IMG/VR virus record: IMGVR_UViG_3300043409_000379
Coordinates: 1-56,301 of that record
From: a virus
Lineage: Duplodnaviria > Caudoviricetes
Length of the DNA stretch: 56,301 nt
Reading direction: 5' to 3' (one strand)
Shown here in pieces: positions 1 to 56,301 of the stretch. Below the pieces are notes generated by a model. The model was not told the DNA's origin and made no database searches. It was given only the letters and a program-made list of their open reading frames with translations. Position numbers and translations under genes: made by a program. The stretch's first letter is position 1, and every line of letters starts with the position of its first letter.

Positions 1-127
1 CCGTGTCATACGACTGCATGACATAATGCAAACGAGGGATCTTCTCATGCTCCCACGGTTGCCACCACTCACGCTTGATAATGGACGAACCGTCGGAGGA
101 CGGTTGTTGGAGGTACTGTGCATTCCA
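1..127. repeat. 127-bp end overlap (copy 1) indicating circular assembly
   Basis: Identical to 56175-56301. Confidence 0.97.
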
Positions 128-949
128 CTGTTGCAGCGGAATCGAAGCCTTGATCTTCTCAAGTTCTTCCAGCTTCCAGTACTCGGGCCACAAAGCCTTG
201 CCGCTGTCCAAGATCGCAGGAAATTCGACCACCTCCCACTGATCAGCCTTTGGGTCCATCGCCGACTGCTTTAACAAACGTGCCGTCAAATCCTTCTCAC
301 CCCACCGGGTCATTACCAGAATAATCGAACCACCCGGCTGAAGACGCTGTCGTGGACCCGATGTGTACCAGTCCCACGCATTTTCAAGAGCAGTAGGTGA
401 CATTGCATCCTGCTCAGAGTGCGGATCATCAACGATGAAAAGATCAGCCCCGCGACCCGCAATCGACCCGCCAACACCAGCCGCATAATATTCCCCACCA
501 TCGTCCGTCTCCCAGCGATACGCCGCTTTACTGTCAGACCTTAACTTAACATCAAAAATGCCTTGGTAATCCGGCATCTCCATAAGGTTCTTCACCTTCC
601 GTCCAAACCTGACAGAAAGATCCGCCGTATGGGTCGCTTGCATAATCTTGAGATCAGGCCGCCTACCAATCATCCACGCCGGAAACAAAAAGCTGGCAAA
701 CTCCGACTTCGTATGCCTCGGAGGCATGTTGATAATCAGACGTTTCAACTCCCCCCTCGCAACTCGCTCCAGCTTCTCTGCAACAATCTTGTGATGCCGC
801 CCAGCAATAAAGGCGGGCCACATTTGCCTTACAAAATCCAAGAAGGAATCCTTTGCCTTCTTCTGAAGTTCCAATTTGGCAGCACGGCTCATCAACTGGG
901 CATACTTCTTCAAAGCATCGTCCGGAATAGCACTCGGTGCTTTTAACAA
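1..949 (-). CDS. terL: Terminase large subunit, N-terminal ATPase part (continues across the circular junction to 55657)
   Basis: Missed by the ORF track because it runs off the window edge. Manual translation from TTG at 949 (GGAGA upstream) gives LKAPSAIPDDALKKYAQ...LKRLIINMPPRHTKSEFASFLFPAWMIG (terminase Walker A region). It is in frame with ORF 55657..56205 via the 127-bp overlap, about 488 aa in total. Confidence 0.95.
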   Translation of the reverse strand, partial: MLKAPSAIPDDALKKYAQLMSRAAKLELQKKAKDSFLDFVRQMWPAFIAGRHHKIVAEKLERVARGELKRLIINMPPRHTKSEFASFLFPAWMIGRRPDLKIMQATHTADLSVRFGRKVKNLMEMPDYQGIFDVKLRSDSKAAYRWETDDGGEYYAAGVGGSIAGRGADLFIVDDPHSEQDAMSPTALENAWDWYTSGPRQRLQPGGSIILVMTRWGEKDLTARLLKQSAMDPKADQWEVVEFPAILDSGKALWPEYWKLEELEKIKASIPLQQWNAQYLQQPSSDGSSIIKREWWQPWEHEKIPRLHYVMQSYDT

Positions 950-984
950 TCGTTGTCTCCAATGTCAGAGGATGGAGGAAGGTG

Positions 985-1788
985 TTACCAGTTCCGCCGA
1001 TTTTTGTTTTTCTCATACGCATGTTGCTGCGCCAACAACTCAAGGCGGTTCAAATACTCAGGGTTGTTTGCAAGATATTTGGAACCGCTTTCCACCAAAG
1101 TACTATTATGGCGACCCTGAGTTTCAATATCTCCGTAATACTTCTGCATCAAAGCACGAACAATATCTTCCTGCTCGCCACTGCCCGCACGTTTAAGATC
1201 CTCGTTTAGTGTGGGGATGCCACCCTTTTCACGAACAAGAGTAGCGTCCTCTTGGTCCTTCTTCCGAATCAACTGCTCAATACCACGGTGCATTGATTCA
1301 TGTGTCATAGTAGACGGGTCGGTGTCCTGTGATCGCAGGACCATTGTCATGTCTATGTCCTTATCCCTCTTGCCTTCTTCAGTAAGAGTGTGAGGGCGGT
1401 ATTTTCCAGCAGTGTCATATCTTATGTTTTCAGGGTTATCAGAGGAAACAATCGCTCTCGAAGGATCAAACCCTATCGCAGCTATCGCAGACCTCTGAGA
1501 TGCAATGTATGACCTCATCATATAATCACGACGATCAGGATCTGATTCCGCTCGCACCTGTTGCAAAACCTTGTTGTGATCATCTCCGCCCTTCATGTTA
1601 TTAAACAAGCGAACAATGTCCTTGCTTGACATGGTTGGAGTCAGCGACTCAATTCCAAGCTGTCTTCCAGAGTTGTCTCCATATGTTGAGTCGTACTTGT
1701 CAGCCATTTGAACGTCTTCAGACGACGGGTAATCCGTACGGGGCTCAACCTCCTTGCTTCCAAAAAGAAAATCCAGAATGCCAGCCAT
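985..1788 (-). CDS. Hypothetical protein with HExxH motif (putative Zn metallopeptidase)
   Basis: 267-aa ORF containing MTHESMHRG, in the HNH-to-terL operon. Confidence 0.55.
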   Translation of the reverse strand: MAGILDFLFGSKEVEPRTDYPSSEDVQMADKYDSTYGDNSGRQLGIESLTPTMSSKDIVRLFNNMKGGDDHNKVLQQVRAESDPDRRDYMMRSYIASQRSAIAAIGFDPSRAIVSSDNPENIRYDTAGKYRPHTLTEEGKRDKDIDMTMVLRSQDTDPSTMTHESMHRGIEQLIRKKDQEDATLVREKGGIPTLNEDLKRAGSGEQEDIVRALMQKYYGDIETQGRHNSTLVESGSKYLANNPEYLNRLELLAQQHAYEKNKNRRNW

Positions 1789-1791
1789 GAT

Positions 1792-2067
1792 TTACTTCTT
1801 CTTATTCCATCCGCGATTTACCGAGCGGGGCATGACACGGAGATTACCCGGAGTGTTGCTGCCGCCCGAGCGCATGGGCTTGATGTGGTCTATATCTTTT
1901 CCGTCGCCCTTTTGCACCAAGCCCGCCTTCTTAAATTTTGTACGGGCCTGATTTCTAAGTGTACGTTTCTTCACGTTCTCTGGTTCAGCGTCATACCCAC
2001 GGATCATCTTCCGGACCTGCGAAGGTGTGCGGTGAGATGAGGGATCTCTGACTTCCTTTTTGGCCAT
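1792..2067 (-). CDS. HNH endonuclease
   Basis: KDIDHIKPMRSGGSNTPGNLRV...NRG HNH motif; first gene of the terL operon. Confidence 0.85.
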   Translation of the reverse strand: MAKKEVRDPSSHRTPSQVRKMIRGYDAEPENVKKRTLRNQARTKFKKAGLVQKGDGKDIDHIKPMRSGGSNTPGNLRVMPRSVNRGWNKKK

Positions 2068-2260
2068 GCCAGAATTCCTGAAATTTTTATAGTATAGGGG
2101 GGTACTGGGACTCCCGACCTCTTTTATATGAAAAGGGGGGTCGGTGCAAGGAGGCGCGTTTCCAACAGGGGTTGGTTTTTGGATATTTTACAAAATGATA
2201 ATTGTATGTGCAAAATCGTAATATACGTGTGTGTGCGGACGGCGGGGGTCGCAGCAGGGG

Positions 2261-2288
2261 GGTCGGAGGTCGGAGATCGAAGGTCGAA
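2261..2288 (+). repeat. Heptamer tandem repeat GGTCGGA-GGTCGGA-GATCGAA-GGTCGAA
   Basis: Read directly; related heptamer runs occur at 6652, 8250 and 20600. Confidence 0.75.
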
Positions 2289-2327
2289 GGCAATCCGGTT
2301 TTCGGCCAAGGGACCCGTTCGGGCGCG

Positions 2328-2407
2328 TGACAGCGCAACAGATCGCGCCTGACAGCGTGACAGATCGCGCCTGACAGCGTGACAGATCGCGCGTGACAGA
2401 TCGCGCC
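2328..2407 (+). repeat. About 3.5 copies of a 22-bp tandem repeat TGACAGCGTGACAGATCGCGCC
   Basis: Read directly in intergenic DNA; contains six co-oriented TGACAG. Confidence 0.9.
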
Positions 2408-2484
2408 GGACCGTCAAAAGATTGTCAATAATAATTGACGATTTTTATTGTAATCACCCTTTGAAACGTGTCATAGTGACGACA

Positions 2485-2503
2485 CCGGAGAACCGTTCTC
2501 CGG
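2485..2503. promoter_or_regulatory. Perfect palindrome CCGGAGAAC-C-GTTCTCCGG upstream of the AAA operon (operator or 5' hairpin)
   Basis: 9-bp inverted repeat about 25 nt before ATG 2529, downstream of an AT-rich stretch at 2420-2475. Confidence 0.45.
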
Positions 2504-2528
2504 ACACCGCCACCAGAAAGGGCATCCA

Positions 2529-3773
2529 ATGATTACTCTAAGCATCACCGAAAGAGCCGCTGTCCGTGCCGCGATCCAGTCTCACCCCGATTGGAAATCA
2601 TATCGACAGGCGAATGGCATTGACGCTTCCGCCCTTGGAACAGCGGGTTGCATTCGCGCCGCCGCCGCTTTGAACATCGACATCCCCGCAACAATCGCAC
2701 ATTTGACAGGAAAGACCGCCGACATGACAGACGCCGCCCCTACCTTGGGAATTGATATCCCCTACACCCTCGACCTCACCGCCGACACCGCCGCGCCGAC
2801 ATCTGACAGCTTGCCACCCCTGACAGGCTTCGATCATGCGACAATTACCCAACTCGACAACGTAGCCGCCGCCATCGGTCACGGGCGCGTGTTCTCCTCG
2901 CTTCTAGATAGCGCGATCACCTACCGCGATGAATACCTAAAAGAACGTGACAGAAAGACCGCACCCGCTTTGACAGTCTCCGCCGGACAGAAAGCCGCAG
3001 GATTTATCCCGCCGACATGGTCAAAGCATTTTTTGACAATGGTAAGTCTCGACAAGATTGTCGCCCTGACAGGACCATCAGGAAACGGAAAGACGACAAG
3101 CGCAAAGGCACTACTTGAACAAACCGACTGGAACGTGATCGAAGTTGACTGCACCGCCGACACCACCGCCGCCGATTTGATAGGCCGGAAGACTTTGACC
3201 GCCGACAGCGGGACAACCACCGTCACCTACGAAAACGGACCAGTTGCACGCGCCTTCAATGCAGACAAAAAAACCGCTGTTCTCTTGAACGAGTGGGATG
3301 CAATCGACCCCCGCGCCGCAATGGCATTTCAATCCGCCTTTGAACCCGCTCAAAACGGATCGCGCCGTATCACACTGCCAGAAACAGGCAGACAGATCGA
3401 AAGCAAAAACACCGTGATTTTTGTTCTTACGATGAACACGCTAGGCAATGGCGCATCGCGTCAATTCCAAGGCCGCAACGCACTCGACGGCGCGAACCGT
3501 GACCGTGTGGAAATCATCACCACCGCCTATGAGCATGACGCCGAACGCTTGACCGCTCACGGTTACACGAAAGAAACCGCCGATTATCTGGCAGAGTGGG
3601 CAAACGAGATCCGCGCGAAGATCGACGGTCAGAACTTGCGCTGTTTTGTTTCCCTTCGCCGCTTAATCACCGCCGCCGATTTAATCGACCGCGCCGGATT
3701 ATCGCGGAGCCGCGCCACCAAACTTGCATTCTTCGACCGCCTTGAAGCGTCCGAACTTGCCGCGATTTCTTGA
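2529..3773 (+). CDS. MoxR/CbbQ/CobS-like AAA+ ATPase
   Basis: Walker A GPSGNGKTT, Walker B-like VLLNEWD, sensor TMNTLGNG...GRNALDGANRDR and VSLRRL. Confidence 0.85.
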   Translation: MITLSITERAAVRAAIQSHPDWKSYRQANGIDASALGTAGCIRAAAALNIDIPATIAHLTGKTADMTDAAPTLGIDIPYTLDLTADTAAPTSDSLPPLTGFDHATITQLDNVAAAIGHGRVFSSLLDSAITYRDEYLKERDRKTAPALTVSAGQKAAGFIPPTWSKHFLTMVSLDKIVALTGPSGNGKTTSAKALLEQTDWNVIEVDCTADTTAADLIGRKTLTADSGTTTVTYENGPVARAFNADKKTAVLLNEWDAIDPRAAMAFQSAFEPAQNGSRRITLPETGRQIESKNTVIFVLTMNTLGNGASRQFQGRNALDGANRDRVEIITTAYEHDAERLTAHGYTKETADYLAEWANEIRAKIDGQNLRCFVSLRRLITAADLIDRAGLSRSRATKLAFFDRLEASELAAIS

Positions 3774-3826
3774 TCCAATCGCCCGGGGGAATTTCCCCAG
3801 GCAATCACTGACAGAAAGCAAAAATC

Positions 3827-4753
3827 ATGAAACTTGTATCACCAATCAAAAAACTATCAGACGGTAGAGCAATCGTTGAAATTGACTACAGCCTTGCCGC
3901 CGCTTTCAACGATAAACCAACCGAAGAATTCCGGTCAAGCAAACGTGGACAGCACTACGAAAACCACCGCATCGCCGCCGCGACCGCAACAATCCCCGCC
4001 GCAACCCGCAACCGCGCCGAGCAGTTGAGCCGTGGACTTGCCGACGATTTCCAAACCTACCGCCGTGACTGGACCACGTTTCAGGATAGCGGCAGACTTG
4101 ATAGCCGCGCCTTCACCCGCGCCCTTGAAGCCGGAATGAACGGGCGCGATCCGCAAGAAACCCGCCCTTTCAAACGCTTGACCACCGTTGCAAAAAACGA
4201 TCCGCCGACCATTGCCATTGTTGCCGATTACGCTTGGAGCCTTCGGAGCGACGACGACACTTACGAAGCGCGAGTTGGAACGCTTGCTTGCTCTATCCTT
4301 TGGGCATGCGAGACCGCCGACCTTCCTTGCACCTTCGCCGCTGTTCGCGGCGATTGGAAAGGCGCAATTCATGGCACCCACTCAGACCGTAAAAGCCTGA
4401 TAGCCGTACTCGCACAACCTTCCCGCCCTTTGACCGCCGCCGCATATGCCGCCGCCGTTGGACGAGATGGACAGGACGCCTTTATATATGCCGCTTGTTA
4501 TGCCGCAACCTTGCCAAGCGCACTAAGCGGAAAGAACGGTTCGCCCGATGGTATATCCATTCTGGGATCGACAAGCGGAGCCGGAGGCATTGCATGGGCG
4601 CGTGAGATTGTTAGCGCGTCCTTCATCATTGCGATTGGCAACTTCGAACACAAAGAACGTGAAGACGCCGACATCCTACTTCCCGCAAACGCCAAGCCCG
4701 AAGATGCTATCGCGCAAATCCGCGCCGCCCTTCAAATCCGAAAGGCGGCTTGA
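3827..4753 (+). CDS. Putative vWA-like (CobT-like) partner of the AAA+ ATPase
   Basis: Immediately downstream of the MoxR-type ATPase. It has SGRLDSRAF followed by a beta-strand TIAIVADYAWS resembling a degenerate MIDAS. Confidence 0.55.
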   Translation: MKLVSPIKKLSDGRAIVEIDYSLAAAFNDKPTEEFRSSKRGQHYENHRIAAATATIPAATRNRAEQLSRGLADDFQTYRRDWTTFQDSGRLDSRAFTRALEAGMNGRDPQETRPFKRLTTVAKNDPPTIAIVADYAWSLRSDDDTYEARVGTLACSILWACETADLPCTFAAVRGDWKGAIHGTHSDRKSLIAVLAQPSRPLTAAAYAAAVGRDGQDAFIYAACYAATLPSALSGKNGSPDGISILGSTSGAGGIAWAREIVSASFIIAIGNFEHKEREDADILLPANAKPEDAIAQIRAALQIRKAA

Positions 4754-4945
4754 ATGTACGAGATCAAACCAGACGGCCCCGCCGCCCTTGTCGTCCTAAA
4801 GCATGGCAACCTTGCCGGACACATTCTAAGAACCCGCCGGACCGCCGCCCGATGGAAGGCATGCACCGTGACCGGACACCTCGCCTACTTTACCACGCTT
4901 GCCGCCGCCGCCGACTTTATCAAATCAAACGCGCCGCCGACCTAG
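4754..4945 (+). CDS. Small hypothetical protein
   Basis: 63 aa, abuts the upstream stop (TGAATG) and is followed by a terminator. Confidence 0.6.
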   Translation: MYEIKPDGPAALVVLKHGNLAGHILRTRRTAARWKACTVTGHLAYFTTLAAAADFIKSNAPPT

Positions 4946-4971
4946 TCACCCGATCACCACCCCAAAGCCCG

Positions 4972-5003
4972 AAGCCTGTCGGATCACCCGACAGGCTTTT
5001 TTT
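4972..5003 (+). terminator. Intrinsic terminator of the AAA operon
   Basis: AAGCCTGTCGG-ATCAC-CCGACAGGCTT stem followed by a T run, at a convergent junction. Confidence 0.8.
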
Positions 5004-5208
5004 CTGTCACCACCACATCGAACCCCAGCGCGTGACAGACCGCCAGAACCGTGGACAGCGTGACAGTTTTTTGCCCGACATCTGTCAGCGTAGCATGTGA
5101 CAGACCAGCACGCCGACAGATTTCCCGTTGCGATACGCCGACCTTTTCCCGCTCATCCCGTACCCACGGACCAAAGTCCGAGGGAGTTATAAATTTACGC
5201 GCTGTCAT
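4984..5208 (-). CDS. Xre/Cro-family HTH transcriptional regulator
   Basis: VRDEREKVGVSQREICRRAGLSHATL...TLSTVLAVCHALG. Confidence 0.85.
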   Translation of the reverse strand: MTARKFITPSDFGPWVRDEREKVGVSQREICRRAGLSHATLTDVGQKTVTLSTVLAVCHALGFDVVVTEKKPVG

Positions 5209-5666
5209 TATGTGCCTTCCTTGATCCGAGGTTGGTTGGAATTCAACTCGCTCTTTGCATCTACTAAATCCATGTTCGAGCCTACGTGGTCCAATAACCT
5301 CTGCCAGTTGACAGGGTACGATAATATCAGGTCAGGTTTGACAGCGTTTCCAAGGTGTAATTCAAAGACTTTTGACGCTCCATATATTTTGCAGCATTGC
5401 AAGGAAGGGTGGCTTACCAAGTTAAATACGTTTGCAAAAATGCAAGCCCTTTTCATTTGCCATGCAATTTGTTGGGGTCTCCACAGTCCTTTGGTCTGAT
5501 ACCTGTTGGTTTTGCATGCCTTGAGTTCAATCCAGAATTCACCCTTGTCAGTACAACCATTCAAATCGGGAACCCCGCTCCCAACACGGGCTTCGATGCG
5601 CGTCCAATGGACCTTATCGGACGTGGCTTTCTTGATAGACTGCCAGATCGCGGTTTCAGTCTTCAT
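5208..5666 (-). CDS. PD-(D/E)xK nuclease, putative Holliday junction resolvase
   Basis: RIEARVGSGVPDL...FWIELK motif. Confidence 0.75.
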   Translation of the reverse strand: MKTETAIWQSIKKATSDKVHWTRIEARVGSGVPDLNGCTDKGEFWIELKACKTNRYQTKGLWRPQQIAWQMKRACIFANVFNLVSHPSLQCCKIYGASKVFELHLGNAVKPDLILSYPVNWQRLLDHVGSNMDLVDAKSELNSNQPRIKEGT

Positions 5667-6246
5667 CTCTTAAATCCATGTCCGAGCCCTCGGTCGTGTC
5701 ATCCAGATCATCTTCGACAACAAGTGCTTTCATGTCGATAGTAGGCATCGTGGTATTTGCCAGAACAGGGAACTCAGCTTGGAGCCTTCGTATCTCTGAC
5801 AGCACTTCGTCTCGCGACATCTGGTCGATCTTTCCAACAAGGATTTCCGATCTGGTAATGTACAGCCCCGCAGCCTGACCTCTGGCCTTCTCCGCCGCGA
5901 CAGCAGCAGTGAAGTTCTTGCCGTCCAGTGCCAAGTCCCTGATCTGGGCCATCCGCATTACATGGTTCTCAAAAGTCACCTCGTATTTCTGTGCCAGTTC
6001 TTCCTTGATCTCTTGCACACGCTTCAAAACAAGCGGGAACCTCTTGCCAGACATGAAGTGAGAGGCAGCATTGCCGGGGTCTTTGTATCCTGCCAGACGT
6101 GCAGCCTCGGTCTGCGTGACATCCTCGGTCGCATAAATCTTTGCAAACTTTTCCTGTCGGTCTGTCAGTCCGAGTTCCAGTCTTGGGGCAACAATCACCC
6201 TCAATGAGTTCGTAGGGACCTTATGAGTTTTCTTTCCACGGGGCAT
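5656..6246 (-). CDS. terS: Terminase small subunit
   Basis: LTDRQEKFAKIY...QTEAARLAGY N-terminal HTH typical of TerS, plus AAVAAEKARGQAAGLY. Confidence 0.8.
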   Translation of the reverse strand: MPRGKKTHKVPTNSLRVIVAPRLELGLTDRQEKFAKIYATEDVTQTEAARLAGYKDPGNAASHFMSGKRFPLVLKRVQEIKEELAQKYEVTFENHVMRMAQIRDLALDGKNFTAAVAAEKARGQAAGLYITRSEILVGKIDQMSRDEVLSEIRRLQAEFPVLANTTMPTIDMKALVVEDDLDDTTEGSDMDLRDED

Positions 6247-6339
6247 ATCACATCTCCTTGCCCTTATACCTAGTCAAGTTCTGTTGACACATCAAGACGG
6301 TCCACCCAGTTTCCCTATAAGAAAGTGACACTTATCAAG

Positions 6340-6650
6340 CTAAGTGATTGATAATATTGAGTATAGCCCTATATCCCCCGTTTGGAGATCGTTTTTCCAA
6401 AAATAATTCTACAACCGGAGCCCTCTAAGACTAAGTGCTAAGTCATTGAATATATTGATATAACTGAAATAAAACTGTAAGTCATTGAATATATTGATAT
6501 AATCCATATAGGGGTATTTTAAAAATAAAATATGCGAAAAAAACACGATTTTGCCCAAAAGTGCTGATATCGACTATATCAATATATTCAATGACTTACA
6601 ATTATATCCCGACTATATCTCCCTTCCTTATAGAGAAACCCCTATATTTC
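6340..6650. promoter_or_regulatory. AT-rich region with 24-bp direct and inverted repeats and IHF-like sites (candidate origin or packaging control region)
   Basis: TAAGTCATTGAATATATTGATATA at 6439-6462 and 6478-6501, inverted copy at about 6575-6599, degenerate copy at 6341-6360. It lies at a divergent transcription switch. Confidence 0.7.
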
Positions 6651-6788
6651 TGGACCAAGGACGGAGGACGACCCTCCCCAAACCCACCCCCTAAAATAAT
6701 CCGTCAACCCCGCTTGACACCACTTCCCACACCTGTTACACCTATATCCACGGTCAGATGACCGCGAACCTTTATCACTGGAGAAAGT

Positions 6789-7037
6789 GTGATGACTGAA
6801 GATAGAATTTTCGAAGATTGCGCCCGTCTTGAGGACGAACTCAAACTTTGCGTGTTGTCTTATCTGGAAAAGAGCAAGACGGACAACGGCGAGAAACTCA
6901 TTGTTCTCCAAGCGACTGTTCTCAGCTTTTACGTGAACCTGTTGACCAAGGCGGGGCATGACCCTGACGAAATCATGCAGATCACGAAGCAGGGCATCAT
7001 GGCGGTACGCGAAGACCGCAAGAGGAGCGCGGCATGA
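6789..7037 (+). CDS. Hypothetical protein
   Basis: GGAGA RBS; first gene of the rightward small-gene operon. Confidence 0.75.
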   Translation: MMTEDRIFEDCARLEDELKLCVLSYLEKSKTDNGEKLIVLQATVLSFYVNLLTKAGHDPDEIMQITKQGIMAVREDRKRSAA

Positions 7038-7252
7038 CCCCGAACGTACAAACTTTATCGGATGTTGCTGTGTTCGCCATGAACGAGACTGACCTTTTGG
7101 AAGAGGAATGGCTTTCGGAGTGGGATGTTTGGCTTGGATATGAAGGTTACTCTGTTAACCTGTTCTTCAATGGCGAAGGCTCACCCCAAGCAACAATGTA
7201 TTCGTCAACAGAAGACGGCATTAACTTTGATTCCGCTATCGAACTTTTTTAA
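7034..7252 (+). CDS. Hypothetical protein
   Basis: ATGA overlap with the previous gene; AGGAG RBS. Confidence 0.7.
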   Translation: MTPNVQTLSDVAVFAMNETDLLEEEWLSEWDVWLGYEGYSVNLFFNGEGSPQATMYSSTEDGINFDSAIELF

Positions 7253-7266
7253 GACAGGAGAGCATC

Positions 7267-7506
7267 ATGACTGAACGTGGCGATGAGAAATCAGCATTGG
7301 TCGGCGACAACGACCACTTTGTAAAAGTGCGGGTGACAGGGTATGTCACCTACCGCTTCCAGAACAACATGACGAGGGCAGAGTTTGAGAGTTGGGCGGA
7401 GGTCAACCTTGACCGTTTCGACCAGATGACAAATCGGTCCCTTGATCGCATCAACTACCACATTGTAGAACTCGAAACCCGCCAACTAAAGCGCAAGCAA
7501 GCATAG
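7267..7506 (+). CDS. Hypothetical protein
   Basis: AGGAG RBS, co-directional with neighbours. Confidence 0.7.
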   Translation: MTERGDEKSALVGDNDHFVKVRVTGYVTYRFQNNMTRAEFESWAEVNLDRFDQMTNRSLDRINYHIVELETRQLKRKQA

Positions 7507-7520
7507 AAAGGCCCCGTGTT

Positions 7521-7847
7521 ATGGCAAAGTTTGCAACAGGCACCATTAACTACGAGTTTGACGACCTCCCGATCTACATCTTGAAGGCGGACGGCACGAA
7601 GCAATACCGACTTGTGGAAGGGGAAGCCGAGATCAACTACTCGGCCTCCACCTACCAAGACGAGGCTTCTGGTGAAGCGTGGGAAATTGACTACACGATT
7701 GACGGTCTGTCCTGTCTTTCCATGACCGATTACGCATTTGATCAGGTGGCGGACATAGTAGACCACCACCTCCCCCTTGTACTCGAAGCACTTGATCTCA
7801 AAACATTTGACATTGAGTGCCAGATTTTGGAAGAAATAGAAGATTGA
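7521..7847 (+). CDS. Acidic hypothetical protein
   Basis: GAAAGG RBS; strongly D/E-rich, 108 aa. Confidence 0.7.
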   Translation: MAKFATGTINYEFDDLPIYILKADGTKQYRLVEGEAEINYSASTYQDEASGEAWEIDYTIDGLSCLSMTDYAFDQVADIVDHHLPLVLEALDLKTFDIECQILEEIED

Positions 7848-7868
7848 CACTGTGAAAGGACTATCAAA

Positions 7869-8234
7869 ATGCACATCTTGAAAAAGATTACTCAAGACGA
7901 ATATGACGGCTCTGATACCCCAACGAAAGAGTTTCTCAAGGAAGAGGTCGCCTTACAGGAAGACATTATCAATGAGTTTAGCAGGATTGCCAGTTTGATT
8001 GTCGAAGCGCATCCCGAGAACCACCCTCATCAGACAATGGCAAGCATTCTGTCAGCGGGGACGCAGTTTATTATCAAGTCCGCGTACTTTGCAACCATTC
8101 CAAAAGAAGTCGTCCATCAGATGTGTGATCAGATCATCGAAGACACATACAAAAGCACGAAGGAGCGCGACGACCTCATTGAAAAGGTCAAAGCGCACAT
8201 AGAGGGGATCGCAAAGAAGGCGACGAAGCATTGA
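7869..8234 (+). CDS. Hypothetical protein
   Basis: AAAGGA RBS, 121 aa. Confidence 0.7.
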   Translation: MHILKKITQDEYDGSDTPTKEFLKEEVALQEDIINEFSRIASLIVEAHPENHPHQTMASILSAGTQFIIKSAYFATIPKEVVHQMCDQIIEDTYKSTKERDDLIEKVKAHIEGIAKKATKH

Positions 8235-8376
8235 AACGCTTCTGGCAGAGGACGGAGGTCAAAGGTCGGAGATCAATCAACCTCCCTCCTGTGACCATCC
8301 ACCTATCCCTTCCCACCACCTCCCTTTACCTTTGCATCAACGACAAAGTAATCCTGTCATTAAAGAAAGAAATCCG

Positions 8377-8844
8377 ATGACACTCCAGTTTAACACCAAG
8401 GAAGAATTAACCACCCACTACACCAGTCTTCGGATGAAGTTCCGAAACCCTCCCGAAACAGTCCGACCAATTCTAAGGGTCGTGGACGGCCCTCCATCCA
8501 TTTCTGGTAGGGTAGGTGCCGACAGCCCCGTCTTGGATGACAGCGCACCCTCCCTGCTCGACCTAGAGATACGCCGCCGCCACGAACTCCTCGACGGTTG
8601 CATTCTCTCCCGCCCTCGTAAACTTGTCGTGCTTCCTGTCTTGGAAGAGATCGGCATGGGATGGAAGCATTTGTTCAACGGAACGAGGAAGCCGGATATT
8701 GTCAGAAAGCGTTGGTTGGTATTCCGCGCACTTCGGGATGACGGCATGAGTTTACCGCAGATTGGTCGGGCTTGCGGTAACATGGACCATTCGACCGTTT
8801 TCCACGGCCTTAAGGGCTTAGAAAAAAGCCTATCCTGCTCTTAA
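8377..8844 (+). CDS. Protein with DnaA C-terminal (domain IV)-like HTH
   Basis: C-terminal MSLPQIGRACGNMDHSTVFHG matches the DnaA signature SLPxIGxxFGxRDHTTVxH. No AAA domain. Start placed at ATG 8377. Confidence 0.75.
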   Translation: MTLQFNTKEELTTHYTSLRMKFRNPPETVRPILRVVDGPPSISGRVGADSPVLDDSAPSLLDLEIRRRHELLDGCILSRPRKLVVLPVLEEIGMGWKHLFNGTRKPDIVRKRWLVFRALRDDGMSLPQIGRACGNMDHSTVFHGLKGLEKSLSCS

Positions 8845-8869
8845 GTCCACATTGTAACTGAAAAGGAAA

Positions 8870-9298
8870 TTGAAGATGATTGTAGAAAATATTCTAACGG
8901 AAAGACAAGAGACGCATGGCACCTATCAGGAAGTTGCCAGTATCGCGCAGTTGTTCCGCGAGATCATGCGTGGAACGGACGGTTGGCAAAGGATGAACGA
9001 CGCACAGCGTGAGGCCTTGGACAGCATGGCGTCGAAGTTTGGTCGCCTTGGTTCTGGCAACCCGCACTTCCGCGATCATTGGGACGATCTGGCAGGGTAC
9101 GCTGCGCTTGCATCCATGCACTGCGATAGCAACAACTGTACGGTGCAACAGGACATCGCCAAGGTTGTCGAGCAGATCAAGGTCGGAGGAGAGCCGACAG
9201 GTGTTGACGAAGACGGAGAGAGGTTTCCGGAAGTCGCAACGCTTCCGAAAACTGGCAAGAAGGGTTTCTTTAGTGCCAAGAAAGATGAAGGAGAATAG
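8870..9298 (+). CDS. Conserved phage protein (DUF6378-like)
   Basis: [10 protein letters not shown]...[18 protein letters not shown] motif. Confidence 0.7.
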
Positions 9299-9300
9299 AC

Positions 9301-9756
9301 ATGGGACTCAAGAAACTTGAAGAGCGAAACAATCAAATCTTTGCACAAAGAAAGCATGGACTTACCTACCGAGAACTAGCCAAAGAATTTAATCTAAGCG
9401 GCTTCCGTGTTTCAAGTATATGCGCCCAAGAACAACGCAGGAAAGACAAAAGAGTAGTCCACGATGAGGTAATTGCATCAAGTAAACCGGAACTTGCCGA
9501 TCTCAACCCCGTGTTATTTAGGAAGGTTGACGAGTTGGAGTGGTCGGTTCGCACAGGAAATTGTCTTGCGAATGACAACATCATCTATATTTGCGACTTA
9601 GTTCTTCAATCAGCACCGGACCTTCTACGTATCCCAAACCTTGGTCTCAAGGGTATAGATGAGATCAAGGAAGTTCTGGCAACGATGGGGCTTCATCTCA
9701 CCTTGAAGAAGATGACAAAATGGGGACACAGGGAATTGATTACTTATTATGCTTAA
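9301..9756 (+). CDS. HTH domain fused to RNA polymerase alpha C-terminal domain
   Basis: N-terminal [32 protein letters not shown] (HTH). C-terminal [30 protein letters not shown]...[26 protein letters not shown] (alpha-CTD). Confidence 0.85.
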
Positions 9757-9792
9757 CGACAGAAAACACATCAACAAGAAAGGGCTAAGGCA

Positions 9793-10320
9793 ATGTCAAG
9801 TTTTATAACTGTATATAACATTATCATCCATCTTCCACCGAGCCATTCCAATGACAAATCCCCCAAGGTCCGAGTAGCGGACAGCTTTGGCAATGAGCAG
9901 ATGGCGAAGGATGCCTTGTTTGATCTGGTGGTGTCTGATTTTGATGCGGCACAAAAAGAAGGCACGGACTTGATTAACAAGCGTTCGTTCTCCCTCCAAA
10001 AGATGCTTGTTCATACGCCACAAGACATTTCTAAGGAGTTACTTAAAGAGCAGAAATACTCCTTCAATCCGGCATTGTTTGAAAAGGTTGAGGAACTAGA
10101 ATTGTCCGTTCGTTCTGTGAACTGCCTCAAAGAGGGTAATATTGCCCTTATTGGAGACCTCATCCAATGGTCGGGAGCAGAACTGCTACGACTTCCATAC
10201 TTTGGTCGCAAAAGTCTTAATGAGATCAATGAAGTTCTAGCAACGATGGGGCTTCATCTTGGCATGGAAGTGAAGGGGTGGGAACGTCAGCCTTCCCCAT
10301 ATCGGAGAGATCATGATTAG
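9793..10320 (+). CDS. Unknown N-terminal domain fused to RNA polymerase alpha C-terminal domain
   Basis: [35 protein letters not shown]...[33 protein letters not shown], very similar to the alphaproteobacterial RpoA CTD. Confidence 0.88.
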
Positions 10321-10411
10321 TCCTGTCGGACTTGCAATCATGCAATCGTTGGCAGCGGTGGTATTTATCACCGCTGCTGTCATCCTCATCCACTCCATCT
10401 GGAGAAAGTAA
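10313..10411 (+). CDS. 32-aa single-TM peptide
   Basis: Below the ORF-track cutoff. [32 protein letters not shown] with GGAGA RBS; fills the gap exactly. Confidence 0.6.
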
Positions 10412-10873
10412 ATGTCTGTCAACAAGGAAACCGGTGACCCAAGAAGTTTAATTTACTCTTTGGAAAATCTTGCGATTGATCCGTTTCAAAGGTTGGTGGA
10501 CAAAGATGCGACTGCTTTTGTCAGGGATAAAATTCTCTCTAACTTAGCACCCCGTCAGAGGCGTATCCTCATACTGAGATTTGGATTATCTGACGGGGGA
10601 CAGGAGTTATCTGTCAGTGAATTAACGGAGATGTACGGAGTTACTCGCGAGAGAATTAGACAGATAATAAACTTTTCAATTCTTAAATTAGTTATGGTTA
10701 TCGTAGGGAACAAAGATTATAGGGCCGCGTTAAATTCTTTTTATAATACAAACATAGAAGAACGAGACATTAAGTTATCCTATAAAAAATCAAACACGTC
10801 ACATGCCTTGTGGCAACATACTGGATTAAATATTGAAAAAGAATACAAGCGTGACAATCATTGGAGAAAGTAA
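10412..10873 (+). CDS. Stand-alone sigma70 region 4 domain protein
   Basis: ILSNLAPRQRRILILRFGL...LSVSELTEMYGVTRERIRQI (RpoD region 4.2). No region 2. Confidence 0.85.
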   Translation: MSVNKETGDPRSLIYSLENLAIDPFQRLVDKDATAFVRDKILSNLAPRQRRILILRFGLSDGGQELSVSELTEMYGVTRERIRQIINFSILKLVMVIVGNKDYRAALNSFYNTNIEERDIKLSYKKSNTSHALWQHTGLNIEKEYKRDNHWRK

Positions 10874-11068
10874 ATGCCCGATATCACGATGTGCAACGGC
10901 GAGACATGCACCCTGTCAGAAACCTGTTTCCGCGCACCACAGAGCGGGACAGAGCCGAACGGTCGCCACCAGTCGTGGTTCATGGAGGAGCCGTACTGGC
11001 GGGATGGCAGAGGGCCGACCGTCTGTGATTACTATTGGAAGATTGACCCGTCGAAGGAGAAAGAGTGA
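10874..11068 (+). CDS. Small Cys-containing phage protein
   Basis: MPDITMCNGETCTLSETCFR...CDYYW; bounded by junction repeats. Confidence 0.75.
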   Translation: MPDITMCNGETCTLSETCFRAPQSGTEPNGRHQSWFMEEPYWRDGRGPTVCDYYWKIDPSKEKE

Positions 11069-11160
11069 TGATGGACGTATTACACTATATTGGGATAGTC
11101 GTTATTTGCATCTCGCCTCTACTACTTGGGATCGTCATAACTCGTAAGGAGAAAGAGTGA
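11068..11160 (+). CDS. 30-aa single-TM peptide
   Basis: Below the ORF-track cutoff. MMDVLHYIGIVVICISPLLLGIVITRKEKE lies exactly between two junction repeats. Confidence 0.65.
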   Translation: MMDVLHYIGIVVICISPLLLGIVITRKEKE

Positions 11161-11375
11161 TGTTTGGAATGCCATCAATCAAACGTGAAGGACAAACCAT
11201 GCTGAATATGTGCATGGAACAATGCGAAGGCGTCTACTTAATGGATGAGATTAAGCGGTTGCGGGGAGTTTTTTTGACAGTATTGGAAGCCTGTGAAGAT
11301 GTAAATTCTCCCGACAGAAAAGTACGTGTAGAAATTACAAAGAGATGCCGTGAAGCACTGAAGGAGAAAGAGTGA
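11157..11375 (+). CDS. Hypothetical cassette protein
   Basis: Contains EIKRLR and ends EALKEKE within a junction repeat. Confidence 0.7.
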   Translation: MMFGMPSIKREGQTMLNMCMEQCEGVYLMDEIKRLRGVFLTVLEACEDVNSPDRKVRVEITKRCREALKEKE

Positions 11376-11692
11376 TGACTGATATCGTTGAACGATTGCG
11401 GGAACATAATGAACCTCCGTTTGATTACATTGCCCACGAAGCCGCCTCCGAGATTGAGCAACTGAGGAAAGACAAACAACTAGGGTTTGAGCTGATGGAT
11501 GTTTTTGTAAAAGAGATCAATCAATTGAAGCAAGCCGCCAACGAGAGCGAACGGTTGCGGAACGCGCTGCGGCAGATAACTGAACTCAGCCCATTCAAAT
11601 CTAATACTGGTAACGCGTCTCTCCAGTACATCACTCAAAGGTTGGTTGAAATGACAGCGTTGGCCCATGAAGCACTGAAGGAGAAAGAGTGA
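11372..11692 (+). CDS. Coiled-coil phage protein (MTDIVERLR...EAASEIEQLR type)
   Basis: Bounded by identical 27-bp repeats; ends EALKEKE. Confidence 0.75.
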   Translation: MMTDIVERLREHNEPPFDYIAHEAASEIEQLRKDKQLGFELMDVFVKEINQLKQAANESERLRNALRQITELSPFKSNTGNASLQYITQRLVEMTALAHEALKEKE

Positions 11693-12021
11693 TGGATGCT
11701 ACTGAAAAATTATCTCAAATGATGATCCGATGTGGATTGGCAACGGGACACGGTGACACTATTGACGATTTGATTTTTGAATTGGAAAAACAATTCAAAA
11801 ATACATCAAACGCTTTTAGCGATGCACAAAAAGAGATTGAGCGGTTACGGGTATGGAATAATCTGGTGGAGAACAAGTGGCTGTGGATAGAAAGTGCATT
11901 GCAATTCATTGCGATGGCAAAGCCGCTTGATGGACAGACGTGGGAAAAACATTCAAAACAAGTAAAAGACTACGCTATCAAGGCACTTGAATTTAAGGAG
12001 TTCAACGATGACGTACGATAA
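11689..12021 (+). CDS. Hypothetical cassette protein
   Basis: Starts in a junction repeat; contains EIERLR. Confidence 0.7.
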   Translation: MMDATEKLSQMMIRCGLATGHGDTIDDLIFELEKQFKNTSNAFSDAQKEIERLRVWNNLVENKWLWIESALQFIAMAKPLDGQTWEKHSKQVKDYAIKALEFKEFNDDVR

Positions 12022-12226
12022 CAGCGGGATCATTAGCAAGAATGACCGCAAGGAAACTGATAAGCATCCTGACATATCTGGTAGCGCAACAGTAGACGGC
12101 GTGGAGTATTGGCTGTCAGGCTGGAAGAAGGAGAAGAACGGTAGGGGTTTCTATACCCTGTCGTTCAAACCAAAAGATGCGAGAACACCTGAACGTAAAG
12201 AACTTGATGACGAGATACCATTTTAA
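12008..12226 (+). CDS. Small putative ssDNA-binding protein (DUF736-like) with DDEIPF tail
   Basis: KNDRKETDKHPDISG...VDGVEYWLSGWKK...YTLSFKPK...DDEIPF; AAGGAG RBS. Confidence 0.7.
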   Translation: MTYDNSGIISKNDRKETDKHPDISGSATVDGVEYWLSGWKKEKNGRGFYTLSFKPKDARTPERKELDDEIPF

Positions 12227-12242
12227 CAAAAGGATGCGCGAT

Positions 12243-12551
12243 ATGAACAACGAAGACAAGATTGAATTGGCTTTTCTAGTTTTTCACATGGACAACCCTC
12301 ATGTGTATGAGGAGGTTAAGAAGATTGCATTGGACTTAAAGAGGTCTGGCAGAGATTTCTACGGCATTGGAGCGATCTTTGAGATTGTCCGGTACCACAG
12401 AGCCATGACAACGAATGACCCTATTTTTAAATTGTGTAACAATCACAGAGCCTTATACAGCAGACTTCTGATGAAACAGGAACCAGAATTGGCTGGTTTC
12501 TTTAAGATCAGACAACGCGGCGTGACAGAACAACAACACGGAGAAGAGTGA
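12243..12551 (+). CDS. Conserved hypothetical phage protein
   Basis: FHMDNPHVY...IFEIVRY...FKLCNNHRALYSRLLM...PELAGFF pattern. Confidence 0.7.
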   Translation: MNNEDKIELAFLVFHMDNPHVYEEVKKIALDLKRSGRDFYGIGAIFEIVRYHRAMTTNDPIFKLCNNHRALYSRLLMKQEPELAGFFKIRQRGVTEQQHGEE

Positions 12552-13219
12552 TGTCGAAAGAGAAACGAGAACTTGCGCGGCTTGAGATATGTATGGCCTT
12601 TCAAAGGTCGGCGGACAACTTTTCCCGCGAGATTGAGGACCAAATTAGAACCATAAAATCTATCTCCGAGAAGAACACGATCCGGATGGAGGCACGGCGG
12701 AGAAAGAAGAAAGAAGCCGAAGAGGAAGCACTGCGTCTGGCACAGGAAGAAGCGGATATTGCTGCCAGAAAAACAAAAAGGACTAAATCTAACAAGACTT
12801 TTTTAGTTCCCGCAATTCCTTTGCCCATTGTGGTTAAGAAGAAGGTTTACAACAAGGCACTTGTGGCGGAGTTTGAACCTTTTACCATTAAAAAAGGCCG
12901 CGATATAATTGAGGTCTCTATGAAACTGTCAACGATTGGTGAGTTGGAAGAGTTGCCAGATGTTATCCGCGTTTATGCGGGATATCTTGAGACTTTGATC
13001 AAGGAAGAGACGTTTAACTTGAACCCTTTGCCCGGATCAATGGAAACATTTGCGGCGGAGGTTGCCAGAAAAACCTTGGATCAAATACAAATTTGCAAGA
13101 GCCTTCTGCATATCTATCAAGGGCATCCAGACAATGCGATCAAGAGAGCGAAAGAACTTTTGAATTTTAAAAAAAGAACTGTAAAGAATGTGTCCATGGT
13201 GGTTGACAATCACTATTGA
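12548..13219 (+). CDS. Hypothetical protein (coiled-coil, basic)
   Basis: 223 aa; begins in a degenerate junction GGAGAAGAGTGATG. Confidence 0.7.
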   Translation: MMSKEKRELARLEICMAFQRSADNFSREIEDQIRTIKSISEKNTIRMEARRRKKKEAEEEALRLAQEEADIAARKTKRTKSNKTFLVPAIPLPIVVKKKVYNKALVAEFEPFTIKKGRDIIEVSMKLSTIGELEELPDVIRVYAGYLETLIKEETFNLNPLPGSMETFAAEVARKTLDQIQICKSLLHIYQGHPDNAIKRAKELLNFKKRTVKNVSMVVDNHY

Positions 13220-13263
13220 TCATGCGATAAGAGGTTATTGCTTAACGAAGAAAGGTAAGTGAA

Positions 13264-13599
13264 ATGAGAGCCATCCTAATTGATCCGAACGAACAGTCCT
13301 TCACTGAAGTCGAGTACAACGGTGACTGGAAAACCATCGCGCCTCTTCTCGGGTGCGAGTTGTTCACCGTCGTCTATACCGACTTTGGCGACATCTATGT
13401 TGATGACGAAGGTCTGTACAATACCGAGAACGCTTTCTTTGTTCTCGATAGCGTACCACAACCTCTTTGTGGTCGTGGCTTGGTGTTTGGACCTGTTGAT
13501 GACGAGGGTGACACAACCGCTGCAACGATCTCCATCGGAGACCTTGAGGAAAAATTATTCTTTATGTCGAGGTCAAAGGTTTACAAAATGTTTGCATGA
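13264..13599 (+). CDS. DUF3846-like protein
   Basis: MRAILIDP...DIYVDDEGL...QPLCGRGLVFG. A TTGACA lies at 13203 upstream. Confidence 0.7.
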   Translation: MRAILIDPNEQSFTEVEYNGDWKTIAPLLGCELFTVVYTDFGDIYVDDEGLYNTENAFFVLDSVPQPLCGRGLVFGPVDDEGDTTAATISIGDLEEKLFFMSRSKVYKMFA

Positions 13600-13627
13600 T
13601 ACTATCATGCGGTTTCTCCTAAACTTG

Positions 13628-13665
13628 ACCCTGCCAGTTTCCTCCCAGACTGGCAGGGTTTTTTT
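13628..13665 (+). terminator. Intrinsic terminator at the convergent junction
   Basis: ACCCTGCCAGT...ACTGGCAGGGT followed by a T run. Confidence 0.85.
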
Positions 13666-15550
13666 ATTCCATCTTGTTGGTAGCTGTTCCCCATGACGGG
13701 CCGAGTTCCGCATCGACGACAGACGGGACGCGAAGCTGAACACAGTTCTCCATGATCTCCTTCGCCCGTCGTGCTGTCGCCATGTCAGGAATGTTCAAGG
13801 CCAGTTCGTCGTGTATCTGGATCATCGGAAGGATGCCCTCGTCTGCCAGATCCACCAGAGCCTTCTTCGTTTGATCCGCCGCCGAGCCTTGGATCAAAGC
13901 GTTCAACGCCTTGTATGTGAAAGCCCGTTTGATGTGCGAGCCATACTCTGCAAACGCTTCCTTGTGTGGCAGGGGTTTATGGACCCCGAAACTCGCAGGT
14001 TCCCATTTGTCAAATCGGCACTTGCGACCGAGCAGCGTTCTGATTGACCCGCGCTTGGATGCTCTGTTGGATACTTCATCGGTCAACTGCTTGATGAAGG
14101 GAAGTTCTGCGTGATATCTGGCAAAGAGTTCTTTGCCCTCTGACAGATTCAAACCGAGTTGCCCCGCCAGTTTTGTAACACCCATGCCGTAGAACAGGCC
14201 GAGGTTGATGGTCTTTGCTTGCTTGCGGGGAACACCCACGATGTCAGCGGCGATCTGGTGGAAGTCCGACCGAGCATCGTCAGCGTATTTATCCACGAAA
14301 TCCAACGCTCCGCTCAGAATGTTTCCATCGTGGTCGCGTGTTATAGACGCATAGTGGACGACGATCCGAGGTTCCTGTGAGGAGTAATCGAACGCACCCC
14401 ACTGACAGCCTTCTTCCGGTATGAAGAGGTTCCTGATCATAGGCCCGATGATTTCATCGCGTGAAGGTATCTGCTGCAAGTTCGGGTTCGAGTAGCTGAA
14501 GCGTCCCGTGATCGTCCCACCACCGTCCGACCGAAGCTGATGGATGTCAGCATGAATTCTGCCGTTGGTCTGATGCTTCGAGATCGTTTCGATGAATGTC
14601 GTTCGAGCCTTGTTCAGTTCGCGAGCCTTGACGATCATGCGCGGCAACTCATGTGAGTGACCTGCGAGAAACTCCTTCGTGAAGCTGGGGGCCTTCGTGC
14701 CATCTGTCACGGGATATTCCAGACCCGCAGCATCAAAGACTTTTGCAACCGATGCTGCCGCCCAGATGTCGGGGCTGTGACCGTAGTCGTCCTTGATCTT
14801 CTTTAGGAGTGCGCTTTCTTGCTGCCCCAGTTCCCGCTGCGCCTGTTCAGCAGCGTCCATGTTCACACGAACGCCGCGTGTCCGCATATCAATGACAGAC
14901 CGTAACACGCGCAATTCAAGTTCAAAGATGTCGGAGACCTCTTCCTTTTCAATCAAGCCACTCAGAAGTTCCCACAACTTCAATGTCAGAAGAGCGTCCT
15001 GCTCTGCATACGGCCCGACATAGTGAGGAGGGAGTTTGTACATCTCCGCCTTCGCGTCAACACCCCACTCGTTTGCAGCGTTGTACAGGAGTTTCTCGTC
15101 TTTCTTGACTGACAGATAGTCCTTGCCAAGATTGTTGAGCGAATAACTAAAGCGGTTCTCGTCGATCAAAGCCGCCGCGACCATCGTGTCAATGATGCGA
15201 CCCTTTACCTCGACGCCTTCGGCGCGAAGCCAACCCACGTCGTACATAGCATTGTGAAAAACGTATGTCTTGTTAACATCGGAACACAAGTCCTGCACCC
15301 AACGCATAACTCGCTTGGGGTCCATGTTCCCGCCATTCAAATGTCGGATGGGGAAGTACCATGCTTGACCAGATGCTGCGACGGCAACACCGATGATGTT
15401 GCCGTTTCTGGTGGGCCACCCGCTTCCAAGGGTTTTTAGGTCTGGGTCACGGGTCTCAAGATCAATGGCAATCTCGGGTTCATTGGAAAGATTTGGAAAT
15501 CCGTCCGGACATACCCACTCCGACGCTGTTTGAAACATTGATAGCTGCAT
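13664..15550 (-). CDS. polA: DNA polymerase family A (3'-5' exonuclease plus polymerase)
   Basis: IAIDLET exo I, FHNAMYD, TGRFSYSNPNLQQIP, FDYSSQEPR, RKQAKTINLGLFYG, NALIQGSAAD, IHDEL. Confidence 0.97.
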   Translation of the reverse strand: MQLSMFQTASEWVCPDGFPNLSNEPEIAIDLETRDPDLKTLGSGWPTRNGNIIGVAVAASGQAWYFPIRHLNGGNMDPKRVMRWVQDLCSDVNKTYVFHNAMYDVGWLRAEGVEVKGRIIDTMVAAALIDENRFSYSLNNLGKDYLSVKKDEKLLYNAANEWGVDAKAEMYKLPPHYVGPYAEQDALLTLKLWELLSGLIEKEEVSDIFELELRVLRSVIDMRTRGVRVNMDAAEQAQRELGQQESALLKKIKDDYGHSPDIWAAASVAKVFDAAGLEYPVTDGTKAPSFTKEFLAGHSHELPRMIVKARELNKARTTFIETISKHQTNGRIHADIHQLRSDGGGTITGRFSYSNPNLQQIPSRDEIIGPMIRNLFIPEEGCQWGAFDYSSQEPRIVVHYASITRDHDGNILSGALDFVDKYADDARSDFHQIAADIVGVPRKQAKTINLGLFYGMGVTKLAGQLGLNLSEGKELFARYHAELPFIKQLTDEVSNRASKRGSIRTLLGRKCRFDKWEPASFGVHKPLPHKEAFAEYGSHIKRAFTYKALNALIQGSAADQTKKALVDLADEGILPMIQIHDELALNIPDMATARRAKEIMENCVQLRVPSVVDAELGPSWGTATNKME

Positions 15551-15674
15551 TTTTTTCTACTCTCATCGACTTTCCACACAAACACCTTGGCCATTTCCTG
15601 CGTATCGCATAAAAGGTGATGTTTGATGCTGGCTTTCCACAACCACACTTGGCCACCAGTCTGATATCTTCCAT
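15480..15674 (-). CDS. Small Zn-ribbon-like protein (uncertain)
   Basis: CGCG...CLCG motifs; fills the gap between helicase and polymerase but overlaps the pol start. Confidence 0.45.
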   Translation of the reverse strand: MEDIRLVAKCGCGKPASNITFYAIRRKWPRCLCGKSMRVEKNAAINVSNSVGVGMSGRISKSFQ

Positions 15675-15685
15675 TGAAGTAGCCT

Positions 15686-17203
15686 TTACTCAGTTATGTT
15701 AAAACCGCGTGACATCATTGGATGTATCAAATGGAGACTGCTCTTTGCTCGCGTAACCCCGACGTAGAACACTCTCACCTCGTCATCCTCTTCGTAGGAC
15801 GTGCTGCGCCACATGCCCTGATTTTTCCTGACACCATCTGTCAGCAGCATCACGTTGTCCGCCTCTGTCCCCTTCGACCCGTGGATCGTCGAGATTGTTA
15901 TGCGAGGCTTGCTCTTGAAATCCTCTCCGTTGCGGAGACATGATTTCAGGTAACGACGATCTTCGTCAGATATCTTTCCAAGCGTCTCGGACCAAGGCTT
16001 CTTGTGCAAAAGACCGTGGTCGGAGGTCAGATCACCGATGGTCAATAATTTGTTGTCAGGAACATCCGGCAACGTCTTGTGACCATAGGCTACATCATCG
16101 TTTATTACCATGTACTTGTAGACGTTTCGCACGGCCTTCGCTGGTACAACCCTGTTATCTCTAAGGATTTCCCAATCCTTTACCGCATTGATAACATCGG
16201 TTCCAAGTTCCTGTCCTGCATCATACGAGTAAAGAAAACCGCGCTGGCGTACTTCCTGTTCAATCTGTGCTGCACCGCGTCGTGTCCGTGACAGAAGAAG
16301 CCACTCACCTCTGGTCATGTCAACCTCTTCGCTGTGGCGATACCACGATACTGTTCCGTCCTCTGACCGAGGTTGGAAGTCCTTCTTCCTGCGGTTGCTA
16401 ATCCTGCTGATTAGGTTCTGGCTCAGAGCGTGATGCGATACAGGCATCCGGTAACTCTGTGTGAGGACCTCGACGTTACCTGCAAGCGTGATGAAATGAT
16501 CCACGTCCGCGCCAGCCCACCGATAGATCGCCTGATCGTCGTCACCTGCAACAAACACCTCCTTTGATTTATCAACGATCTTGTTCACCATCGCCCATTG
16601 CAGCGGTGACAGGTCTTGTGCCTCGTCGATGAAAACAATATCAAGGCTTGGTGCGAGGTCACGTTCGATGAACATCTCCAATAGGTCGGTGAAGTCGAAC
16701 AGGATATTGTCCTTCTTATATTCTCTCAGGCCGCGATCAACGTACTCGACGCGACTCCAGTCAATCTTCCGCCCTGTTTCCGACCCATTGTAGACTTCCC
16801 GAAGCGGTCTCTGGCGTATCCGAGCCATGTGGATGACTTCCAGAAACCTGTCACCAAGGCCGAAGTCAACGAAAGGACCGTTTGCCAACTGCCCGTTCTC
16901 TGCGAATCCGCCGATCTTCAGCCAGTCCGCCGCTTCCTTGTAATGCTTCCAGAGCATCATAGAGTTCTTGCCAAGTGACAGGCAATAGTATGCAAGGCTG
17001 TGCAGCGTCCGAAAGAACGGGAGTTCCTTTTCTGACAGGCCAAAACGAATGACAGCGCGAAGAACTGCTTCCTGCGCTGCGTTCTTCGTGAACGAAAAAT
17101 ACCCAATCCGGTCGGGTGGTATCCCCTTTTCTAAACTGTCTTCTACCAGATTTAGTAGTCTGGTAGTCTTCCCCGTTCCGGGCGGTCCAAGAATGATGTT
17201 CAT
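15686..17203 (-). CDS. UvrD/Rep-like SF1 helicase
   Basis: GPPGTGKTT, IDEAQD, AGDDDQAIY, QSYR, STIHGSKGTE, YVGVTRAK. Confidence 0.95.
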   Translation of the reverse strand: MNIILGPPGTGKTTRLLNLVEDSLEKGIPPDRIGYFSFTKNAAQEAVLRAVIRFGLSEKELPFFRTLHSLAYYCLSLGKNSMMLWKHYKEAADWLKIGGFAENGQLANGPFVDFGLGDRFLEVIHMARIRQRPLREVYNGSETGRKIDWSRVEYVDRGLREYKKDNILFDFTDLLEMFIERDLAPSLDIVFIDEAQDLSPLQWAMVNKIVDKSKEVFVAGDDDQAIYRWAGADVDHFITLAGNVEVLTQSYRMPVSHHALSQNLISRISNRRKKDFQPRSEDGTVSWYRHSEEVDMTRGEWLLLSRTRRGAAQIEQEVRQRGFLYSYDAGQELGTDVINAVKDWEILRDNRVVPAKAVRNVYKYMVINDDVAYGHKTLPDVPDNKLLTIGDLTSDHGLLHKKPWSETLGKISDEDRRYLKSCLRNGEDFKSKPRITISTIHGSKGTEADNVMLLTDGVRKNQGMWRSTSYEEDDEVRVFYVGVTRAKSSLHLIHPMMSRGFNITE

Positions 17204-18738
17204 CAGAACGGGCTCACATCTTTTGGTTTCGGGGGAAGTTTTAGCTTAGTCTCGGAGTGCAGTTGGTTGAAGAACGGTTGCGGAAAGAACCAGACATGCA
17301 AGCCCTTGCCGTTGACGCTCCAGAATATTTTCTTCCCATCAAGCTGCTGCAACCGAAGGCCGAGTTTGTTAGGACTGTAGTGCAGGAAGTTGTTGACAGT
17401 CAGGTGCTTGTGTAAGTCCTTCGCTTGGAAGAAGACCTTGCCACCATGCCAAACGGCGATGCCCTGCAAGATGTCCTCTTTCTCTTCACCCTTTGCACGA
17501 TCACAGCAGAAGCTGACAAGCAAATCCTCGAACGCACCCTTGAACGTAGCGTCTGGTGCTACTTCCTCAACCGTGACAGCATCCAGAAGCATTTGCATTC
17601 TGCGCTGCCATGCTGGTGCGCCCATTGCTACAGGAAACTTGTTAATCTGCGCTACGCATTCTTTCTGAAACAACGTCTGCGATACAAGCGCGTCCGTGCT
17701 GAGTTCGACCCGATGCCCGTCTACGTTCAGGAGCCAGATCGGAGGATCACCGTTAATCTTTGTCAGACCTGACAGATCGTTTGACTTTCCGCCCGGCCCG
17801 ATACCAAACTTCCGTGTCAGACAGAGTTCCTTGTTGCAAAAGCTGACAATCGGTTGGTCATCGCACTTGTAGAAATACTCTTTCTTCTGCAACTGCTTGA
17901 TGATTATGGATACCTCTTTCTCACCAAGGGGCGGCCTCATGTACTTTATATTGTACGTTTGAAGCACTTCCTCCCACTTCTCTTTATGCGCTTGTCTGGC
18001 ATAGACACCGAGACTGAACAGGGCGTTGTTCCTACCGCCTTCACCAAACCCTTGTGAACACAGGTGCTGTAAGCATGGCGGTCCATGTGGGAGCAACTCC
18101 TCTACCTTGTCGCCTTCCGCCTTCCAGAGCATAAAGTCGTTCGGGGAAACGCGAAGACTGAACGCCAAGGCGAGGAACTCAGCCTCATCCATACTCTCGC
18201 CAGACTGGTCAAAAGCATAGCGTGTTGTGTTCGCGCCGCTGAAGTACGGCATGTTGATGAAATTACCCGTGTCACCGCGCTCGACCAACAGCTTCGTCTG
18301 CTTCGGGAACACTTCTGATCCGGCATGACCGAGGAAGGAGGATATCTCTGTCAGCTTCGTGTGCAGATGCAACGCCGTGATCTCTTCCGTGAAGAAGAAA
18401 TAGACGTGCGCTCCACCCGACTTGCTGCGACAGACGACCGCATCGAACCCGTGCTTCTTGAGTTTCAGTGACAGGTCTTTGTGATTAATGTTGTACGTGT
18501 CGATGTCGATGGCACCCCAGTGACAGCAGTTGTTGTCCTTGATCGGGATGATGCCAAGACCAACCTCACCTGCGAGGTGCTTCGACCAATGGTCTAAGGT
18601 TGTCTTCTCTTGGATAACACGGGCAAACCCCTGCTTCTTGCCGTCGCGTTCTCTGTCAGTCGTGACATTGAACACGCCGTGAGCGCGGTCGTTACCCAAA
18701 AATAATTCAAAAAACTTGTCGGAGTTTGCAGAGTTCAT
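17203..18738 (-). CDS. AEP-type primase with PriCT-like domain
   Basis: WGAIDID, RSKSGGAHVY, PPCL...EGGRNNALF. Start placed at MNSANS. Confidence 0.85.
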   Translation of the reverse strand: MNSANSDKFFELFLGNDRAHGVFNVTTDRERDGKKQGFARVIQEKTTLDHWSKHLAGEVGLGIIPIKDNNCCHWGAIDIDTYNINHKDLSLKLKKHGFDAVVCRSKSGGAHVYFFFTEEITALHLHTKLTEISSFLGHAGSEVFPKQTKLLVERGDTGNFINMPYFSGANTTRYAFDQSGESMDEAEFLALAFSLRVSPNDFMLWKAEGDKVEELLPHGPPCLQHLCSQGFGEGGRNNALFSLGVYARQAHKEKWEEVLQTYNIKYMRPPLGEKEVSIIIKQLQKKEYFYKCDDQPIVSFCNKELCLTRKFGIGPGGKSNDLSGLTKINGDPPIWLLNVDGHRVELSTDALVSQTLFQKECVAQINKFPVAMGAPAWQRRMQMLLDAVTVEEVAPDATFKGAFEDLLVSFCCDRAKGEEKEDILQGIAVWHGGKVFFQAKDLHKHLTVNNFLHYSPNKLGLRLQQLDGKKIFWSVNGKGLHVWFFPQPFFNQLHSETKLKLPPKPKDVSPF

Positions 18739-18754
18739 TTCTACGCCTCTTACA

Positions 18755-18791
18755 GAAAAGGAAACGGTCGCCTCAATCAAGAGACGACCGC
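18755..18791 (-). terminator. Terminator-like hairpin between the SSB-like gene and primase
   Basis: Minus strand reads CGGTCGTCTC-TTGATT-GAGGCGACCG followed by TTTCCTTTT. Confidence 0.5.
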
Positions 18792-18803
18792 CGATAGGGT
18801 AGA

Positions 18804-19628
18804 TTAGAAAGGAATGTCATCGTCGTGACGTGAAGCAACTTGTGGTGCAGCAGACGTTGCATCTACCTCTATCTTTACCTTCACCTCTCCGGCCTTGACA
18901 GACTTGGAAAACTCAAGAGCCATGTGAAACAGTTCTTTTTCCATTGAGTTTTTCATATCCAACGTAGCGGTCTTGGAGATATCCCATCCGAACCACGCAC
19001 CCTTGTCGTTCTTCTCTTGCACCGTTTTCAAGCGATAGGTGTGTGACATCATCGGAAGCGTGTAGATATTACCCGCCGCAGTTCGACCCGTCAGGGTCTG
19101 CATCTGTGTCAGCCATTTGCGAGCCTTCTTTAACTGTGTCGAAGTCATCGTAATCAGGCAGCGGCTTGGACCGTCCTTGCCAATCATCAGCACATAGAAT
19201 TCTGCTGTATTGGTAAGAAGGTTACCGTTTGGCAGGATTTCCTGTCCGCGGTCATCCCGATAGGTCGTTCCGACAATCGGGTCATCCACGGAATGCGTTG
19301 CAACAAATCCACCACCCTTCTCGCGAGGCTTCCACTCGACATACACGCGACGATAGTAGCAAGGGACAATCTCAAGACCCGCGTCACCATTGTAAGCTGT
19401 ATTCTCTACGGTGTTGTAGATCATACCCGCCTCAGCACCTTCAACATAGGCACCATCACGCTTGTTCACCTGTGGCGACAACTGCGCCAAGATGCGTAGA
19501 TATGGAATAGACAGGTCCTGAGCAGAGATATTCTCAAGACCCTCGTTTGCATACGCCTCAAAGAACTCGTCCATCATTATCACAACAGCACCAGTCTTCG
19601 CCGCAGCCACTTCTGTACCTTTAGCCAT
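18804..19628 (-). CDS. Putative ssDNA-binding/replication protein with DDDIPF tail
   Basis: In the replication module; acidic SSB-like C terminus HDDDIPF. Confidence 0.6.
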   Translation of the reverse strand: MAKGTEVAAAKTGAVVIMMDEFFEAYANEGLENISAQDLSIPYLRILAQLSPQVNKRDGAYVEGAEAGMIYNTVENTAYNGDAGLEIVPCYYRRVYVEWKPREKGGGFVATHSVDDPIVGTTYRDDRGQEILPNGNLLTNTAEFYVLMIGKDGPSRCLITMTSTQLKKARKWLTQMQTLTGRTAAGNIYTLPMMSHTYRLKTVQEKNDKGAWFGWDISKTATLDMKNSMEKELFHMALEFSKSVKAGEVKVKIEVDATSAAPQVASRHDDDIPF

Positions 19629-19631
19629 AGT

Positions 19632-20192
19632 TCACTTTCTCCTTATCTTAGCTTTTGCACCAACAAAAATACCAAACAGATCGGACGGAATTGATTTACC
19701 CGCCTCCACTTGCTCTTTCACAAACGCCTTTAACGTCATAGGCTCGACCCAAACCTTGCGGCTTGCGTTAAACCCTTCTTCTTCCAAACGCTCTACAAGA
19801 CTGTCTGCAAGACCGTCTTGTCCGCGACTGAATGAAGCCGAGACCTGATTTTTAATCAGGTCTTCAAATCCGTTTGAGTGCAACCACTCAAACGCCTCCT
19901 CTGTCCGTTCCTTCGGGATAGACGCCCCGTAGAACGTCGATACCGATACTTCGCTGCCATCAGCCATGCGGAGTTTAGTCAACCCATTCTCCGCAAGAGC
20001 CGCAGGGAGCAGGTCATCGGAGATGGCAGTCAGACGCTTCTTCTCGGCTGCCAGTTCCTCTTCCAAGTCAGCGACACGCTTCTCCAAAAGAAGTTGCTGC
20101 CGAACCAACGTAGATACTTGTGAAAGACCCCTGTCGTCTACGGACTGTAGAGCGAGGGCCGCATCTTCAAAATCATTCATCGAATGCTCCAA
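19632..20192 (-). CDS. Conserved hypothetical protein of the replication module
   Basis: 186 aa, coiled coil plus AFEWL...VEPMTLKAFVKEQ. Confidence 0.7.
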   Translation of the reverse strand: MEHSMNDFEDAALALQSVDDRGLSQVSTLVRQQLLLEKRVADLEEELAAEKKRLTAISDDLLPAALAENGLTKLRMADGSEVSVSTFYGASIPKERTEEAFEWLHSNGFEDLIKNQVSASFSRGQDGLADSLVERLEEEGFNASRKVWVEPMTLKAFVKEQVEAGKSIPSDLFGIFVGAKAKIRRK

Positions 20193-20505
20193 TTTCTATT
20201 TCTAACGAAACCGAATAGTACGTCTCCCGAAGTCGATCCCACTTCAGTATCCTAATCTTGCCCTGATTGTTTAACAAGGCAATGGCGAAGGAAAGACCGA
20301 TAGCAGCAGGATCTCCGGACAACAGTAGGTAGTCGTCATCGCCAAACTTAGCAAGAACGCTCTCTATCTTATCCACCAGTTCTGTTTTTTTATCGGAGTC
20401 GGTAATCTGCTCTTCGGCTGCAAGAATGATCTCCAAGGAGCCAAATGCAATGGCGTCGGTCAAATCCTTGCCGCGTAATTCTTGTGTAATGAAGACTGTC
20501 ATCAT
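20173..20505 (-). CDS. Conserved hypothetical protein
   Basis: MMTVFITQE...DYLLLSGDPAAI...ILKWDR; GAAAGGG RBS; first gene of the leftward replication operon. Confidence 0.7.
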   Translation of the reverse strand: MMTVFITQELRGKDLTDAIAFGSLEIILAAEEQITDSDKKTELVDKIESVLAKFGDDDYLLLSGDPAAIGLSFAIALLNNQGKIRILKWDRLRETYYSVSLEIEIGAFDE

Positions 20506-20633
20506 ACCCTTTCTAAGTTCGCTTTCTACCTTCCGACAATACGAATCACTTGTGAACTTGTCAATAGGGTGATTGATATAATTGACAGTCAATGTTAAAG
20601 GTCGGAGGTCAAAGGGCAGAGGAGAAAGAGCCA

Positions 20634-22082
20634 ATGAACAATTACGAATTTAAATTCACCCCATACAAACATCAGATGACTGCTCTGGATATGAGCAAGA
20701 ACAAGGATAATTTCGCGTTGTTCTGCGAGATGGGGACGGGTAAGTCCAAGATACTCATAGATACAATGTGTATGCTTCGGGATGCGGGTGACATCAACGG
20801 TGCGCTGATCGTCGCTCCGAAAGGTGTTTATAAGAACTGGGAGCGCAGTGAACTTCCCACCCATATGCCTGACCGCTACGTGGATACCACCGACATAGTT
20901 GCGTGGAGTCCGAAGGAAACCAAAGCGCAGTTGGCGGCGTTGAGCGTTCTTCTAAAGAAGGACGGGCGATTCAAACTCCTTGTAATGAATGTCGAAGCGT
21001 TCTCGACCTCGAAGGGAACTGAGTTCGCCACGAAGTTTATGAAGGCGAACAAGTGTCTGATGGCGGTGGACGAAAGCACGACGATCAAGAACAGAACCGC
21101 CAAGCGCACCAAGAACATCGTGAAGGTTGGCGATCTGGCAGAGTACCGCCGCATTCTGACAGGCTCTCCGGTGACGAAATCTCCGATGGACCTGTACTCA
21201 CAGTGTGCCTTCCTTGATCCAAGGCTGATCGGGTTCAACTCGTTCTTTGCATTCCAAGCGCGATACGCAAAGATGGTGCGTCGAACAATGGGGGCGCACA
21301 GCTTCAACCAGATCGTCGGGTATCAAAACTTGGAAGAGTTATCCACCCGACTGGATAATTTTAGCTATCGCGTTCTGAAAAAGGATTGTCTCGACCTTCC
21401 GGAGAAGGTTTACATCAAGCGTACCGTTGAACTCTGTCCGGAACAGGCCGTCCTCTATCGGCAGATGAAAGACATGTCGATTGCGCTTTTGCAAAACAAG
21501 GGAATGGTGACAGCCCAAAACGTGCTGACACAGCTTCTGCGGTTGCAACAGATTTGCTCGGGCTTCATCAAGAACGACGACGGCGAGATCAAACGCTTCG
21601 AGTCAAACAAGATCAAAGAACTGATGGAGACTGTCGAGGAGATCGACGGGAAGGCGATTATCTGGGCGGTGTTTACGGACGACATCTTGGCGATCACCAA
21701 AGCACTCAAGGAAGAGTACGGTCCTGACTCCGCTGCTGCGTACTACGGCGCGACCGAAGCTGACGAGAGACAGAACATCGTCGATAAGTTCCAACAGCCA
21801 GACAGCAAATTACGCTTCTTTGTTGGACAGCCGCGTACTGGTGGGTATGGCCTGACGCTGACAGAAGCCCGCACCGTGATCTACCTGAACAATGTCTTTG
21901 ATCTGGAGGTTCGTCTTCAGAGCGAGGATCGCGCTCACCGTATCGGACAGAAGAATACTGTCACCTATATCGACATTGTTGCCGAGGGAACGGTGGACGA
22001 GAAAATCCTCAAGGCGTTGCGAGACAAGATTGATGTCGCAACGCTGATCTTGAAGGAAGAATACAAGGACTGGTTGATTTAA
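20634..22082 (+). CDS. SNF2-family (SF2) helicase
   Basis: EMGTGKS, VDEST, LTGSP, GGYGLTL, QSEDRAHRIGQ; GAGGAG RBS. Confidence 0.93.
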   Translation: MNNYEFKFTPYKHQMTALDMSKNKDNFALFCEMGTGKSKILIDTMCMLRDAGDINGALIVAPKGVYKNWERSELPTHMPDRYVDTTDIVAWSPKETKAQLAALSVLLKKDGRFKLLVMNVEAFSTSKGTEFATKFMKANKCLMAVDESTTIKNRTAKRTKNIVKVGDLAEYRRILTGSPVTKSPMDLYSQCAFLDPRLIGFNSFFAFQARYAKMVRRTMGAHSFNQIVGYQNLEELSTRLDNFSYRVLKKDCLDLPEKVYIKRTVELCPEQAVLYRQMKDMSIALLQNKGMVTAQNVLTQLLRLQQICSGFIKNDDGEIKRFESNKIKELMETVEEIDGKAIIWAVFTDDILAITKALKEEYGPDSAAAYYGATEADERQNIVDKFQQPDSKLRFFVGQPRTGGYGLTLTEARTVIYLNNVFDLEVRLQSEDRAHRIGQKNTVTYIDIVAEGTVDEKILKALRDKIDVATLILKEEYKDWLI

Positions 22083-22681
22083 CCGAGAGCCTTTTGATAC
22101 GCATTGGCCAGTTTGATATCGTACTGGTTCTTTGCGTACTGGGGTCCGTTGTACCCTTTTGCAAACGCTGCCCAGTCTTTGCTCTTTAGTGCATTCAAAA
22201 GACCTGCCGACTTACAGAAGTTTGCCATGTGGCGAAGTTGCTGCCCCTCAGACTGCATGGCCTGAGCCAGCATCTCGGCAACATTCTCGCATCCCACCAT
22301 CTTGTAGTTCGATCCCATCACCTGACCGAGACCCCACGATGTTGACAGAAGTGCGGCATCCGCGTCGATGTCGTATGCTGCTGCGATCTCCGCATACACA
22401 GCGTCCGATCCTTTCGGGTACGGCTTCTCTCCCCACTTCGGGTATGCAAGTCCCATAGCAACCGCCTGATCCAACTCAACAGGTTTTGTCTTGAGGTGCT
22501 TGAAGAAGTGGTGCCGCTCGAACAGGGCCTTTGGTCTGCCAGATTTGTCAAAGCCAGATCCTGCCGACTCCACTGCCAGAACTGCTTTCAGGGCAGCGAC
22601 CTCCACGCCGATCTCCCCGGCAACCGTGGAGACATCTTCGTCCGTCATTGGTAGGGCAGCACCTTTGAAATCGTCACTCAT
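22079..22681 (-). CDS. Endolysin, N-acetylmuramidase (DUF3380-type)
   Basis: VESAGSGF...ALFERHHF...TSWGLGQVMGSNY...FAKGYNGPQY. Confidence 0.9.
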   Translation of the reverse strand: MSDDFKGAALPMTDEDVSTVAGEIGVEVAALKAVLAVESAGSGFDKSGRPKALFERHHFFKHLKTKPVELDQAVAMGLAYPKWGEKPYPKGSDAVYAEIAAAYDIDADAALLSTSWGLGQVMGSNYKMVGCENVAEMLAQAMQSEGQQLRHMANFCKSAGLLNALKSKDWAAFAKGYNGPQYAKNQYDIKLANAYQKALG

Positions 22682-22683
22682 TA

Positions 22684-25600
22684 TCAGTCCTCAAGTTTTG
22701 TTGCACGGGCAGTTTCCGTCGCATACTTCTGGATTTTTAAGTAGTCTTCCCGAATGCTCTTATTCAAGTCTTGGATCTCGGCACGACGCTTTTCAGGAGT
22801 CATGCTCTGGTCTTTTGCTATCTGGGCGCGATACGCCTCGCGCTTGTGAATTGTATTTAACATGTAATTTATATTCTGCGCCCTCTGCTTGACGACATCC
22901 AGCGGGGTAATGTTAAACCCGAACAGTCTTGCGGCAGTAGCAAGGGTATCAGGCTTCGCCATCCCACGCTTGTCTGTTCCCGTCCCGTCCGAGAACAGGC
23001 TGTTGTAGATACGCGGAATCGCACCACCGCTGTTGTCCATGTTGTTCAGGTCAAAACTTAACATCGGAGGAAGGGCTTGGTTCCAAGCATACGAAAGACC
23101 AGAAAAGAACTGATTCATTCCAGTATCCAACGGGTTTACAACCTGCTTGTCAGTGAACGGGTCACGTCCTGTCGCCATGACAGCAATCGCTGTGATGAGT
23201 GGTCCACCGGGAACAAACTGTCCGCCGAGTTGCTTCAAACCCTTTACAGGCTCTCCGTACCACGCGGCTGTCACGACAGGATCGGTGAATGCCGCCCAAG
23301 GGAAGAAGTACCCAAGATCGACCATCTGGATTTTTCCGTTGGAGTCCTTCCAAGGAAGGATATACATCGACCCCTTGTCACGCATATAGTCTGCCGCAGT
23401 TTTACGAGCAGCCTCGTAATCCTCATCGTCCCAATCCAACTGTGCCATTGCAATCTGTGGGAGGGCATAGGACAGCATAATGTATGGAGCAAACCGAAGT
23501 GGATGCTCTCTTGCTGTCTGGATCAGCTTTGGCAGAACCTTGTAGTAGTATGTAATGAACGGAAGACCGAGGGGAGCGTTCCGAAGCCATCTGATATTCG
23601 GGTTCACCATCGTGTAATCAAACAGCGAGTCATGTGCAGCGTCCACAGACTCGGATACCGTCTTGCCGTTCTTCCGGCTCTCAATAAAGAGGGCCATCTT
23701 GAACAGAACTTCCATGTTCTGATAGAACTCGCCCGGCTTTGACAGAAGGTACTTCGCTGCAATACGGCCCGTAGCCATCGCTCCGAAGAAGTTGTTCTTG
23801 TCTCCGCGAGCCTGATACTGCTTCATAGTGTTGAACATTATTTTAAGTTCGGCAGCCGCCATCGTTCCACCTTGGATGCCGTACTCCTGTGCGTCCTTCC
23901 AATACTGATCTTTGCTCGACCATGATTTTGCTGCCGCTGACAATGCGCTTGGCAACTTGTGCAATGGAATTCCACCAAATACGTTCAATGCCACAATGTT
24001 CGAGATGACGTTACGAACCTGAGATGGGACGTTAAAAGTTACTTTTCCAAGTTTCCAAACCTTGTTTGCATTGACCAACAGACTTTGTTCGTCACCAAGA
24101 ATTTTACCAATCATCGACTGGTTCGTGTTCGGAACCATTGCAAAAGTACCAACAAGATCGTCGTAGATACCCTCTTGAACAACAGCACCGCGCAACACAC
24201 CGTATCGTGGCGTATCTGGCAAACGCTGATACCCGTCTGGAATCTTTGACTCTGGTCCATATCCCGGAATTTTATCCAGCAACTTCTGCATACTTGCAAT
24301 CTCCTTGCGGACGATTGCAGCGCGGGCGGGATCTGTCTGCTCTGCCAGAGGAAGAGTGACCGTCTTCATCAACTTGATCTCGCTTGCCATCCAGAACGGG
24401 GATACCATCTTCCCCCTCCAGTTGATCACACTGTCGTCGAGTACCCACTTGACGCCCGATGTGGTGCCAATCTCGGCAAAGTATTGGGCCAGAGCCATGT
24501 CTCTGGCAGGACGGGCGATTGCAACATACGCCAAGAACGCAGGGTTCTTGATTTCACCCAGCAGTTCGCGCTCCTCGACAGAAAGCTGATCATCACGGAG
24601 TTTCAAATACTCCTGCTTGCTCAGTCCCATGTTAGGGGTCTTCATTCCCCGTTCAGTCGCCTCATAGTACAAATAAAGACGCGGGACGTACTGATCGTAG
24701 TTTTTATCAAGCGATTCCTGCGTCATGAATCCGGCATCAACAAGCCGCTTACCTTGCTTATTGATCTCTTCCTTTGCACGGACAGCAGCCTTGCGGACTT
24801 CCGGATCGACAATCATCGACGGAGATGCGCCGCGTGTCGTCAGGAACTTGTAGACATTCCCGTTGTGACCGCTGTCAGCCTTTGATCCCTTTGCAATGTC
24901 GGCAGCAATCTTCTGTCCAAGTTCGTTTGCAGTTCCGGTCGTGCCAAGAAGCCTGTTGCGGAACGAACGAAGCAGTGGCGCGTTGTCGATGAAAGCCCAC
25001 GGATCGAAGAATTCCTTCACCGTGTCCGTGATATTGCTCCATCTGGTAGAGTTCACCTGCGCCCCCGCTGCATTCGGAGCGTTTGCAACTTTTGGTGGAA
25101 CCTTTACACGAGAGTACCTAATATCAGGGTTAGTTTCATCAAACGTACCTATGTTACCCGTGGCAGATTTAACCTGTGTTGGTTTGAATACAACAAACTC
25201 TTTTGTTCCTTCCGCATCTTTGCTATCAAGAATGACACCATCATACCCAGCATCAATCAACTGTTTACGGATGTTCTCAGCAATCTCTGTGTCACCGGCT
25301 TCAATGGCTTCTTTAATCGCAGTCTTTTCTGTTTGCGTTGCAAGGTATGGGTTCTTCATACTTAAGTGAAGAGGCATGACATTCGGTGCGTTGCCTCTCT
25401 TCATACTAGCGTACATGCTTGCAAGAGAGGTGTTATTAGTAAAATAAAACCCACGACCAAGCCACCCAACGTCTTTCTTGTTGGGCTGATAGTCTCTGAA
25501 CTCAGAAAAGACATCAGCTGTGCCATGGTACACGACGTTAGGAACATCCGGATGATTACCTTTTTGGAAGGCAGCAAGGTTCTCTGACCTTACACCCTCG

Positions 25601-28600
25601 TCAGCAATATATTCTTTTCTAAACCTAGCCCGAGAGAACTCAAAGTCCGATCTTCCAGCGTATGTTGGATTTTTGGCATACACCAACGGCCCAATCTGTA
25701 AAACTTCCTCTGCTGCAACAACAGGCTTCATATCACCACGGGTATAGAAGAACGAATGCCGTGTCGGGTCCATCCCCACCTGCACCCATGCGGGATTGAT
25801 ATGAACCTGTTTCGCCTTGGCGTATGCTTCCTTTGAAGTAATTGGTTTGAAACCACCCCTCATGGTTGCGTATGGTGCTTTACCTGCACCCTTAGCTGTG
25901 GCAAGGGCCGCACTTTCTGTTACGCTAAATGTGACATCAGTTGCCGCGCTTACGCTTTCATAGACAGTTGGTTTTTTGGTTTGAGTACCCGAACTTCCAT
26001 CATGGATAGCGTTAACCCAAGCATTTTTACCATCCTCTCTGGCATAAGCAGGGATATCCAATCGCAGTTTAACGGGATCGCCTTCTTTGTAGTACTGGTC
26101 TGCTAAACCATACTTGTCCTGTTTATTCTCATATAAGGCGTTTATCGCTTGTTCAGAGGTTGCTGGAACAGGGATATTTTTTATGTCATACAACTCGACA
26201 GGTTTTCTCTTACGAACCAACGCATCCCATTGATCCGGCGTAATCTCCCCATCCTTTAACTTAGCTACGTTCTCTTCCAAAACAGGATCACGTTTTAAGA
26301 TATCCTTATGGGGCATCCCTATTCGTGAGAAGTTCTTAGCACGGGAGAATTCTGTTGACCTTGCCGTTCCCGGCTTGAACTCATTGAAAACACTTTTAAT
26401 GGCAGTTGGGTCTTTCAATATAACAACAAGGCTGTCATTGGTTGCTATACCCGTTTTCCGGTTTGGTGGAATCCAAGCGTCATACCCCTGACTACGTAGA
26501 GTATCAAAAAATCTAGATTGCGCTTCCTTGTAGTTATCCTTCTTCGCTTCTGGCGGCAAGTTACCTCTATAGGGATTTTCTACCCTTAAGAATACAGGTA
26601 TGACACGACTTGCCGTATTTTTCAGTTGGGGACTAAAATCTTTTTTAGAGACTAGATCGTAGTACTCGGCAAGTGTGAGTTTTTTAACACCTTGGCTATC
26701 ATTATTTTCAGCATACTTAGATGCCTCTTCTGGATCAGTGGTAAACCAAGTACCATGGCGTCCAACCTTAAACGACTTGAAAATAAAATCCTTTGACGTT
26801 CCGGTGTAGAACACAAGCGGCTTGCCTGTATTAACATCCGTAATTGCGGCCCCTCTTGACCACGCATCATATTCCTCGTCCCTAGTACGATTGACAGGCT
26901 TATCGCGATAAACCCTTTCTTTTTTTGCAGGAACTATACTTTCGAACTCTGCTAAAAGATCATCAGGAAGATCCCAATCAATCACCCCCTCCGCCCTGTT
27001 TATGGTGTAAGGGTCGCGAGAATACTCCGGCCCAGAAGTCTTCTGACCAGTATTAAGACCACGCTGTGCAACACCTGCCGACACACCAGCAAACGCTTCT
27101 TCAACAGTTGTGAAGCCCTGACCACTTAGCATATTGCCAATGGCTTCTCTGACAGACTTTACAAAATTTACAAAACGTACAAAAGCCGACCCGAGCCCAC
27201 CAATCTGGACGTTGTTCTGTCTGGCCTGATCAAGAAGACCAAACACATATGCCTTGAGTTCGCGTTCCTTCTGGAACTGGCTCGTCTCTTCTGCAACAGC
27301 AGCGTCGATATCACGCGACATCAACGTATCATACAGTGATTCCTTGCCGTCCACCATCGGGTTGCGGGTGTTCTTCAACACACGCAGAAGATTTGGATTG
27401 ATCTCGTCAATCTTCGTCGCGCCCTTGAATGCAGCGTCGATAATCCGGCCCGTTGCACGATCAGAAGCAGCAAAGGCGTCCTCCAACGAATGCCAGATCT
27501 CATGCGATGTTGTTTCCAGCGGATTGTAGTCCGGGTTCAACGACAGTTCGATAAGCTGGCGGTACGCTGACCGGGTTCCTCCGACTTCCACGTCTGCCAG
27601 AAAATCACCGGGATTCTCCGGATCTGGGAATGTACCAAACAAGTTGGCAGCAAACTTGATCTTCTGCGCTCCTGTCACGCCGCTCAACAGGCGCATGACA
27701 GTTTCTGACATCTTGAACGCTTGAAGAACCTGATCGACAGATATTTTTCTGTCAGCAATAGCCCGCTTCAAAGCTACTGCCAGATTCCTGCCCTGATCGG
27801 TATCGTCACCTGCCAGCTTCTTGATGGCGTCGTCGATCCGCTGCATTGCAGCAGCTTTGTCTTCCGCCGTAATCGTCTTGACGGGCTCAACAACAGGGGT
27901 CGGAGGTTGTTGGGCAGCCGTCTTCGCTGCACGGGCCTTCGCCTTGGCCTTCTTGGACTTCCGTTTTCCACCAGCACGGGAATATTCTTTATCAATTTCA
28001 GAAATAAATATGTTTTCGAGGCTAGGTTCTCTGGGATTGAAAGGGATTTTCTTTGCCGTTGCCTCCGCCTTTGTTTTCAAAGCGGCAGCATATGTCGCTT
28101 GTGGATCAAGCGTCGGGTCGTTTATGATCTTATCATAGGCAAAGGTCATCGCTTCATTGTCGAGCGGCATCTTGTCAGTGAATACAAGACGGTTCAAATC
28201 ATCCGCAGCCGTTCGACGTGCAGTATCTTTCCGCTCACCACTCACCTTTTCGTCATTAACAATCGCCTTTTCTACCGCAACAACAGGGTCGTCCTCCCGT
28301 CCTTCTACCAGACGGCGGACAGCATCATCGTAGGCTTCATCGGAATAGTTCTGATATCCGGCATCTGCAATCGCGCCATCGACGGCACGTTCGATATCCC
28401 CTATTAGAGCCTCTTTTGTCTGACCTTTTCCTGCAAACGCTGCGAGTTTTTCTGGGTCGTACACACCGTTCGTAGGAAGATCGGCAGTTCTACCAGCAGA
28501 GATGTCTTGCGCCAACAGGGTACGGAATTTAGCAACGTCTTCTTTGGTGACAGCCCCGCCTTGTTGATCAACAGGTCCAAGCCATCCAGCATTCTTGGCC

Positions 28601-30264
28601 ATTTCAACCATGAATTCTTCGGGCTTTTGATCTCTTCCAGACTGCATAGCAGCGGTGGTTGGAGCAATGTATTGAGTGGTTATCGTTCCGCGACTACCCC
28701 TAATAACATCTCTTCCATACTCACCCGCATCCATTTTACCAATACGGATACCACCCTTGCTGGCGACCCAATCCTTCAAACGCGCCACGCCGCGCATAGA
28801 AGGTTTAGAAGATAAACCCTCAATCCTCGACACAGGCTCTTTGTTGGTATCTTTCAGAAAATCATCAAGTTTGTTTGGCGGCGCACCCATGGGTATGGCA
28901 ATTTCTGGAGTGAGCGGCGCAGCGGCACCCTCCGCCCTGAGTTCAACAGGACGACCTTCCCGTGTAATCGGGCCAGTCTTTACAGTCGGGAGTATTCCAG
29001 TGTCAGCCATCGTTTGACGCTGCTCTTGCAAACGGATTTCTTCTTCCGTCTGTGGAACATACGGCTCCTCAATCGCACGACCCATAACGCCCGGACGATT
29101 GGCTGCTGTCGGAGCCCCAATCGAAGGAGGGAGGTCGGCGGACGTGATGGCCTCGGTCGGAGGAACTCCGCCCTCCAGCACAGGCTGTTTGACCGTCAAC
29201 CTTGGACGTGAAGGCGCACCGGAAACTTCTTCTGTCGCTGCTGCCGCTTCTGCCGCAGCAGGTGGCGGAGGAGGGAGGGCGGTCTTCTGCGAACCCTTGA
29301 GAATATCTGTCAGGTCTTGTTCTGTCGGGGTACGTGCCGCTTCGATATCAGCACGAAGTCTTTCGTAATCGGTCAGAGGACGTGGGCCTTCGGGGCGTCT
29401 ACCAAATGCACCAGATGTCGCGCCACCAGCAACGCCGCCGAGAATACCTTCTGCGATTGCTTGCTTACCGCTGATGTCCAAACCAGCCTCTGTCCCGAGA
29501 GACGATCCGGTCTGTTCAATAATTGACTGGAGGAGTTCTGTCCCGCCTTCTCCAATCAGACCTTCCCCCATGCGCTTCATCAGAGGAGCAGCAGCCTGTC
29601 CACCACCGGGGAGATATTTAGCACCGATAGCGTTTAACGCACCGCTGCCAGCAGCAGTGAGTGCCGCCGCTCCAATGTCGGAAGCGTTAGGAGTATCACG
29701 ACCTTCTTTCTGAGCGCGTTCTTGTGCAACAGGGCCAAGGATTTGAAGTGCTTCAAACAAGAATGGACCGAGGAAAGCACCCGCAATAGCACCCGCAGCA
29801 GTACCAACAATAGGCACAACAGAACCCACCGCCATGCCAATCGCTGCACCAGCCGCTCTTGTTCCAATAGCACCAGCAATCTGACCAGATTGTTCTGCGA
29901 CAGCAGCAGGAAGCGAGCCAATACCAAACCCGCCGAGGGTAACGTCCCCTTCTTGTGGGGTAATAAATCGACCCGCCGCCGACTCATATCCTTCTGGGGT
30001 AATGTATTCAGCAGCACTTTTCAGTGCTGCACCCGTTCCTGTCAGGCCGAGAGTTTCTGCTGTCGTGCCGAGGGCTCCGAGCGGCTGCGCCAAACCAGCT
30101 TGGAGAGAACCCATGATGGATTGTTCTTTTGGTTTGTTTGCTGCTTGCCATTTTGGAAACAGATCGGTTGCAACATAGGCGATGGCATCATCTAAAGTAG
30201 CACCTTCTGGAGCATCTACTCTAAATTTTACATTATTCGGAGCAGTTACTTCAAATACTGGCAT
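22684..30264 (-). CDS. Large polyvalent virion (ejection-type) protein with a HExxH peptidase and two ADP-ribosyltransferase-like modules
   Basis: 2526 aa at the end of the virion operon. Contains SHEIWH, FYTGTS...WFTT...YA...GYDA and VYHGT...GFYFT...YA...GYDGVI...EFVVFKPTQVKS. Confidence 0.8.
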   Translation of the reverse strand: MPVFEVTAPNNVKFRVDAPEGATLDDAIAYVATDLFPKWQAANKPKEQSIMGSLQAGLAQPLGALGTTAETLGLTGTGAALKSAAEYITPEGYESAAGRFITPQEGDVTLGGFGIGSLPAAVAEQSGQIAGAIGTRAAGAAIGMAVGSVVPIVGTAAGAIAGAFLGPFLFEALQILGPVAQERAQKEGRDTPNASDIGAAALTAAGSGALNAIGAKYLPGGGQAAAPLMKRMGEGLIGEGGTELLQSIIEQTGSSLGTEAGLDISGKQAIAEGILGGVAGGATSGAFGRRPEGPRPLTDYERLRADIEAARTPTEQDLTDILKGSQKTALPPPPPAAAEAAAATEEVSGAPSRPRLTVKQPVLEGGVPPTEAITSADLPPSIGAPTAANRPGVMGRAIEEPYVPQTEEEIRLQEQRQTMADTGILPTVKTGPITREGRPVELRAEGAAAPLTPEIAIPMGAPPNKLDDFLKDTNKEPVSRIEGLSSKPSMRGVARLKDWVASKGGIRIGKMDAGEYGRDVIRGSRGTITTQYIAPTTAAMQSGRDQKPEEFMVEMAKNAGWLGPVDQQGGAVTKEDVAKFRTLLAQDISAGRTADLPTNGVYDPEKLAAFAGKGQTKEALIGDIERAVDGAIADAGYQNYSDEAYDDAVRRLVEGREDDPVVAVEKAIVNDEKVSGERKDTARRTAADDLNRLVFTDKMPLDNEAMTFAYDKIINDPTLDPQATYAAALKTKAEATAKKIPFNPREPSLENIFISEIDKEYSRAGGKRKSKKAKAKARAAKTAAQQPPTPVVEPVKTITAEDKAAAMQRIDDAIKKLAGDDTDQGRNLAVALKRAIADRKISVDQVLQAFKMSETVMRLLSGVTGAQKIKFAANLFGTFPDPENPGDFLADVEVGGTRSAYRQLIELSLNPDYNPLETTSHEIWHSLEDAFAASDRATGRIIDAAFKGATKIDEINPNLLRVLKNTRNPMVDGKESLYDTLMSRDIDAAVAEETSQFQKERELKAYVFGLLDQARQNNVQIGGLGSAFVRFVNFVKSVREAIGNMLSGQGFTTVEEAFAGVSAGVAQRGLNTGQKTSGPEYSRDPYTINRAEGVIDWDLPDDLLAEFESIVPAKKERVYRDKPVNRTRDEEYDAWSRGAAITDVNTGKPLVFYTGTSKDFIFKSFKVGRHGTWFTTDPEEASKYAENNDSQGVKKLTLAEYYDLVSKKDFSPQLKNTASRVIPVFLRVENPYRGNLPPEAKKDNYKEAQSRFFDTLRSQGYDAWIPPNRKTGIATNDSLVVILKDPTAIKSVFNEFKPGTARSTEFSRAKNFSRIGMPHKDILKRDPVLEENVAKLKDGEITPDQWDALVRKRKPVELYDIKNIPVPATSEQAINALYENKQDKYGLADQYYKEGDPVKLRLDIPAYAREDGKNAWVNAIHDGSSGTQTKKPTVYESVSAATDVTFSVTESAALATAKGAGKAPYATMRGGFKPITSKEAYAKAKQVHINPAWVQVGMDPTRHSFFYTRGDMKPVVAAEEVLQIGPLVYAKNPTYAGRSDFEFSRARFRKEYIADEGVRSENLAAFQKGNHPDVPNVVYHGTADVFSEFRDYQPNKKDVGWLGRGFYFTNNTSLASMYASMKRGNAPNVMPLHLSMKNPYLATQTEKTAIKEAIEAGDTEIAENIRKQLIDAGYDGVILDSKDAEGTKEFVVFKPTQVKSATGNIGTFDETNPDIRYSRVKVPPKVANAPNAAGAQVNSTRWSNITDTVKEFFDPWAFIDNAPLLRSFRNRLLGTTGTANELGQKIAADIAKGSKADSGHNGNVYKFLTTRGASPSMIVDPEVRKAAVRAKEEINKQGKRLVDAGFMTQESLDKNYDQYVPRLYLYYEATERGMKTPNMGLSKQEYLKLRDDQLSVEERELLGEIKNPAFLAYVAIARPARDMALAQYFAEIGTTSGVKWVLDDSVINWRGKMVSPFWMASEIKLMKTVTLPLAEQTDPARAAIVRKEIASMQKLLDKIPGYGPESKIPDGYQRLPDTPRYGVLRGAVVQEGIYDDLVGTFAMVPNTNQSMIGKILGDEQSLLVNANKVWKLGKVTFNVPSQVRNVISNIVALNVFGGIPLHKLPSALSAAAKSWSSKDQYWKDAQEYGIQGGTMAAAELKIMFNTMKQYQARGDKNNFFGAMATGRIAAKYLLSKPGEFYQNMEVLFKMALFIESRKNGKTVSESVDAAHDSLFDYTMVNPNIRWLRNAPLGLPFITYYYKVLPKLIQTAREHPLRFAPYIMLSYALPQIAMAQLDWDDEDYEAARKTAADYMRDKGSMYILPWKDSNGKIQMVDLGYFFPWAAFTDPVVTAAWYGEPVKGLKQLGGQFVPGGPLITAIAVMATGRDPFTDKQVVNPLDTGMNQFFSGLSYAWNQALPPMLSFDLNNMDNSGGAIPRIYNSLFSDGTGTDKRGMAKPDTLATAARLFGFNITPLDVVKQRAQNINYMLNTIHKREAYRAQIAKDQSMTPEKRRAEIQDLNKSIREDYLKIQKYATETARATKLED

Positions 30265-30276
30265 GATATGATACCT

Positions 30277-31578
30277 TTAAGGTGCGATGGTCGTCCCACT
30301 AAATCCGGAGAAAGCGGGTTTTGCTTTTCCTGCACCCATATCTTGCATGAGTTGATCGCGGACCGCTCTTAGATTTTTAACTTCTTCCGGATCAACAATA
30401 CCACCTTGCGATTCCACTTTCAACAAATTGGACAACTGGTCGTTGACCTCAGAGAGAGTTTTGCTGCGGCTAAGAACGCTGAGACCAGTGGTATACTGTT
30501 CCTGAGTTGGCGGCTTCCCGCTTTCCGGATTATATCCGCCAGCCATAGCAGCGGCCAGAACGGCTTCTGGAGCGCGGTCCATCTTCTTCTGTTCCATACC
30601 GAGGGTCCTCTCCCGATACGCCGCAGTAGCTTCGTCCTGCTGCTGCGCCCGAAGAGCCGCCATATCCTCGCGCTCGGCCTTACGGGAATCAGATTCCAAT
30701 CCAGCATACGACTGAAGACCAGACATACCACCCTGTGCAATGTTCTGTAACGCATTAGAACTCTTTCCACCCATCGTAGCCAGACCAGCTTGCATTAAAC
30801 CAAGCCAGAAATTCTTTTCCTTCTCTGCTTTTCTGTCAGCCTTGATCTGCTCAAGTTCTGTTTGTTTCTTGTCGGCAGGAGGAGAAGGCTCTTCCTTTTT
30901 CGTCGGATCTTCAACCGGCTTTTCTGTCTCTGTTGGCTTTTTAATAGACAAGATACCCCGATCTGCATCAGCCAGTTTCCCCGAGGATGAATACGGAAGT
31001 GACTCCGGTATATCAAAACGAGTTTTTGGCCGAGAAGTTCCATCTTCTCCTTCAACCATCGGAACTGCTGGTGGTATCAAACGAGCAGGTCTGCTAAACG
31101 ACCCTACTGTTAAGGGTCCTATATATGTGGATGGTCTACGTCTATCGACATTCCCACTTTCTGCATACTGAGCCATAAGTTCGTCATACGACATGGGTCC
31201 GCTTGGAGTTACAAGGCTTCCGTCTTCATACCCATGCCGGACCATACCACCATCAGCCATCCCGACAGGACGAACGCCAGCGGCTTGCATCTGCGCCATC
31301 TGCTGCATCGGAGGCATCTGTTGCATGGCAGGAGGCGGAGCAGAACTTGCAACAGGACGTGTCATGGCCGGGCGATCACCCTGAGCAAGGGTGTTGAAGT
31401 AATACTCAGGGTTCTGCTTCATCTGTGCTTCGGCCAGCATAGCCTTGGCCATCTGCAACCGCTCTTCGCGTGTCATGCCCGACGATCCGTCATCGACCAT
31501 GGACGTTATTCCGCTGCCCCTTGCAGAGCGGTCGCGGGGATTAAACATTTCACGCTGAAGTACTGGATCTTGGGCCAT
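30277..31578 (-). CDS. Putative internal virion/ejection protein
   Basis: 433 aa at the ejection-gene position; MADGGMV motif. Confidence 0.65.
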   Translation of the reverse strand: MAQDPVLQREMFNPRDRSARGSGITSMVDDGSSGMTREERLQMAKAMLAEAQMKQNPEYYFNTLAQGDRPAMTRPVASSAPPPAMQQMPPMQQMAQMQAAGVRPVGMADGGMVRHGYEDGSLVTPSGPMSYDELMAQYAESGNVDRRRPSTYIGPLTVGSFSRPARLIPPAVPMVEGEDGTSRPKTRFDIPESLPYSSSGKLADADRGILSIKKPTETEKPVEDPTKKEEPSPPADKKQTELEQIKADRKAEKEKNFWLGLMQAGLATMGGKSSNALQNIAQGGMSGLQSYAGLESDSRKAEREDMAALRAQQQDEATAAYRERTLGMEQKKMDRAPEAVLAAAMAGGYNPESGKPPTQEQYTTGLSVLSRSKTLSEVNDQLSNLLKVESQGGIVDPEEVKNLRAVRDQLMQDMGAGKAKPAFSGFSGTTIAP

Positions 31579-31589
31579 GATTAACTCGC

Positions 31590-32483
31590 TTATTTTAATG
31601 CGCCATACGCGCCAATACCTGTTGCAGCAAGACCAGCCAACTGTGAAAAAGGACTTGCGGCGGGTGTTGCTGTTTGGGTCGTCTGAGTCTGACCGGATGG
31701 CGTCTTGTTAAGAACATCACCGTAGTAAGATATCTGTTGATACGGAGCATATGAAGTCTGCTGCTCATTGAGACGTGTCGCATCCAAAACCGCTTGATTT
31801 TGTGTCTGAAGTTTTTGCCCCATATTATACAGGTATGATGTATCTCCTTGTCCAAGGGCCGAGGCATTTTGTCCAAGGGCGGCAGTGTTAGTTCCAAGAC
31901 TAGCAATACCCGCTGCCGATGTTTGCGCCCTTGCCTGTTGGTTCTGGAATGCGTCCATTGCAGACTTTTGTGCCTGACTGTAGTTCTGCGAGTAATCTTG
32001 CATAATACGCTGCGATTGGACATCTGCCAGACCACGGCCCAACTCGGCCTGTTGAACACCGAACCTGCTACCACCAAACGCACCCGACTTTACGGCCTGC
32101 GCAGCAAGCGTCTGCTGTTGGATATCAGCATTGCGGCCCATCTCCTCAACAGCACGTTGTGTCACGGCAGCTTGGTATGGATTCATATATGCTTGAACCG
32201 AGTTCGGATCATACGCACCCGTCGTTCCTGCGTACAAACCACCCGCCTGACCATAGGCTTTATTCGCCTGTTCAAAATACGGGGCATACGCTCCAAGACC
32301 TTCCGAGGCCATAGTAATGGCCTTTTTCTGCTCTGGCGACATCCCAGCAACTTTATACTCTGCTGGGGTAAGTGCTGTCGAAGTCAGGTCCGACACCTTT
32401 TGCAAGTAGCCTTGACGCAGTAATTCCATCCACTCCGGTTCGCGGGAAATTACTTGCTGTGTGGTTACGTCATCTTTAGCCAT
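31590..32483 (-). CDS. Putative DNA pilot/ejection protein
   Basis: Q/A-rich with YMNPY, GAFGGSR and a C-terminal hydrophobic GLAATGIGAY. Confidence 0.65.
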   Translation of the reverse strand: MAKDDVTTQQVISREPEWMELLRQGYLQKVSDLTSTALTPAEYKVAGMSPEQKKAITMASEGLGAYAPYFEQANKAYGQAGGLYAGTTGAYDPNSVQAYMNPYQAAVTQRAVEEMGRNADIQQQTLAAQAVKSGAFGGSRFGVQQAELGRGLADVQSQRIMQDYSQNYSQAQKSAMDAFQNQQARAQTSAAGIASLGTNTAALGQNASALGQGDTSYLYNMGQKLQTQNQAVLDATRLNEQQTSYAPYQQISYYGDVLNKTPSGQTQTTQTATPAASPFSQLAGLAATGIGAYGALK

Positions 32484-32486
32484 AAC

Positions 32487-33974
32487 TTAAGCCCTCTTCT
32501 CAAACTGGTGCATCATATCGTACATACGTTTTGCTCCCGCTGCGCGACTTCCGCCCCCAGCACCTTTCACGGCTCTTGCTGTCATAACAAACTCGCCGTC
32601 GCTTAACTTCGCAGGGATGCTGTCACTCGTTCCAGTACCCGGACCCTTGAGGTGGCCACCAACACGGGCATCCACTTCAATCTGTCCGCCACGCGCAGCA
32701 TAAATTGGATTTGGTGAATACGTTGGGACACGAACGTCACCCGTGTATGGAGTAGAGGACGTTGGACCACGGTAAGACATAGAAGCAATTTGCTCGGGTG
32801 TCATTTTTGGGAAAGGGTCCTTAAAGCTGGTCGCTTTTGCTGTTGGTGTCATTGCACTACCAAGCAAAAGACCTGCGCCACCGGCAAGTGCCATGGCGGT
32901 CTTTGGATTGGTAGAGATGTAGTTGCCAACACTGTCGAGGAAACCACCACCTGCCTGTGCTGCCGTTGTTGGTGCTGCCGCCGCGCCTGAAGGAGGCATC
33001 CCACTACCGCCGGGAAGAGCATTTGCCCCCATAGTAGTGGTTGGTGTCACTCTTCCGCCGCCAAAAATGTTTTGATTTAAGAATGGAGTCTGTGGGTTTC
33101 CAAACATCCCGGAAGGAAGACCACCTTGGACGCCGCCCATAAACGTGCCGCCACCGAGCATGCTCGAAACGCCAGAGAATATGCCACCAGTAACACCACC
33201 CATCAAGCCCGCTTGGAGTGCCTGACTTGGATTTGCCCCGTTGATCATGGCACCTAAGCCTGATCCAATGACGCCGGATGCAATCGTACCCAAGCCCGGG
33301 GCGAGGAAGTTCAATGCCACAGGAAGAATGACGCCCGCAGCCTTCTTGAGGAACTTGCCAATGCTGTCAAAGAACCCGTACTCAGGAAGGCCCGTAATCG
33401 GGTTGATGCTGGACCCTTGCGTTCTTCCAAGCATCGCAGCTTCACGCGGGTTGATGTGTGCCAGAACGCTATCACCGCTACGGTTTGCACGGCGCACCAT
33501 ATCAGCCTGTGACCGGAGATTGGTAATACCACCACCCGCCATTGCAAGAGGTGGCATTTCTGCCGCTGGACCTTCCATTGGCATGGCAGCAGGAGATGCT
33601 ATGGCATCCTTCACCATACCAGCCAAAATCTCAAAGAAACTCTGCACGTACTTCGGCGGCAGATCACCCGGCTGAACAATACCTTTTTTAATCAAAACTT
33701 GGACTGCACGGTCGTACTGATCCGACTTGTCCATAATAAACTGGATCGTCTGCTCCAAAACTGTCAGCTTATCCGAACCCATTGTTTTGAGATCGTCTGA
33801 CAGATTCCTGAGATCCGTAATTTCCTCGACGGACAGACTGTTAAAGGCCCGTCCAAGAGCAGAAATAGCCTCACCAGAAACCGGCGGTTGTGAGGGTTTT
33901 GCTGTTGGGGGAGCAGAAGCTGCTGCCTTTGGTGCGCCTCCCATCATTCCTTGAAGATCTGCAATTCCAGCCAT
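32487..33974 (-). CDS. Putative internal virion protein
   Basis: GDSVLAHINPRE...INPITGLPEY, Gly-rich hydrophobic segments, and C-terminal GPGTGTSDSIPAKLSDGEFV. Confidence 0.65.
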   Translation of the reverse strand: MAGIADLQGMMGGAPKAAASAPPTAKPSQPPVSGEAISALGRAFNSLSVEEITDLRNLSDDLKTMGSDKLTVLEQTIQFIMDKSDQYDRAVQVLIKKGIVQPGDLPPKYVQSFFEILAGMVKDAIASPAAMPMEGPAAEMPPLAMAGGGITNLRSQADMVRRANRSGDSVLAHINPREAAMLGRTQGSSINPITGLPEYGFFDSIGKFLKKAAGVILPVALNFLAPGLGTIASGVIGSGLGAMINGANPSQALQAGLMGGVTGGIFSGVSSMLGGGTFMGGVQGGLPSGMFGNPQTPFLNQNIFGGGRVTPTTTMGANALPGGSGMPPSGAAAAPTTAAQAGGGFLDSVGNYISTNPKTAMALAGGAGLLLGSAMTPTAKATSFKDPFPKMTPEQIASMSYRGPTSSTPYTGDVRVPTYSPNPIYAARGGQIEVDARVGGHLKGPGTGTSDSIPAKLSDGEFVMTARAVKGAGGGSRAAGAKRMYDMMHQFEKRA

Positions 33975-34069
33975 CGGTCTGTCCTATGTGTGAACTCGAA
34001 TAGCAGGAGCCGTGATCCTGAAGTAATCGGCTCCGCTAAAATACCTCTTTGTGTGATGAAACACAAGCC

Positions 34070-34363
34070 TTATACCGTCACGGTTACCGTACCAACGGAA
34101 CCCGTTGCAGCATTTCCAGCAACATACGCTCTGTATGGCACAGAGACATACACAGTTCCGTTGACCTGAAACAACGTACCCGGTTCTGCACCGGCATCGT
34201 TTGTCGGCAAGTTTGTCAGAACAAGGGTTGTTTGTCTGCCCTCTCCTGCGGATCGGAGGGCGATGGTCATCTGGTTCAACATACGAACCATATCATTGAA
34301 GTACATCGGATCATATGCGGTTGGCGCACGTCCAAATGCAGGTAACGTAAGTCTGCGGTCCAT
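34070..34363 (-). CDS. Hypothetical virion-module protein
   Basis: 97 aa, translationally coupled to the upstream gene. Confidence 0.65.
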   Translation of the reverse strand: MDRRLTLPAFGRAPTAYDPMYFNDMVRMLNQMTIALRSAGEGRQTTLVLTNLPTNDAGAEPGTLFQVNGTVYVSVPYRAYVAGNAATGSVGTVTVTV

Positions 34364-36228
34364 TACCTACGTCCGTCAGGTTGTATTTCAAGGCGAGGTG
34401 ATCCTAATGACCATCTTGTTCCAAGCGTGTTGCTCTCAATCTTAAAGGTCGCCTGTCTACCCCGCAGACGTACATACGCCTGTGTCGTGAACTGCTCGAC
34501 AGGAACCGTGGCAGACCTTGTGACAGGAGAATCCGTTGTCTTATTGTAGTTGGACCCCGGAAAGTTCTGCATCTTAATCGTCATATCAACCGTTGGCGTA
34601 TTGGTTGAATCGTAGAACGTCACGTCGGGAATAATCCTGCGGATAAACACGAAGTTGTCGCCCTCGCCGATATCAAAAGGAGAACTCTCAATATACGCAT
34701 TTAGCGGAGTGGCGGGGCTGGTGCTGCCGTCGTCCATGCCATACTCATGATTGTATAGGTAACTATCCGGCGATGCAGCAATCGGGTAGGCATTGGTGCC
34801 GCTATCAAGCCACGCCGTACGCGCCATGCTGCCATATGTCCACGCACGATCCATATAGTTAAACGTCACATAGGCATTGCACTCCGAGGAGTCAGCAGTA
34901 GGATAGAACCAAGTCACCTCATTAAATTCACTGTTTACTGCGGCATAAACCTTGTCAGACTCACCAATGTTGAGATTGGTAAAAATGTAGTTTTTCAACG
35001 GACATTGAAGTTCTTGCGTCGAACCGCTGAAAATATAGAACTTGCCAAGTCCCATCCACATAACAACATCGTCAACGGCTGCAAAGCAGTTAAACCCCAT
35101 AGACGTAATGCTGCTTGCCACCGTCGTAAGTCCGAAGGTGTACGGAGGCCCGATAAACTGCATTGAATAAAGAGCAATATCCGTCCAGATAAGGATTTCG
35201 CGCTTTGTCTCAACAGCACGAATAATGCGTGTGCCGGAACCAAGGCGTAAATCCCCCGCCGTATTTGTGGCAATCGGTGTCCAAACGGTGTAGTCCTCTT
35301 GATCACTAAATTTAATAAGCAGTGGATCTTGGGCCGTCTCTAATGTGTTAGAGGAGTTCAAATAGTTGTTGGCACCAAAGGCAATCACATGACGATCATT
35401 GTCCGAGACCATGATCTGTGTAGCAATAGTCGGAGTTTGAACGTCCGTACTTAGTGACGCAAGGGTTACCCCGCGAACTGACAGGGCATTTGTTGCGTCC
35501 CAGAAATACACCCCTGCGTTCCGAACATTGAACAACAAATCCTCACCAAAATTATCTGAGGCCCATAAACGCAATGTATTACCCGCGTTTATTGTAGCAG
35601 CAGACCCCCATCCACCACGCCCCCAAACACCCGCTCCCCACCCCGTACCAGACAGTTGGACATCCAAACCGGTGTTAATCTGATAGGCCGCCGTAATGCT
35701 TGACCCACCAGTCCCGGAGTCAGAACCATTCGCAGCTATCGAAGCAGTAATTGTGTATGCGTCAACAGTAAGTACCGTAATTTGATACTCTTTGTTAAGA
35801 ATTGCAGCGGTAATGTTGCCGCCCAAACTGGTGGCACCACTAAATGTTACAAAGTCATTGGTTACCGCCCCATGGGCAACATCTGTTACAGTAATAACAG
35901 TAGACCCGTTGGTCGCAGCAAAGGCACCGCTCAGGACTACCGTGCTGCGGATAGGGGTAATGTCGTTAAACACACCACCGCTTTCAATGTAGAACTTAAG
36001 ATGTGTGCCTACGCCAAGGTAATTATCGCCAGCAAGAGTGATCCAGTTGATCAACTCACGGCAAGTTCCAAGAAATGATGTTTGCGCGTACGCGGCCCAC
36101 CCGCCAATGGATTGAGGGAAGCTGTTCTGAAACCGCACAAGGTCGCAGTCATACCACCCACCCTCATTGGTATAGGCAGTAACGTCCCTTACCACTCCGG
36201 GCTTGAACTGGATCTTTTGCAGGGCCAT
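34363..36228 (-). CDS. Tail tubular protein B / stabilization (nozzle)-like protein
   Basis: Beta-rich, about 621 aa from MALQKIQFKPG; ends QPDGRR; podovirus tail position. Confidence 0.7.
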   Translation of the reverse strand: MALQKIQFKPGVVRDVTAYTNEGGWYDCDLVRFQNSFPQSIGGWAAYAQTSFLGTCRELINWITLAGDNYLGVGTHLKFYIESGGVFNDITPIRSTVVLSGAFAATNGSTVITVTDVAHGAVTNDFVTFSGATSLGGNITAAILNKEYQITVLTVDAYTITASIAANGSDSGTGGSSITAAYQINTGLDVQLSGTGWGAGVWGRGGWGSAATINAGNTLRLWASDNFGEDLLFNVRNAGVYFWDATNALSVRGVTLASLSTDVQTPTIATQIMVSDNDRHVIAFGANNYLNSSNTLETAQDPLLIKFSDQEDYTVWTPIATNTAGDLRLGSGTRIIRAVETKREILIWTDIALYSMQFIGPPYTFGLTTVASSITSMGFNCFAAVDDVVMWMGLGKFYIFSGSTQELQCPLKNYIFTNLNIGESDKVYAAVNSEFNEVTWFYPTADSSECNAYVTFNYMDRAWTYGSMARTAWLDSGTNAYPIAASPDSYLYNHEYGMDDGSTSPATPLNAYIESSPFDIGEGDNFVFIRRIIPDVTFYDSTNTPTVDMTIKMQNFPGSNYNKTTDSPVTRSATVPVEQFTTQAYVRLRGRQATFKIESNTLGTRWSLGSPRLEIQPDGRR

Positions 36229-36242
36229 CCTTCGTCCTCTGA

Positions 36243-37286
36243 CTACATTACCAAAAAGAAGTTTGAACTGATGGGAGAAGCAAAAATCCATCCTGTGTTT
36301 CCGCTAACATTTGTACTGTATGAACCAGCATTCCATGTAGCCCCGCCTGTAGCAGTGCTATCTTTAATTATAACAAGATCAACCGAAACTGTTCCGGAGG
36401 CCTTAGATAACGTCGCAGCAGTTCCGGGTGTTGTGCTGTCAATAGTAAGGTGTTTTCCTGAAAGTCCTTCTGCCGTAAAACTTGTAACAGTTTGCGTTGC
36501 TCCAGACGGAAAACGTATTGATGTCGCACCTGTCGCATTGTAGGAATTTGAAATATTTGCAAATGTGTTGGAGCCATCAATTTGTAGTCGTCCTGAGCCT
36601 CCTTGATCTAATGTTATTGCACCATAATTAGAATTGCCATTAAAAAATTTGTTCGAACTAGCAGTCATTGTAACAGTAGCACCGGAACCTGACACAGTAA
36701 AATTAGTTGATGTTGTGCAATTCCATTGCGTACCTGTAAATGTAAGTGTAGAAGCATTTAAATTTAATGTTCTAGTGTTAGAATTACTTGAACTAAAATC
36801 TCGAATAGCCACAGAATAATTTGATGAACTTGTGCTAAATGTTCCGTTTGTTAATGTAGTTGTTCCTCCGCTATTTACTGCAAATGCACTACCGAGAGTC
36901 CAAGTTCCACCTACACCATTAAATATTGGCTGAGCTATAGCAACACCATTAGTTGATATTGTTTTTGATGTTGTAGCCTTGAAGGTAGGTATAAAACTGG
37001 ATGACCAAGTGCCAACAGTTCCAGAAGAAAGTGCCAAACTACCGGAAATAGCTATTGTTGAACTACCGCTAACAGTAAATGTGACTACGCCAAGAGAAAC
37101 CGTAAAATTAAGACAAGCTAGTGCGCCCGTAACAGTTACTACATAAGTCCCTACTTGGTCGAAGAAGACGTTATCGGAGGCAGTTGGAACAGATGCACCA
37201 CTAGCACCACCGGATGAAGCAGACCAAACGGTCGTGCTTGATGTAGTCCAACTACCCGCGCCTCCAACCCAATATCTATCCGCCAT
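36243..37286 (-). CDS. Tail fibre/spike-like beta-rich protein
   Basis: S/T/G-rich, begins MADRYWVGG; AT-richer DNA. Confidence 0.6.
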   Translation of the reverse strand: MADRYWVGGAGSWTTSSTTVWSASSGGASGASVPTASDNVFFDQVGTYVVTVTGALACLNFTVSLGVVTFTVSGSSTIAISGSLALSSGTVGTWSSSFIPTFKATTSKTISTNGVAIAQPIFNGVGGTWTLGSAFAVNSGGTTTLTNGTFSTSSSNYSVAIRDFSSSNSNTRTLNLNASTLTFTGTQWNCTTSTNFTVSGSGATVTMTASSNKFFNGNSNYGAITLDQGGSGRLQIDGSNTFANISNSYNATGATSIRFPSGATQTVTSFTAEGLSGKHLTIDSTTPGTAATLSKASGTVSVDLVIIKDSTATGGATWNAGSYSTNVSGNTGWIFASPISSNFFLVM

Positions 37287-37482
37287 CTATGATCTCCTCA
37301 GATGCTTCCTTGACCATAGCAACCCATTTGTCGTATCTCTCTTGTTTCATTGCCTCTATCTGGTCAAGTGTCAGAGCATTATATTGATTAGGCGGCATAA
37401 CAATAGCGTCATTATATGGTGGTAATTCACCAATCGTAAAACTGTCGGAAATCCAACCATTATCTAAAACTGTAATTGTCAT
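37276..37482 (-). CDS. Small hypothetical protein (possible fibre chaperone)
   Basis: Start MTITVLDN with AAGGA RBS; ends EAMKQERYDKW. Confidence 0.6.
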   Translation of the reverse strand: MTITVLDNGWISDSFTIGELPPYNDAIVMPPNQYNALTLDQIEAMKQERYDKWVAMVKEASEEIIDGG

Positions 37483-37492
37483 TTTTAATCCT

Positions 37493-38458
37493 TTAGGCTG
37501 TAGCCACACACCGCCACTTGCTAGTCGCGACATTCCATATGAAACCAATATCTAGCCTGTTGGTAGTAACCGTTGTTGTGGGCAAAGCAATATTAGAAGC
37601 CTCAAATGAAGAACCAAAAGTAAGAGCAATAGCCGCTGTTCCGGTAATTGAAATTATCAATTTTTGACCGTTTGTGGGGGTCCCAGTCAAATTTGTTGTG
37701 AAACTGGTGATGGCTACTGATTGAGCCGTGATAACCATCATGTCAAAATTATCAGTGTTCAGAGTCGGTGTTGCACTATTTGCAGTGCTTGCTGACACAC
37801 GGGGAGTTACCCTTTTATTCGTCAATGTCTGTGTTGCGGCAATACCGACTACGGTATCACCTGTGACCGCAGTGGATAAATTAGTGTAAGTTGGTGTTGC
37901 AAGAAATGTCGCCACGCCTGACCCAAGTCCTGATACACCTGTAGATATAGGTAACCCTGTAGCATTGGTAAGAACACCACTTGCAGGAGTTCCTAATGCA
38001 GGGGATGTAAGAGTTTTATTTGTAAGCGTCTGTGTGCCAGCTTCTGTCACAGGAGCGTTGGCAACTTCAACAACATCGGTGCTATTTGCATAGACAATAG
38101 CTTTTTTGCCTGCTGCAATCGTAACGCCCGTCCCTGCCGTTGTTTTTACAAGTACCGAAATAGAAGTGTTATTAAACAAAATATAGGGCTTATCAACAGT
38201 CGGAACAACAACCGTATGGGTAACCGTTGGTGTACCAGTAAACTCAATAACGTAATTACGGCCTACTGAAGTTGCGCCATCAGGAATTGTAAGGGTGGTA
38301 GTTGCACTAGCACCTGTTAATGCCTGTGTGGTGTAACCAGCAACAGCCTCTTCAACCAACGTACCAAGGTTCGTATTGGTCGTATCGCCCCACGTACCGG
38401 ACTGATCGCCAGTACCCATCAAAGTAAGTTTAAGATTAGGTGAGTAAGTACTTGTCAT
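37493..38458 (-). CDS. Tail fibre protein
   Basis: MTSTYS...[21 protein letters not shown] and [16 protein letters not shown] fibre motifs. Confidence 0.7.
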
Positions 38459-38469
38459 GCCAAAAACCT

Positions 38470-39240
38470 CTAGGCGGCTATCTGAGTCCAGTTTGGAGAC
38501 TGAGATGGTGTGATGGGACTATACCCCGGAACTTGATTTGGTGCAATCGTTACCCACGCAGGAACTTGTCCCGGAGCAACTTCATTCCATGCAGGAGTTT
38601 GAGACGGACCAATTCCCACCCAAGCAGGAGTTTGGTCAGGAACAATCTGACCCCAGACAAGAACTTGTCCAACAGACCCCGTAGAAAATACACCCGTGAC
38701 ACTGACGTTGGCGTCCGCTGTGACAGATACTGAGCCAACCTGCCCCGTTGCAGATACGCCCGTGACATCGACAAGGTTGATGGTTTCAACATCAACTGAG
38801 CCTACTTGGCCCGTAGCCGCAACGCCCGTAAGGCTTACATTGGCGTCTGCCGTGACAGTTGCTGTGCCAACACCGCCTGTTGCAGATACGCCCGTGACAT
38901 CAACATTTGCTCCTGCCGTGACAGTTGCTGTGCCAACACCGCCTGTTGCAGATACGCCCGTGACATCAACATTTGCTCCTGCCGTGACAGTTGCTGTGCC
39001 AACACCGCCTGTTGCAGATACGCCCGTAAGGCTTACATTTGCGGTTGCCGTGACAGTTGCCGTGCCGACAGCACCCGTGGCAGACACGCCCGTAAGACTT
39101 ACATTTGCTGTTGCCGTGACAGTTGCTGTGCCAACACCGCCTGTTGCAACCCCAATATCAATCGCACCCGTGCCAAACGCACCCAGACCCCATCCTTGGG
39201 ATCTAGACCATCCTTCAAAGGCTACGACTGCATCGGTCAT
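38470..39240 (-). CDS. Virion protein with 22-aa beta-repeats
   Basis: About 7 repeats of [22 protein letters not shown] plus C-terminal PxQxPxW repeats. Confidence 0.75.
38690..39150 (-). repeat. 66-bp coding tandem repeat (about 7 copies)
   Basis: Period measured from GTGACAG at 38852 and 38918. Confidence 0.9.
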
Positions 39241-39246
39241 TACTCA

Positions 39247-39705
39247 TCACGCTATGCGAATAATGGCATTGGAAGCATCGTTTGTCGGGAAGATAACAGA
39301 GAATGTACCAGCCGATGACGTTTTATCCGCACCAAAATCTAACACAACAACGGCCTTATTGCCCTGCGTTGAGTTATAAATTAATGCGCCACGAGCAGTA
39401 AACGACGCCGTGGTCCACGTAGAATCGGCAAAGTCAGCAAAAGCTGTCGTGCCAGAAGACGACGTTGTGCCAGCAGTAAGGGTATTACCGCCCGCTACAT
39501 ATGCGGAACCCGTGGTGTTGGTCGTCTCGTTGGTCGCAGAGTATGCGGTTGTTGAAGCATCAAGCGTTGCAGACGATGTGTACAAGGCCAGCTTGAATGT
39601 GTCAGCAGTCGTTGCACCACGGACAACCGTTGTGGCGATTGCGTGGATACCGCTCAAGAGTTCAGTCTTGAACGATGTCGTCATGAAGTTTCCAGTAAAT
39701 GCCAT
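39247..39705 (-). CDS. Virion structural protein
   Basis: TSFKTELL...FKLALYTSSATL...FTARGALIYN...AIIRIA; tail module position. Confidence 0.7.
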   Translation of the reverse strand: MAFTGNFMTTSFKTELLSGIHAIATTVVRGATTADTFKLALYTSSATLDASTTAYSATNETTNTTGSAYVAGGNTLTAGTTSSSGTTAFADFADSTWTTASFTARGALIYNSTQGNKAVVVLDFGADKTSSAGTFSVIFPTNDASNAIIRIA

Positions 39706-39995
39706 CACGGCCTCCTTATGAGTTCAGCTAATTGTGGTTGACCAGCTTCTGTCACCAGATGACTGACCGTGGATCTGTCGCATTGTATAGCACGTTTCAT
39801 GTAGTGCAGTATAACCTGTTCTACCTGATCTTGAAACGCTATTGCTTGACCTCGGATTACATCCGGTGCATTTGCTGAGACATCGACAATCCTCTTCGAC
39901 GCCTGTTCTGCCCAAAACTCCGGCGGATGACCGCCATTGTTCGACGTAACTACCTCAACTGTAAATGTTCCGGTTTGCATCGCTGGGGTAAACAT
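39705..39995 (-). CDS. Hypothetical protein
   Basis: Coupled ORF in the tail operon. Confidence 0.7.
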   Translation of the reverse strand: MFTPAMQTGTFTVEVVTSNNGGHPPEFWAEQASKRIVDVSANAPDVIRGQAIAFQDQVEQVILHYMKRAIQCDRSTVSHLVTEAGQPQLAELIRRP

Positions 39996-40630
39996 CAATT
40001 AGCCTTCACTCTAATAAGACCATCACGATAAGCATCGTCGTTCTCACGACCTTCACCATAGTTCTTGAGGCGGGTAAGGGCCTCAATAAACCGTTGATTG
40101 TACGTGTTGAGGAGTTCGTTCTCACCCTTCATAAACGTATAAGCCTCTACCAGAGATCCATACAAAAGGGCTTCGATAGCATTGTCTCCAAGCCATGTTG
40201 TTCCAGAAACTGTGATACTGGCGGGCTTGTAGTAATAGTGGATTTCAGTAACAAACGCTGCATTTGGCACCGGGGCAATCAGGAAGTTATCCTTGTCAAA
40301 CAAGGCGTAGTATTTTGGAATACCGGTGGCCTCGGTCGGGTTATACTCCTGTAGATACTCCACGTCCTTGTTCAACAGGATAACCTTTGACCCAGACGAC
40401 GTGATCATCAAGCTGAACGGGGCTAGAAAATCTGTTGGGGCTGTCAGATACTTATTTGAGGCAGTCATTGTACCAGTGGAATTCTTCCTGAAGTCCTCAA
40501 GATCGACGGCATAGAAGATGCGTTCTTCAGCACTCTGGATGAAGTTGTCGATGTTCGCCGAGAATGTCGTCTCGTCGTACTCGGTGTAGTCCTTGATGGC
40601 TTGCACCAACGTAGCGTATGTCCAGCCCAT
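39995..40630 (-). CDS. Head-tail adaptor / tail tubular protein A-like
   Basis: FIQSAEERI...GIPKYYA...LLYGSLVEAYTFMKGE. Confidence 0.65.
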   Translation of the reverse strand: MGWTYATLVQAIKDYTEYDETTFSANIDNFIQSAEERIFYAVDLEDFRKNSTGTMTASNKYLTAPTDFLAPFSLMITSSGSKVILLNKDVEYLQEYNPTEATGIPKYYALFDKDNFLIAPVPNAAFVTEIHYYYKPASITVSGTTWLGDNAIEALLYGSLVEAYTFMKGENELLNTYNQRFIEALTRLKNYGEGRENDDAYRDGLIRVKAN

Positions 40631-40935
40631 CAGGTTATATCCACTTCAACAACGCCAACCTGCGTAATCATCTGCAACAGGTTATACTGTATTAACGGGA
40701 AAATGTCAGTACCAACTGGTACATCCATCGGCTCAATACGGGACGGTCTTGGAGCAACCAACGCCTGTGGCTCAGGTGGCGGAAAGATCGGGTCCAACTG
40801 AGGATGCTTCGGCTCCCAGCACTCAGTGCAAGTCCTAAGACCATTCCATTCCTTCGCAAGCAGGTGATAGTCATATTGAAATCCGCACCTGTCGCAGATC
40901 GCAATGGCGTATTTGCCGTTTGCAAAAAGACCCAT
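40630..40935 (-). CDS. Small Zn-binding conserved phage protein
   Basis: AICDRCGF...CTECWEPKHPQL. Confidence 0.75.
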   Translation of the reverse strand: MGLFANGKYAIAICDRCGFQYDYHLLAKEWNGLRTCTECWEPKHPQLDPIFPPPEPQALVAPRPSRIEPMDVPVGTDIFPLIQYNLLQMITQVGVVEVDIT

Positions 40936-40938
40936 GGG

Positions 40939-41625
40939 TTACCCCAACCGATAGTTGGACCGAGAAGGCGTCAATCTCAGAGATGCCCGATCACGATCTT
41001 CCGTGGCAGCACGTTCAAACTCTTCCTCGTAGATCGCCTTCAACATCTGAATACGGTCAGGAGCCTTCTTAATTGCAATGTAGTACGCCAACCCGGCAGC
41101 AAGACACGGATAGAAGCGAAACGGGATCTGCATGGTGTCTACACCAGAATTAGCATCGTCCAATCGCACCAGCTTATCAACTACTAGAGTGTATGTTGTG
41201 TTAGGCTTCGGCCAAACGTACACAACAGGGATAATCTTGCGATCTACAAAGTACTGTACAGGGCGACCAATGCTCAACTTGTTCGGGATGTTCTGGTAAA
41301 TCTCGCGGCTAATGCGGTCAATGGTAAGGTCCGACTGAGACGCTGTACCAACTCCCGAACTATCTCTTATAACAGCGGTAATGATGTCGATCACACTTGA
41401 TGTCAGCGTGTAGGATTCATTGCTGGCATTAAGAGCAATATTTTCTTGGACAATCGTCCACTGGTTCAAACCACGGTTTGCCCACTCAGCAAGAAGCAGA
41501 TTCAAGCTACGGCGAGCCGTGCGCTGGTCGTATCCTGTGCGGATCTCGATGCCACAACGCTCAAACGCCTCTTCGATGTAGTCGGCTACATCTAACTCAA
41601 ATGTCTTCGTGCCAGAAACTGTCAT
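40939..41625 (-). CDS. Head-tail connector / tail tubular protein
   Basis: IEEAFERCG...ARRSLNLLLAEWANRGLNQW...PFRFYPCLAAGLAYY. Confidence 0.7.
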   Translation of the reverse strand: MTVSGTKTFELDVADYIEEAFERCGIEIRTGYDQRTARRSLNLLLAEWANRGLNQWTIVQENIALNASNESYTLTSSVIDIITAVIRDSSGVGTASQSDLTIDRISREIYQNIPNKLSIGRPVQYFVDRKIIPVVYVWPKPNTTYTLVVDKLVRLDDANSGVDTMQIPFRFYPCLAAGLAYYIAIKKAPDRIQMLKAIYEEEFERAATEDRDRASLRLTPSRSNYRLG

Positions 41626-41626
41626 A

Positions 41627-42037
41627 TCAACTCATCTTGCAAGGTTTCATACGAATCACTATTCCGCCACCACGGCTTACAACAGAGCCGCCCTTACTCA
41701 TCTTCTTTGCCTTGCCTTCGCCCATGACACGCATACGCTTCATCACGCGCATCGGTTTCATAGGCTTTACAAGGCCGCCCTTGGCAAATCCGGCAGTAGC
41801 ACCCATCTGTCCGGTTGTCTTATTCATACCCACAAGAGCAGGATTTGTCTGCTCCGTTGTTCCCTGCGGTTGACCAAAAGCTGTGCCCTGCATCCCGTAA
41901 TCCATTGGTGAAGCATATGGGGATGCCTGTGGTACCTCTGGCGCGGCAGGTTGTGTGACACCAAGATTTGCCATGCCTATAGGAGGAGCAGCTTCAACCG
42001 CACCACCATCGGCGTATTTACGAGTACGGTTCATCAT
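41627..42037 (-). CDS. Small basic late protein with xxxGG motifs
   Basis: YADGGAV, FAKGGLV, MSKGGSV. Confidence 0.7.
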   Translation of the reverse strand: MMNRTRKYADGGAVEAAPPIGMANLGVTQPAAPEVPQASPYASPMDYGMQGTAFGQPQGTTEQTNPALVGMNKTTGQMGATAGFAKGGLVKPMKPMRVMKRMRVMGEGKAKKMSKGGSVVSRGGGIVIRMKPCKMS

Positions 42038-42038
42038 C

Positions 42039-42593
42039 TCAACGTCCCCCTGCTCTACCAAATCCCTTAACAGCAATACCAGCACCACGATTTGAGGTGC
42101 GCTTGGCTTTTACCATGCCGCCTTCAGCTTTTTTCATTGATAAGACACCCGTTTTTTTATTACGAATAATCTGTGAAAAATCTACTTTTCCGCCTTTTTT
42201 CATTTCCATTCTCTGATCCCTAGTTGGAAATCTTCCGGGCAAGTCAGACATCGGATTATCAAAACTTCCGGGAATTGCTTTTTTCGTAGGGATAAAATCG
42301 TCGAGTTCTGGCTTCTTGTATTGGTTCATGCCCATATCTTCGGCCTTGAACCCTTTTGTCTGCTTTGGCGTAATATCGTAGTCCTCAAGTTCACTACGAT
42401 CTACTTTTCCAACCTTTGGAAGAGTGTCCATAATGTCCTTACCGCTCTTCATCCGCGCACCGCCACGATTGGATTCGGTCTTGGGTTTAGCGTAATCCGT
42501 TGTGTACTCTTTACCCTTAAAGGTAAATGTTTTTCCCGGACCCAGCAGTTCTCTTTGCGACTTAAACTCTTGTTCAAAAGGTGTTAACGCCAT
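42039..42593 (-). CDS. Basic late protein with xxxGG motifs
   Basis: Start MALTPFEQ; MKKGGKV, KAEGGMV, RGAGIAVKG. Confidence 0.7.
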   Translation of the reverse strand: MALTPFEQEFKSQRELLGPGKTFTFKGKEYTTDYAKPKTESNRGGARMKSGKDIMDTLPKVGKVDRSELEDYDITPKQTKGFKAEDMGMNQYKKPELDDFIPTKKAIPGSFDNPMSDLPGRFPTRDQRMEMKKGGKVDFSQIIRNKKTGVLSMKKAEGGMVKAKRTSNRGAGIAVKGFGRAGGR

Positions 42594-42594
42594 C

Positions 42595-42750
42595 TTACTT
42601 ACTCCTCTTCTTCGACATACCAGCCTGAGACAAGGCAATGGCGATTGCTTGTTTAGGGTTCTTTACCACAGGACCCTTCTTACTTCTTGTATTCAAGGTG
42701 CCAGCTTTAAACTCGCGCATCACCTTGCTGATTTTCTTCTGAGCCTTCAT
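42595..42750 (-). CDS. 51-aa basic protein (DUF6496-like)
   Basis: Missed by the ORF track. MKAQKKISKVMREFKAGTLNTRSKKGPVVKNPKQAIAIALSQAGMSKKRSK fills the gap exactly. Confidence 0.75.
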   Translation of the reverse strand: MKAQKKISKVMREFKAGTLNTRSKKGPVVKNPKQAIAIALSQAGMSKKRSK

Positions 42751-42756
42751 GGTCAA

Positions 42757-42990
42757 TCACCTGTAGCCGGATGTCTTGGCAGCAATCTTGGGGGGCTGTT
42801 TTACAAACTGCTTTCCCTTCGCCTTGCCAGCACGTTTAGCCTTCGTCGTCGCAGCATACTCAGAAGGAGTAAGAGCCTTAATGGCAGCCTCCGGCAAATA
42901 CCTCTCACCTGTCTTACTAGACGGCTTACCAGATTTGGTACGCCACTTCTGATCAGACCAGTTCTTCAAGGATTGCTGTGGAGCCTTCAT
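42757..42990 (-). CDS. Basic protein, DUF5872-like C-half
   Basis: QQSLKNWSDQKWRTKSGK...TGERYLP. Confidence 0.65.
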   Translation of the reverse strand: MKAPQQSLKNWSDQKWRTKSGKPSSKTGERYLPEAAIKALTPSEYAATTKAKRAGKAKGKQFVKQPPKIAAKTSGYR

Positions 42991-43175
42991 TAGTCCCTAT
43001 ATCCTCCGCCCTTTGCCTTGTACTGTTTAGCCAGCATCTGCGCTTTACGAGCAGACCACTGACCAGCAGCCGTACCCTGCACGGCTGCGCCTTTGATTTT
43101 GCTAAACAAAGCCTTCCTCATGGTAGGCTTTGTGTAGTTACCTGAGGCATTTACACCAGACTTCTTCACAGGCAA
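42990..43175 (-). CDS. Basic protein, DUF5872-like N-half
   Basis: NYTKPTMRK...GQWSARKAQMLAKQYKAKGGGY. Confidence 0.65.
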   Translation of the reverse strand: MPVKKSGVNASGNYTKPTMRKALFSKIKGAAVQGTAAGQWSARKAQMLAKQYKAKGGGYRD

Positions 43176-43186
43176 CTCAACCTCCT

Positions 43187-43573
43187 TTAGCTTTTACCAC
43201 GGCCCTTTGGCTTACCAATAGCAATCATGATCGCCATGCCACGGCCTTTTGGAGCCATGCCACCCTTCTTCATGGCAAGACCTTTGCCCTTGGCAGCCAT
43301 TCCGCCGCCACGCATCTTCATGCCTTCAGACTTCTCCATCTTCATGCCTTCCATGCCTTCGTGCTTCATCATGGCCTTCTTGGAAGAGTACATTTCCTTG
43401 CCGCCGTACTCGCTAATCTTGCCAGCCTTTTTCTTGGTAGCCATGCCGCCCTTTTTCATGCCAAGACGAAATTCAGGGCGGGTGGGATCAAACTTGCGAA
43501 GCCCTGAGCCCTGTGCCGCCATCGGAGGAAATGCTTCCTGCTGTGCTTTGTTTAATCCCCGTTTCGGTTTCAT
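43187..43573 (-). CDS. Very basic K/M/G-rich late protein
   Basis: MKKGGMA twice, plus MRGGGMA. Confidence 0.7.
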   Translation of the reverse strand: MKPKRGLNKAQQEAFPPMAAQGSGLRKFDPTRPEFRLGMKKGGMATKKKAGKISEYGGKEMYSSKKAMMKHEGMEGMKMEKSEGMKMRGGGMAAKGKGLAMKKGGMAPKGRGMAIMIAIGKPKGRGKS

Positions 43574-43582
43574 GGTAGTCTC

Positions 43583-43825
43583 CTATCTGTTTTCAACTAA
43601 ACGATCTATTTTCTCTTCAATCCGATCAAATCTCTTGATGAGTTGGTCTAGATCGTTATGAAGATCTACTCGGGTAACATAGTTTCTGGCTATGTCTTCT
43701 CGCGTATTTGAGGTATGGCGGAACAATTCGTTAACCCTGCCATTAAGATACACCAAAATCCACGCCGTAGGAATGAGGATTATCGTTAAAAGTATGTTCC
43801 AGATAAACTCTAATCCAACCATCAT
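43583..43825 (-). CDS. N-terminal TM plus coiled-coil protein
   Basis: IWNILLTIILIPTAWIL...FDRIEEKIDRL. Confidence 0.7.
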   Translation of the reverse strand: MMVGLEFIWNILLTIILIPTAWILVYLNGRVNELFRHTSNTREDIARNYVTRVDLHNDLDQLIKRFDRIEEKIDRLVENR

Positions 43826-43826
43826 G

Positions 43827-44108
43827 TCAGCATTTCCATCTTTTACGTGCCTGACGAAGACGGCTGTTTGGATCTTTTGCAGCTTCCGGGAACATCTTCG
43901 CTTGTCCCGCTGATCTTGCACAGTAAGACTTACGGCGTTTAGCCCGCTCTCCTGTGGGCTTGTCTTCTGTCACGGCAGTCTTCAACTTCGATCCGGGGTT
44001 GGCACGGCGGAATGCTTTGACACCTTTTTCTGTCATGCCAGCACCGGTCTTCGTTTTACGGAAGTTGCCGGATTTGACAGATGTCTTAATCCCCATGCCC
44101 TTGGCCAT
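43827..44108 (-). CDS. Small basic conserved phage protein
   Basis: GAGMTEKG...RRKSYCARSAGQ...RLRQARKRWKC. Confidence 0.7.
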   Translation of the reverse strand: MAKGMGIKTSVKSGNFRKTKTGAGMTEKGVKAFRRANPGSKLKTAVTEDKPTGERAKRRKSYCARSAGQAKMFPEAAKDPNSRLRQARKRWKC

Positions 44109-44506
44109 CAGAAGTTCTTTACCATTTCAAGAACAATAGTATATCTGTCGCCGGAGGAGGCACCTACCGTAGTAAAAAGAAGGTCGCCTGTTTTTCCCGC
44201 ACCAGCGTTATTTGACAGACCACCAAACCTGTTAAAATCAAACGAAACGAATTGGTCCGCGCCGATGGTGTAACAAATAACGTCCGTTGACGCATCCCAA
44301 AGGAGGTCAACGCCCATACCTACTGTTATGGCGTCGAGGTTAACAATGTTGACTCCGGTGCAAGTTTGCCCTTGAAAACCAGTCAAGGCGGAAACATCTA
44401 CCTTGAGTACACCAGTTTCACCCGTTCCATCGGAAATGTTGGTAAATTTCATGACGGCTGTTCTTGTGCCATCAAAAATTATCTGTGAAGTTACTGCATC
44501 TGCCAT
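44108..44506 (-). CDS. Putative structural protein
   Basis: 132 aa, beta-rich, downstream of the capsid genes. Confidence 0.65.
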   Translation of the reverse strand: MADAVTSQIIFDGTRTAVMKFTNISDGTGETGVLKVDVSALTGFQGQTCTGVNIVNLDAITVGMGVDLLWDASTDVICYTIGADQFVSFDFNRFGGLSNNAGAGKTGDLLFTTVGASSGDRYTIVLEMVKNF

Positions 44507-44565
44507 GTGATCTATCCTTCAAATAAGTGGAAGGGGTGCCAGATATTGACACCCCCTAAATCACA

Positions 44566-45042
44566 TTAGGGAACGTAAGTACCCTGCTGTATGTAGTTTA
44601 CTACCAGATAGCCCGTACCTGTGCCGGTGTTTGTTGATGTAATCATGATCTTTACATCAGTCGTCCCAACAGTAATCCAGTTACCAATTCGAGTTGCATC
44701 TGCACCCGCCGTGGCAGCAATAATACCAAGTGTACCGCCCGCAACTGCCGCAGCCGCCGTGAGTGCTGTTGCCGATGCTGTTGTGCCAACACCAAGGGTA
44801 GAGGCTACACCGCTCCAAATAGCAGTTACATAAAGTTGAATGCTTGTGATTGTGCTGTTCGCTGGGATTACGATGGATGTGGTATAAACGCCCGCAGACA
44901 CACCATTGGTAAGCTGAGTGATTGTTTCGTGCTGAGAAAGAACAACTTCGCCGACGTTATTAATGTCTGTGCCAAGTGTCGTACCCGTTGTAGATTTGAT
45001 GGTGCCAGCGCGAATTGGGCCAGAAAAGGTCGTCGTACCCAT
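44566..45042 (-). CDS. Putative capsid decoration/structural protein
   Basis: Begins MGTTTFSGPIRAG, T/A/G-rich, directly after the MCP; AGGAG RBS. Confidence 0.6.
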   Translation of the reverse strand: MGTTTFSGPIRAGTIKSTTGTTLGTDINNVGEVVLSQHETITQLTNGVSAGVYTTSIVIPANSTITSIQLYVTAIWSGVASTLGVGTTASATALTAAAAVAGGTLGIIAATAGADATRIGNWITVGTTDVKIMITSTNTGTGTGYLVVNYIQQGTYVP

Positions 45043-45105
45043 GAGGATCTCCTGTCGTTGGGTTGTCTGCCACAGTGGCAGTCAGGGATTACAAAACTCT
45101 ACAAT

Positions 45106-45136
45106 AAAAAAAGGGCTGACACAAGGCCAGCCCTTT
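45106..45136 (-). terminator. Intrinsic terminator after the major capsid gene
   Basis: Minus strand reads AAAGGGCTG...CAGCCCTTT followed by a T run. Confidence 0.85.
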
Positions 45137-45159
45137 CATATTTCTGTCAGTGACAGATT

Positions 45160-46068
45160 TTATGCACCCTGCGAGCCGTACATGGCGCGAGGATCAGACC
45201 AACCGAAGCTATAACGCTCACGGGCCTTGTAACGAGCGTTGCCCGTTTCAAAGTCACCTTCCATAGCCGTCTTGATTGGGCTACGGACAAAGTGCTTCAT
45301 GCCGTTTGGTGCGTCTGTCTTAATGAAAAACGCATCAGGATCGGTCAGGAAGTGGTTAACACAGAAGCCCTGTGGCATGTAACCACCGGTCTTGATCGCA
45401 TTGATGTCATTATCAGCAGTACCAACACGCTGTTCCGACTTCAAGATACGCTCTGCGGTGAACTGAAGAGCAGATGGGATGATCAGCTTCATGCCACGGA
45501 GGGCAATCTTCAGACCACGCTCGTCGATGAACGCTGCAATGTCGATCAGAGCCTGTTCGAGAGAAGTCTCGTTAAGATCTGCCTGAGTTGCAAGCGTGTT
45601 CGACAAGTTACCGCCGCCAGTTGTAGGATGTGCGCTGTTGATCAACGAAACACCGTCGCCGCCCTTATAGGACGAGGAAAATGCGTTGTTGAGGACAGAA
45701 GCAGCCTTCACCTGTTTGGTGTTGGACATCGACCGTGCAAGAGCGCGGGTATAACGAGCCGACAGCTTGTCATACAGGTTATCTTCCACTGCCTCTTCCG
45801 TGATGGCGAATGCAAGAGCAATCGTCTCATGGGTGTAGCGAGCAGTAAAGGCTTCACCAGCGGTGTCATACGAAATGGCTGCGCCTTCGCCCTTTACAGG
45901 GGCTTGGCCGAAGCCGGAGAGCATGACCTCCTCCTCGAATGCACGGTCAGAATTTTCCGTGTCGAAGATTTCGGAATGCTCATTGTCGTAACGGTCGTAC
46001 TCCAAACCGAAAAGGGCGTTAAGACCCGGCTCCAGTTCTTTGAGGAGTTGTGAACGAGTAATAGCCAT
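45160..46068 (-). CDS. Major capsid protein
   Basis: MAITRSQLLKELEPGLNALFG...DFETGNARYKARERYSFGWSDPR; follows the scaffold; strong RBS and terminator. Confidence 0.88.
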   Translation of the reverse strand: MAITRSQLLKELEPGLNALFGLEYDRYDNEHSEIFDTENSDRAFEEEVMLSGFGQAPVKGEGAAISYDTAGEAFTARYTHETIALAFAITEEAVEDNLYDKLSARYTRALARSMSNTKQVKAASVLNNAFSSSYKGGDGVSLINSAHPTTGGGNLSNTLATQADLNETSLEQALIDIAAFIDERGLKIALRGMKLIIPSALQFTAERILKSEQRVGTADNDINAIKTGGYMPQGFCVNHFLTDPDAFFIKTDAPNGMKHFVRSPIKTAMEGDFETGNARYKARERYSFGWSDPRAMYGSQGA

Positions 46069-46081
46069 GGTTCATTACTCC

Positions 46082-46699
46082 TTAAATACCCGCGCCAGTG
46101 CCATTGGCATTGTAACGGTAGAAGTGGTTGTTAAGCAAAACAATCGCCAGACGCCCAGCAACCGTTGCATCGGAGTTCGCAGGAGTATCCTCGAAGCCCA
46201 AAATGCGGAGGTTGAGAGTGTTGGTAGTTGTCGCCGTTGAAACTGCCAACTCACCTGCGGACAAACCAGAGGTCGTTGAACCCGTGGTAGCCGTTGCAAA
46301 GTTAGCATTTGCGTGGATGATAGAGTCGGCGGCAGCCGCATCGCAGTTGATCAAGAACGTCTGATCAGGATGTGCAGAAATGATAGCCGTAGCCGCAGAA
46401 CCACTAAGGACCGCAGCCGTACCGGGCCAGAAAGGTGACCACTTAGGTTTACCTGTCAGGTCGATATAGTTACAGCCAAGAAACGCACCTAGAATTGGAA
46501 CAGTACCACCGGCAGCCGCGCCAACAACGTCAATCATACCGTTTGTCAATGGAATCACAGGAGTACCCTGATAGATTACCGAAGACGTTCCAGCAGTTGC
46601 CGATGTCTGAATGTTGAATACAACATCACCGTTGGTATTTGCACCGCTTCCAAGCATACGATACGGGCGAAGCCCGAATGCGGCATCAATATTTGCCAT
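46082..46699 (-). CDS. Head decoration/capsid-associated protein
   Basis: Begins MANIDAAFGLRP, immediately upstream of the MCP. Confidence 0.6.
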   Translation of the reverse strand: MANIDAAFGLRPYRMLGSGANTNGDVVFNIQTSATAGTSSVIYQGTPVIPLTNGMIDVVGAAAGGTVPILGAFLGCNYIDLTGKPKWSPFWPGTAAVLSGSAATAIISAHPDQTFLINCDAAAADSIIHANANFATATTGSTTSGLSAGELAVSTATTTNTLNLRILGFEDTPANSDATVAGRLAIVLLNNHFYRYNANGTGAGI

Positions 46700-46715
46700 T
46701 GCTTAGATCCTTATG

Positions 46716-47171
46716 TTATTCGGCTGCACGATTGCCGCCGAAAGTGACTCTAGATTGCCGTTCAGGTTTAATAATCGGCATGGACGGATGTTGATCTCTC
46801 ATCAGGTCGTTATCAACCGCGTCAAGCTGTTGCTGCGCTTGGCGGTTATAATAAGCAGTACGCTGATTTACCAGATCTACGGGAATACGCGCTAAGACAA
46901 GACCCCCAACTGCAATGACACCAGCATGCTTGCCGTTATCAATCGTGGGAAGATCCCAATCTGGGTATTCTTCGGCGCGAACGAGTTCAAACCCTTCGCG
47001 AAGTCGTGCGGACATGTTCTTCCGATCATCAACACCTGCGGCCTCCATTCGGAGCCAACGGTGCCTAAAACCCTCCGGTGCGGGGGGCGCGTCCAAAGAG
47101 GACGGTGGTTTCCAAGTCGTAGGTTTTACGGTCTTGGAGCGGACGGTATCTTCGCGTTTTGAGCGATCCAT
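46716..47171 (-). CDS. Conserved head-module protein
   Basis: WKPPSSLDAPPAPEGFRHRWLR...GGLVLARIP. Confidence 0.7.
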   Translation of the reverse strand: MDRSKREDTVRSKTVKPTTWKPPSSLDAPPAPEGFRHRWLRMEAAGVDDRKNMSARLREGFELVRAEEYPDWDLPTIDNGKHAGVIAVGGLVLARIPVDLVNQRTAYYNRQAQQQLDAVDNDLMRDQHPSMPIIKPERQSRVTFGGNRAAE

Positions 47172-47173
47172 AA

Positions 47174-48043
47174 TCAGTCTCTCTCTGCTTGCTTCAGATT
47201 TACCTGCCGGGCGTACTGTTCATAACTCAGCCCCAGTGCTTTGGCAATCTTTTTTTGTGAAGTGGAAAGGTCGTCACCCTTGACAGCCTTGTTTGTTCTT
47301 TGTGCGCTGGTAGGCCGCGCACCTCCGACAGCGGATGCCAGCTTGGTTCCCTTGGCAAATTTATGCGGGAAATCATTCCGAATACGCTTGTCCAACTCAC
47401 GATAATACGCATCGCTCGAAGGATTGAACCCCTCTGCAACAAGATCATTGTGAGTGTCGTAGGCCGTGTAAGTCATGGCCTTATCCGCTCCAAACCATTC
47501 ATTACGCTCCGCCCACTGCTGGGCCTTCTCGTCAGGAACTGGTTCTCTTTGAGGAGCAGCAACTTGCTGCGCAGACTGTTTGTCATACAACGTCCGCTGT
47601 TCCTGTTGATACTTGTAGTTGCGGATCTTGTCGCGTTCCAGTTCAAGCCTTGCAAGATACTGGTTAGCTTCAAGCTGTTTATCCGTGTCACCAGTGTCAA
47701 CAGCAGATCGATACTGGTCCTTGTAAAGCTGCTCTTGGACCTTGATCCGCGTGTCAGCTTCTGTCGTGTACGACTGATCCAAAAGTGATGTGCGCCTCTG
47801 CATAACATCAAGCTGGTTCTTGACAGATTTGGCATAGTCCAGTGCCGCCTGTTCACGACGCTCGGTTTCGCGGACTTTATAAGTCAGCTTACCAATGCGC
47901 TTCCTGACAGATTCACTCTGGGAGGCTAGGTCGTCATCGTCGTCGTCTTTTGATTTCGGTTTAACCTCTACCTCAACATCCTCGTCATCTGACAACTCTT
48001 CATCTACAACGGTTACTTCAACATCTTCATCATCTTCAAACAT
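47174..48043 (-). CDS. Capsid scaffolding protein
   Basis: Acidic N terminus, coiled coil, C-terminal IAKALGLSYEQYA; upstream of the MCP. Confidence 0.7.
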   Translation of the reverse strand: MFEDDEDVEVTVVDEELSDDEDVEVEVKPKSKDDDDDDLASQSESVRKRIGKLTYKVRETERREQAALDYAKSVKNQLDVMQRRTSLLDQSYTTEADTRIKVQEQLYKDQYRSAVDTGDTDKQLEANQYLARLELERDKIRNYKYQQEQRTLYDKQSAQQVAAPQREPVPDEKAQQWAERNEWFGADKAMTYTAYDTHNDLVAEGFNPSSDAYYRELDKRIRNDFPHKFAKGTKLASAVGGARPTSAQRTNKAVKGDDLSTSQKKIAKALGLSYEQYARQVNLKQAERD

Positions 48044-48063
48044 GGTAACTCCTTAATGCGCTG

Positions 48064-48543
48064 TTAGACATTCATGATGTCTTCTGGATCAGCGATGGTT
48101 GCGATGACCTCATCATCGTTTAGGATACGAACTTCACCGCCATCAATCTTGAAGCGTGAACCCGCATAGCGACCGAATAGAATCCAGTCGTTCTTCTTGC
48201 ACCACGGACCTGCGGTGAATTTGTTTTCGTCCCCGTAAGCGTCTGGCCCAACTGCCAGAACAAGCCCGACGACGGTGGCAATGGTCTGTCTCTCGACATA
48301 CTCATCTGCCAAATGAATACCGCCTCGTGTCTTACCTATGCCACGATAGGGAAGAACAAGGATGCGCCATCCTGTAGGTTTTGGTAATCGGTCGAATACA
48401 CTGGAGGGGATCTTGGCAGGGTCTAAATACCTGTCCTCCAAGGCCACATAGGCTTCTTCCAGTGCGGATTTTGGGGCCTCTACATTCTGAGGCTGGGCCT
48501 TCATAGCTTCTGCAACGTGAGTTGGCAGTATTAAACTACTCAT
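48064..48543 (-). CDS. groES: Co-chaperonin GroES (Cpn10)
   Basis: PTGWRILV...KTRGGIHL...VLAVGP...YAGSRFKIDGGEVRILNDDEVIA. Confidence 0.9.
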   Translation of the reverse strand: MSSLILPTHVAEAMKAQPQNVEAPKSALEEAYVALEDRYLDPAKIPSSVFDRLPKPTGWRILVLPYRGIGKTRGGIHLADEYVERQTIATVVGLVLAVGPDAYGDENKFTAGPWCKKNDWILFGRYAGSRFKIDGGEVRILNDDEVIATIADPEDIMNV

Positions 48544-48730
48544 CCTTGTCTTCCTGTTTAAGCAGAGAGCGTATTACGTATTCGGCTTCCACCCAGACTT
48601 CGTACTTTGCACGAAGCTGCTTGTATGCCACGAAATCAGGAACCGCGCCCTCTGTGATCGCTTCCCTGATAACTTCTTTTCTGTTAGCAAATGTCCTTAG
48701 AACTCTGTCAGCAAAGAACAGACTATCCAC
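48536..48730 (-). CDS. Hypothetical protein
   Basis: 64 aa with AGGAG RBS, coupled to groES. Confidence 0.65.
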   Translation of the reverse strand: MDSLFFADRVLRTFANRKEVIREAITEGAVPDFVAYKQLRAKYEVWVEAEYVIRSLLKQEDKDE

Positions 48731-48739
48731 ATGATCTCC

Positions 48740-49267
48740 TTATCCAATCGGCGTTGAGTTATGGATCATTGCATCCTTCTTCTGGCTACCTGCGGAGGAG
48801 CCAAAGAAGAACGCCATGATTCCGGTCCAAGCCGCGCTTAACGTACCAAACATCATCAAAAGCACGTCGCCGCCTTTTTCTGGCAGACCGTATACCAGAA
48901 TGTACAGCAATATCCCAAAAAAACCGAACGTCACCCCAATGGCAAGCACCCGGGGGAGCCAGTCCTTTGTTTCCTTCTGCATGTCACGGGCTGATTTCCT
49001 GTCATCAACAGCAATCCGCTCCAGATCAATGTCAAGACTTCTCATTTGAACCTTGAAGTCCGCATCCACCTTCTTGACAGAAGCAAGCTGTTCAGGGGTT
49101 GCCGTAGACAGGGCCGTTGCAATGTCACTGTCATTACCATCGGGGTGGCCAAGAAGAACCTCTGACAGGGCTTTGACAGCAACACCAGCAAGGGGTCCAC
49201 CCAAGGCTGTTGCCAGAGTTGGCGCGACAGACCCGATCAAAGGGCCGAATGTTTTAAGAAGATCCAT
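48740..49267 (-). CDS. Putative holin
   Basis: APTLATALGGPLAG N terminus, DRKSARDM, two TM helices, FFFGSS. Confidence 0.7.
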   Translation of the reverse strand: MDLLKTFGPLIGSVAPTLATALGGPLAGVAVKALSEVLLGHPDGNDSDIATALSTATPEQLASVKKVDADFKVQMRSLDIDLERIAVDDRKSARDMQKETKDWLPRVLAIGVTFGFFGILLYILVYGLPEKGGDVLLMMFGTLSAAWTGIMAFFFGSSAGSQKKDAMIHNSTPIG

Positions 49268-49508
49268 TTTTATCTCCAGTGGATTTAGAACCTAACATGA
49301 TCCCTGACAGAGTTCCTGTCAGGAAGGTGGCGATTGGAGCAATTAGCTTGAAAAACTCTTGGTCATTGGGGGCCTGTCCGTCTATCGGCTGCACAACAAA
49401 TATTAGACTATATAAGACAGCAAAGACAGTTCCTGTCAGAGTAAGACATAGGGATATCCCAATGATAAACTGAAGCAAGGCATGTAGTTCGTCCTCTTTA
49501 ATCCTCAT
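49254..49508 (-). CDS. Two-TM membrane protein
   Basis: Start MRIKEDEL; two hydrophobic helices flanking QPIDGQAPND. Confidence 0.7.
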   Translation of the reverse strand: MRIKEDELHALLQFIIGISLCLTLTGTVFAVLYSLIFVVQPIDGQAPNDQEFFKLIAPIATFLTGTLSGIMLGSKSTGDKNGSS

Positions 49509-49693
49509 CTTGCGACGGCTCCGCACGGGTTTCTTTTTAGGGTGTCGGCTGAACAGGTTCCAGAAGCGGTGCAGATAGGAGGGTTGCACTCCGCCGCGTC
49601 CCAGTTCTTGGGGTCTTGACACGGATACCTGTACCGATCCTCACATCCTGTCAGAACCAAGAATATTGTTCCAGCCACCAACAAGTGTTTCAT
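49505..49693 (-). CDS. Small lipoprotein (possible o-spanin-like)
   Basis: MKHLLVAGTIFLVLTG-C lipobox; Cys/Pro-rich mature part. Confidence 0.65.
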   Translation of the reverse strand: MKHLLVAGTIFLVLTGCEDRYRYPCQDPKNWDAAECNPPICTASGTCSADTLKRNPCGAVAR

Positions 49694-50160
49694 TTGTGCG
49701 TGAACACGACCATTCCGATGCCAACGCATACGGAGAACAAAACAACAGCACCAACAAGCCATGCGCCTATGATTAAGTCCTTCATGTTCTCTTCAGCCTC
49801 ATGCTGGGCCGCCGCTGCCTGACGCTGGGCTTCCTTACGCATTTCGGTTACTTCCTTCTGAATTGAAATCCACGCCTGTTGACCGTATGCGCCTACAAAA
49901 AGGTTTCTGGTGTCTAACTGAAGTTTTTGGGCCTTCTGTTTCAGTGTGTACAGCTTAATCGCCTCGGCCTCAAATTCAGCTTGGCTTTGGAAAAGCCGTT
50001 TATTCCTTTTGCCGCTGGTGAGCTGGGTTATCTGGGCAATTCGGGCAAAGAGGCTTCCGACTTTTTCGGCAACGTCCAGCATCTCATGACCAGAGTCCAC
50101 GGCACCTTTAATGCCGTTGTACAACGCCGTGGCTCCAGCAATGAGAGTAAAAGGGTCCAC
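49690..50160 (-). CDS. Coiled-coil protein with C-terminal TM
   Basis: 156 aa, within the membrane/lysis cluster. Confidence 0.65.
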   Translation of the reverse strand: MDPFTLIAGATALYNGIKGAVDSGHEMLDVAEKVGSLFARIAQITQLTSGKRNKRLFQSQAEFEAEAIKLYTLKQKAQKLQLDTRNLFVGAYGQQAWISIQKEVTEMRKEAQRQAAAAQHEAEENMKDLIIGAWLVGAVVLFSVCVGIGMVVFTHK

Positions 50161-50161
50161 A

Positions 50162-50350
50162 TTAACTCACTGTGTACTTTTGAGGGCGGAGCATTGCACC
50201 AAAGCCACGGGCAGTCTGTTCACCCTTCGGTGCTGGTGAAACTCCGACGGCCGAACCGTTCTTCAAAGGGATTGTCCCCTGATTAACGATTGACTGCGAT
50301 GTCTCAATGGATGGTGTCTTAGTGGCAGCGCGTGGAATTGGGTAGTTCAT
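50162..50350 (-). CDS. Small hypothetical protein
   Basis: AGGAG RBS; C-terminal ARGFGAMLR. Confidence 0.6.
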   Translation of the reverse strand: MNYPIPRAATKTPSIETSQSIVNQGTIPLKNGSAVGVSPAPKGEQTARGFGAMLRPQKYTVS

Positions 50351-50374
50351 GGTAGTCTCCTGTTAACCTGATCA

Positions 50375-53308
50375 TTACGATGAAGTAGCATAGCCAGCCC
50401 CGGGAATACCCGGAAGAGGACGTGGTGGTGATGCAGCGTACAACGCTCCGGGGATGCCCGGAAGAGGCTGCACTGGTGGTGCCGTGGATAGCGCAGTTGG
50501 TGCATATGCTGGTCCAAGATTCGCAAAATCAATCGGCGGTCTTGGCGCAAAAGGTTTTGAGAAATCAAAACCTTTAGTGGCTACCGTTGGCGTTCCAGTA
50601 TACTTCTGTGCCGGTGCAAATTTAGGAACAGTTGGCATAGTTGGCGTAGTTGGCGTAGTTGGCGTAGTTGGCGTAGTTGGCACCACAGGTGTTGTTGGCG
50701 TGGTAGGAGGTTTTGGCGTTAACGCTGTTGGCGTTGAAGGTACATCAGTTCCGCCGGAACCGGATTCTTTAGGGACAACTGGCTCTGATTTTGTAGGAAC
50801 AAATGGGTCTGTTACTATGGGTTGCATTGCAGTGCTTGTTCCGCCTGTTGGAATACCCAACAAGGACGCAATGCCTTGCCCGGCAGTCGAAATACTTCCG
50901 CCTAAAGTAGATAAGGCTTCTCCCGCAATATCCCCTAAATCCTTAACGTAATAATCAACCTCCGGCCCATTCCCATAGTCTACAATCCGGCTTTGGACTT
51001 TGGAAAGATCCCCGTTAGCATATAGATCGGCATATTCTTGTTTTGTTAGACCCGCTAAAAGATCTTGATCCTCAAGGTTTTGTATTTGAGGGGTGCTGTC
51101 AAACAACGATAATAGGCTATCAACAAAAGATTTTTCCACCGCAGGGGGAGGGTTGTAAATGTAGTCGTAGTTAGGTGCCGTCGGTAGTACGGGAGAAGCA
51201 GGGGAAGTGTCGGGAGTGTCGGGAGGGTTGTAAATGTAGTCGTAGTTAGGTGCCGTCGGTAGTACGGGAGAAGCAGGGGAAGTGTCGGGAGTGTTGGGAG
51301 TGTCGGGAGTGTAAGTGTCGGGGCGAGTGCCGTAAAAATAATCAAAATTAGAGTCATCATCGGCGTATAGAATTGATGATGGTGGAAGACGTTCCGCTTC
51401 TCCTGAATCAACAGTAGAATCGGTAATTGTACCAGTATTACCTTCGGCATATTGAACCGGTTTGACGGGAGTGCCGTAAAAATAATTAGAATCAGAGCCA
51501 GCATCTGCACTTTGAGTTGATGGTGCCGTCGAAACTCCGGACATATAGTTTCCGCTGCCACCTGCAACTTGTGCGGGAGTGGTGCCGTAAAAATAATTGG
51601 AATCAGAGCCCGCATCTGCACTTTGAGTTGATGGTGCCGTCGAAACGCCGGACATATAGTTTCCGCTGCCACCTGCAACTTGTGCGGGAGTGGTACTAGT
51701 AAGACTAGCAATATCAAACGAGGTGGTCCCACCCATCTTTAGGTCGGCCCACTTCAAAACATCCGCAGCAGTTTTCCCACCACCTAAAATAGTTGGGTTT
51801 GCTGTGGCAGCATCTCCTCCCGCTACAACAGAGGCAGGGGTATCTGCGGCAGCGTTTAACATGTTTATAGCACCGCCAAGCCCAAGAAAATGAGACAGGT
51901 ACAAGGTGCCTTCGTTTACAGGAAATCCCGCATTTGTAAGACCTTCAGAATTTTCTTTTGCTAGATTTCTTGTCATTTCAAAAGAAATATTAGGGTCAAA
52001 CCTAAGATCAAGAATTTGATCTTTAGTAAGACCCGTTATTAAATCGGGTCGATATTTATTAATTATGTCTAACCACGTACCCTTTGTAAACTGGCCAAGG
52101 CCCGTCGCTGAAGAATTAGGGTTCTGGGCATTAGGGTCCCCCTTAGACTCAACAGTAATAATCTTACCTGTTACTTTGTCTAGGACCGCTTCAATACCTT
52201 TTTGAACAGCTACCCCACCACGGCCGGTTGGACCCGTTGAAGGGGCTTGTTCTTGCATATACTTAAGGGCTGCTGCGCTTTCCGCAGCAGCTTTTCTATA
52301 TGCGTCTTCTGTCGCCTGAATAGTAGCATCTCGGGCAGCGGTCTCACGAGCAGCGGTCTCTCGAGCAGCAGCCTCGGCGCGAGCCTGTTGTTGCTCCTGT
52401 TCACGTTTAACCGCAGCGGCAGATTCTGCTGCTTCGCTAACGCGACGTTCTTCCGCCGCCTTGGTGACGGCAGCTTCTCTGGCAAGTTGATCATCCGCTT
52501 CTTTTCTAGCCGCAGCCTCCCTGACACTCTTATCAATCGCCTCCTGAGTTGCTTTAGCTTTAGCATCGTCTGCCGCTTTTTGAACAGCAGCTTCAGCTTC
52601 TTTTCTAGCAGTCTCTGCTGCTGCTGCTTCTCTAACACGACGTTCTTCCGCCGCCTTAGCAACGGCAGCTTCTCTAGCAAGTTGGTCATCCGCTTCTTTT
52701 TTGGCAGCATCCTCCTTGGCCTTCTTATCAAACGCCTCCTGAGTTGCTTTAGCTTTAGCATCGTCTGCTTTTTTTTGCTTTTCTGCTTCTTCTTTCTTAA
52801 GACGTTTTTCTGCCGCCTTGGCAACGGCAGCTCGTCTAGCAAGTTCTGCGTCGGGATTGTTGGCGTTAGGGGAAAAGCCGGGGATGTTACCACCACCACC
52901 ACCGCTGGAATTACCACCGGAATTACCACCGGGATTGACTGAGTTAACAGAGTTGCCGCCGTATCCACCACCTCCGCCTACAGAACCTCCGCCGCCAGTT
53001 CCAAAACCGGGACTGCCTCCGCCTCGGGCATCCCACCCGGCAGCCGAGCCTCCGCTAACATTGCCGCCTCCGTAATTACCAGTCGCTCCTGAACCAAATC
53101 CCCCAAATCCGGGTTCAAAACTCATTAGCCCCGTGTTCGGATTAATTTTGCCACTGCCGCCCATACGCTTTAACAGGGCAGCTTCTTTTGGGTTAATGTG
53201 GGCTAATATGGTGTCGCCATTACGCCCCATACTCTGCAACTTCTGAGCGGTAGACTGTACACTGCCGCCGTTAGCATAGTTACGACCTACGTACTTATTT
53301 ATCGGCAT
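50375..53308 (-). CDS. Low-complexity virion protein with a lytic transglycosylase-like domain
   Basis: ITVESKGDPNAQNPNSSATGLGQFTKGTW...LYLSHFLGLGGA (SLT-like), with Gly-rich, A/E/K coiled-coil and P/T-rich repeats. Confidence 0.75.
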   Translation of the reverse strand: MPINKYVGRNYANGGSVQSTAQKLQSMGRNGDTILAHINPKEAALLKRMGGSGKINPNTGLMSFEPGFGGFGSGATGNYGGGNVSGGSAAGWDARGGGSPGFGTGGGGSVGGGGGYGGNSVNSVNPGGNSGGNSSGGGGGNIPGFSPNANNPDAELARRAAVAKAAEKRLKKEEAEKQKKADDAKAKATQEAFDKKAKEDAAKKEADDQLAREAAVAKAAEERRVREAAAAETARKEAEAAVQKAADDAKAKATQEAIDKSVREAAARKEADDQLAREAAVTKAAEERRVSEAAESAAAVKREQEQQQARAEAAARETAARETAARDATIQATEDAYRKAAAESAAALKYMQEQAPSTGPTGRGGVAVQKGIEAVLDKVTGKIITVESKGDPNAQNPNSSATGLGQFTKGTWLDIINKYRPDLITGLTKDQILDLRFDPNISFEMTRNLAKENSEGLTNAGFPVNEGTLYLSHFLGLGGAINMLNAAADTPASVVAGGDAATANPTILGGGKTAADVLKWADLKMGGTTSFDIASLTSTTPAQVAGGSGNYMSGVSTAPSTQSADAGSDSNYFYGTTPAQVAGGSGNYMSGVSTAPSTQSADAGSDSNYFYGTPVKPVQYAEGNTGTITDSTVDSGEAERLPPSSILYADDDSNFDYFYGTRPDTYTPDTPNTPDTSPASPVLPTAPNYDYIYNPPDTPDTSPASPVLPTAPNYDYIYNPPPAVEKSFVDSLLSLFDSTPQIQNLEDQDLLAGLTKQEYADLYANGDLSKVQSRIVDYGNGPEVDYYVKDLGDIAGEALSTLGGSISTAGQGIASLLGIPTGGTSTAMQPIVTDPFVPTKSEPVVPKESGSGGTDVPSTPTALTPKPPTTPTTPVVPTTPTTPTTPTTPTMPTVPKFAPAQKYTGTPTVATKGFDFSKPFAPRPPIDFANLGPAYAPTALSTAPPVQPLPGIPGALYAASPPRPLPGIPGAGYATSS

Positions 53309-53320
53309 CAGCGTAACCCC

Positions 53321-55657
53321 TTACTGTCTAGCGCGTTCAAGTGAGACATTTGCACGAAGTTGTGCCACATCTTCCATGGATTGCAATCTTTCGCGGTCCA
53401 AAGCGTCCTTCTTAGCCAACTTCTGCTGATCAAATGCCAGACGAGCCTGACTTTCCTGACCCTTCTGCTGCAATTCCTGACCCTTAAGCTGCAAATTCTG
53501 CTGCTGGATTTCAATCAAAGGATCTACGCCCTGTGGTGGTGGCGGAACAATCTGTTGCAGCAACTGACCCATCAACTGCGATTCTTCCTTCGCAACCTCC
53601 GCAGCCATCTGAACAGGGTCAAGATTAGGCATATTCATGCCCATTTCCTGCTGCATCTTCAACACAACTATTTGTTGTGACGCCAAAGAAGCGTGTTCCA
53701 AGATGTGTGACAGCAACACACCGTACACAGCAGGGGATGTTTGCATGATCGGCATCTGAATGAAGGCAATATGGGTCTTCATATGCTCAATATGGTCCTG
53801 ATCAGGGAACGCCTTCAAAGGATTGCCGCCAGATGGGATCACCAACGACCGAGCATTCTCCAAAAGAGCGTCTTCAGGCTGCGATGGAGGGGGAGGAGGT
53901 AGTACAAGATCAATGTCTTGTACTCCGAGGGCCGAGTACATCCGTCGGTACGCCTCGTAAAGGTTGTGCATCTGCGGTGCAGCCTGAGCCAACTGCAACT
54001 GCTGCTGTGCAAGCGATATCCGCTGCGTCATTGAGAAGATATTCGGGTCGCTGACAGGAACTACGTCCACCCGACCGTCGAAATCAGCCGCCATAATCGT
54101 TTGTTCACCGCCAATTACCTCATATGGGTACTCAGGTGGCAGTGAATCAGCAAAAACCTGCGCCAGCAGCTTCAATTCCTGCATCTGGGCGTTGTGCAAC
54201 CGCTTGTGAACAGCAGAAATGACCCTTGAACCACGCTCCAGCAACGCAATCGTCGTCCCGACAGGCATTTCTTGGTTGGAATCACCCATTCCAAGGTCCG
54301 TGGTCCCCACAAACTTCTGCGCGGCGTCAATACAGAAGCCCAAAAGCTGCATAAGTACCGCAGATGGCTCCTTATACGGCAGCGGCATCAACCCTTCACG
54401 CAATGCGCCACCCGGAGCATCGACATCCCGCCACTCTCCGGGCTGAATAGGACTTTGGTCCTCCATTCGGAGGCCCCTTGTCTTAAACCCACCCGGCAAA
54501 TTGGACAATGTACCCGCGTCAATCAACTGGCGGAGGATGGAGGTCGAAGATCGTGACAGATTCCCCAAAAGGTGAACCAGCCCAAAGCCATAAAACCCTA
54601 ACCCCGGCAAGAACTTGTAATGAACAAAGTACTGACGCTTCTTTTTCTTCGGATCGTCTTCACGGTAGTTGCGACGGATGGACAAAACTTCCATCGAATC
54701 AGGGTCAAACGTAACAATGTACGGCAGTTTGATGCCAGTCTCTTCACCGTCCTCGTCCGTGTCTTCAAAACCCTCTATGTCAAGGTTGCAGTGGCACTCG
54801 TACAAAGCGTACTCTTCGCTGTCGCCCGTAGGTTCCCTGCCAGAAATATCGTCCAGCCGCTCTTGGATCTGGTCGCGCTCGTTCTCTGCCGGTTCTCCGA
54901 GGTCTACGTCCCGATAAAATCCGCTCACCTGCTGCTTGCGGAGTTCATTCTTGCTCATACGTAATACGTGTGTAACGCGCTCCGCCGTCATCAGATCTCT
55001 TGCAAGATACGGAACGATCAAATCCTTCGGCAAAACGTACGGACTTGTCGCCCTTTCCAGAGATGTGTCGTAATACACCTTCTTGAAGGTACTTCCGCCG
55101 TATCCAACATAGAACAGCATCTGATCAAAGTCAGGGTCATACTCTTCCATGACCTGAGTGATCTGGTAGTTCATGTACGCCTTTACGCGCTCCGCCTGTG
55201 CTTCACGCTCCGGTGTTACCTTTCCGATGATCGCCGCCCTCGCAGGGCCGCCCGGTGGCAGCAGTTCCTTGTACGACTGTGCTTGGAACTGTGTCACAGC
55301 CTCATTCAAAATAGGATGGGTCACGCCGGAAGCACCTTCAAAAGGTTCCGAACGCTCCTCAAAGGTCAGACCAAGGAGGACCATCCCCTCTTCATAGACC
55401 TTCTTCCACTCTTCGCGGCTGCTGTCGTCATTTTCAATCAAGTCTACCAGATCCAAGGCAATCGTCTTCATGACCTTCTCGTCAAGGACCTCTGCCAGAT
55501 TTGCTTGGAACTCGATCTCTTCGACCTCGGCCTCTTCTTCTTCAAAACCGACTTCATCGTCAATCTCGGGAAGGCCATCAATGTCCTCGTCGTCCATCAT
55601 ATCGTCAACTGGACCACCAAGAGGTGTACCGATATTGTTATATGGCTGCATAGACAT
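53321..55657 (-). CDS. Portal protein
   Basis: 778 aa directly after terL; GASGVTHPIL, FLPGLGFYGFGL, LRQLIDAGTLSNLPGG, PVGTTIALLE. Confidence 0.9.
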   Translation of the reverse strand: MSMQPYNNIGTPLGGPVDDMMDDEDIDGLPEIDDEVGFEEEEAEVEEIEFQANLAEVLDEKVMKTIALDLVDLIENDDSSREEWKKVYEEGMVLLGLTFEERSEPFEGASGVTHPILNEAVTQFQAQSYKELLPPGGPARAAIIGKVTPEREAQAERVKAYMNYQITQVMEEYDPDFDQMLFYVGYGGSTFKKVYYDTSLERATSPYVLPKDLIVPYLARDLMTAERVTHVLRMSKNELRKQQVSGFYRDVDLGEPAENERDQIQERLDDISGREPTGDSEEYALYECHCNLDIEGFEDTDEDGEETGIKLPYIVTFDPDSMEVLSIRRNYREDDPKKKKRQYFVHYKFLPGLGFYGFGLVHLLGNLSRSSTSILRQLIDAGTLSNLPGGFKTRGLRMEDQSPIQPGEWRDVDAPGGALREGLMPLPYKEPSAVLMQLLGFCIDAAQKFVGTTDLGMGDSNQEMPVGTTIALLERGSRVISAVHKRLHNAQMQELKLLAQVFADSLPPEYPYEVIGGEQTIMAADFDGRVDVVPVSDPNIFSMTQRISLAQQQLQLAQAAPQMHNLYEAYRRMYSALGVQDIDLVLPPPPPSQPEDALLENARSLVIPSGGNPLKAFPDQDHIEHMKTHIAFIQMPIMQTSPAVYGVLLSHILEHASLASQQIVVLKMQQEMGMNMPNLDPVQMAAEVAKEESQLMGQLLQQIVPPPPQGVDPLIEIQQQNLQLKGQELQQKGQESQARLAFDQQKLAKKDALDRERLQSMEDVAQLRANVSLERARQ

Positions 55658-56301
55658 CAGTAATAAACCCTTTTCCCAACCCGCTCTTCCCTCACCGTCT
55701 CGTAATCATCGGGATGTGAAAGAAAGCCGCCTTGCCTGAAACGCATTAACGCCTGTGTCGCCGCATCGCAATGGTCATCATGCTCGCCAAATGGAAAAGT
55801 AGCCATCTCTTCGATGACTTCTTCCGCCCAGCTTGTTTCAGGATACCACACTAATCCTGCCTCGAACAGAGGCGCGACAGAATTCATTCGGCTAAATTTA
55901 TCGTTGCCGCGACTTGGCGTGAAATTTACAACAGGAATACCAGACGCTCGCAATTCCTGTGTCAACGGCATACCCGCAGCCTTCGCTTCCACAAGGATTA
56001 CCTCCGGCTCCCAGTACTTGTACTCCTCAAACGCAATCCTCTTCAGATCAGGAAACTCCCACCGACCCTTCTTCGCATCCATCAGGATCACGTTTGGTGG
56101 ACCGTCCTCCTTCGGGTAAAAAACACCCCACGTATGAATCGCTGTAAAGTCAGCCGTCTGCGTCTTCAAATACGCCGTGTCATACGACTGCATGACATAA
56201 TGCAAACGAGGGATCTTCTCATGCTCCCACGGTTGCCACCACTCACGCTTGATAATGGACGAACCGTCGGAGGACGGTTGTTGGAGGTACTGTGCATTCC
56301 A
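55657..56301 (-). CDS. terL: Terminase large subunit, C-terminal nuclease part
   Basis: QSYDTA...VEAKAAG...FPFGEHDDHCDA, an RNase H-like terminase nuclease domain. It lies directly upstream of the portal gene. Confidence 0.95.
   Translation of the reverse strand, partial: WNAQYLQQPSSDGSSIIKREWWQPWEHEKIPRLHYVMQSYDTAYLKTQTADFTAIHTWGVFYPKEDGPPNVILMDAKKGRWEFPDLKRIAFEEYKYWEPEVILVEAKAAGMPLTQELRASGIPVVNFTPSRGNDKFSRMNSVAPLFEAGLVWYPETSWAEEVIEEMATFPFGEHDDHCDAATQALMRFRQGGFLSHPDDYETVREERVGKRVYY
56175..56301. repeat. 127-bp end overlap (copy 2)
   Basis: Identical to 1-127 and falls inside terL. Confidence 0.97.

Follow-up and report, generated by a model that had tools for sequence, protein, structure and literature searches.

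A complete phage record of 56,301 bp, referred to here as the window, encodes free-standing copies of the modules with which host RNA polymerase (RNAP) recognizes promoters. They lie in a short module on the + strand (8377-11068). Two of its proteins, aCTD1 and aCTD2, carry the C-terminal domain of the RNAP alpha subunit (alpha-CTD), and a third, sig4, carries region 4 of sigma-70; a fourth, DnaA4, carries domain IV of DnaA. Judged by sequence, the alpha-CTDs are clearly host-derived. Their DNA-contact positions are largely kept, the genes evolve under purifying selection, and at least one alpha-CTD gene occupies the same slot in every module-bearing relative. True fusions of Sigma70_r4 with an alpha-CTD, reported here for the first time, recur in five unrelated viral contigs. 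We tentatively favor, with somewhat less than even confidence, the reading that these are early host-takeover proteins competing with RNAP's own promoter-recognition modules.

Domain content of the early module

The preliminary description had read the products as isolated DNA-binding ends of host proteins and had suggested profile searches. Searches with Bac_DnaA_C, RNA_pol_A_CTD (two proteins) and Sigma70_r4 bear this out, with all four domains scoring above their curated cut-offs. No further assembly or catalytic Pfam domain appears in any of the four products at E up to 1. A fifth gene, absent from that description, lies between DnaA4 and aCTD1 and encodes a DUF6378 protein of 142 aa (8870-9298, + strand; Pfam 32.4 bits, cut-off 27.1; PHROG 17775, E 2.6e-19), a conserved neighbor present in 19 IMG/VR contigs.

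aCTD2 (9793-10320, + strand; 175 aa) consists of an N-domain, a linker and an alpha-CTD. The alpha-CTD spans residues 92-150 (bases 10066-10242) and scores 72.9 bits with RNA_pol_A_CTD (74.8 in six-frame search) against a cut-off of 23.8. The predicted model adopts the (HhH)2 alpha-CTD fold, matching the E. coli alpha chain 4mex_A with Z 11.5 (rmsd 2.1 over 75 residues) and 1z3e_B with Z 9.6, and the alignment of its residues 77-164 with E. coli alpha 235-322 is gap-free. All six positions of what we take to be the DNA-binding determinant of the E. coli alpha-CTD are identical: R107 (R265), N110 (N268), C111 (C269), G138 (G296), K140 (K298) and S141 (S299). The N-domain (residues 1-75) is a conserved beta-beta-alpha-beta unit followed by a fast-evolving linker (76-90), and it is kept in relatives with only 46-49% overall identity (P0011-P0013). 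Over residues 1-76 its top fold matches, among them ClpS and an 8g9s chain, score no higher than Z 4.5-5.1, an Atlas feature search with it gave a maximum of 0.80, which is chance level, and a homodimer test (residues 1-78, two copies) gave 0.05 against a mark of 0.42, a value that speaks neither way.

aCTD1 (9301-9756, + strand; 151 aa) is an HTH-linker-alpha-CTD fusion. Its alpha-CTD (residues 69-127, bases 9505-9681) scores 59.5 bits, or 60.9 in six-frame search, against the same cut-off of 23.8; here the model is of low confidence (pLDDT 45-65) and its fold matches reach only Z 6.0-6.6. In register with aCTD2 (+23) through their common alignment to chain 9zum_A, it keeps five of the six determinant positions (R84, N87, C88, G115 and K117), with G118 replacing S299. 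The earlier claim that both alpha-CTDs keep the equivalents of R265, N268, G296 and K298 is thus confirmed by alignment to solved chains, and it extends to C269. Both proteins also retain an acidic residue at each of positions 259 and 261. Neither protein has a Pfam hit to the alpha-NTD (PF01000, PF01193; E up to 1); therefore, they are not alpha subunits and cannot assemble into RNAP, and they carry the C-terminal domain only.

The N-terminal part of aCTD1 (residues ~3-50) is an HTH of the sigma4/Mor class, which is a new finding of this analysis. Sigma70_r4 scores 21.8 bits on it (23.5 in six-frame search), under the cut-off of 24.1, and hhalign matches it to the sig4 family over 26 columns (E 4.1e-5, probability 70%). 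BLASTP gives no alignment between this HTH and sig4, so that it is recovered by profile comparison alone. The predicted model is more confident here (pLDDT 75-89), and its top structural matches include chains of sigma region 4 (Z 5.7-7.8). Mu C (Z 6.5) and Mor (Z 5.8) also match, tied with many HTH proteins. The Mor profile PF08765 reaches 15.7 bits, below its cut-off of 24.9, and PHROG families 836 and 532, annotated as late transcriptional activators, give weak hits (E 3.2e-4 and 3.6e-3). In the profile alignment the -35-reading residues are lost and the recognition helix is unlike that of sigma 4.2. A role of this HTH as a -35 reader is accordingly not supported, and the loss agrees better with binding at specific sites than with general competition for -35 elements.

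sig4 (10412-10873, + strand; 153 aa) is a stand-alone sigma-70 region 4, located at residues 42-93 (bases 10535-10690; Sigma70_r4, PF04545, 48.0 bits, cut-off 24.1). Its best solved matches are SigA region 4 chains, and among sigma factors it most resembles the region 4 of primary ones. The motif TRERIRQI, which the preliminary description had singled out as the retained -35 recognition helix, indeed aligns with region 4.2 of group-1 SigA chains. The patch behind this helix, basic in E. coli sigma70, appears mostly hydrophobic from the alignment coordinates. The N-terminal (40 aa) and C-terminal (60 aa) extensions match no known family, and full-length relatives were found only at 83-95% identity (P0267-P0272). 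A hydrophobic small ORF of 32 aa (10313-10411, + strand), recognized by reading the sequence, overlaps the aCTD2 stop codon; it is also found after aCTD2 in the contig L003 (6521-6619).

DnaA4 (8377-8844, + strand; 155 aa) ends in a DnaA domain IV HTH (Bac_DnaA_C, PF08299; residues 88-146, 34.8 bits, cut-off 31.5). An alternative TTG start exists at 8332, and the homologues P0344 and P0345 begin at the 8377 ATG. The allele in L006 scores 70.8 bits on the same profile. No Bac_DnaA hit (AAA+ domain III, PF00308) was obtained in DnaA4 at E up to 1, and 155 aa is too short for it. The module is bordered on the right by g10874 (10874-11068, + strand), a Cys-rich protein of 64 aa (PHROG 20586, E 7.6e-6) with relatives in 80 IMG/VR contigs, which marks the conserved edge of a variable slot. 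In 15 further contigs DnaA4 adjoins g10874 with neither alpha-CTD nor sigma4, which indicates that DnaA4 belongs to an older backbone and not to the RNAP-directed set.

aCTD1, aCTD2 and sig4 are the only recognizable transcription proteins of the genome. In line with the earlier statement that the phage has no RNAP of its own, searches of the 56,301-bp record revealed neither an alpha-NTD nor a sigma region 2 nor a domain of a T7-type RNAP. For Sigma70_r2 (PF04542), the six-frame search of the whole record gave no match at E up to 1, with positive controls in 11 of 14 genomes; for the single-subunit RNAP profile PF00940, it likewise gave no match in the record, a weak result because the controls could not match. 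The phage must therefore use host RNAP. Since the record holds no region 2, sig4 is not a sigma factor, and it may work like the region 4 of one. Rfam gave no match within the window.

Host origin, slot conservation and selection

aCTD2 is 73-78% identical to alphaproteobacterial rpoA among the best 80 of 563 genome hits. Its core is 75-77% identical to alphaproteobacterial rpoA and 57% identical to aCTD1, and one member of the aCTD1 family (P0152) reaches 90-93% identity to the host domain. The host is placed no deeper than the class Alphaproteobacteria. In an alignment of 29 alpha-CTD cores from phages and hosts, the positions matching R265 and G296 do not vary at all; relatives of the aCTD1 type (L009-L011 and P0123) have lost the K298 equivalent. 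The host C-terminal tail behind the alpha-CTD is replaced in the phage proteins.

Conservation of the slot was followed in nine module-bearing related contigs with enough sequence, the window included. None of the nine lacks an alpha-CTD gene in that slot: five have the aCTD2 type and five the aCTD1 type, the window alone having both. sig4 is present in two of the nine. The kit reading of the preliminary description is thus only partly right, and the notion that the four genes are inherited as one kit is not borne out. Within this lineage the alpha-CTD genes always stand beside DnaA4 and DUF6378. The sister contigs whose DUF6378 is 60-77% identical (9 of 20) have no alpha-CTD at all, so its function is dispensable, and the alpha-CTD and sig4 genes sit in a hypervariable slot of the early block.

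Relaxed selection, which had been named as a possible refutation, is not what we observe. The dN/dS values of the module genes (0.22-0.62) indicate purifying selection, with 0.35-0.62 for aCTD2, 0.35-0.36 for aCTD1 and 0.29 for sig4, and they remain below 1 in every comparison except in the aCTD2 linker. For the alpha-CTD part compared with L005 the value is 0.89, derived from only 8 changes. Most neighboring genes show lower values (0-0.24). RNA-library contigs cover DnaA4, DUF6378 and aCTD2; sig4 is uncovered and aCTD1 is touched only by a 41-nt stretch from long rpoA-like contigs, gaps that are uninformative.

A repeat search identified a 25-bp element that occurs three times at 6439-6598, twice in direct and once in inverted orientation (3 matches versus 0.00 expected). 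The copies lie between divergent genes, upstream of the early block on the + strand, and are conserved in L003, L005 and L007/L009. Each copy ends in a TGnTATAA-like extended -10 motif, by pattern match only, and the elements are candidate extended -10 promoters. No repeated candidate operator was found outside 6341-6598, in a greedy gene map that shows few intergenic regions.

Beyond this lineage, Sigma70_r4 and RNA_pol_A_CTD occur in one protein, both above cut-off, in L022, L027 (= L028) and L029 (= L030), and this suggests that the two modules are tied together functionally. The L027 fusion lies in a temperate phage with an integrase. In P0007, an aCTD1-type HTH and the N-domain of aCTD2 are joined to an alpha-CTD, which suggests joint action of the HTH and the N-domain. 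Among the 5501 hits of a representative search, it is common for one protein to hold several alpha-CTD repeats (2 to 12), with partner domains that include T5orf172, TPR-like regions and XRE HTH. In a set of 50,697 phage records, blastn with 8300-10900 gave no match. tblastn with aCTD2, aCTD1 and sig4 gave no match in HTVC023P-type isolates, and the hits it returned were only host contamination, unannotated gut contigs, Goe8 and cyanophage rpoD. We found no functional study of such phage alpha-CTD proteins in the literature, in which the supplementary gene tables of HTVC023P-type phages could list similar genes.

Possible roles of the detached domains

We propose that aCTD1, aCTD2 and sig4 are early accessory takeover proteins built from captured promoter-recognition modules of host RNAP. 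They would be translated from one tightly packed early operon and would compete in free form with the alpha-CTD and the sigma region 4 of RNAP. Because the alpha-CTD modules keep the 265-determinant, they would sit on A/T-rich UP-element-type DNA and/or on the partners that normally touch the alpha-CTD. Because sig4 keeps the region-4.2 recognition helix, it would fill -35 hexamers or the beta-flap site, and the attached HTH or N-domain may supply extra affinity or specificity. The net outcome would be reduced UP-, activator- and -35-dependent host transcription. Extended -10 phage promoters, such as the element at 6439-6598, would be spared, since these would need neither the alpha-CTD nor the -35 contact. 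DnaA4 stands apart from this set; its probable role is to bind DnaA-box-like DNA in replication or early control. A hypervariable early slot is a typical place for takeover genes, and by analogy the phage strategies compared below attack these same contacts. Conversely, titrating many host promoters demands high protein levels.

The main rival, which we rate only somewhat lower, is that the proteins are trans-acting activators or adaptors of phage promoters. The aCTD1 HTH and sig4 would bind specific sites at middle or late promoters with the alpha-CTD on adjacent DNA, and the 261-determinant would contact either a second alpha-CTD or the region 4 of an arriving host holoenzyme, recruiting RNAP untethered. 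A phage with no sigma factor or RNAP of its own must nevertheless time its genes, and it has no other recognizable transcription proteins for this purpose. The retained acidic positions 259 and 261 are consistent with such a contact, and the divergent recognition helix of aCTD1 implies a site of its own. The likeness of the aCTD1 N-terminus to Mor, Mu C and the late-activator PHROGs points the same way, but the Mor and Sigma70_r4 scores stay under their cut-offs. The L027 fusion occurs in a temperate integrase phage, a setting in which, according to passages on the RinA family, sigma4-like activators are known. However, genes that are accessory, interchangeable, confined to a hypervariable early slot and missing in sisters would be unusual for an essential late activator. 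Moreover, aCTD2 has no recognizable DNA-binding partner domain, and the search for a repeated operator returned nothing beyond 6341-6598.

It is unlikely that the alpha-CTD serves here merely as a portable (HhH)2 minor-groove DNA-binding module unrelated to RNAP, in DNA-organizing, replication or anti-defense factors acting with DnaA4 on phage or host DNA. The abundance of multi-repeat proteins with unrelated partners, and the constant position of the alpha-CTD genes beside DnaA4 and DUF6378, are compatible with such a role. So is the fold of the aCTD2 model, which is shared with the Rad51 N-terminal domain, SAM and other HhH domains at Z 5-6. Nevertheless, neither a closeness of 75-93% to the host alpha-CTD nor repeated fusion specifically with sigma region 4 is expected of a generic DNA binder. 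The 15 contigs that have DnaA4 and no alpha-CTD show that the two are not interdependent, and DnaA-box-like 9-mers (one mismatch allowed) are not enriched in the phage (13 versus 11.7 expected). Very improbable is a fourth explanation, that these are functionless, decaying or neutral host-gene fragments left by illegitimate recombination, since the patchy distribution and the dN/dS values above those of most neighbors are outweighed by intact frames fused in frame to conserved partner domains, dN/dS below 1 outside the aCTD2 linker, an N-domain kept in distant relatives, the recurrence of the same architectures in unrelated viral contigs and the RNA-library coverage.

Competition with RNAP's own modules by early takeover proteins thus remains the best explanation. 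A broader proposal, which we consider possible yet rather doubtful, is that phages and other mobile elements have, on repeated occasions, taken up alpha-CTD and sigma region 4 and deployed them off the enzyme, singly, fused or in tandem, as an undescribed form of takeover by domain mimicry. Such proteins would read UP- and -35-type DNA without RNAP, and they would either blind host RNAP or supply an alpha-CTD in trans. In the phage studied here, a virion protein of 2526 aa, in which ART-PolyVal is the sole domain found, may cooperate if this ADP-ribosyltransferase domain targets the host alpha-CTD as T4 Alt does.

Comparison with known systems

In the transcription field, the alpha-CTD and sigma region 4 are treated as working only when attached to RNAP, and free host-like copies would represent a new route of host takeover. 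The window adds that such copies are under selection in a phage, are swapped as cassettes between relatives and are fused to each other in unrelated viruses. The sigma4-alpha-CTD fusions and the proteins with up to 12 repeats suggest an unexplored class of DNA- or RNAP-directed proteins. If the proposal is correct, the family would offer a ready natural means of dissecting UP-element, activator and -35 contacts in living cells. Testing it is straightforward, as its members are short, look soluble and have clear mutants at the equivalents of R265 and E261.

aCTD1 and aCTD2 belong to the sequence family of the RpoA alpha-CTD (PF03118), and aCTD2 also shares its fold, but they differ from RpoA in having an HTH or a small N-domain in place of the alpha-NTD. 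Short phage products that carry a genuine alpha-CTD and lack the alpha-NTD are also represented by Goe8_c00050 of a Bacillus phage (210 aa; PF03118 78.1 bits at residues 147-203) and by alpha-CTD entries of 111-204 aa in the BFVD viral structure library. These differ in host and partner regions, and they are known by annotation only. DnaA4 shares with DnaA domain IV (PF08299) the signature HTH D-H-[ST]-T-V-x-H, its D-H-S-T-V-F-H lying opposite D-H-T-T-V-L-H of the E. coli chain 1j1v_A. Unlike DnaA, it lacks AAA+ and domain I/II and has a lineage-specific N-terminal half; in its relatives from other phage contigs, domain IV is N-terminal instead.

Stand-alone region-4-type HTHs in phages without their own RNAP are described, in passages of one source, for single-HTH "minimal sigma factors" and T4 gp33 of large phages (PMC7824862). 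RinA, described in such passages as a family of sigma4-like late activators, and Mor/C share this likeness. sig4 differs from all of these in being a recent copy of region 4 of a primary sigma factor that keeps TRERIRQI, and aCTD1 differs by its added alpha-CTD, an architecture that the literature passages on these proteins do not mention.

The UP-element/activator and -35 branch of host transcription, presumably targeted here, is also the target of known phage proteins early in infection. T4 Alt and ModA ADP-ribosylate R265 of alpha. In the literature passages on them, S. aureus phage G1 gp67 acts on the alpha-CTD and UP-element use, and T4 AsiA acts on sigma region 4 (PMC7824862). These proteins bind or modify RNAP, and no homology to them was seen. 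In contrast, the phage studied here carries duplicates of RNAP's own modules, suggesting that it competes through mimicry.

Domains, residue register and genomic setting

Each of the four domains claimed in the preliminary description scores above its curated Pfam cut-off. The DnaA domain IV protein DnaA4 (8377-8844) reaches 34.8 bits against Bac_DnaA_C (cut-off 31.5), the alpha-CTD proteins aCTD1 (9301-9756) and aCTD2 (9793-10320) reach 59.5 and 72.9 bits against RNA_pol_A_CTD (23.8), and the sigma region 4 protein sig4 (10412-10873) reaches 48.0 bits against Sigma70_r4 (24.1); a DUF6378 gene (8870-9298) lies between DnaA4 and aCTD1. Pfam also bears out that none of the four carries a further assembly or catalytic domain. 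Sigma70_r2 was not found in a search of the whole 56,301-bp record, nor was a PF00940 polymerase, the latter in a search of the whole record run without a positive control.

Residues 77-164 of aCTD2 align without gaps to residues 235-322 of E. coli alpha, which places R107, N110, C111, G138, K140 and S141 at positions 265, 268, 269, 296, 298 and 299, and E101 and E103 at positions 259 and 261. The register of aCTD1 is the same shifted by 23, with R84, N87, C88, G115, K117 and E80 present and two exceptions, G118 replacing S299 and A90 replacing K271. In E. coli alpha these positions belong to the 265 determinant, which binds DNA, and the 261 determinant, which contacts sigma. By alignment, the DNA-contact residues described earlier are kept in both proteins, and the R265- and G296-equivalent positions are invariant in 29 of 29 aligned alpha-CTD cores. 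The TRERIRQI helix of sig4 is likewise present, aligned with region 4 of group-1 SigA/RpoD chains; judging from the end coordinates of the E. coli chain, hydrophobic residues appear mostly to replace the basic ones that follow this helix in sigma70. DnaA4 has D-H-S-T-V-F-H opposite D-H-T-T-V-L-H of E. coli DnaA domain IV (chain 1j1v_A).

The two alpha-CTDs have different partner domains. Residues 3-50 of aCTD1 are modeled as a three-helix HTH (pLDDT 75-89). On Sigma70_r4 this N-terminus reaches 21.8-23.5 bits, borderline against the 24.1-bit cut-off, and residues 21-46 pair with the sig4 4.2 HTH when the profile is compared with the sig4 family (E 4.1e-5, probability 70%, 26 columns). The top structural matches are LuxR-type domains, numerous sigma region 4 chains, and Mu C and Mor, tied at Z 5.7-7.8. 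Because the recognition helix of aCTD1 lacks the R-E-R-x-R-Q pattern, its target sequence should differ from -35 hexamers. The N-domain of aCTD2 (residues 1-75), predicted as strand-strand-helix-strand (pLDDT 65-82), gave no convincing relative in structure or sequence searches.

The 56,301-bp window carries direct terminal repeats and represents a complete viral record. Among its genes, PHROG profiles recognize those for terminase, portal, major head, tail and ejection proteins, as well as for DNA polymerase A, primase and helicases. The polymerase shares 55% identity with that of phage 023Pt_psg01 and 49-52% with those of Pelagibacter phages HTVC023P and HTVC027P, and on this basis we regard the phage as a distant relative of HTVC023P-type podophages. 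About 20 small + strand genes form a block (6789-13599) oriented opposite to nearly all remaining genes and closed by a strong terminator-like hairpin (13627-13660); this block is probably the early region. The DnaA4-to-sig4 cluster sits within it, its genes abutting or overlapping without intergenic promoter space. A conserved 32-aa hydrophobic ORF (10313-10411, + strand; also at 6521-6619 in the related contig L003), possibly a small membrane peptide, overlaps the aCTD2 stop codon, and a 111-aa DUF3846 protein (13264-13599, + strand; 40 bits) is encoded last, just before the hairpin. Between terS and the block, the divergent intergenic region (6341-6598) contains a 25-bp element in direct copies at 6439 and 6478, an inverted copy at 6574-6598 and a degenerate copy at 6341. 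Each copy ends, by pattern match only, in a TGnTATAA-type extended -10 motif. The element is kept in three related contigs (L003, L005, L007/L009), and its copies could serve as early promoters or operators.

Two + strand genes within the packaging region encode an AAA-type ATPase (2529-3773; CobS-like, PHROG 249 'porphyrin biosynthesis', E 6.4e-40) and its 308-aa partner without a family (3827-4753). In the structural module, a 2526-aa virion protein (22684-30264, - strand) carries an ART-PolyVal domain (129 bits, residues 1575-1708), the only domain detected in it, and looks like an injected 'polyvalent' protein. The injected ART of T4, Alt, modifies alpha R265, which is the residue kept by the window's own alpha-CTD copies.

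Origin and fusions of the alpha-CTD modules

The aCTD2 core was scanned against one genome per species. The best 80 of 563 relatives are all 73-78% identical and, by title, nearly all from Alphaproteobacteria, mostly Hyphomicrobiales. In a sample of Alphaproteobacteria, 193 of 201 genomes (one of them, G041, unpublished) gave a match, and the 150 matches listed are 59-76% identical. Across 29 aligned cores, aCTD2 shares 75-77% identity with host sequences but 57% with aCTD1; aCTD1 is 59-61% identical both to host sequences and to three relatives within its family (L009, P0126, P0152), and P0152, which has the same HTH, is 90-93% identical to the host alpha-CTD. The host domain is thus at least as near to each viral copy as other viral copies are, a pattern that fits rpoA having been captured, or having converted the viral copies, more than once, or else star-like divergence from it. 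In the family of aCTD2, conservation is higher in the N-domain than in the alpha-CTD. Two members (P0011 and P0013) keep the N-domain, while identity of their alpha-CTD to the alphaproteobacterial type is only 35-39%, a module that could have been swapped to suit a different host. In all of the four RNA libraries, long and abundant contigs (up to 2600 nt) match a 41-nt stretch of aCTD1 (9659-9699) at all but 4 positions and run on as rpoA-like sequence; this nucleotide likeness to the rpoA of a co-occurring bacterium might hint at the identity of the host.

A pattern scan of IMG/VR for the aCTD1 family returned 25 loci, all in small frames of 98-297 aa and none (0/25) a full rpoA by frame length. 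Pfam was run on five of the 25 and on five proteins from protein searches. In L022, L027 and L029 a single protein holds both Sigma70_r4, at 39-58 bits, and RNA_pol_A_CTD, at 66-82 bits, in L029 together with an XRE-type HTH; L028 is identical to L027 in architecture, and L030 has the combination as L029 does. The L027 contig includes an integrase, and L030 adjoins a helicase/methyltransferase gene. Other proteins combine an aCTD1-type HTH with the aCTD2 N-domain and an alpha-CTD (P0007), an HTH with three alpha-CTDs (P0132), or two alpha-CTDs (P0010, P0125). In the holoenzyme on promoter DNA, sigma region 4 and alpha-CTD are adjacent. Since the two modules have been fused repeatedly and independently, the window's separate alpha-CTD and sigma4 genes probably serve one process, and this recurrence is the strongest argument for it.

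The search of aCTD1 against the whole library matched 5501 proteins at E <= 0.001, one of which, of 1031 aa, has 12 matched alpha-CTD stretches. Metagenomic proteins within P0121-P0266 (e.g., P0121, P0122, P0125, P0128, P0129 and P0132) carry between 2 and 12 alphaproteobacterial-type alpha-CTD repeats in tandem, which in some of the proteins are joined to T5orf172, TPR-like or HTH regions. These proteins look like an unexplored protein class in their own right.

Neighborhood, selection and RNA libraries

Co-occurrence was anchored on the genes flanking a variable slot, namely the DUF6378 gene (19 IMG/VR contigs) and g10874 (80 contigs), which encodes a 64-aa Cys-rich protein (10874-11068); stop-to-stop frames were scanned with local alpha-CTD, sigma4 and DnaA4 profiles. 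The order DnaA4, DUF6378, slot, g10874 occurs in 9 contigs, the window counted, and the slot holds an alpha-CTD gene in 9/9: aCTD2-type in the window, L116, L117, L119 and L006, and aCTD1-type in the window, L118, L120, L128 and L130. Two contigs that stop directly after DUF6378 (L121, L122) were left out of the slot count. In nine contigs whose DUF6378 is 60-77% identical, the available flanks gave no DnaA4, alpha-CTD, sigma4 or g10874. The alpha-CTD module is present in 8 of the 80 g10874 contigs, all already among the DUF6378-anchored ones, and g10874 adjoins a DUF6378-like frame in 8 contigs. In 15 further contigs a DnaA_C-type ORF lies directly upstream of g10874 (seven were put to Pfam: five above cut-off, two at 28-29 bits).

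Inheritance of the four genes as a kit is not supported: both alpha-CTD types occur together only in the window, sig4 is found in 2/9 module contigs (the window and L118), and those 15 contigs have the DnaA gene without alpha-CTD or sigma4. DnaA4 has three alleles, at 97%, 40% and 27% identity, and sig4 is represented in the protein collection by only six clusters (83-95% identity), one of them on 19 contigs. We conclude that DnaA4 and g10874 are an older backbone, the alpha-CTD genes swappable cassettes that are constant in this sub-lineage, and sig4 a less common extra.

The DnaA-domain-IV protein and g10874 form a conserved pair of neighbors in many otherwise dissimilar phage contigs (15 loci within L151-L205, and the window). 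In the distant g10874-linked proteins the DnaA_C domain is N-terminal.

Selection was estimated by pairwise Nei-Gojobori dN/dS on small counts (3-20 synonymous changes in close pairs). The values are 0.22-0.62 for DnaA4, 0.35-0.36 for aCTD1, 0.35-0.62 for aCTD2 and 0.29 for sig4, and 0-0.24 for most neighboring genes. All four genes stay below 1, in line with purifying selection, but the 15-residue linker of aCTD2 evolves fast (1.2-3.0 on 8-11 changes) and its alpha-CTD part reaches 0.89 against L005 on 8 changes.

Contigs 90-99% identical to the window occur in four RNA-library runs, drawn from four metatranscriptome studies of riverine and lake water; this records presence in RNA libraries rather than transcription. 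The stretches covered lie in DnaA4, DUF6378, aCTD2 and the last block gene and include an L003-type DUF6378-to-aCTD2 junction. The DUF3846 gene has the top contig depth in libraries X1-X3; its depths across all four are 20.1, 5.6, 12.6 and 3.4.

Possible roles and known systems

The preliminary description held up as an observation, and its interpretation, decoys or adaptors that redirect host RNAP, is supported only in part. We tentatively favor competitive mimicry of the promoter-recognition modules of RNAP. Free alpha-CTD and sigma4 modules would be produced early in infection and would rival their RNAP-borne counterparts for UP/-35-type DNA or protein partners, and host promoters dependent on alpha-CTD/sigma4 contacts would thereby be depressed. 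Mimicry fits the nearness of the host domain, the retention of DNA-contact positions, the hypervariable early slot and the dispensability of the genes in sister lineages, and phages are known to target exactly these alpha-CTD/region 4 contacts. Extended -10 promoters do not need region 4 or alpha-CTD, and mimicry also fits the extended -10 motifs, recognized by pattern match only, at the ends of the 25-bp elements.

The main rival, somewhat less probable, is activation in trans, in which the HTH would sit on a phage site and the alpha-CTD would touch region 4 of RNAP as it arrives. Two features of aCTD1 favor this arrangement, its distinct recognition helix and its weak resemblance to Mor-type activators; the accessory and swappable character of the genes counts against it. 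A generic DNA-binding role is unlikely, and neutrality of the captured genes very improbable.

The full-text literature searched holds no study of a phage-encoded alpha-CTD; supplementary tables may list further cases. A true stand-alone alpha-CTD protein is encoded by the cultured Bacillus phage Goe8 and is known from annotation only, and UniProt-derived viral structure entries bear the same automatic name. A published annotation of this type in Erythrobacter phage vB_EliS-L02 (L213, 26543-27064) has no Pfam support and looks wrong. As far as our searches reach, stand-alone viral alpha-CTD proteins are thus known to annotation pipelines and lack an explanation in print. The portions consulted of a jumbo-phage survey (PMC7824862) describe single-HTH 'minimal sigma factors', gp33, AsiA and injected polyvalent proteins with ART domains, and do not mention alpha-CTD proteins. 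The proteins of the window may be placed beside known phage factors that redirect host RNAP, here assembled from the polymerase's own modules.
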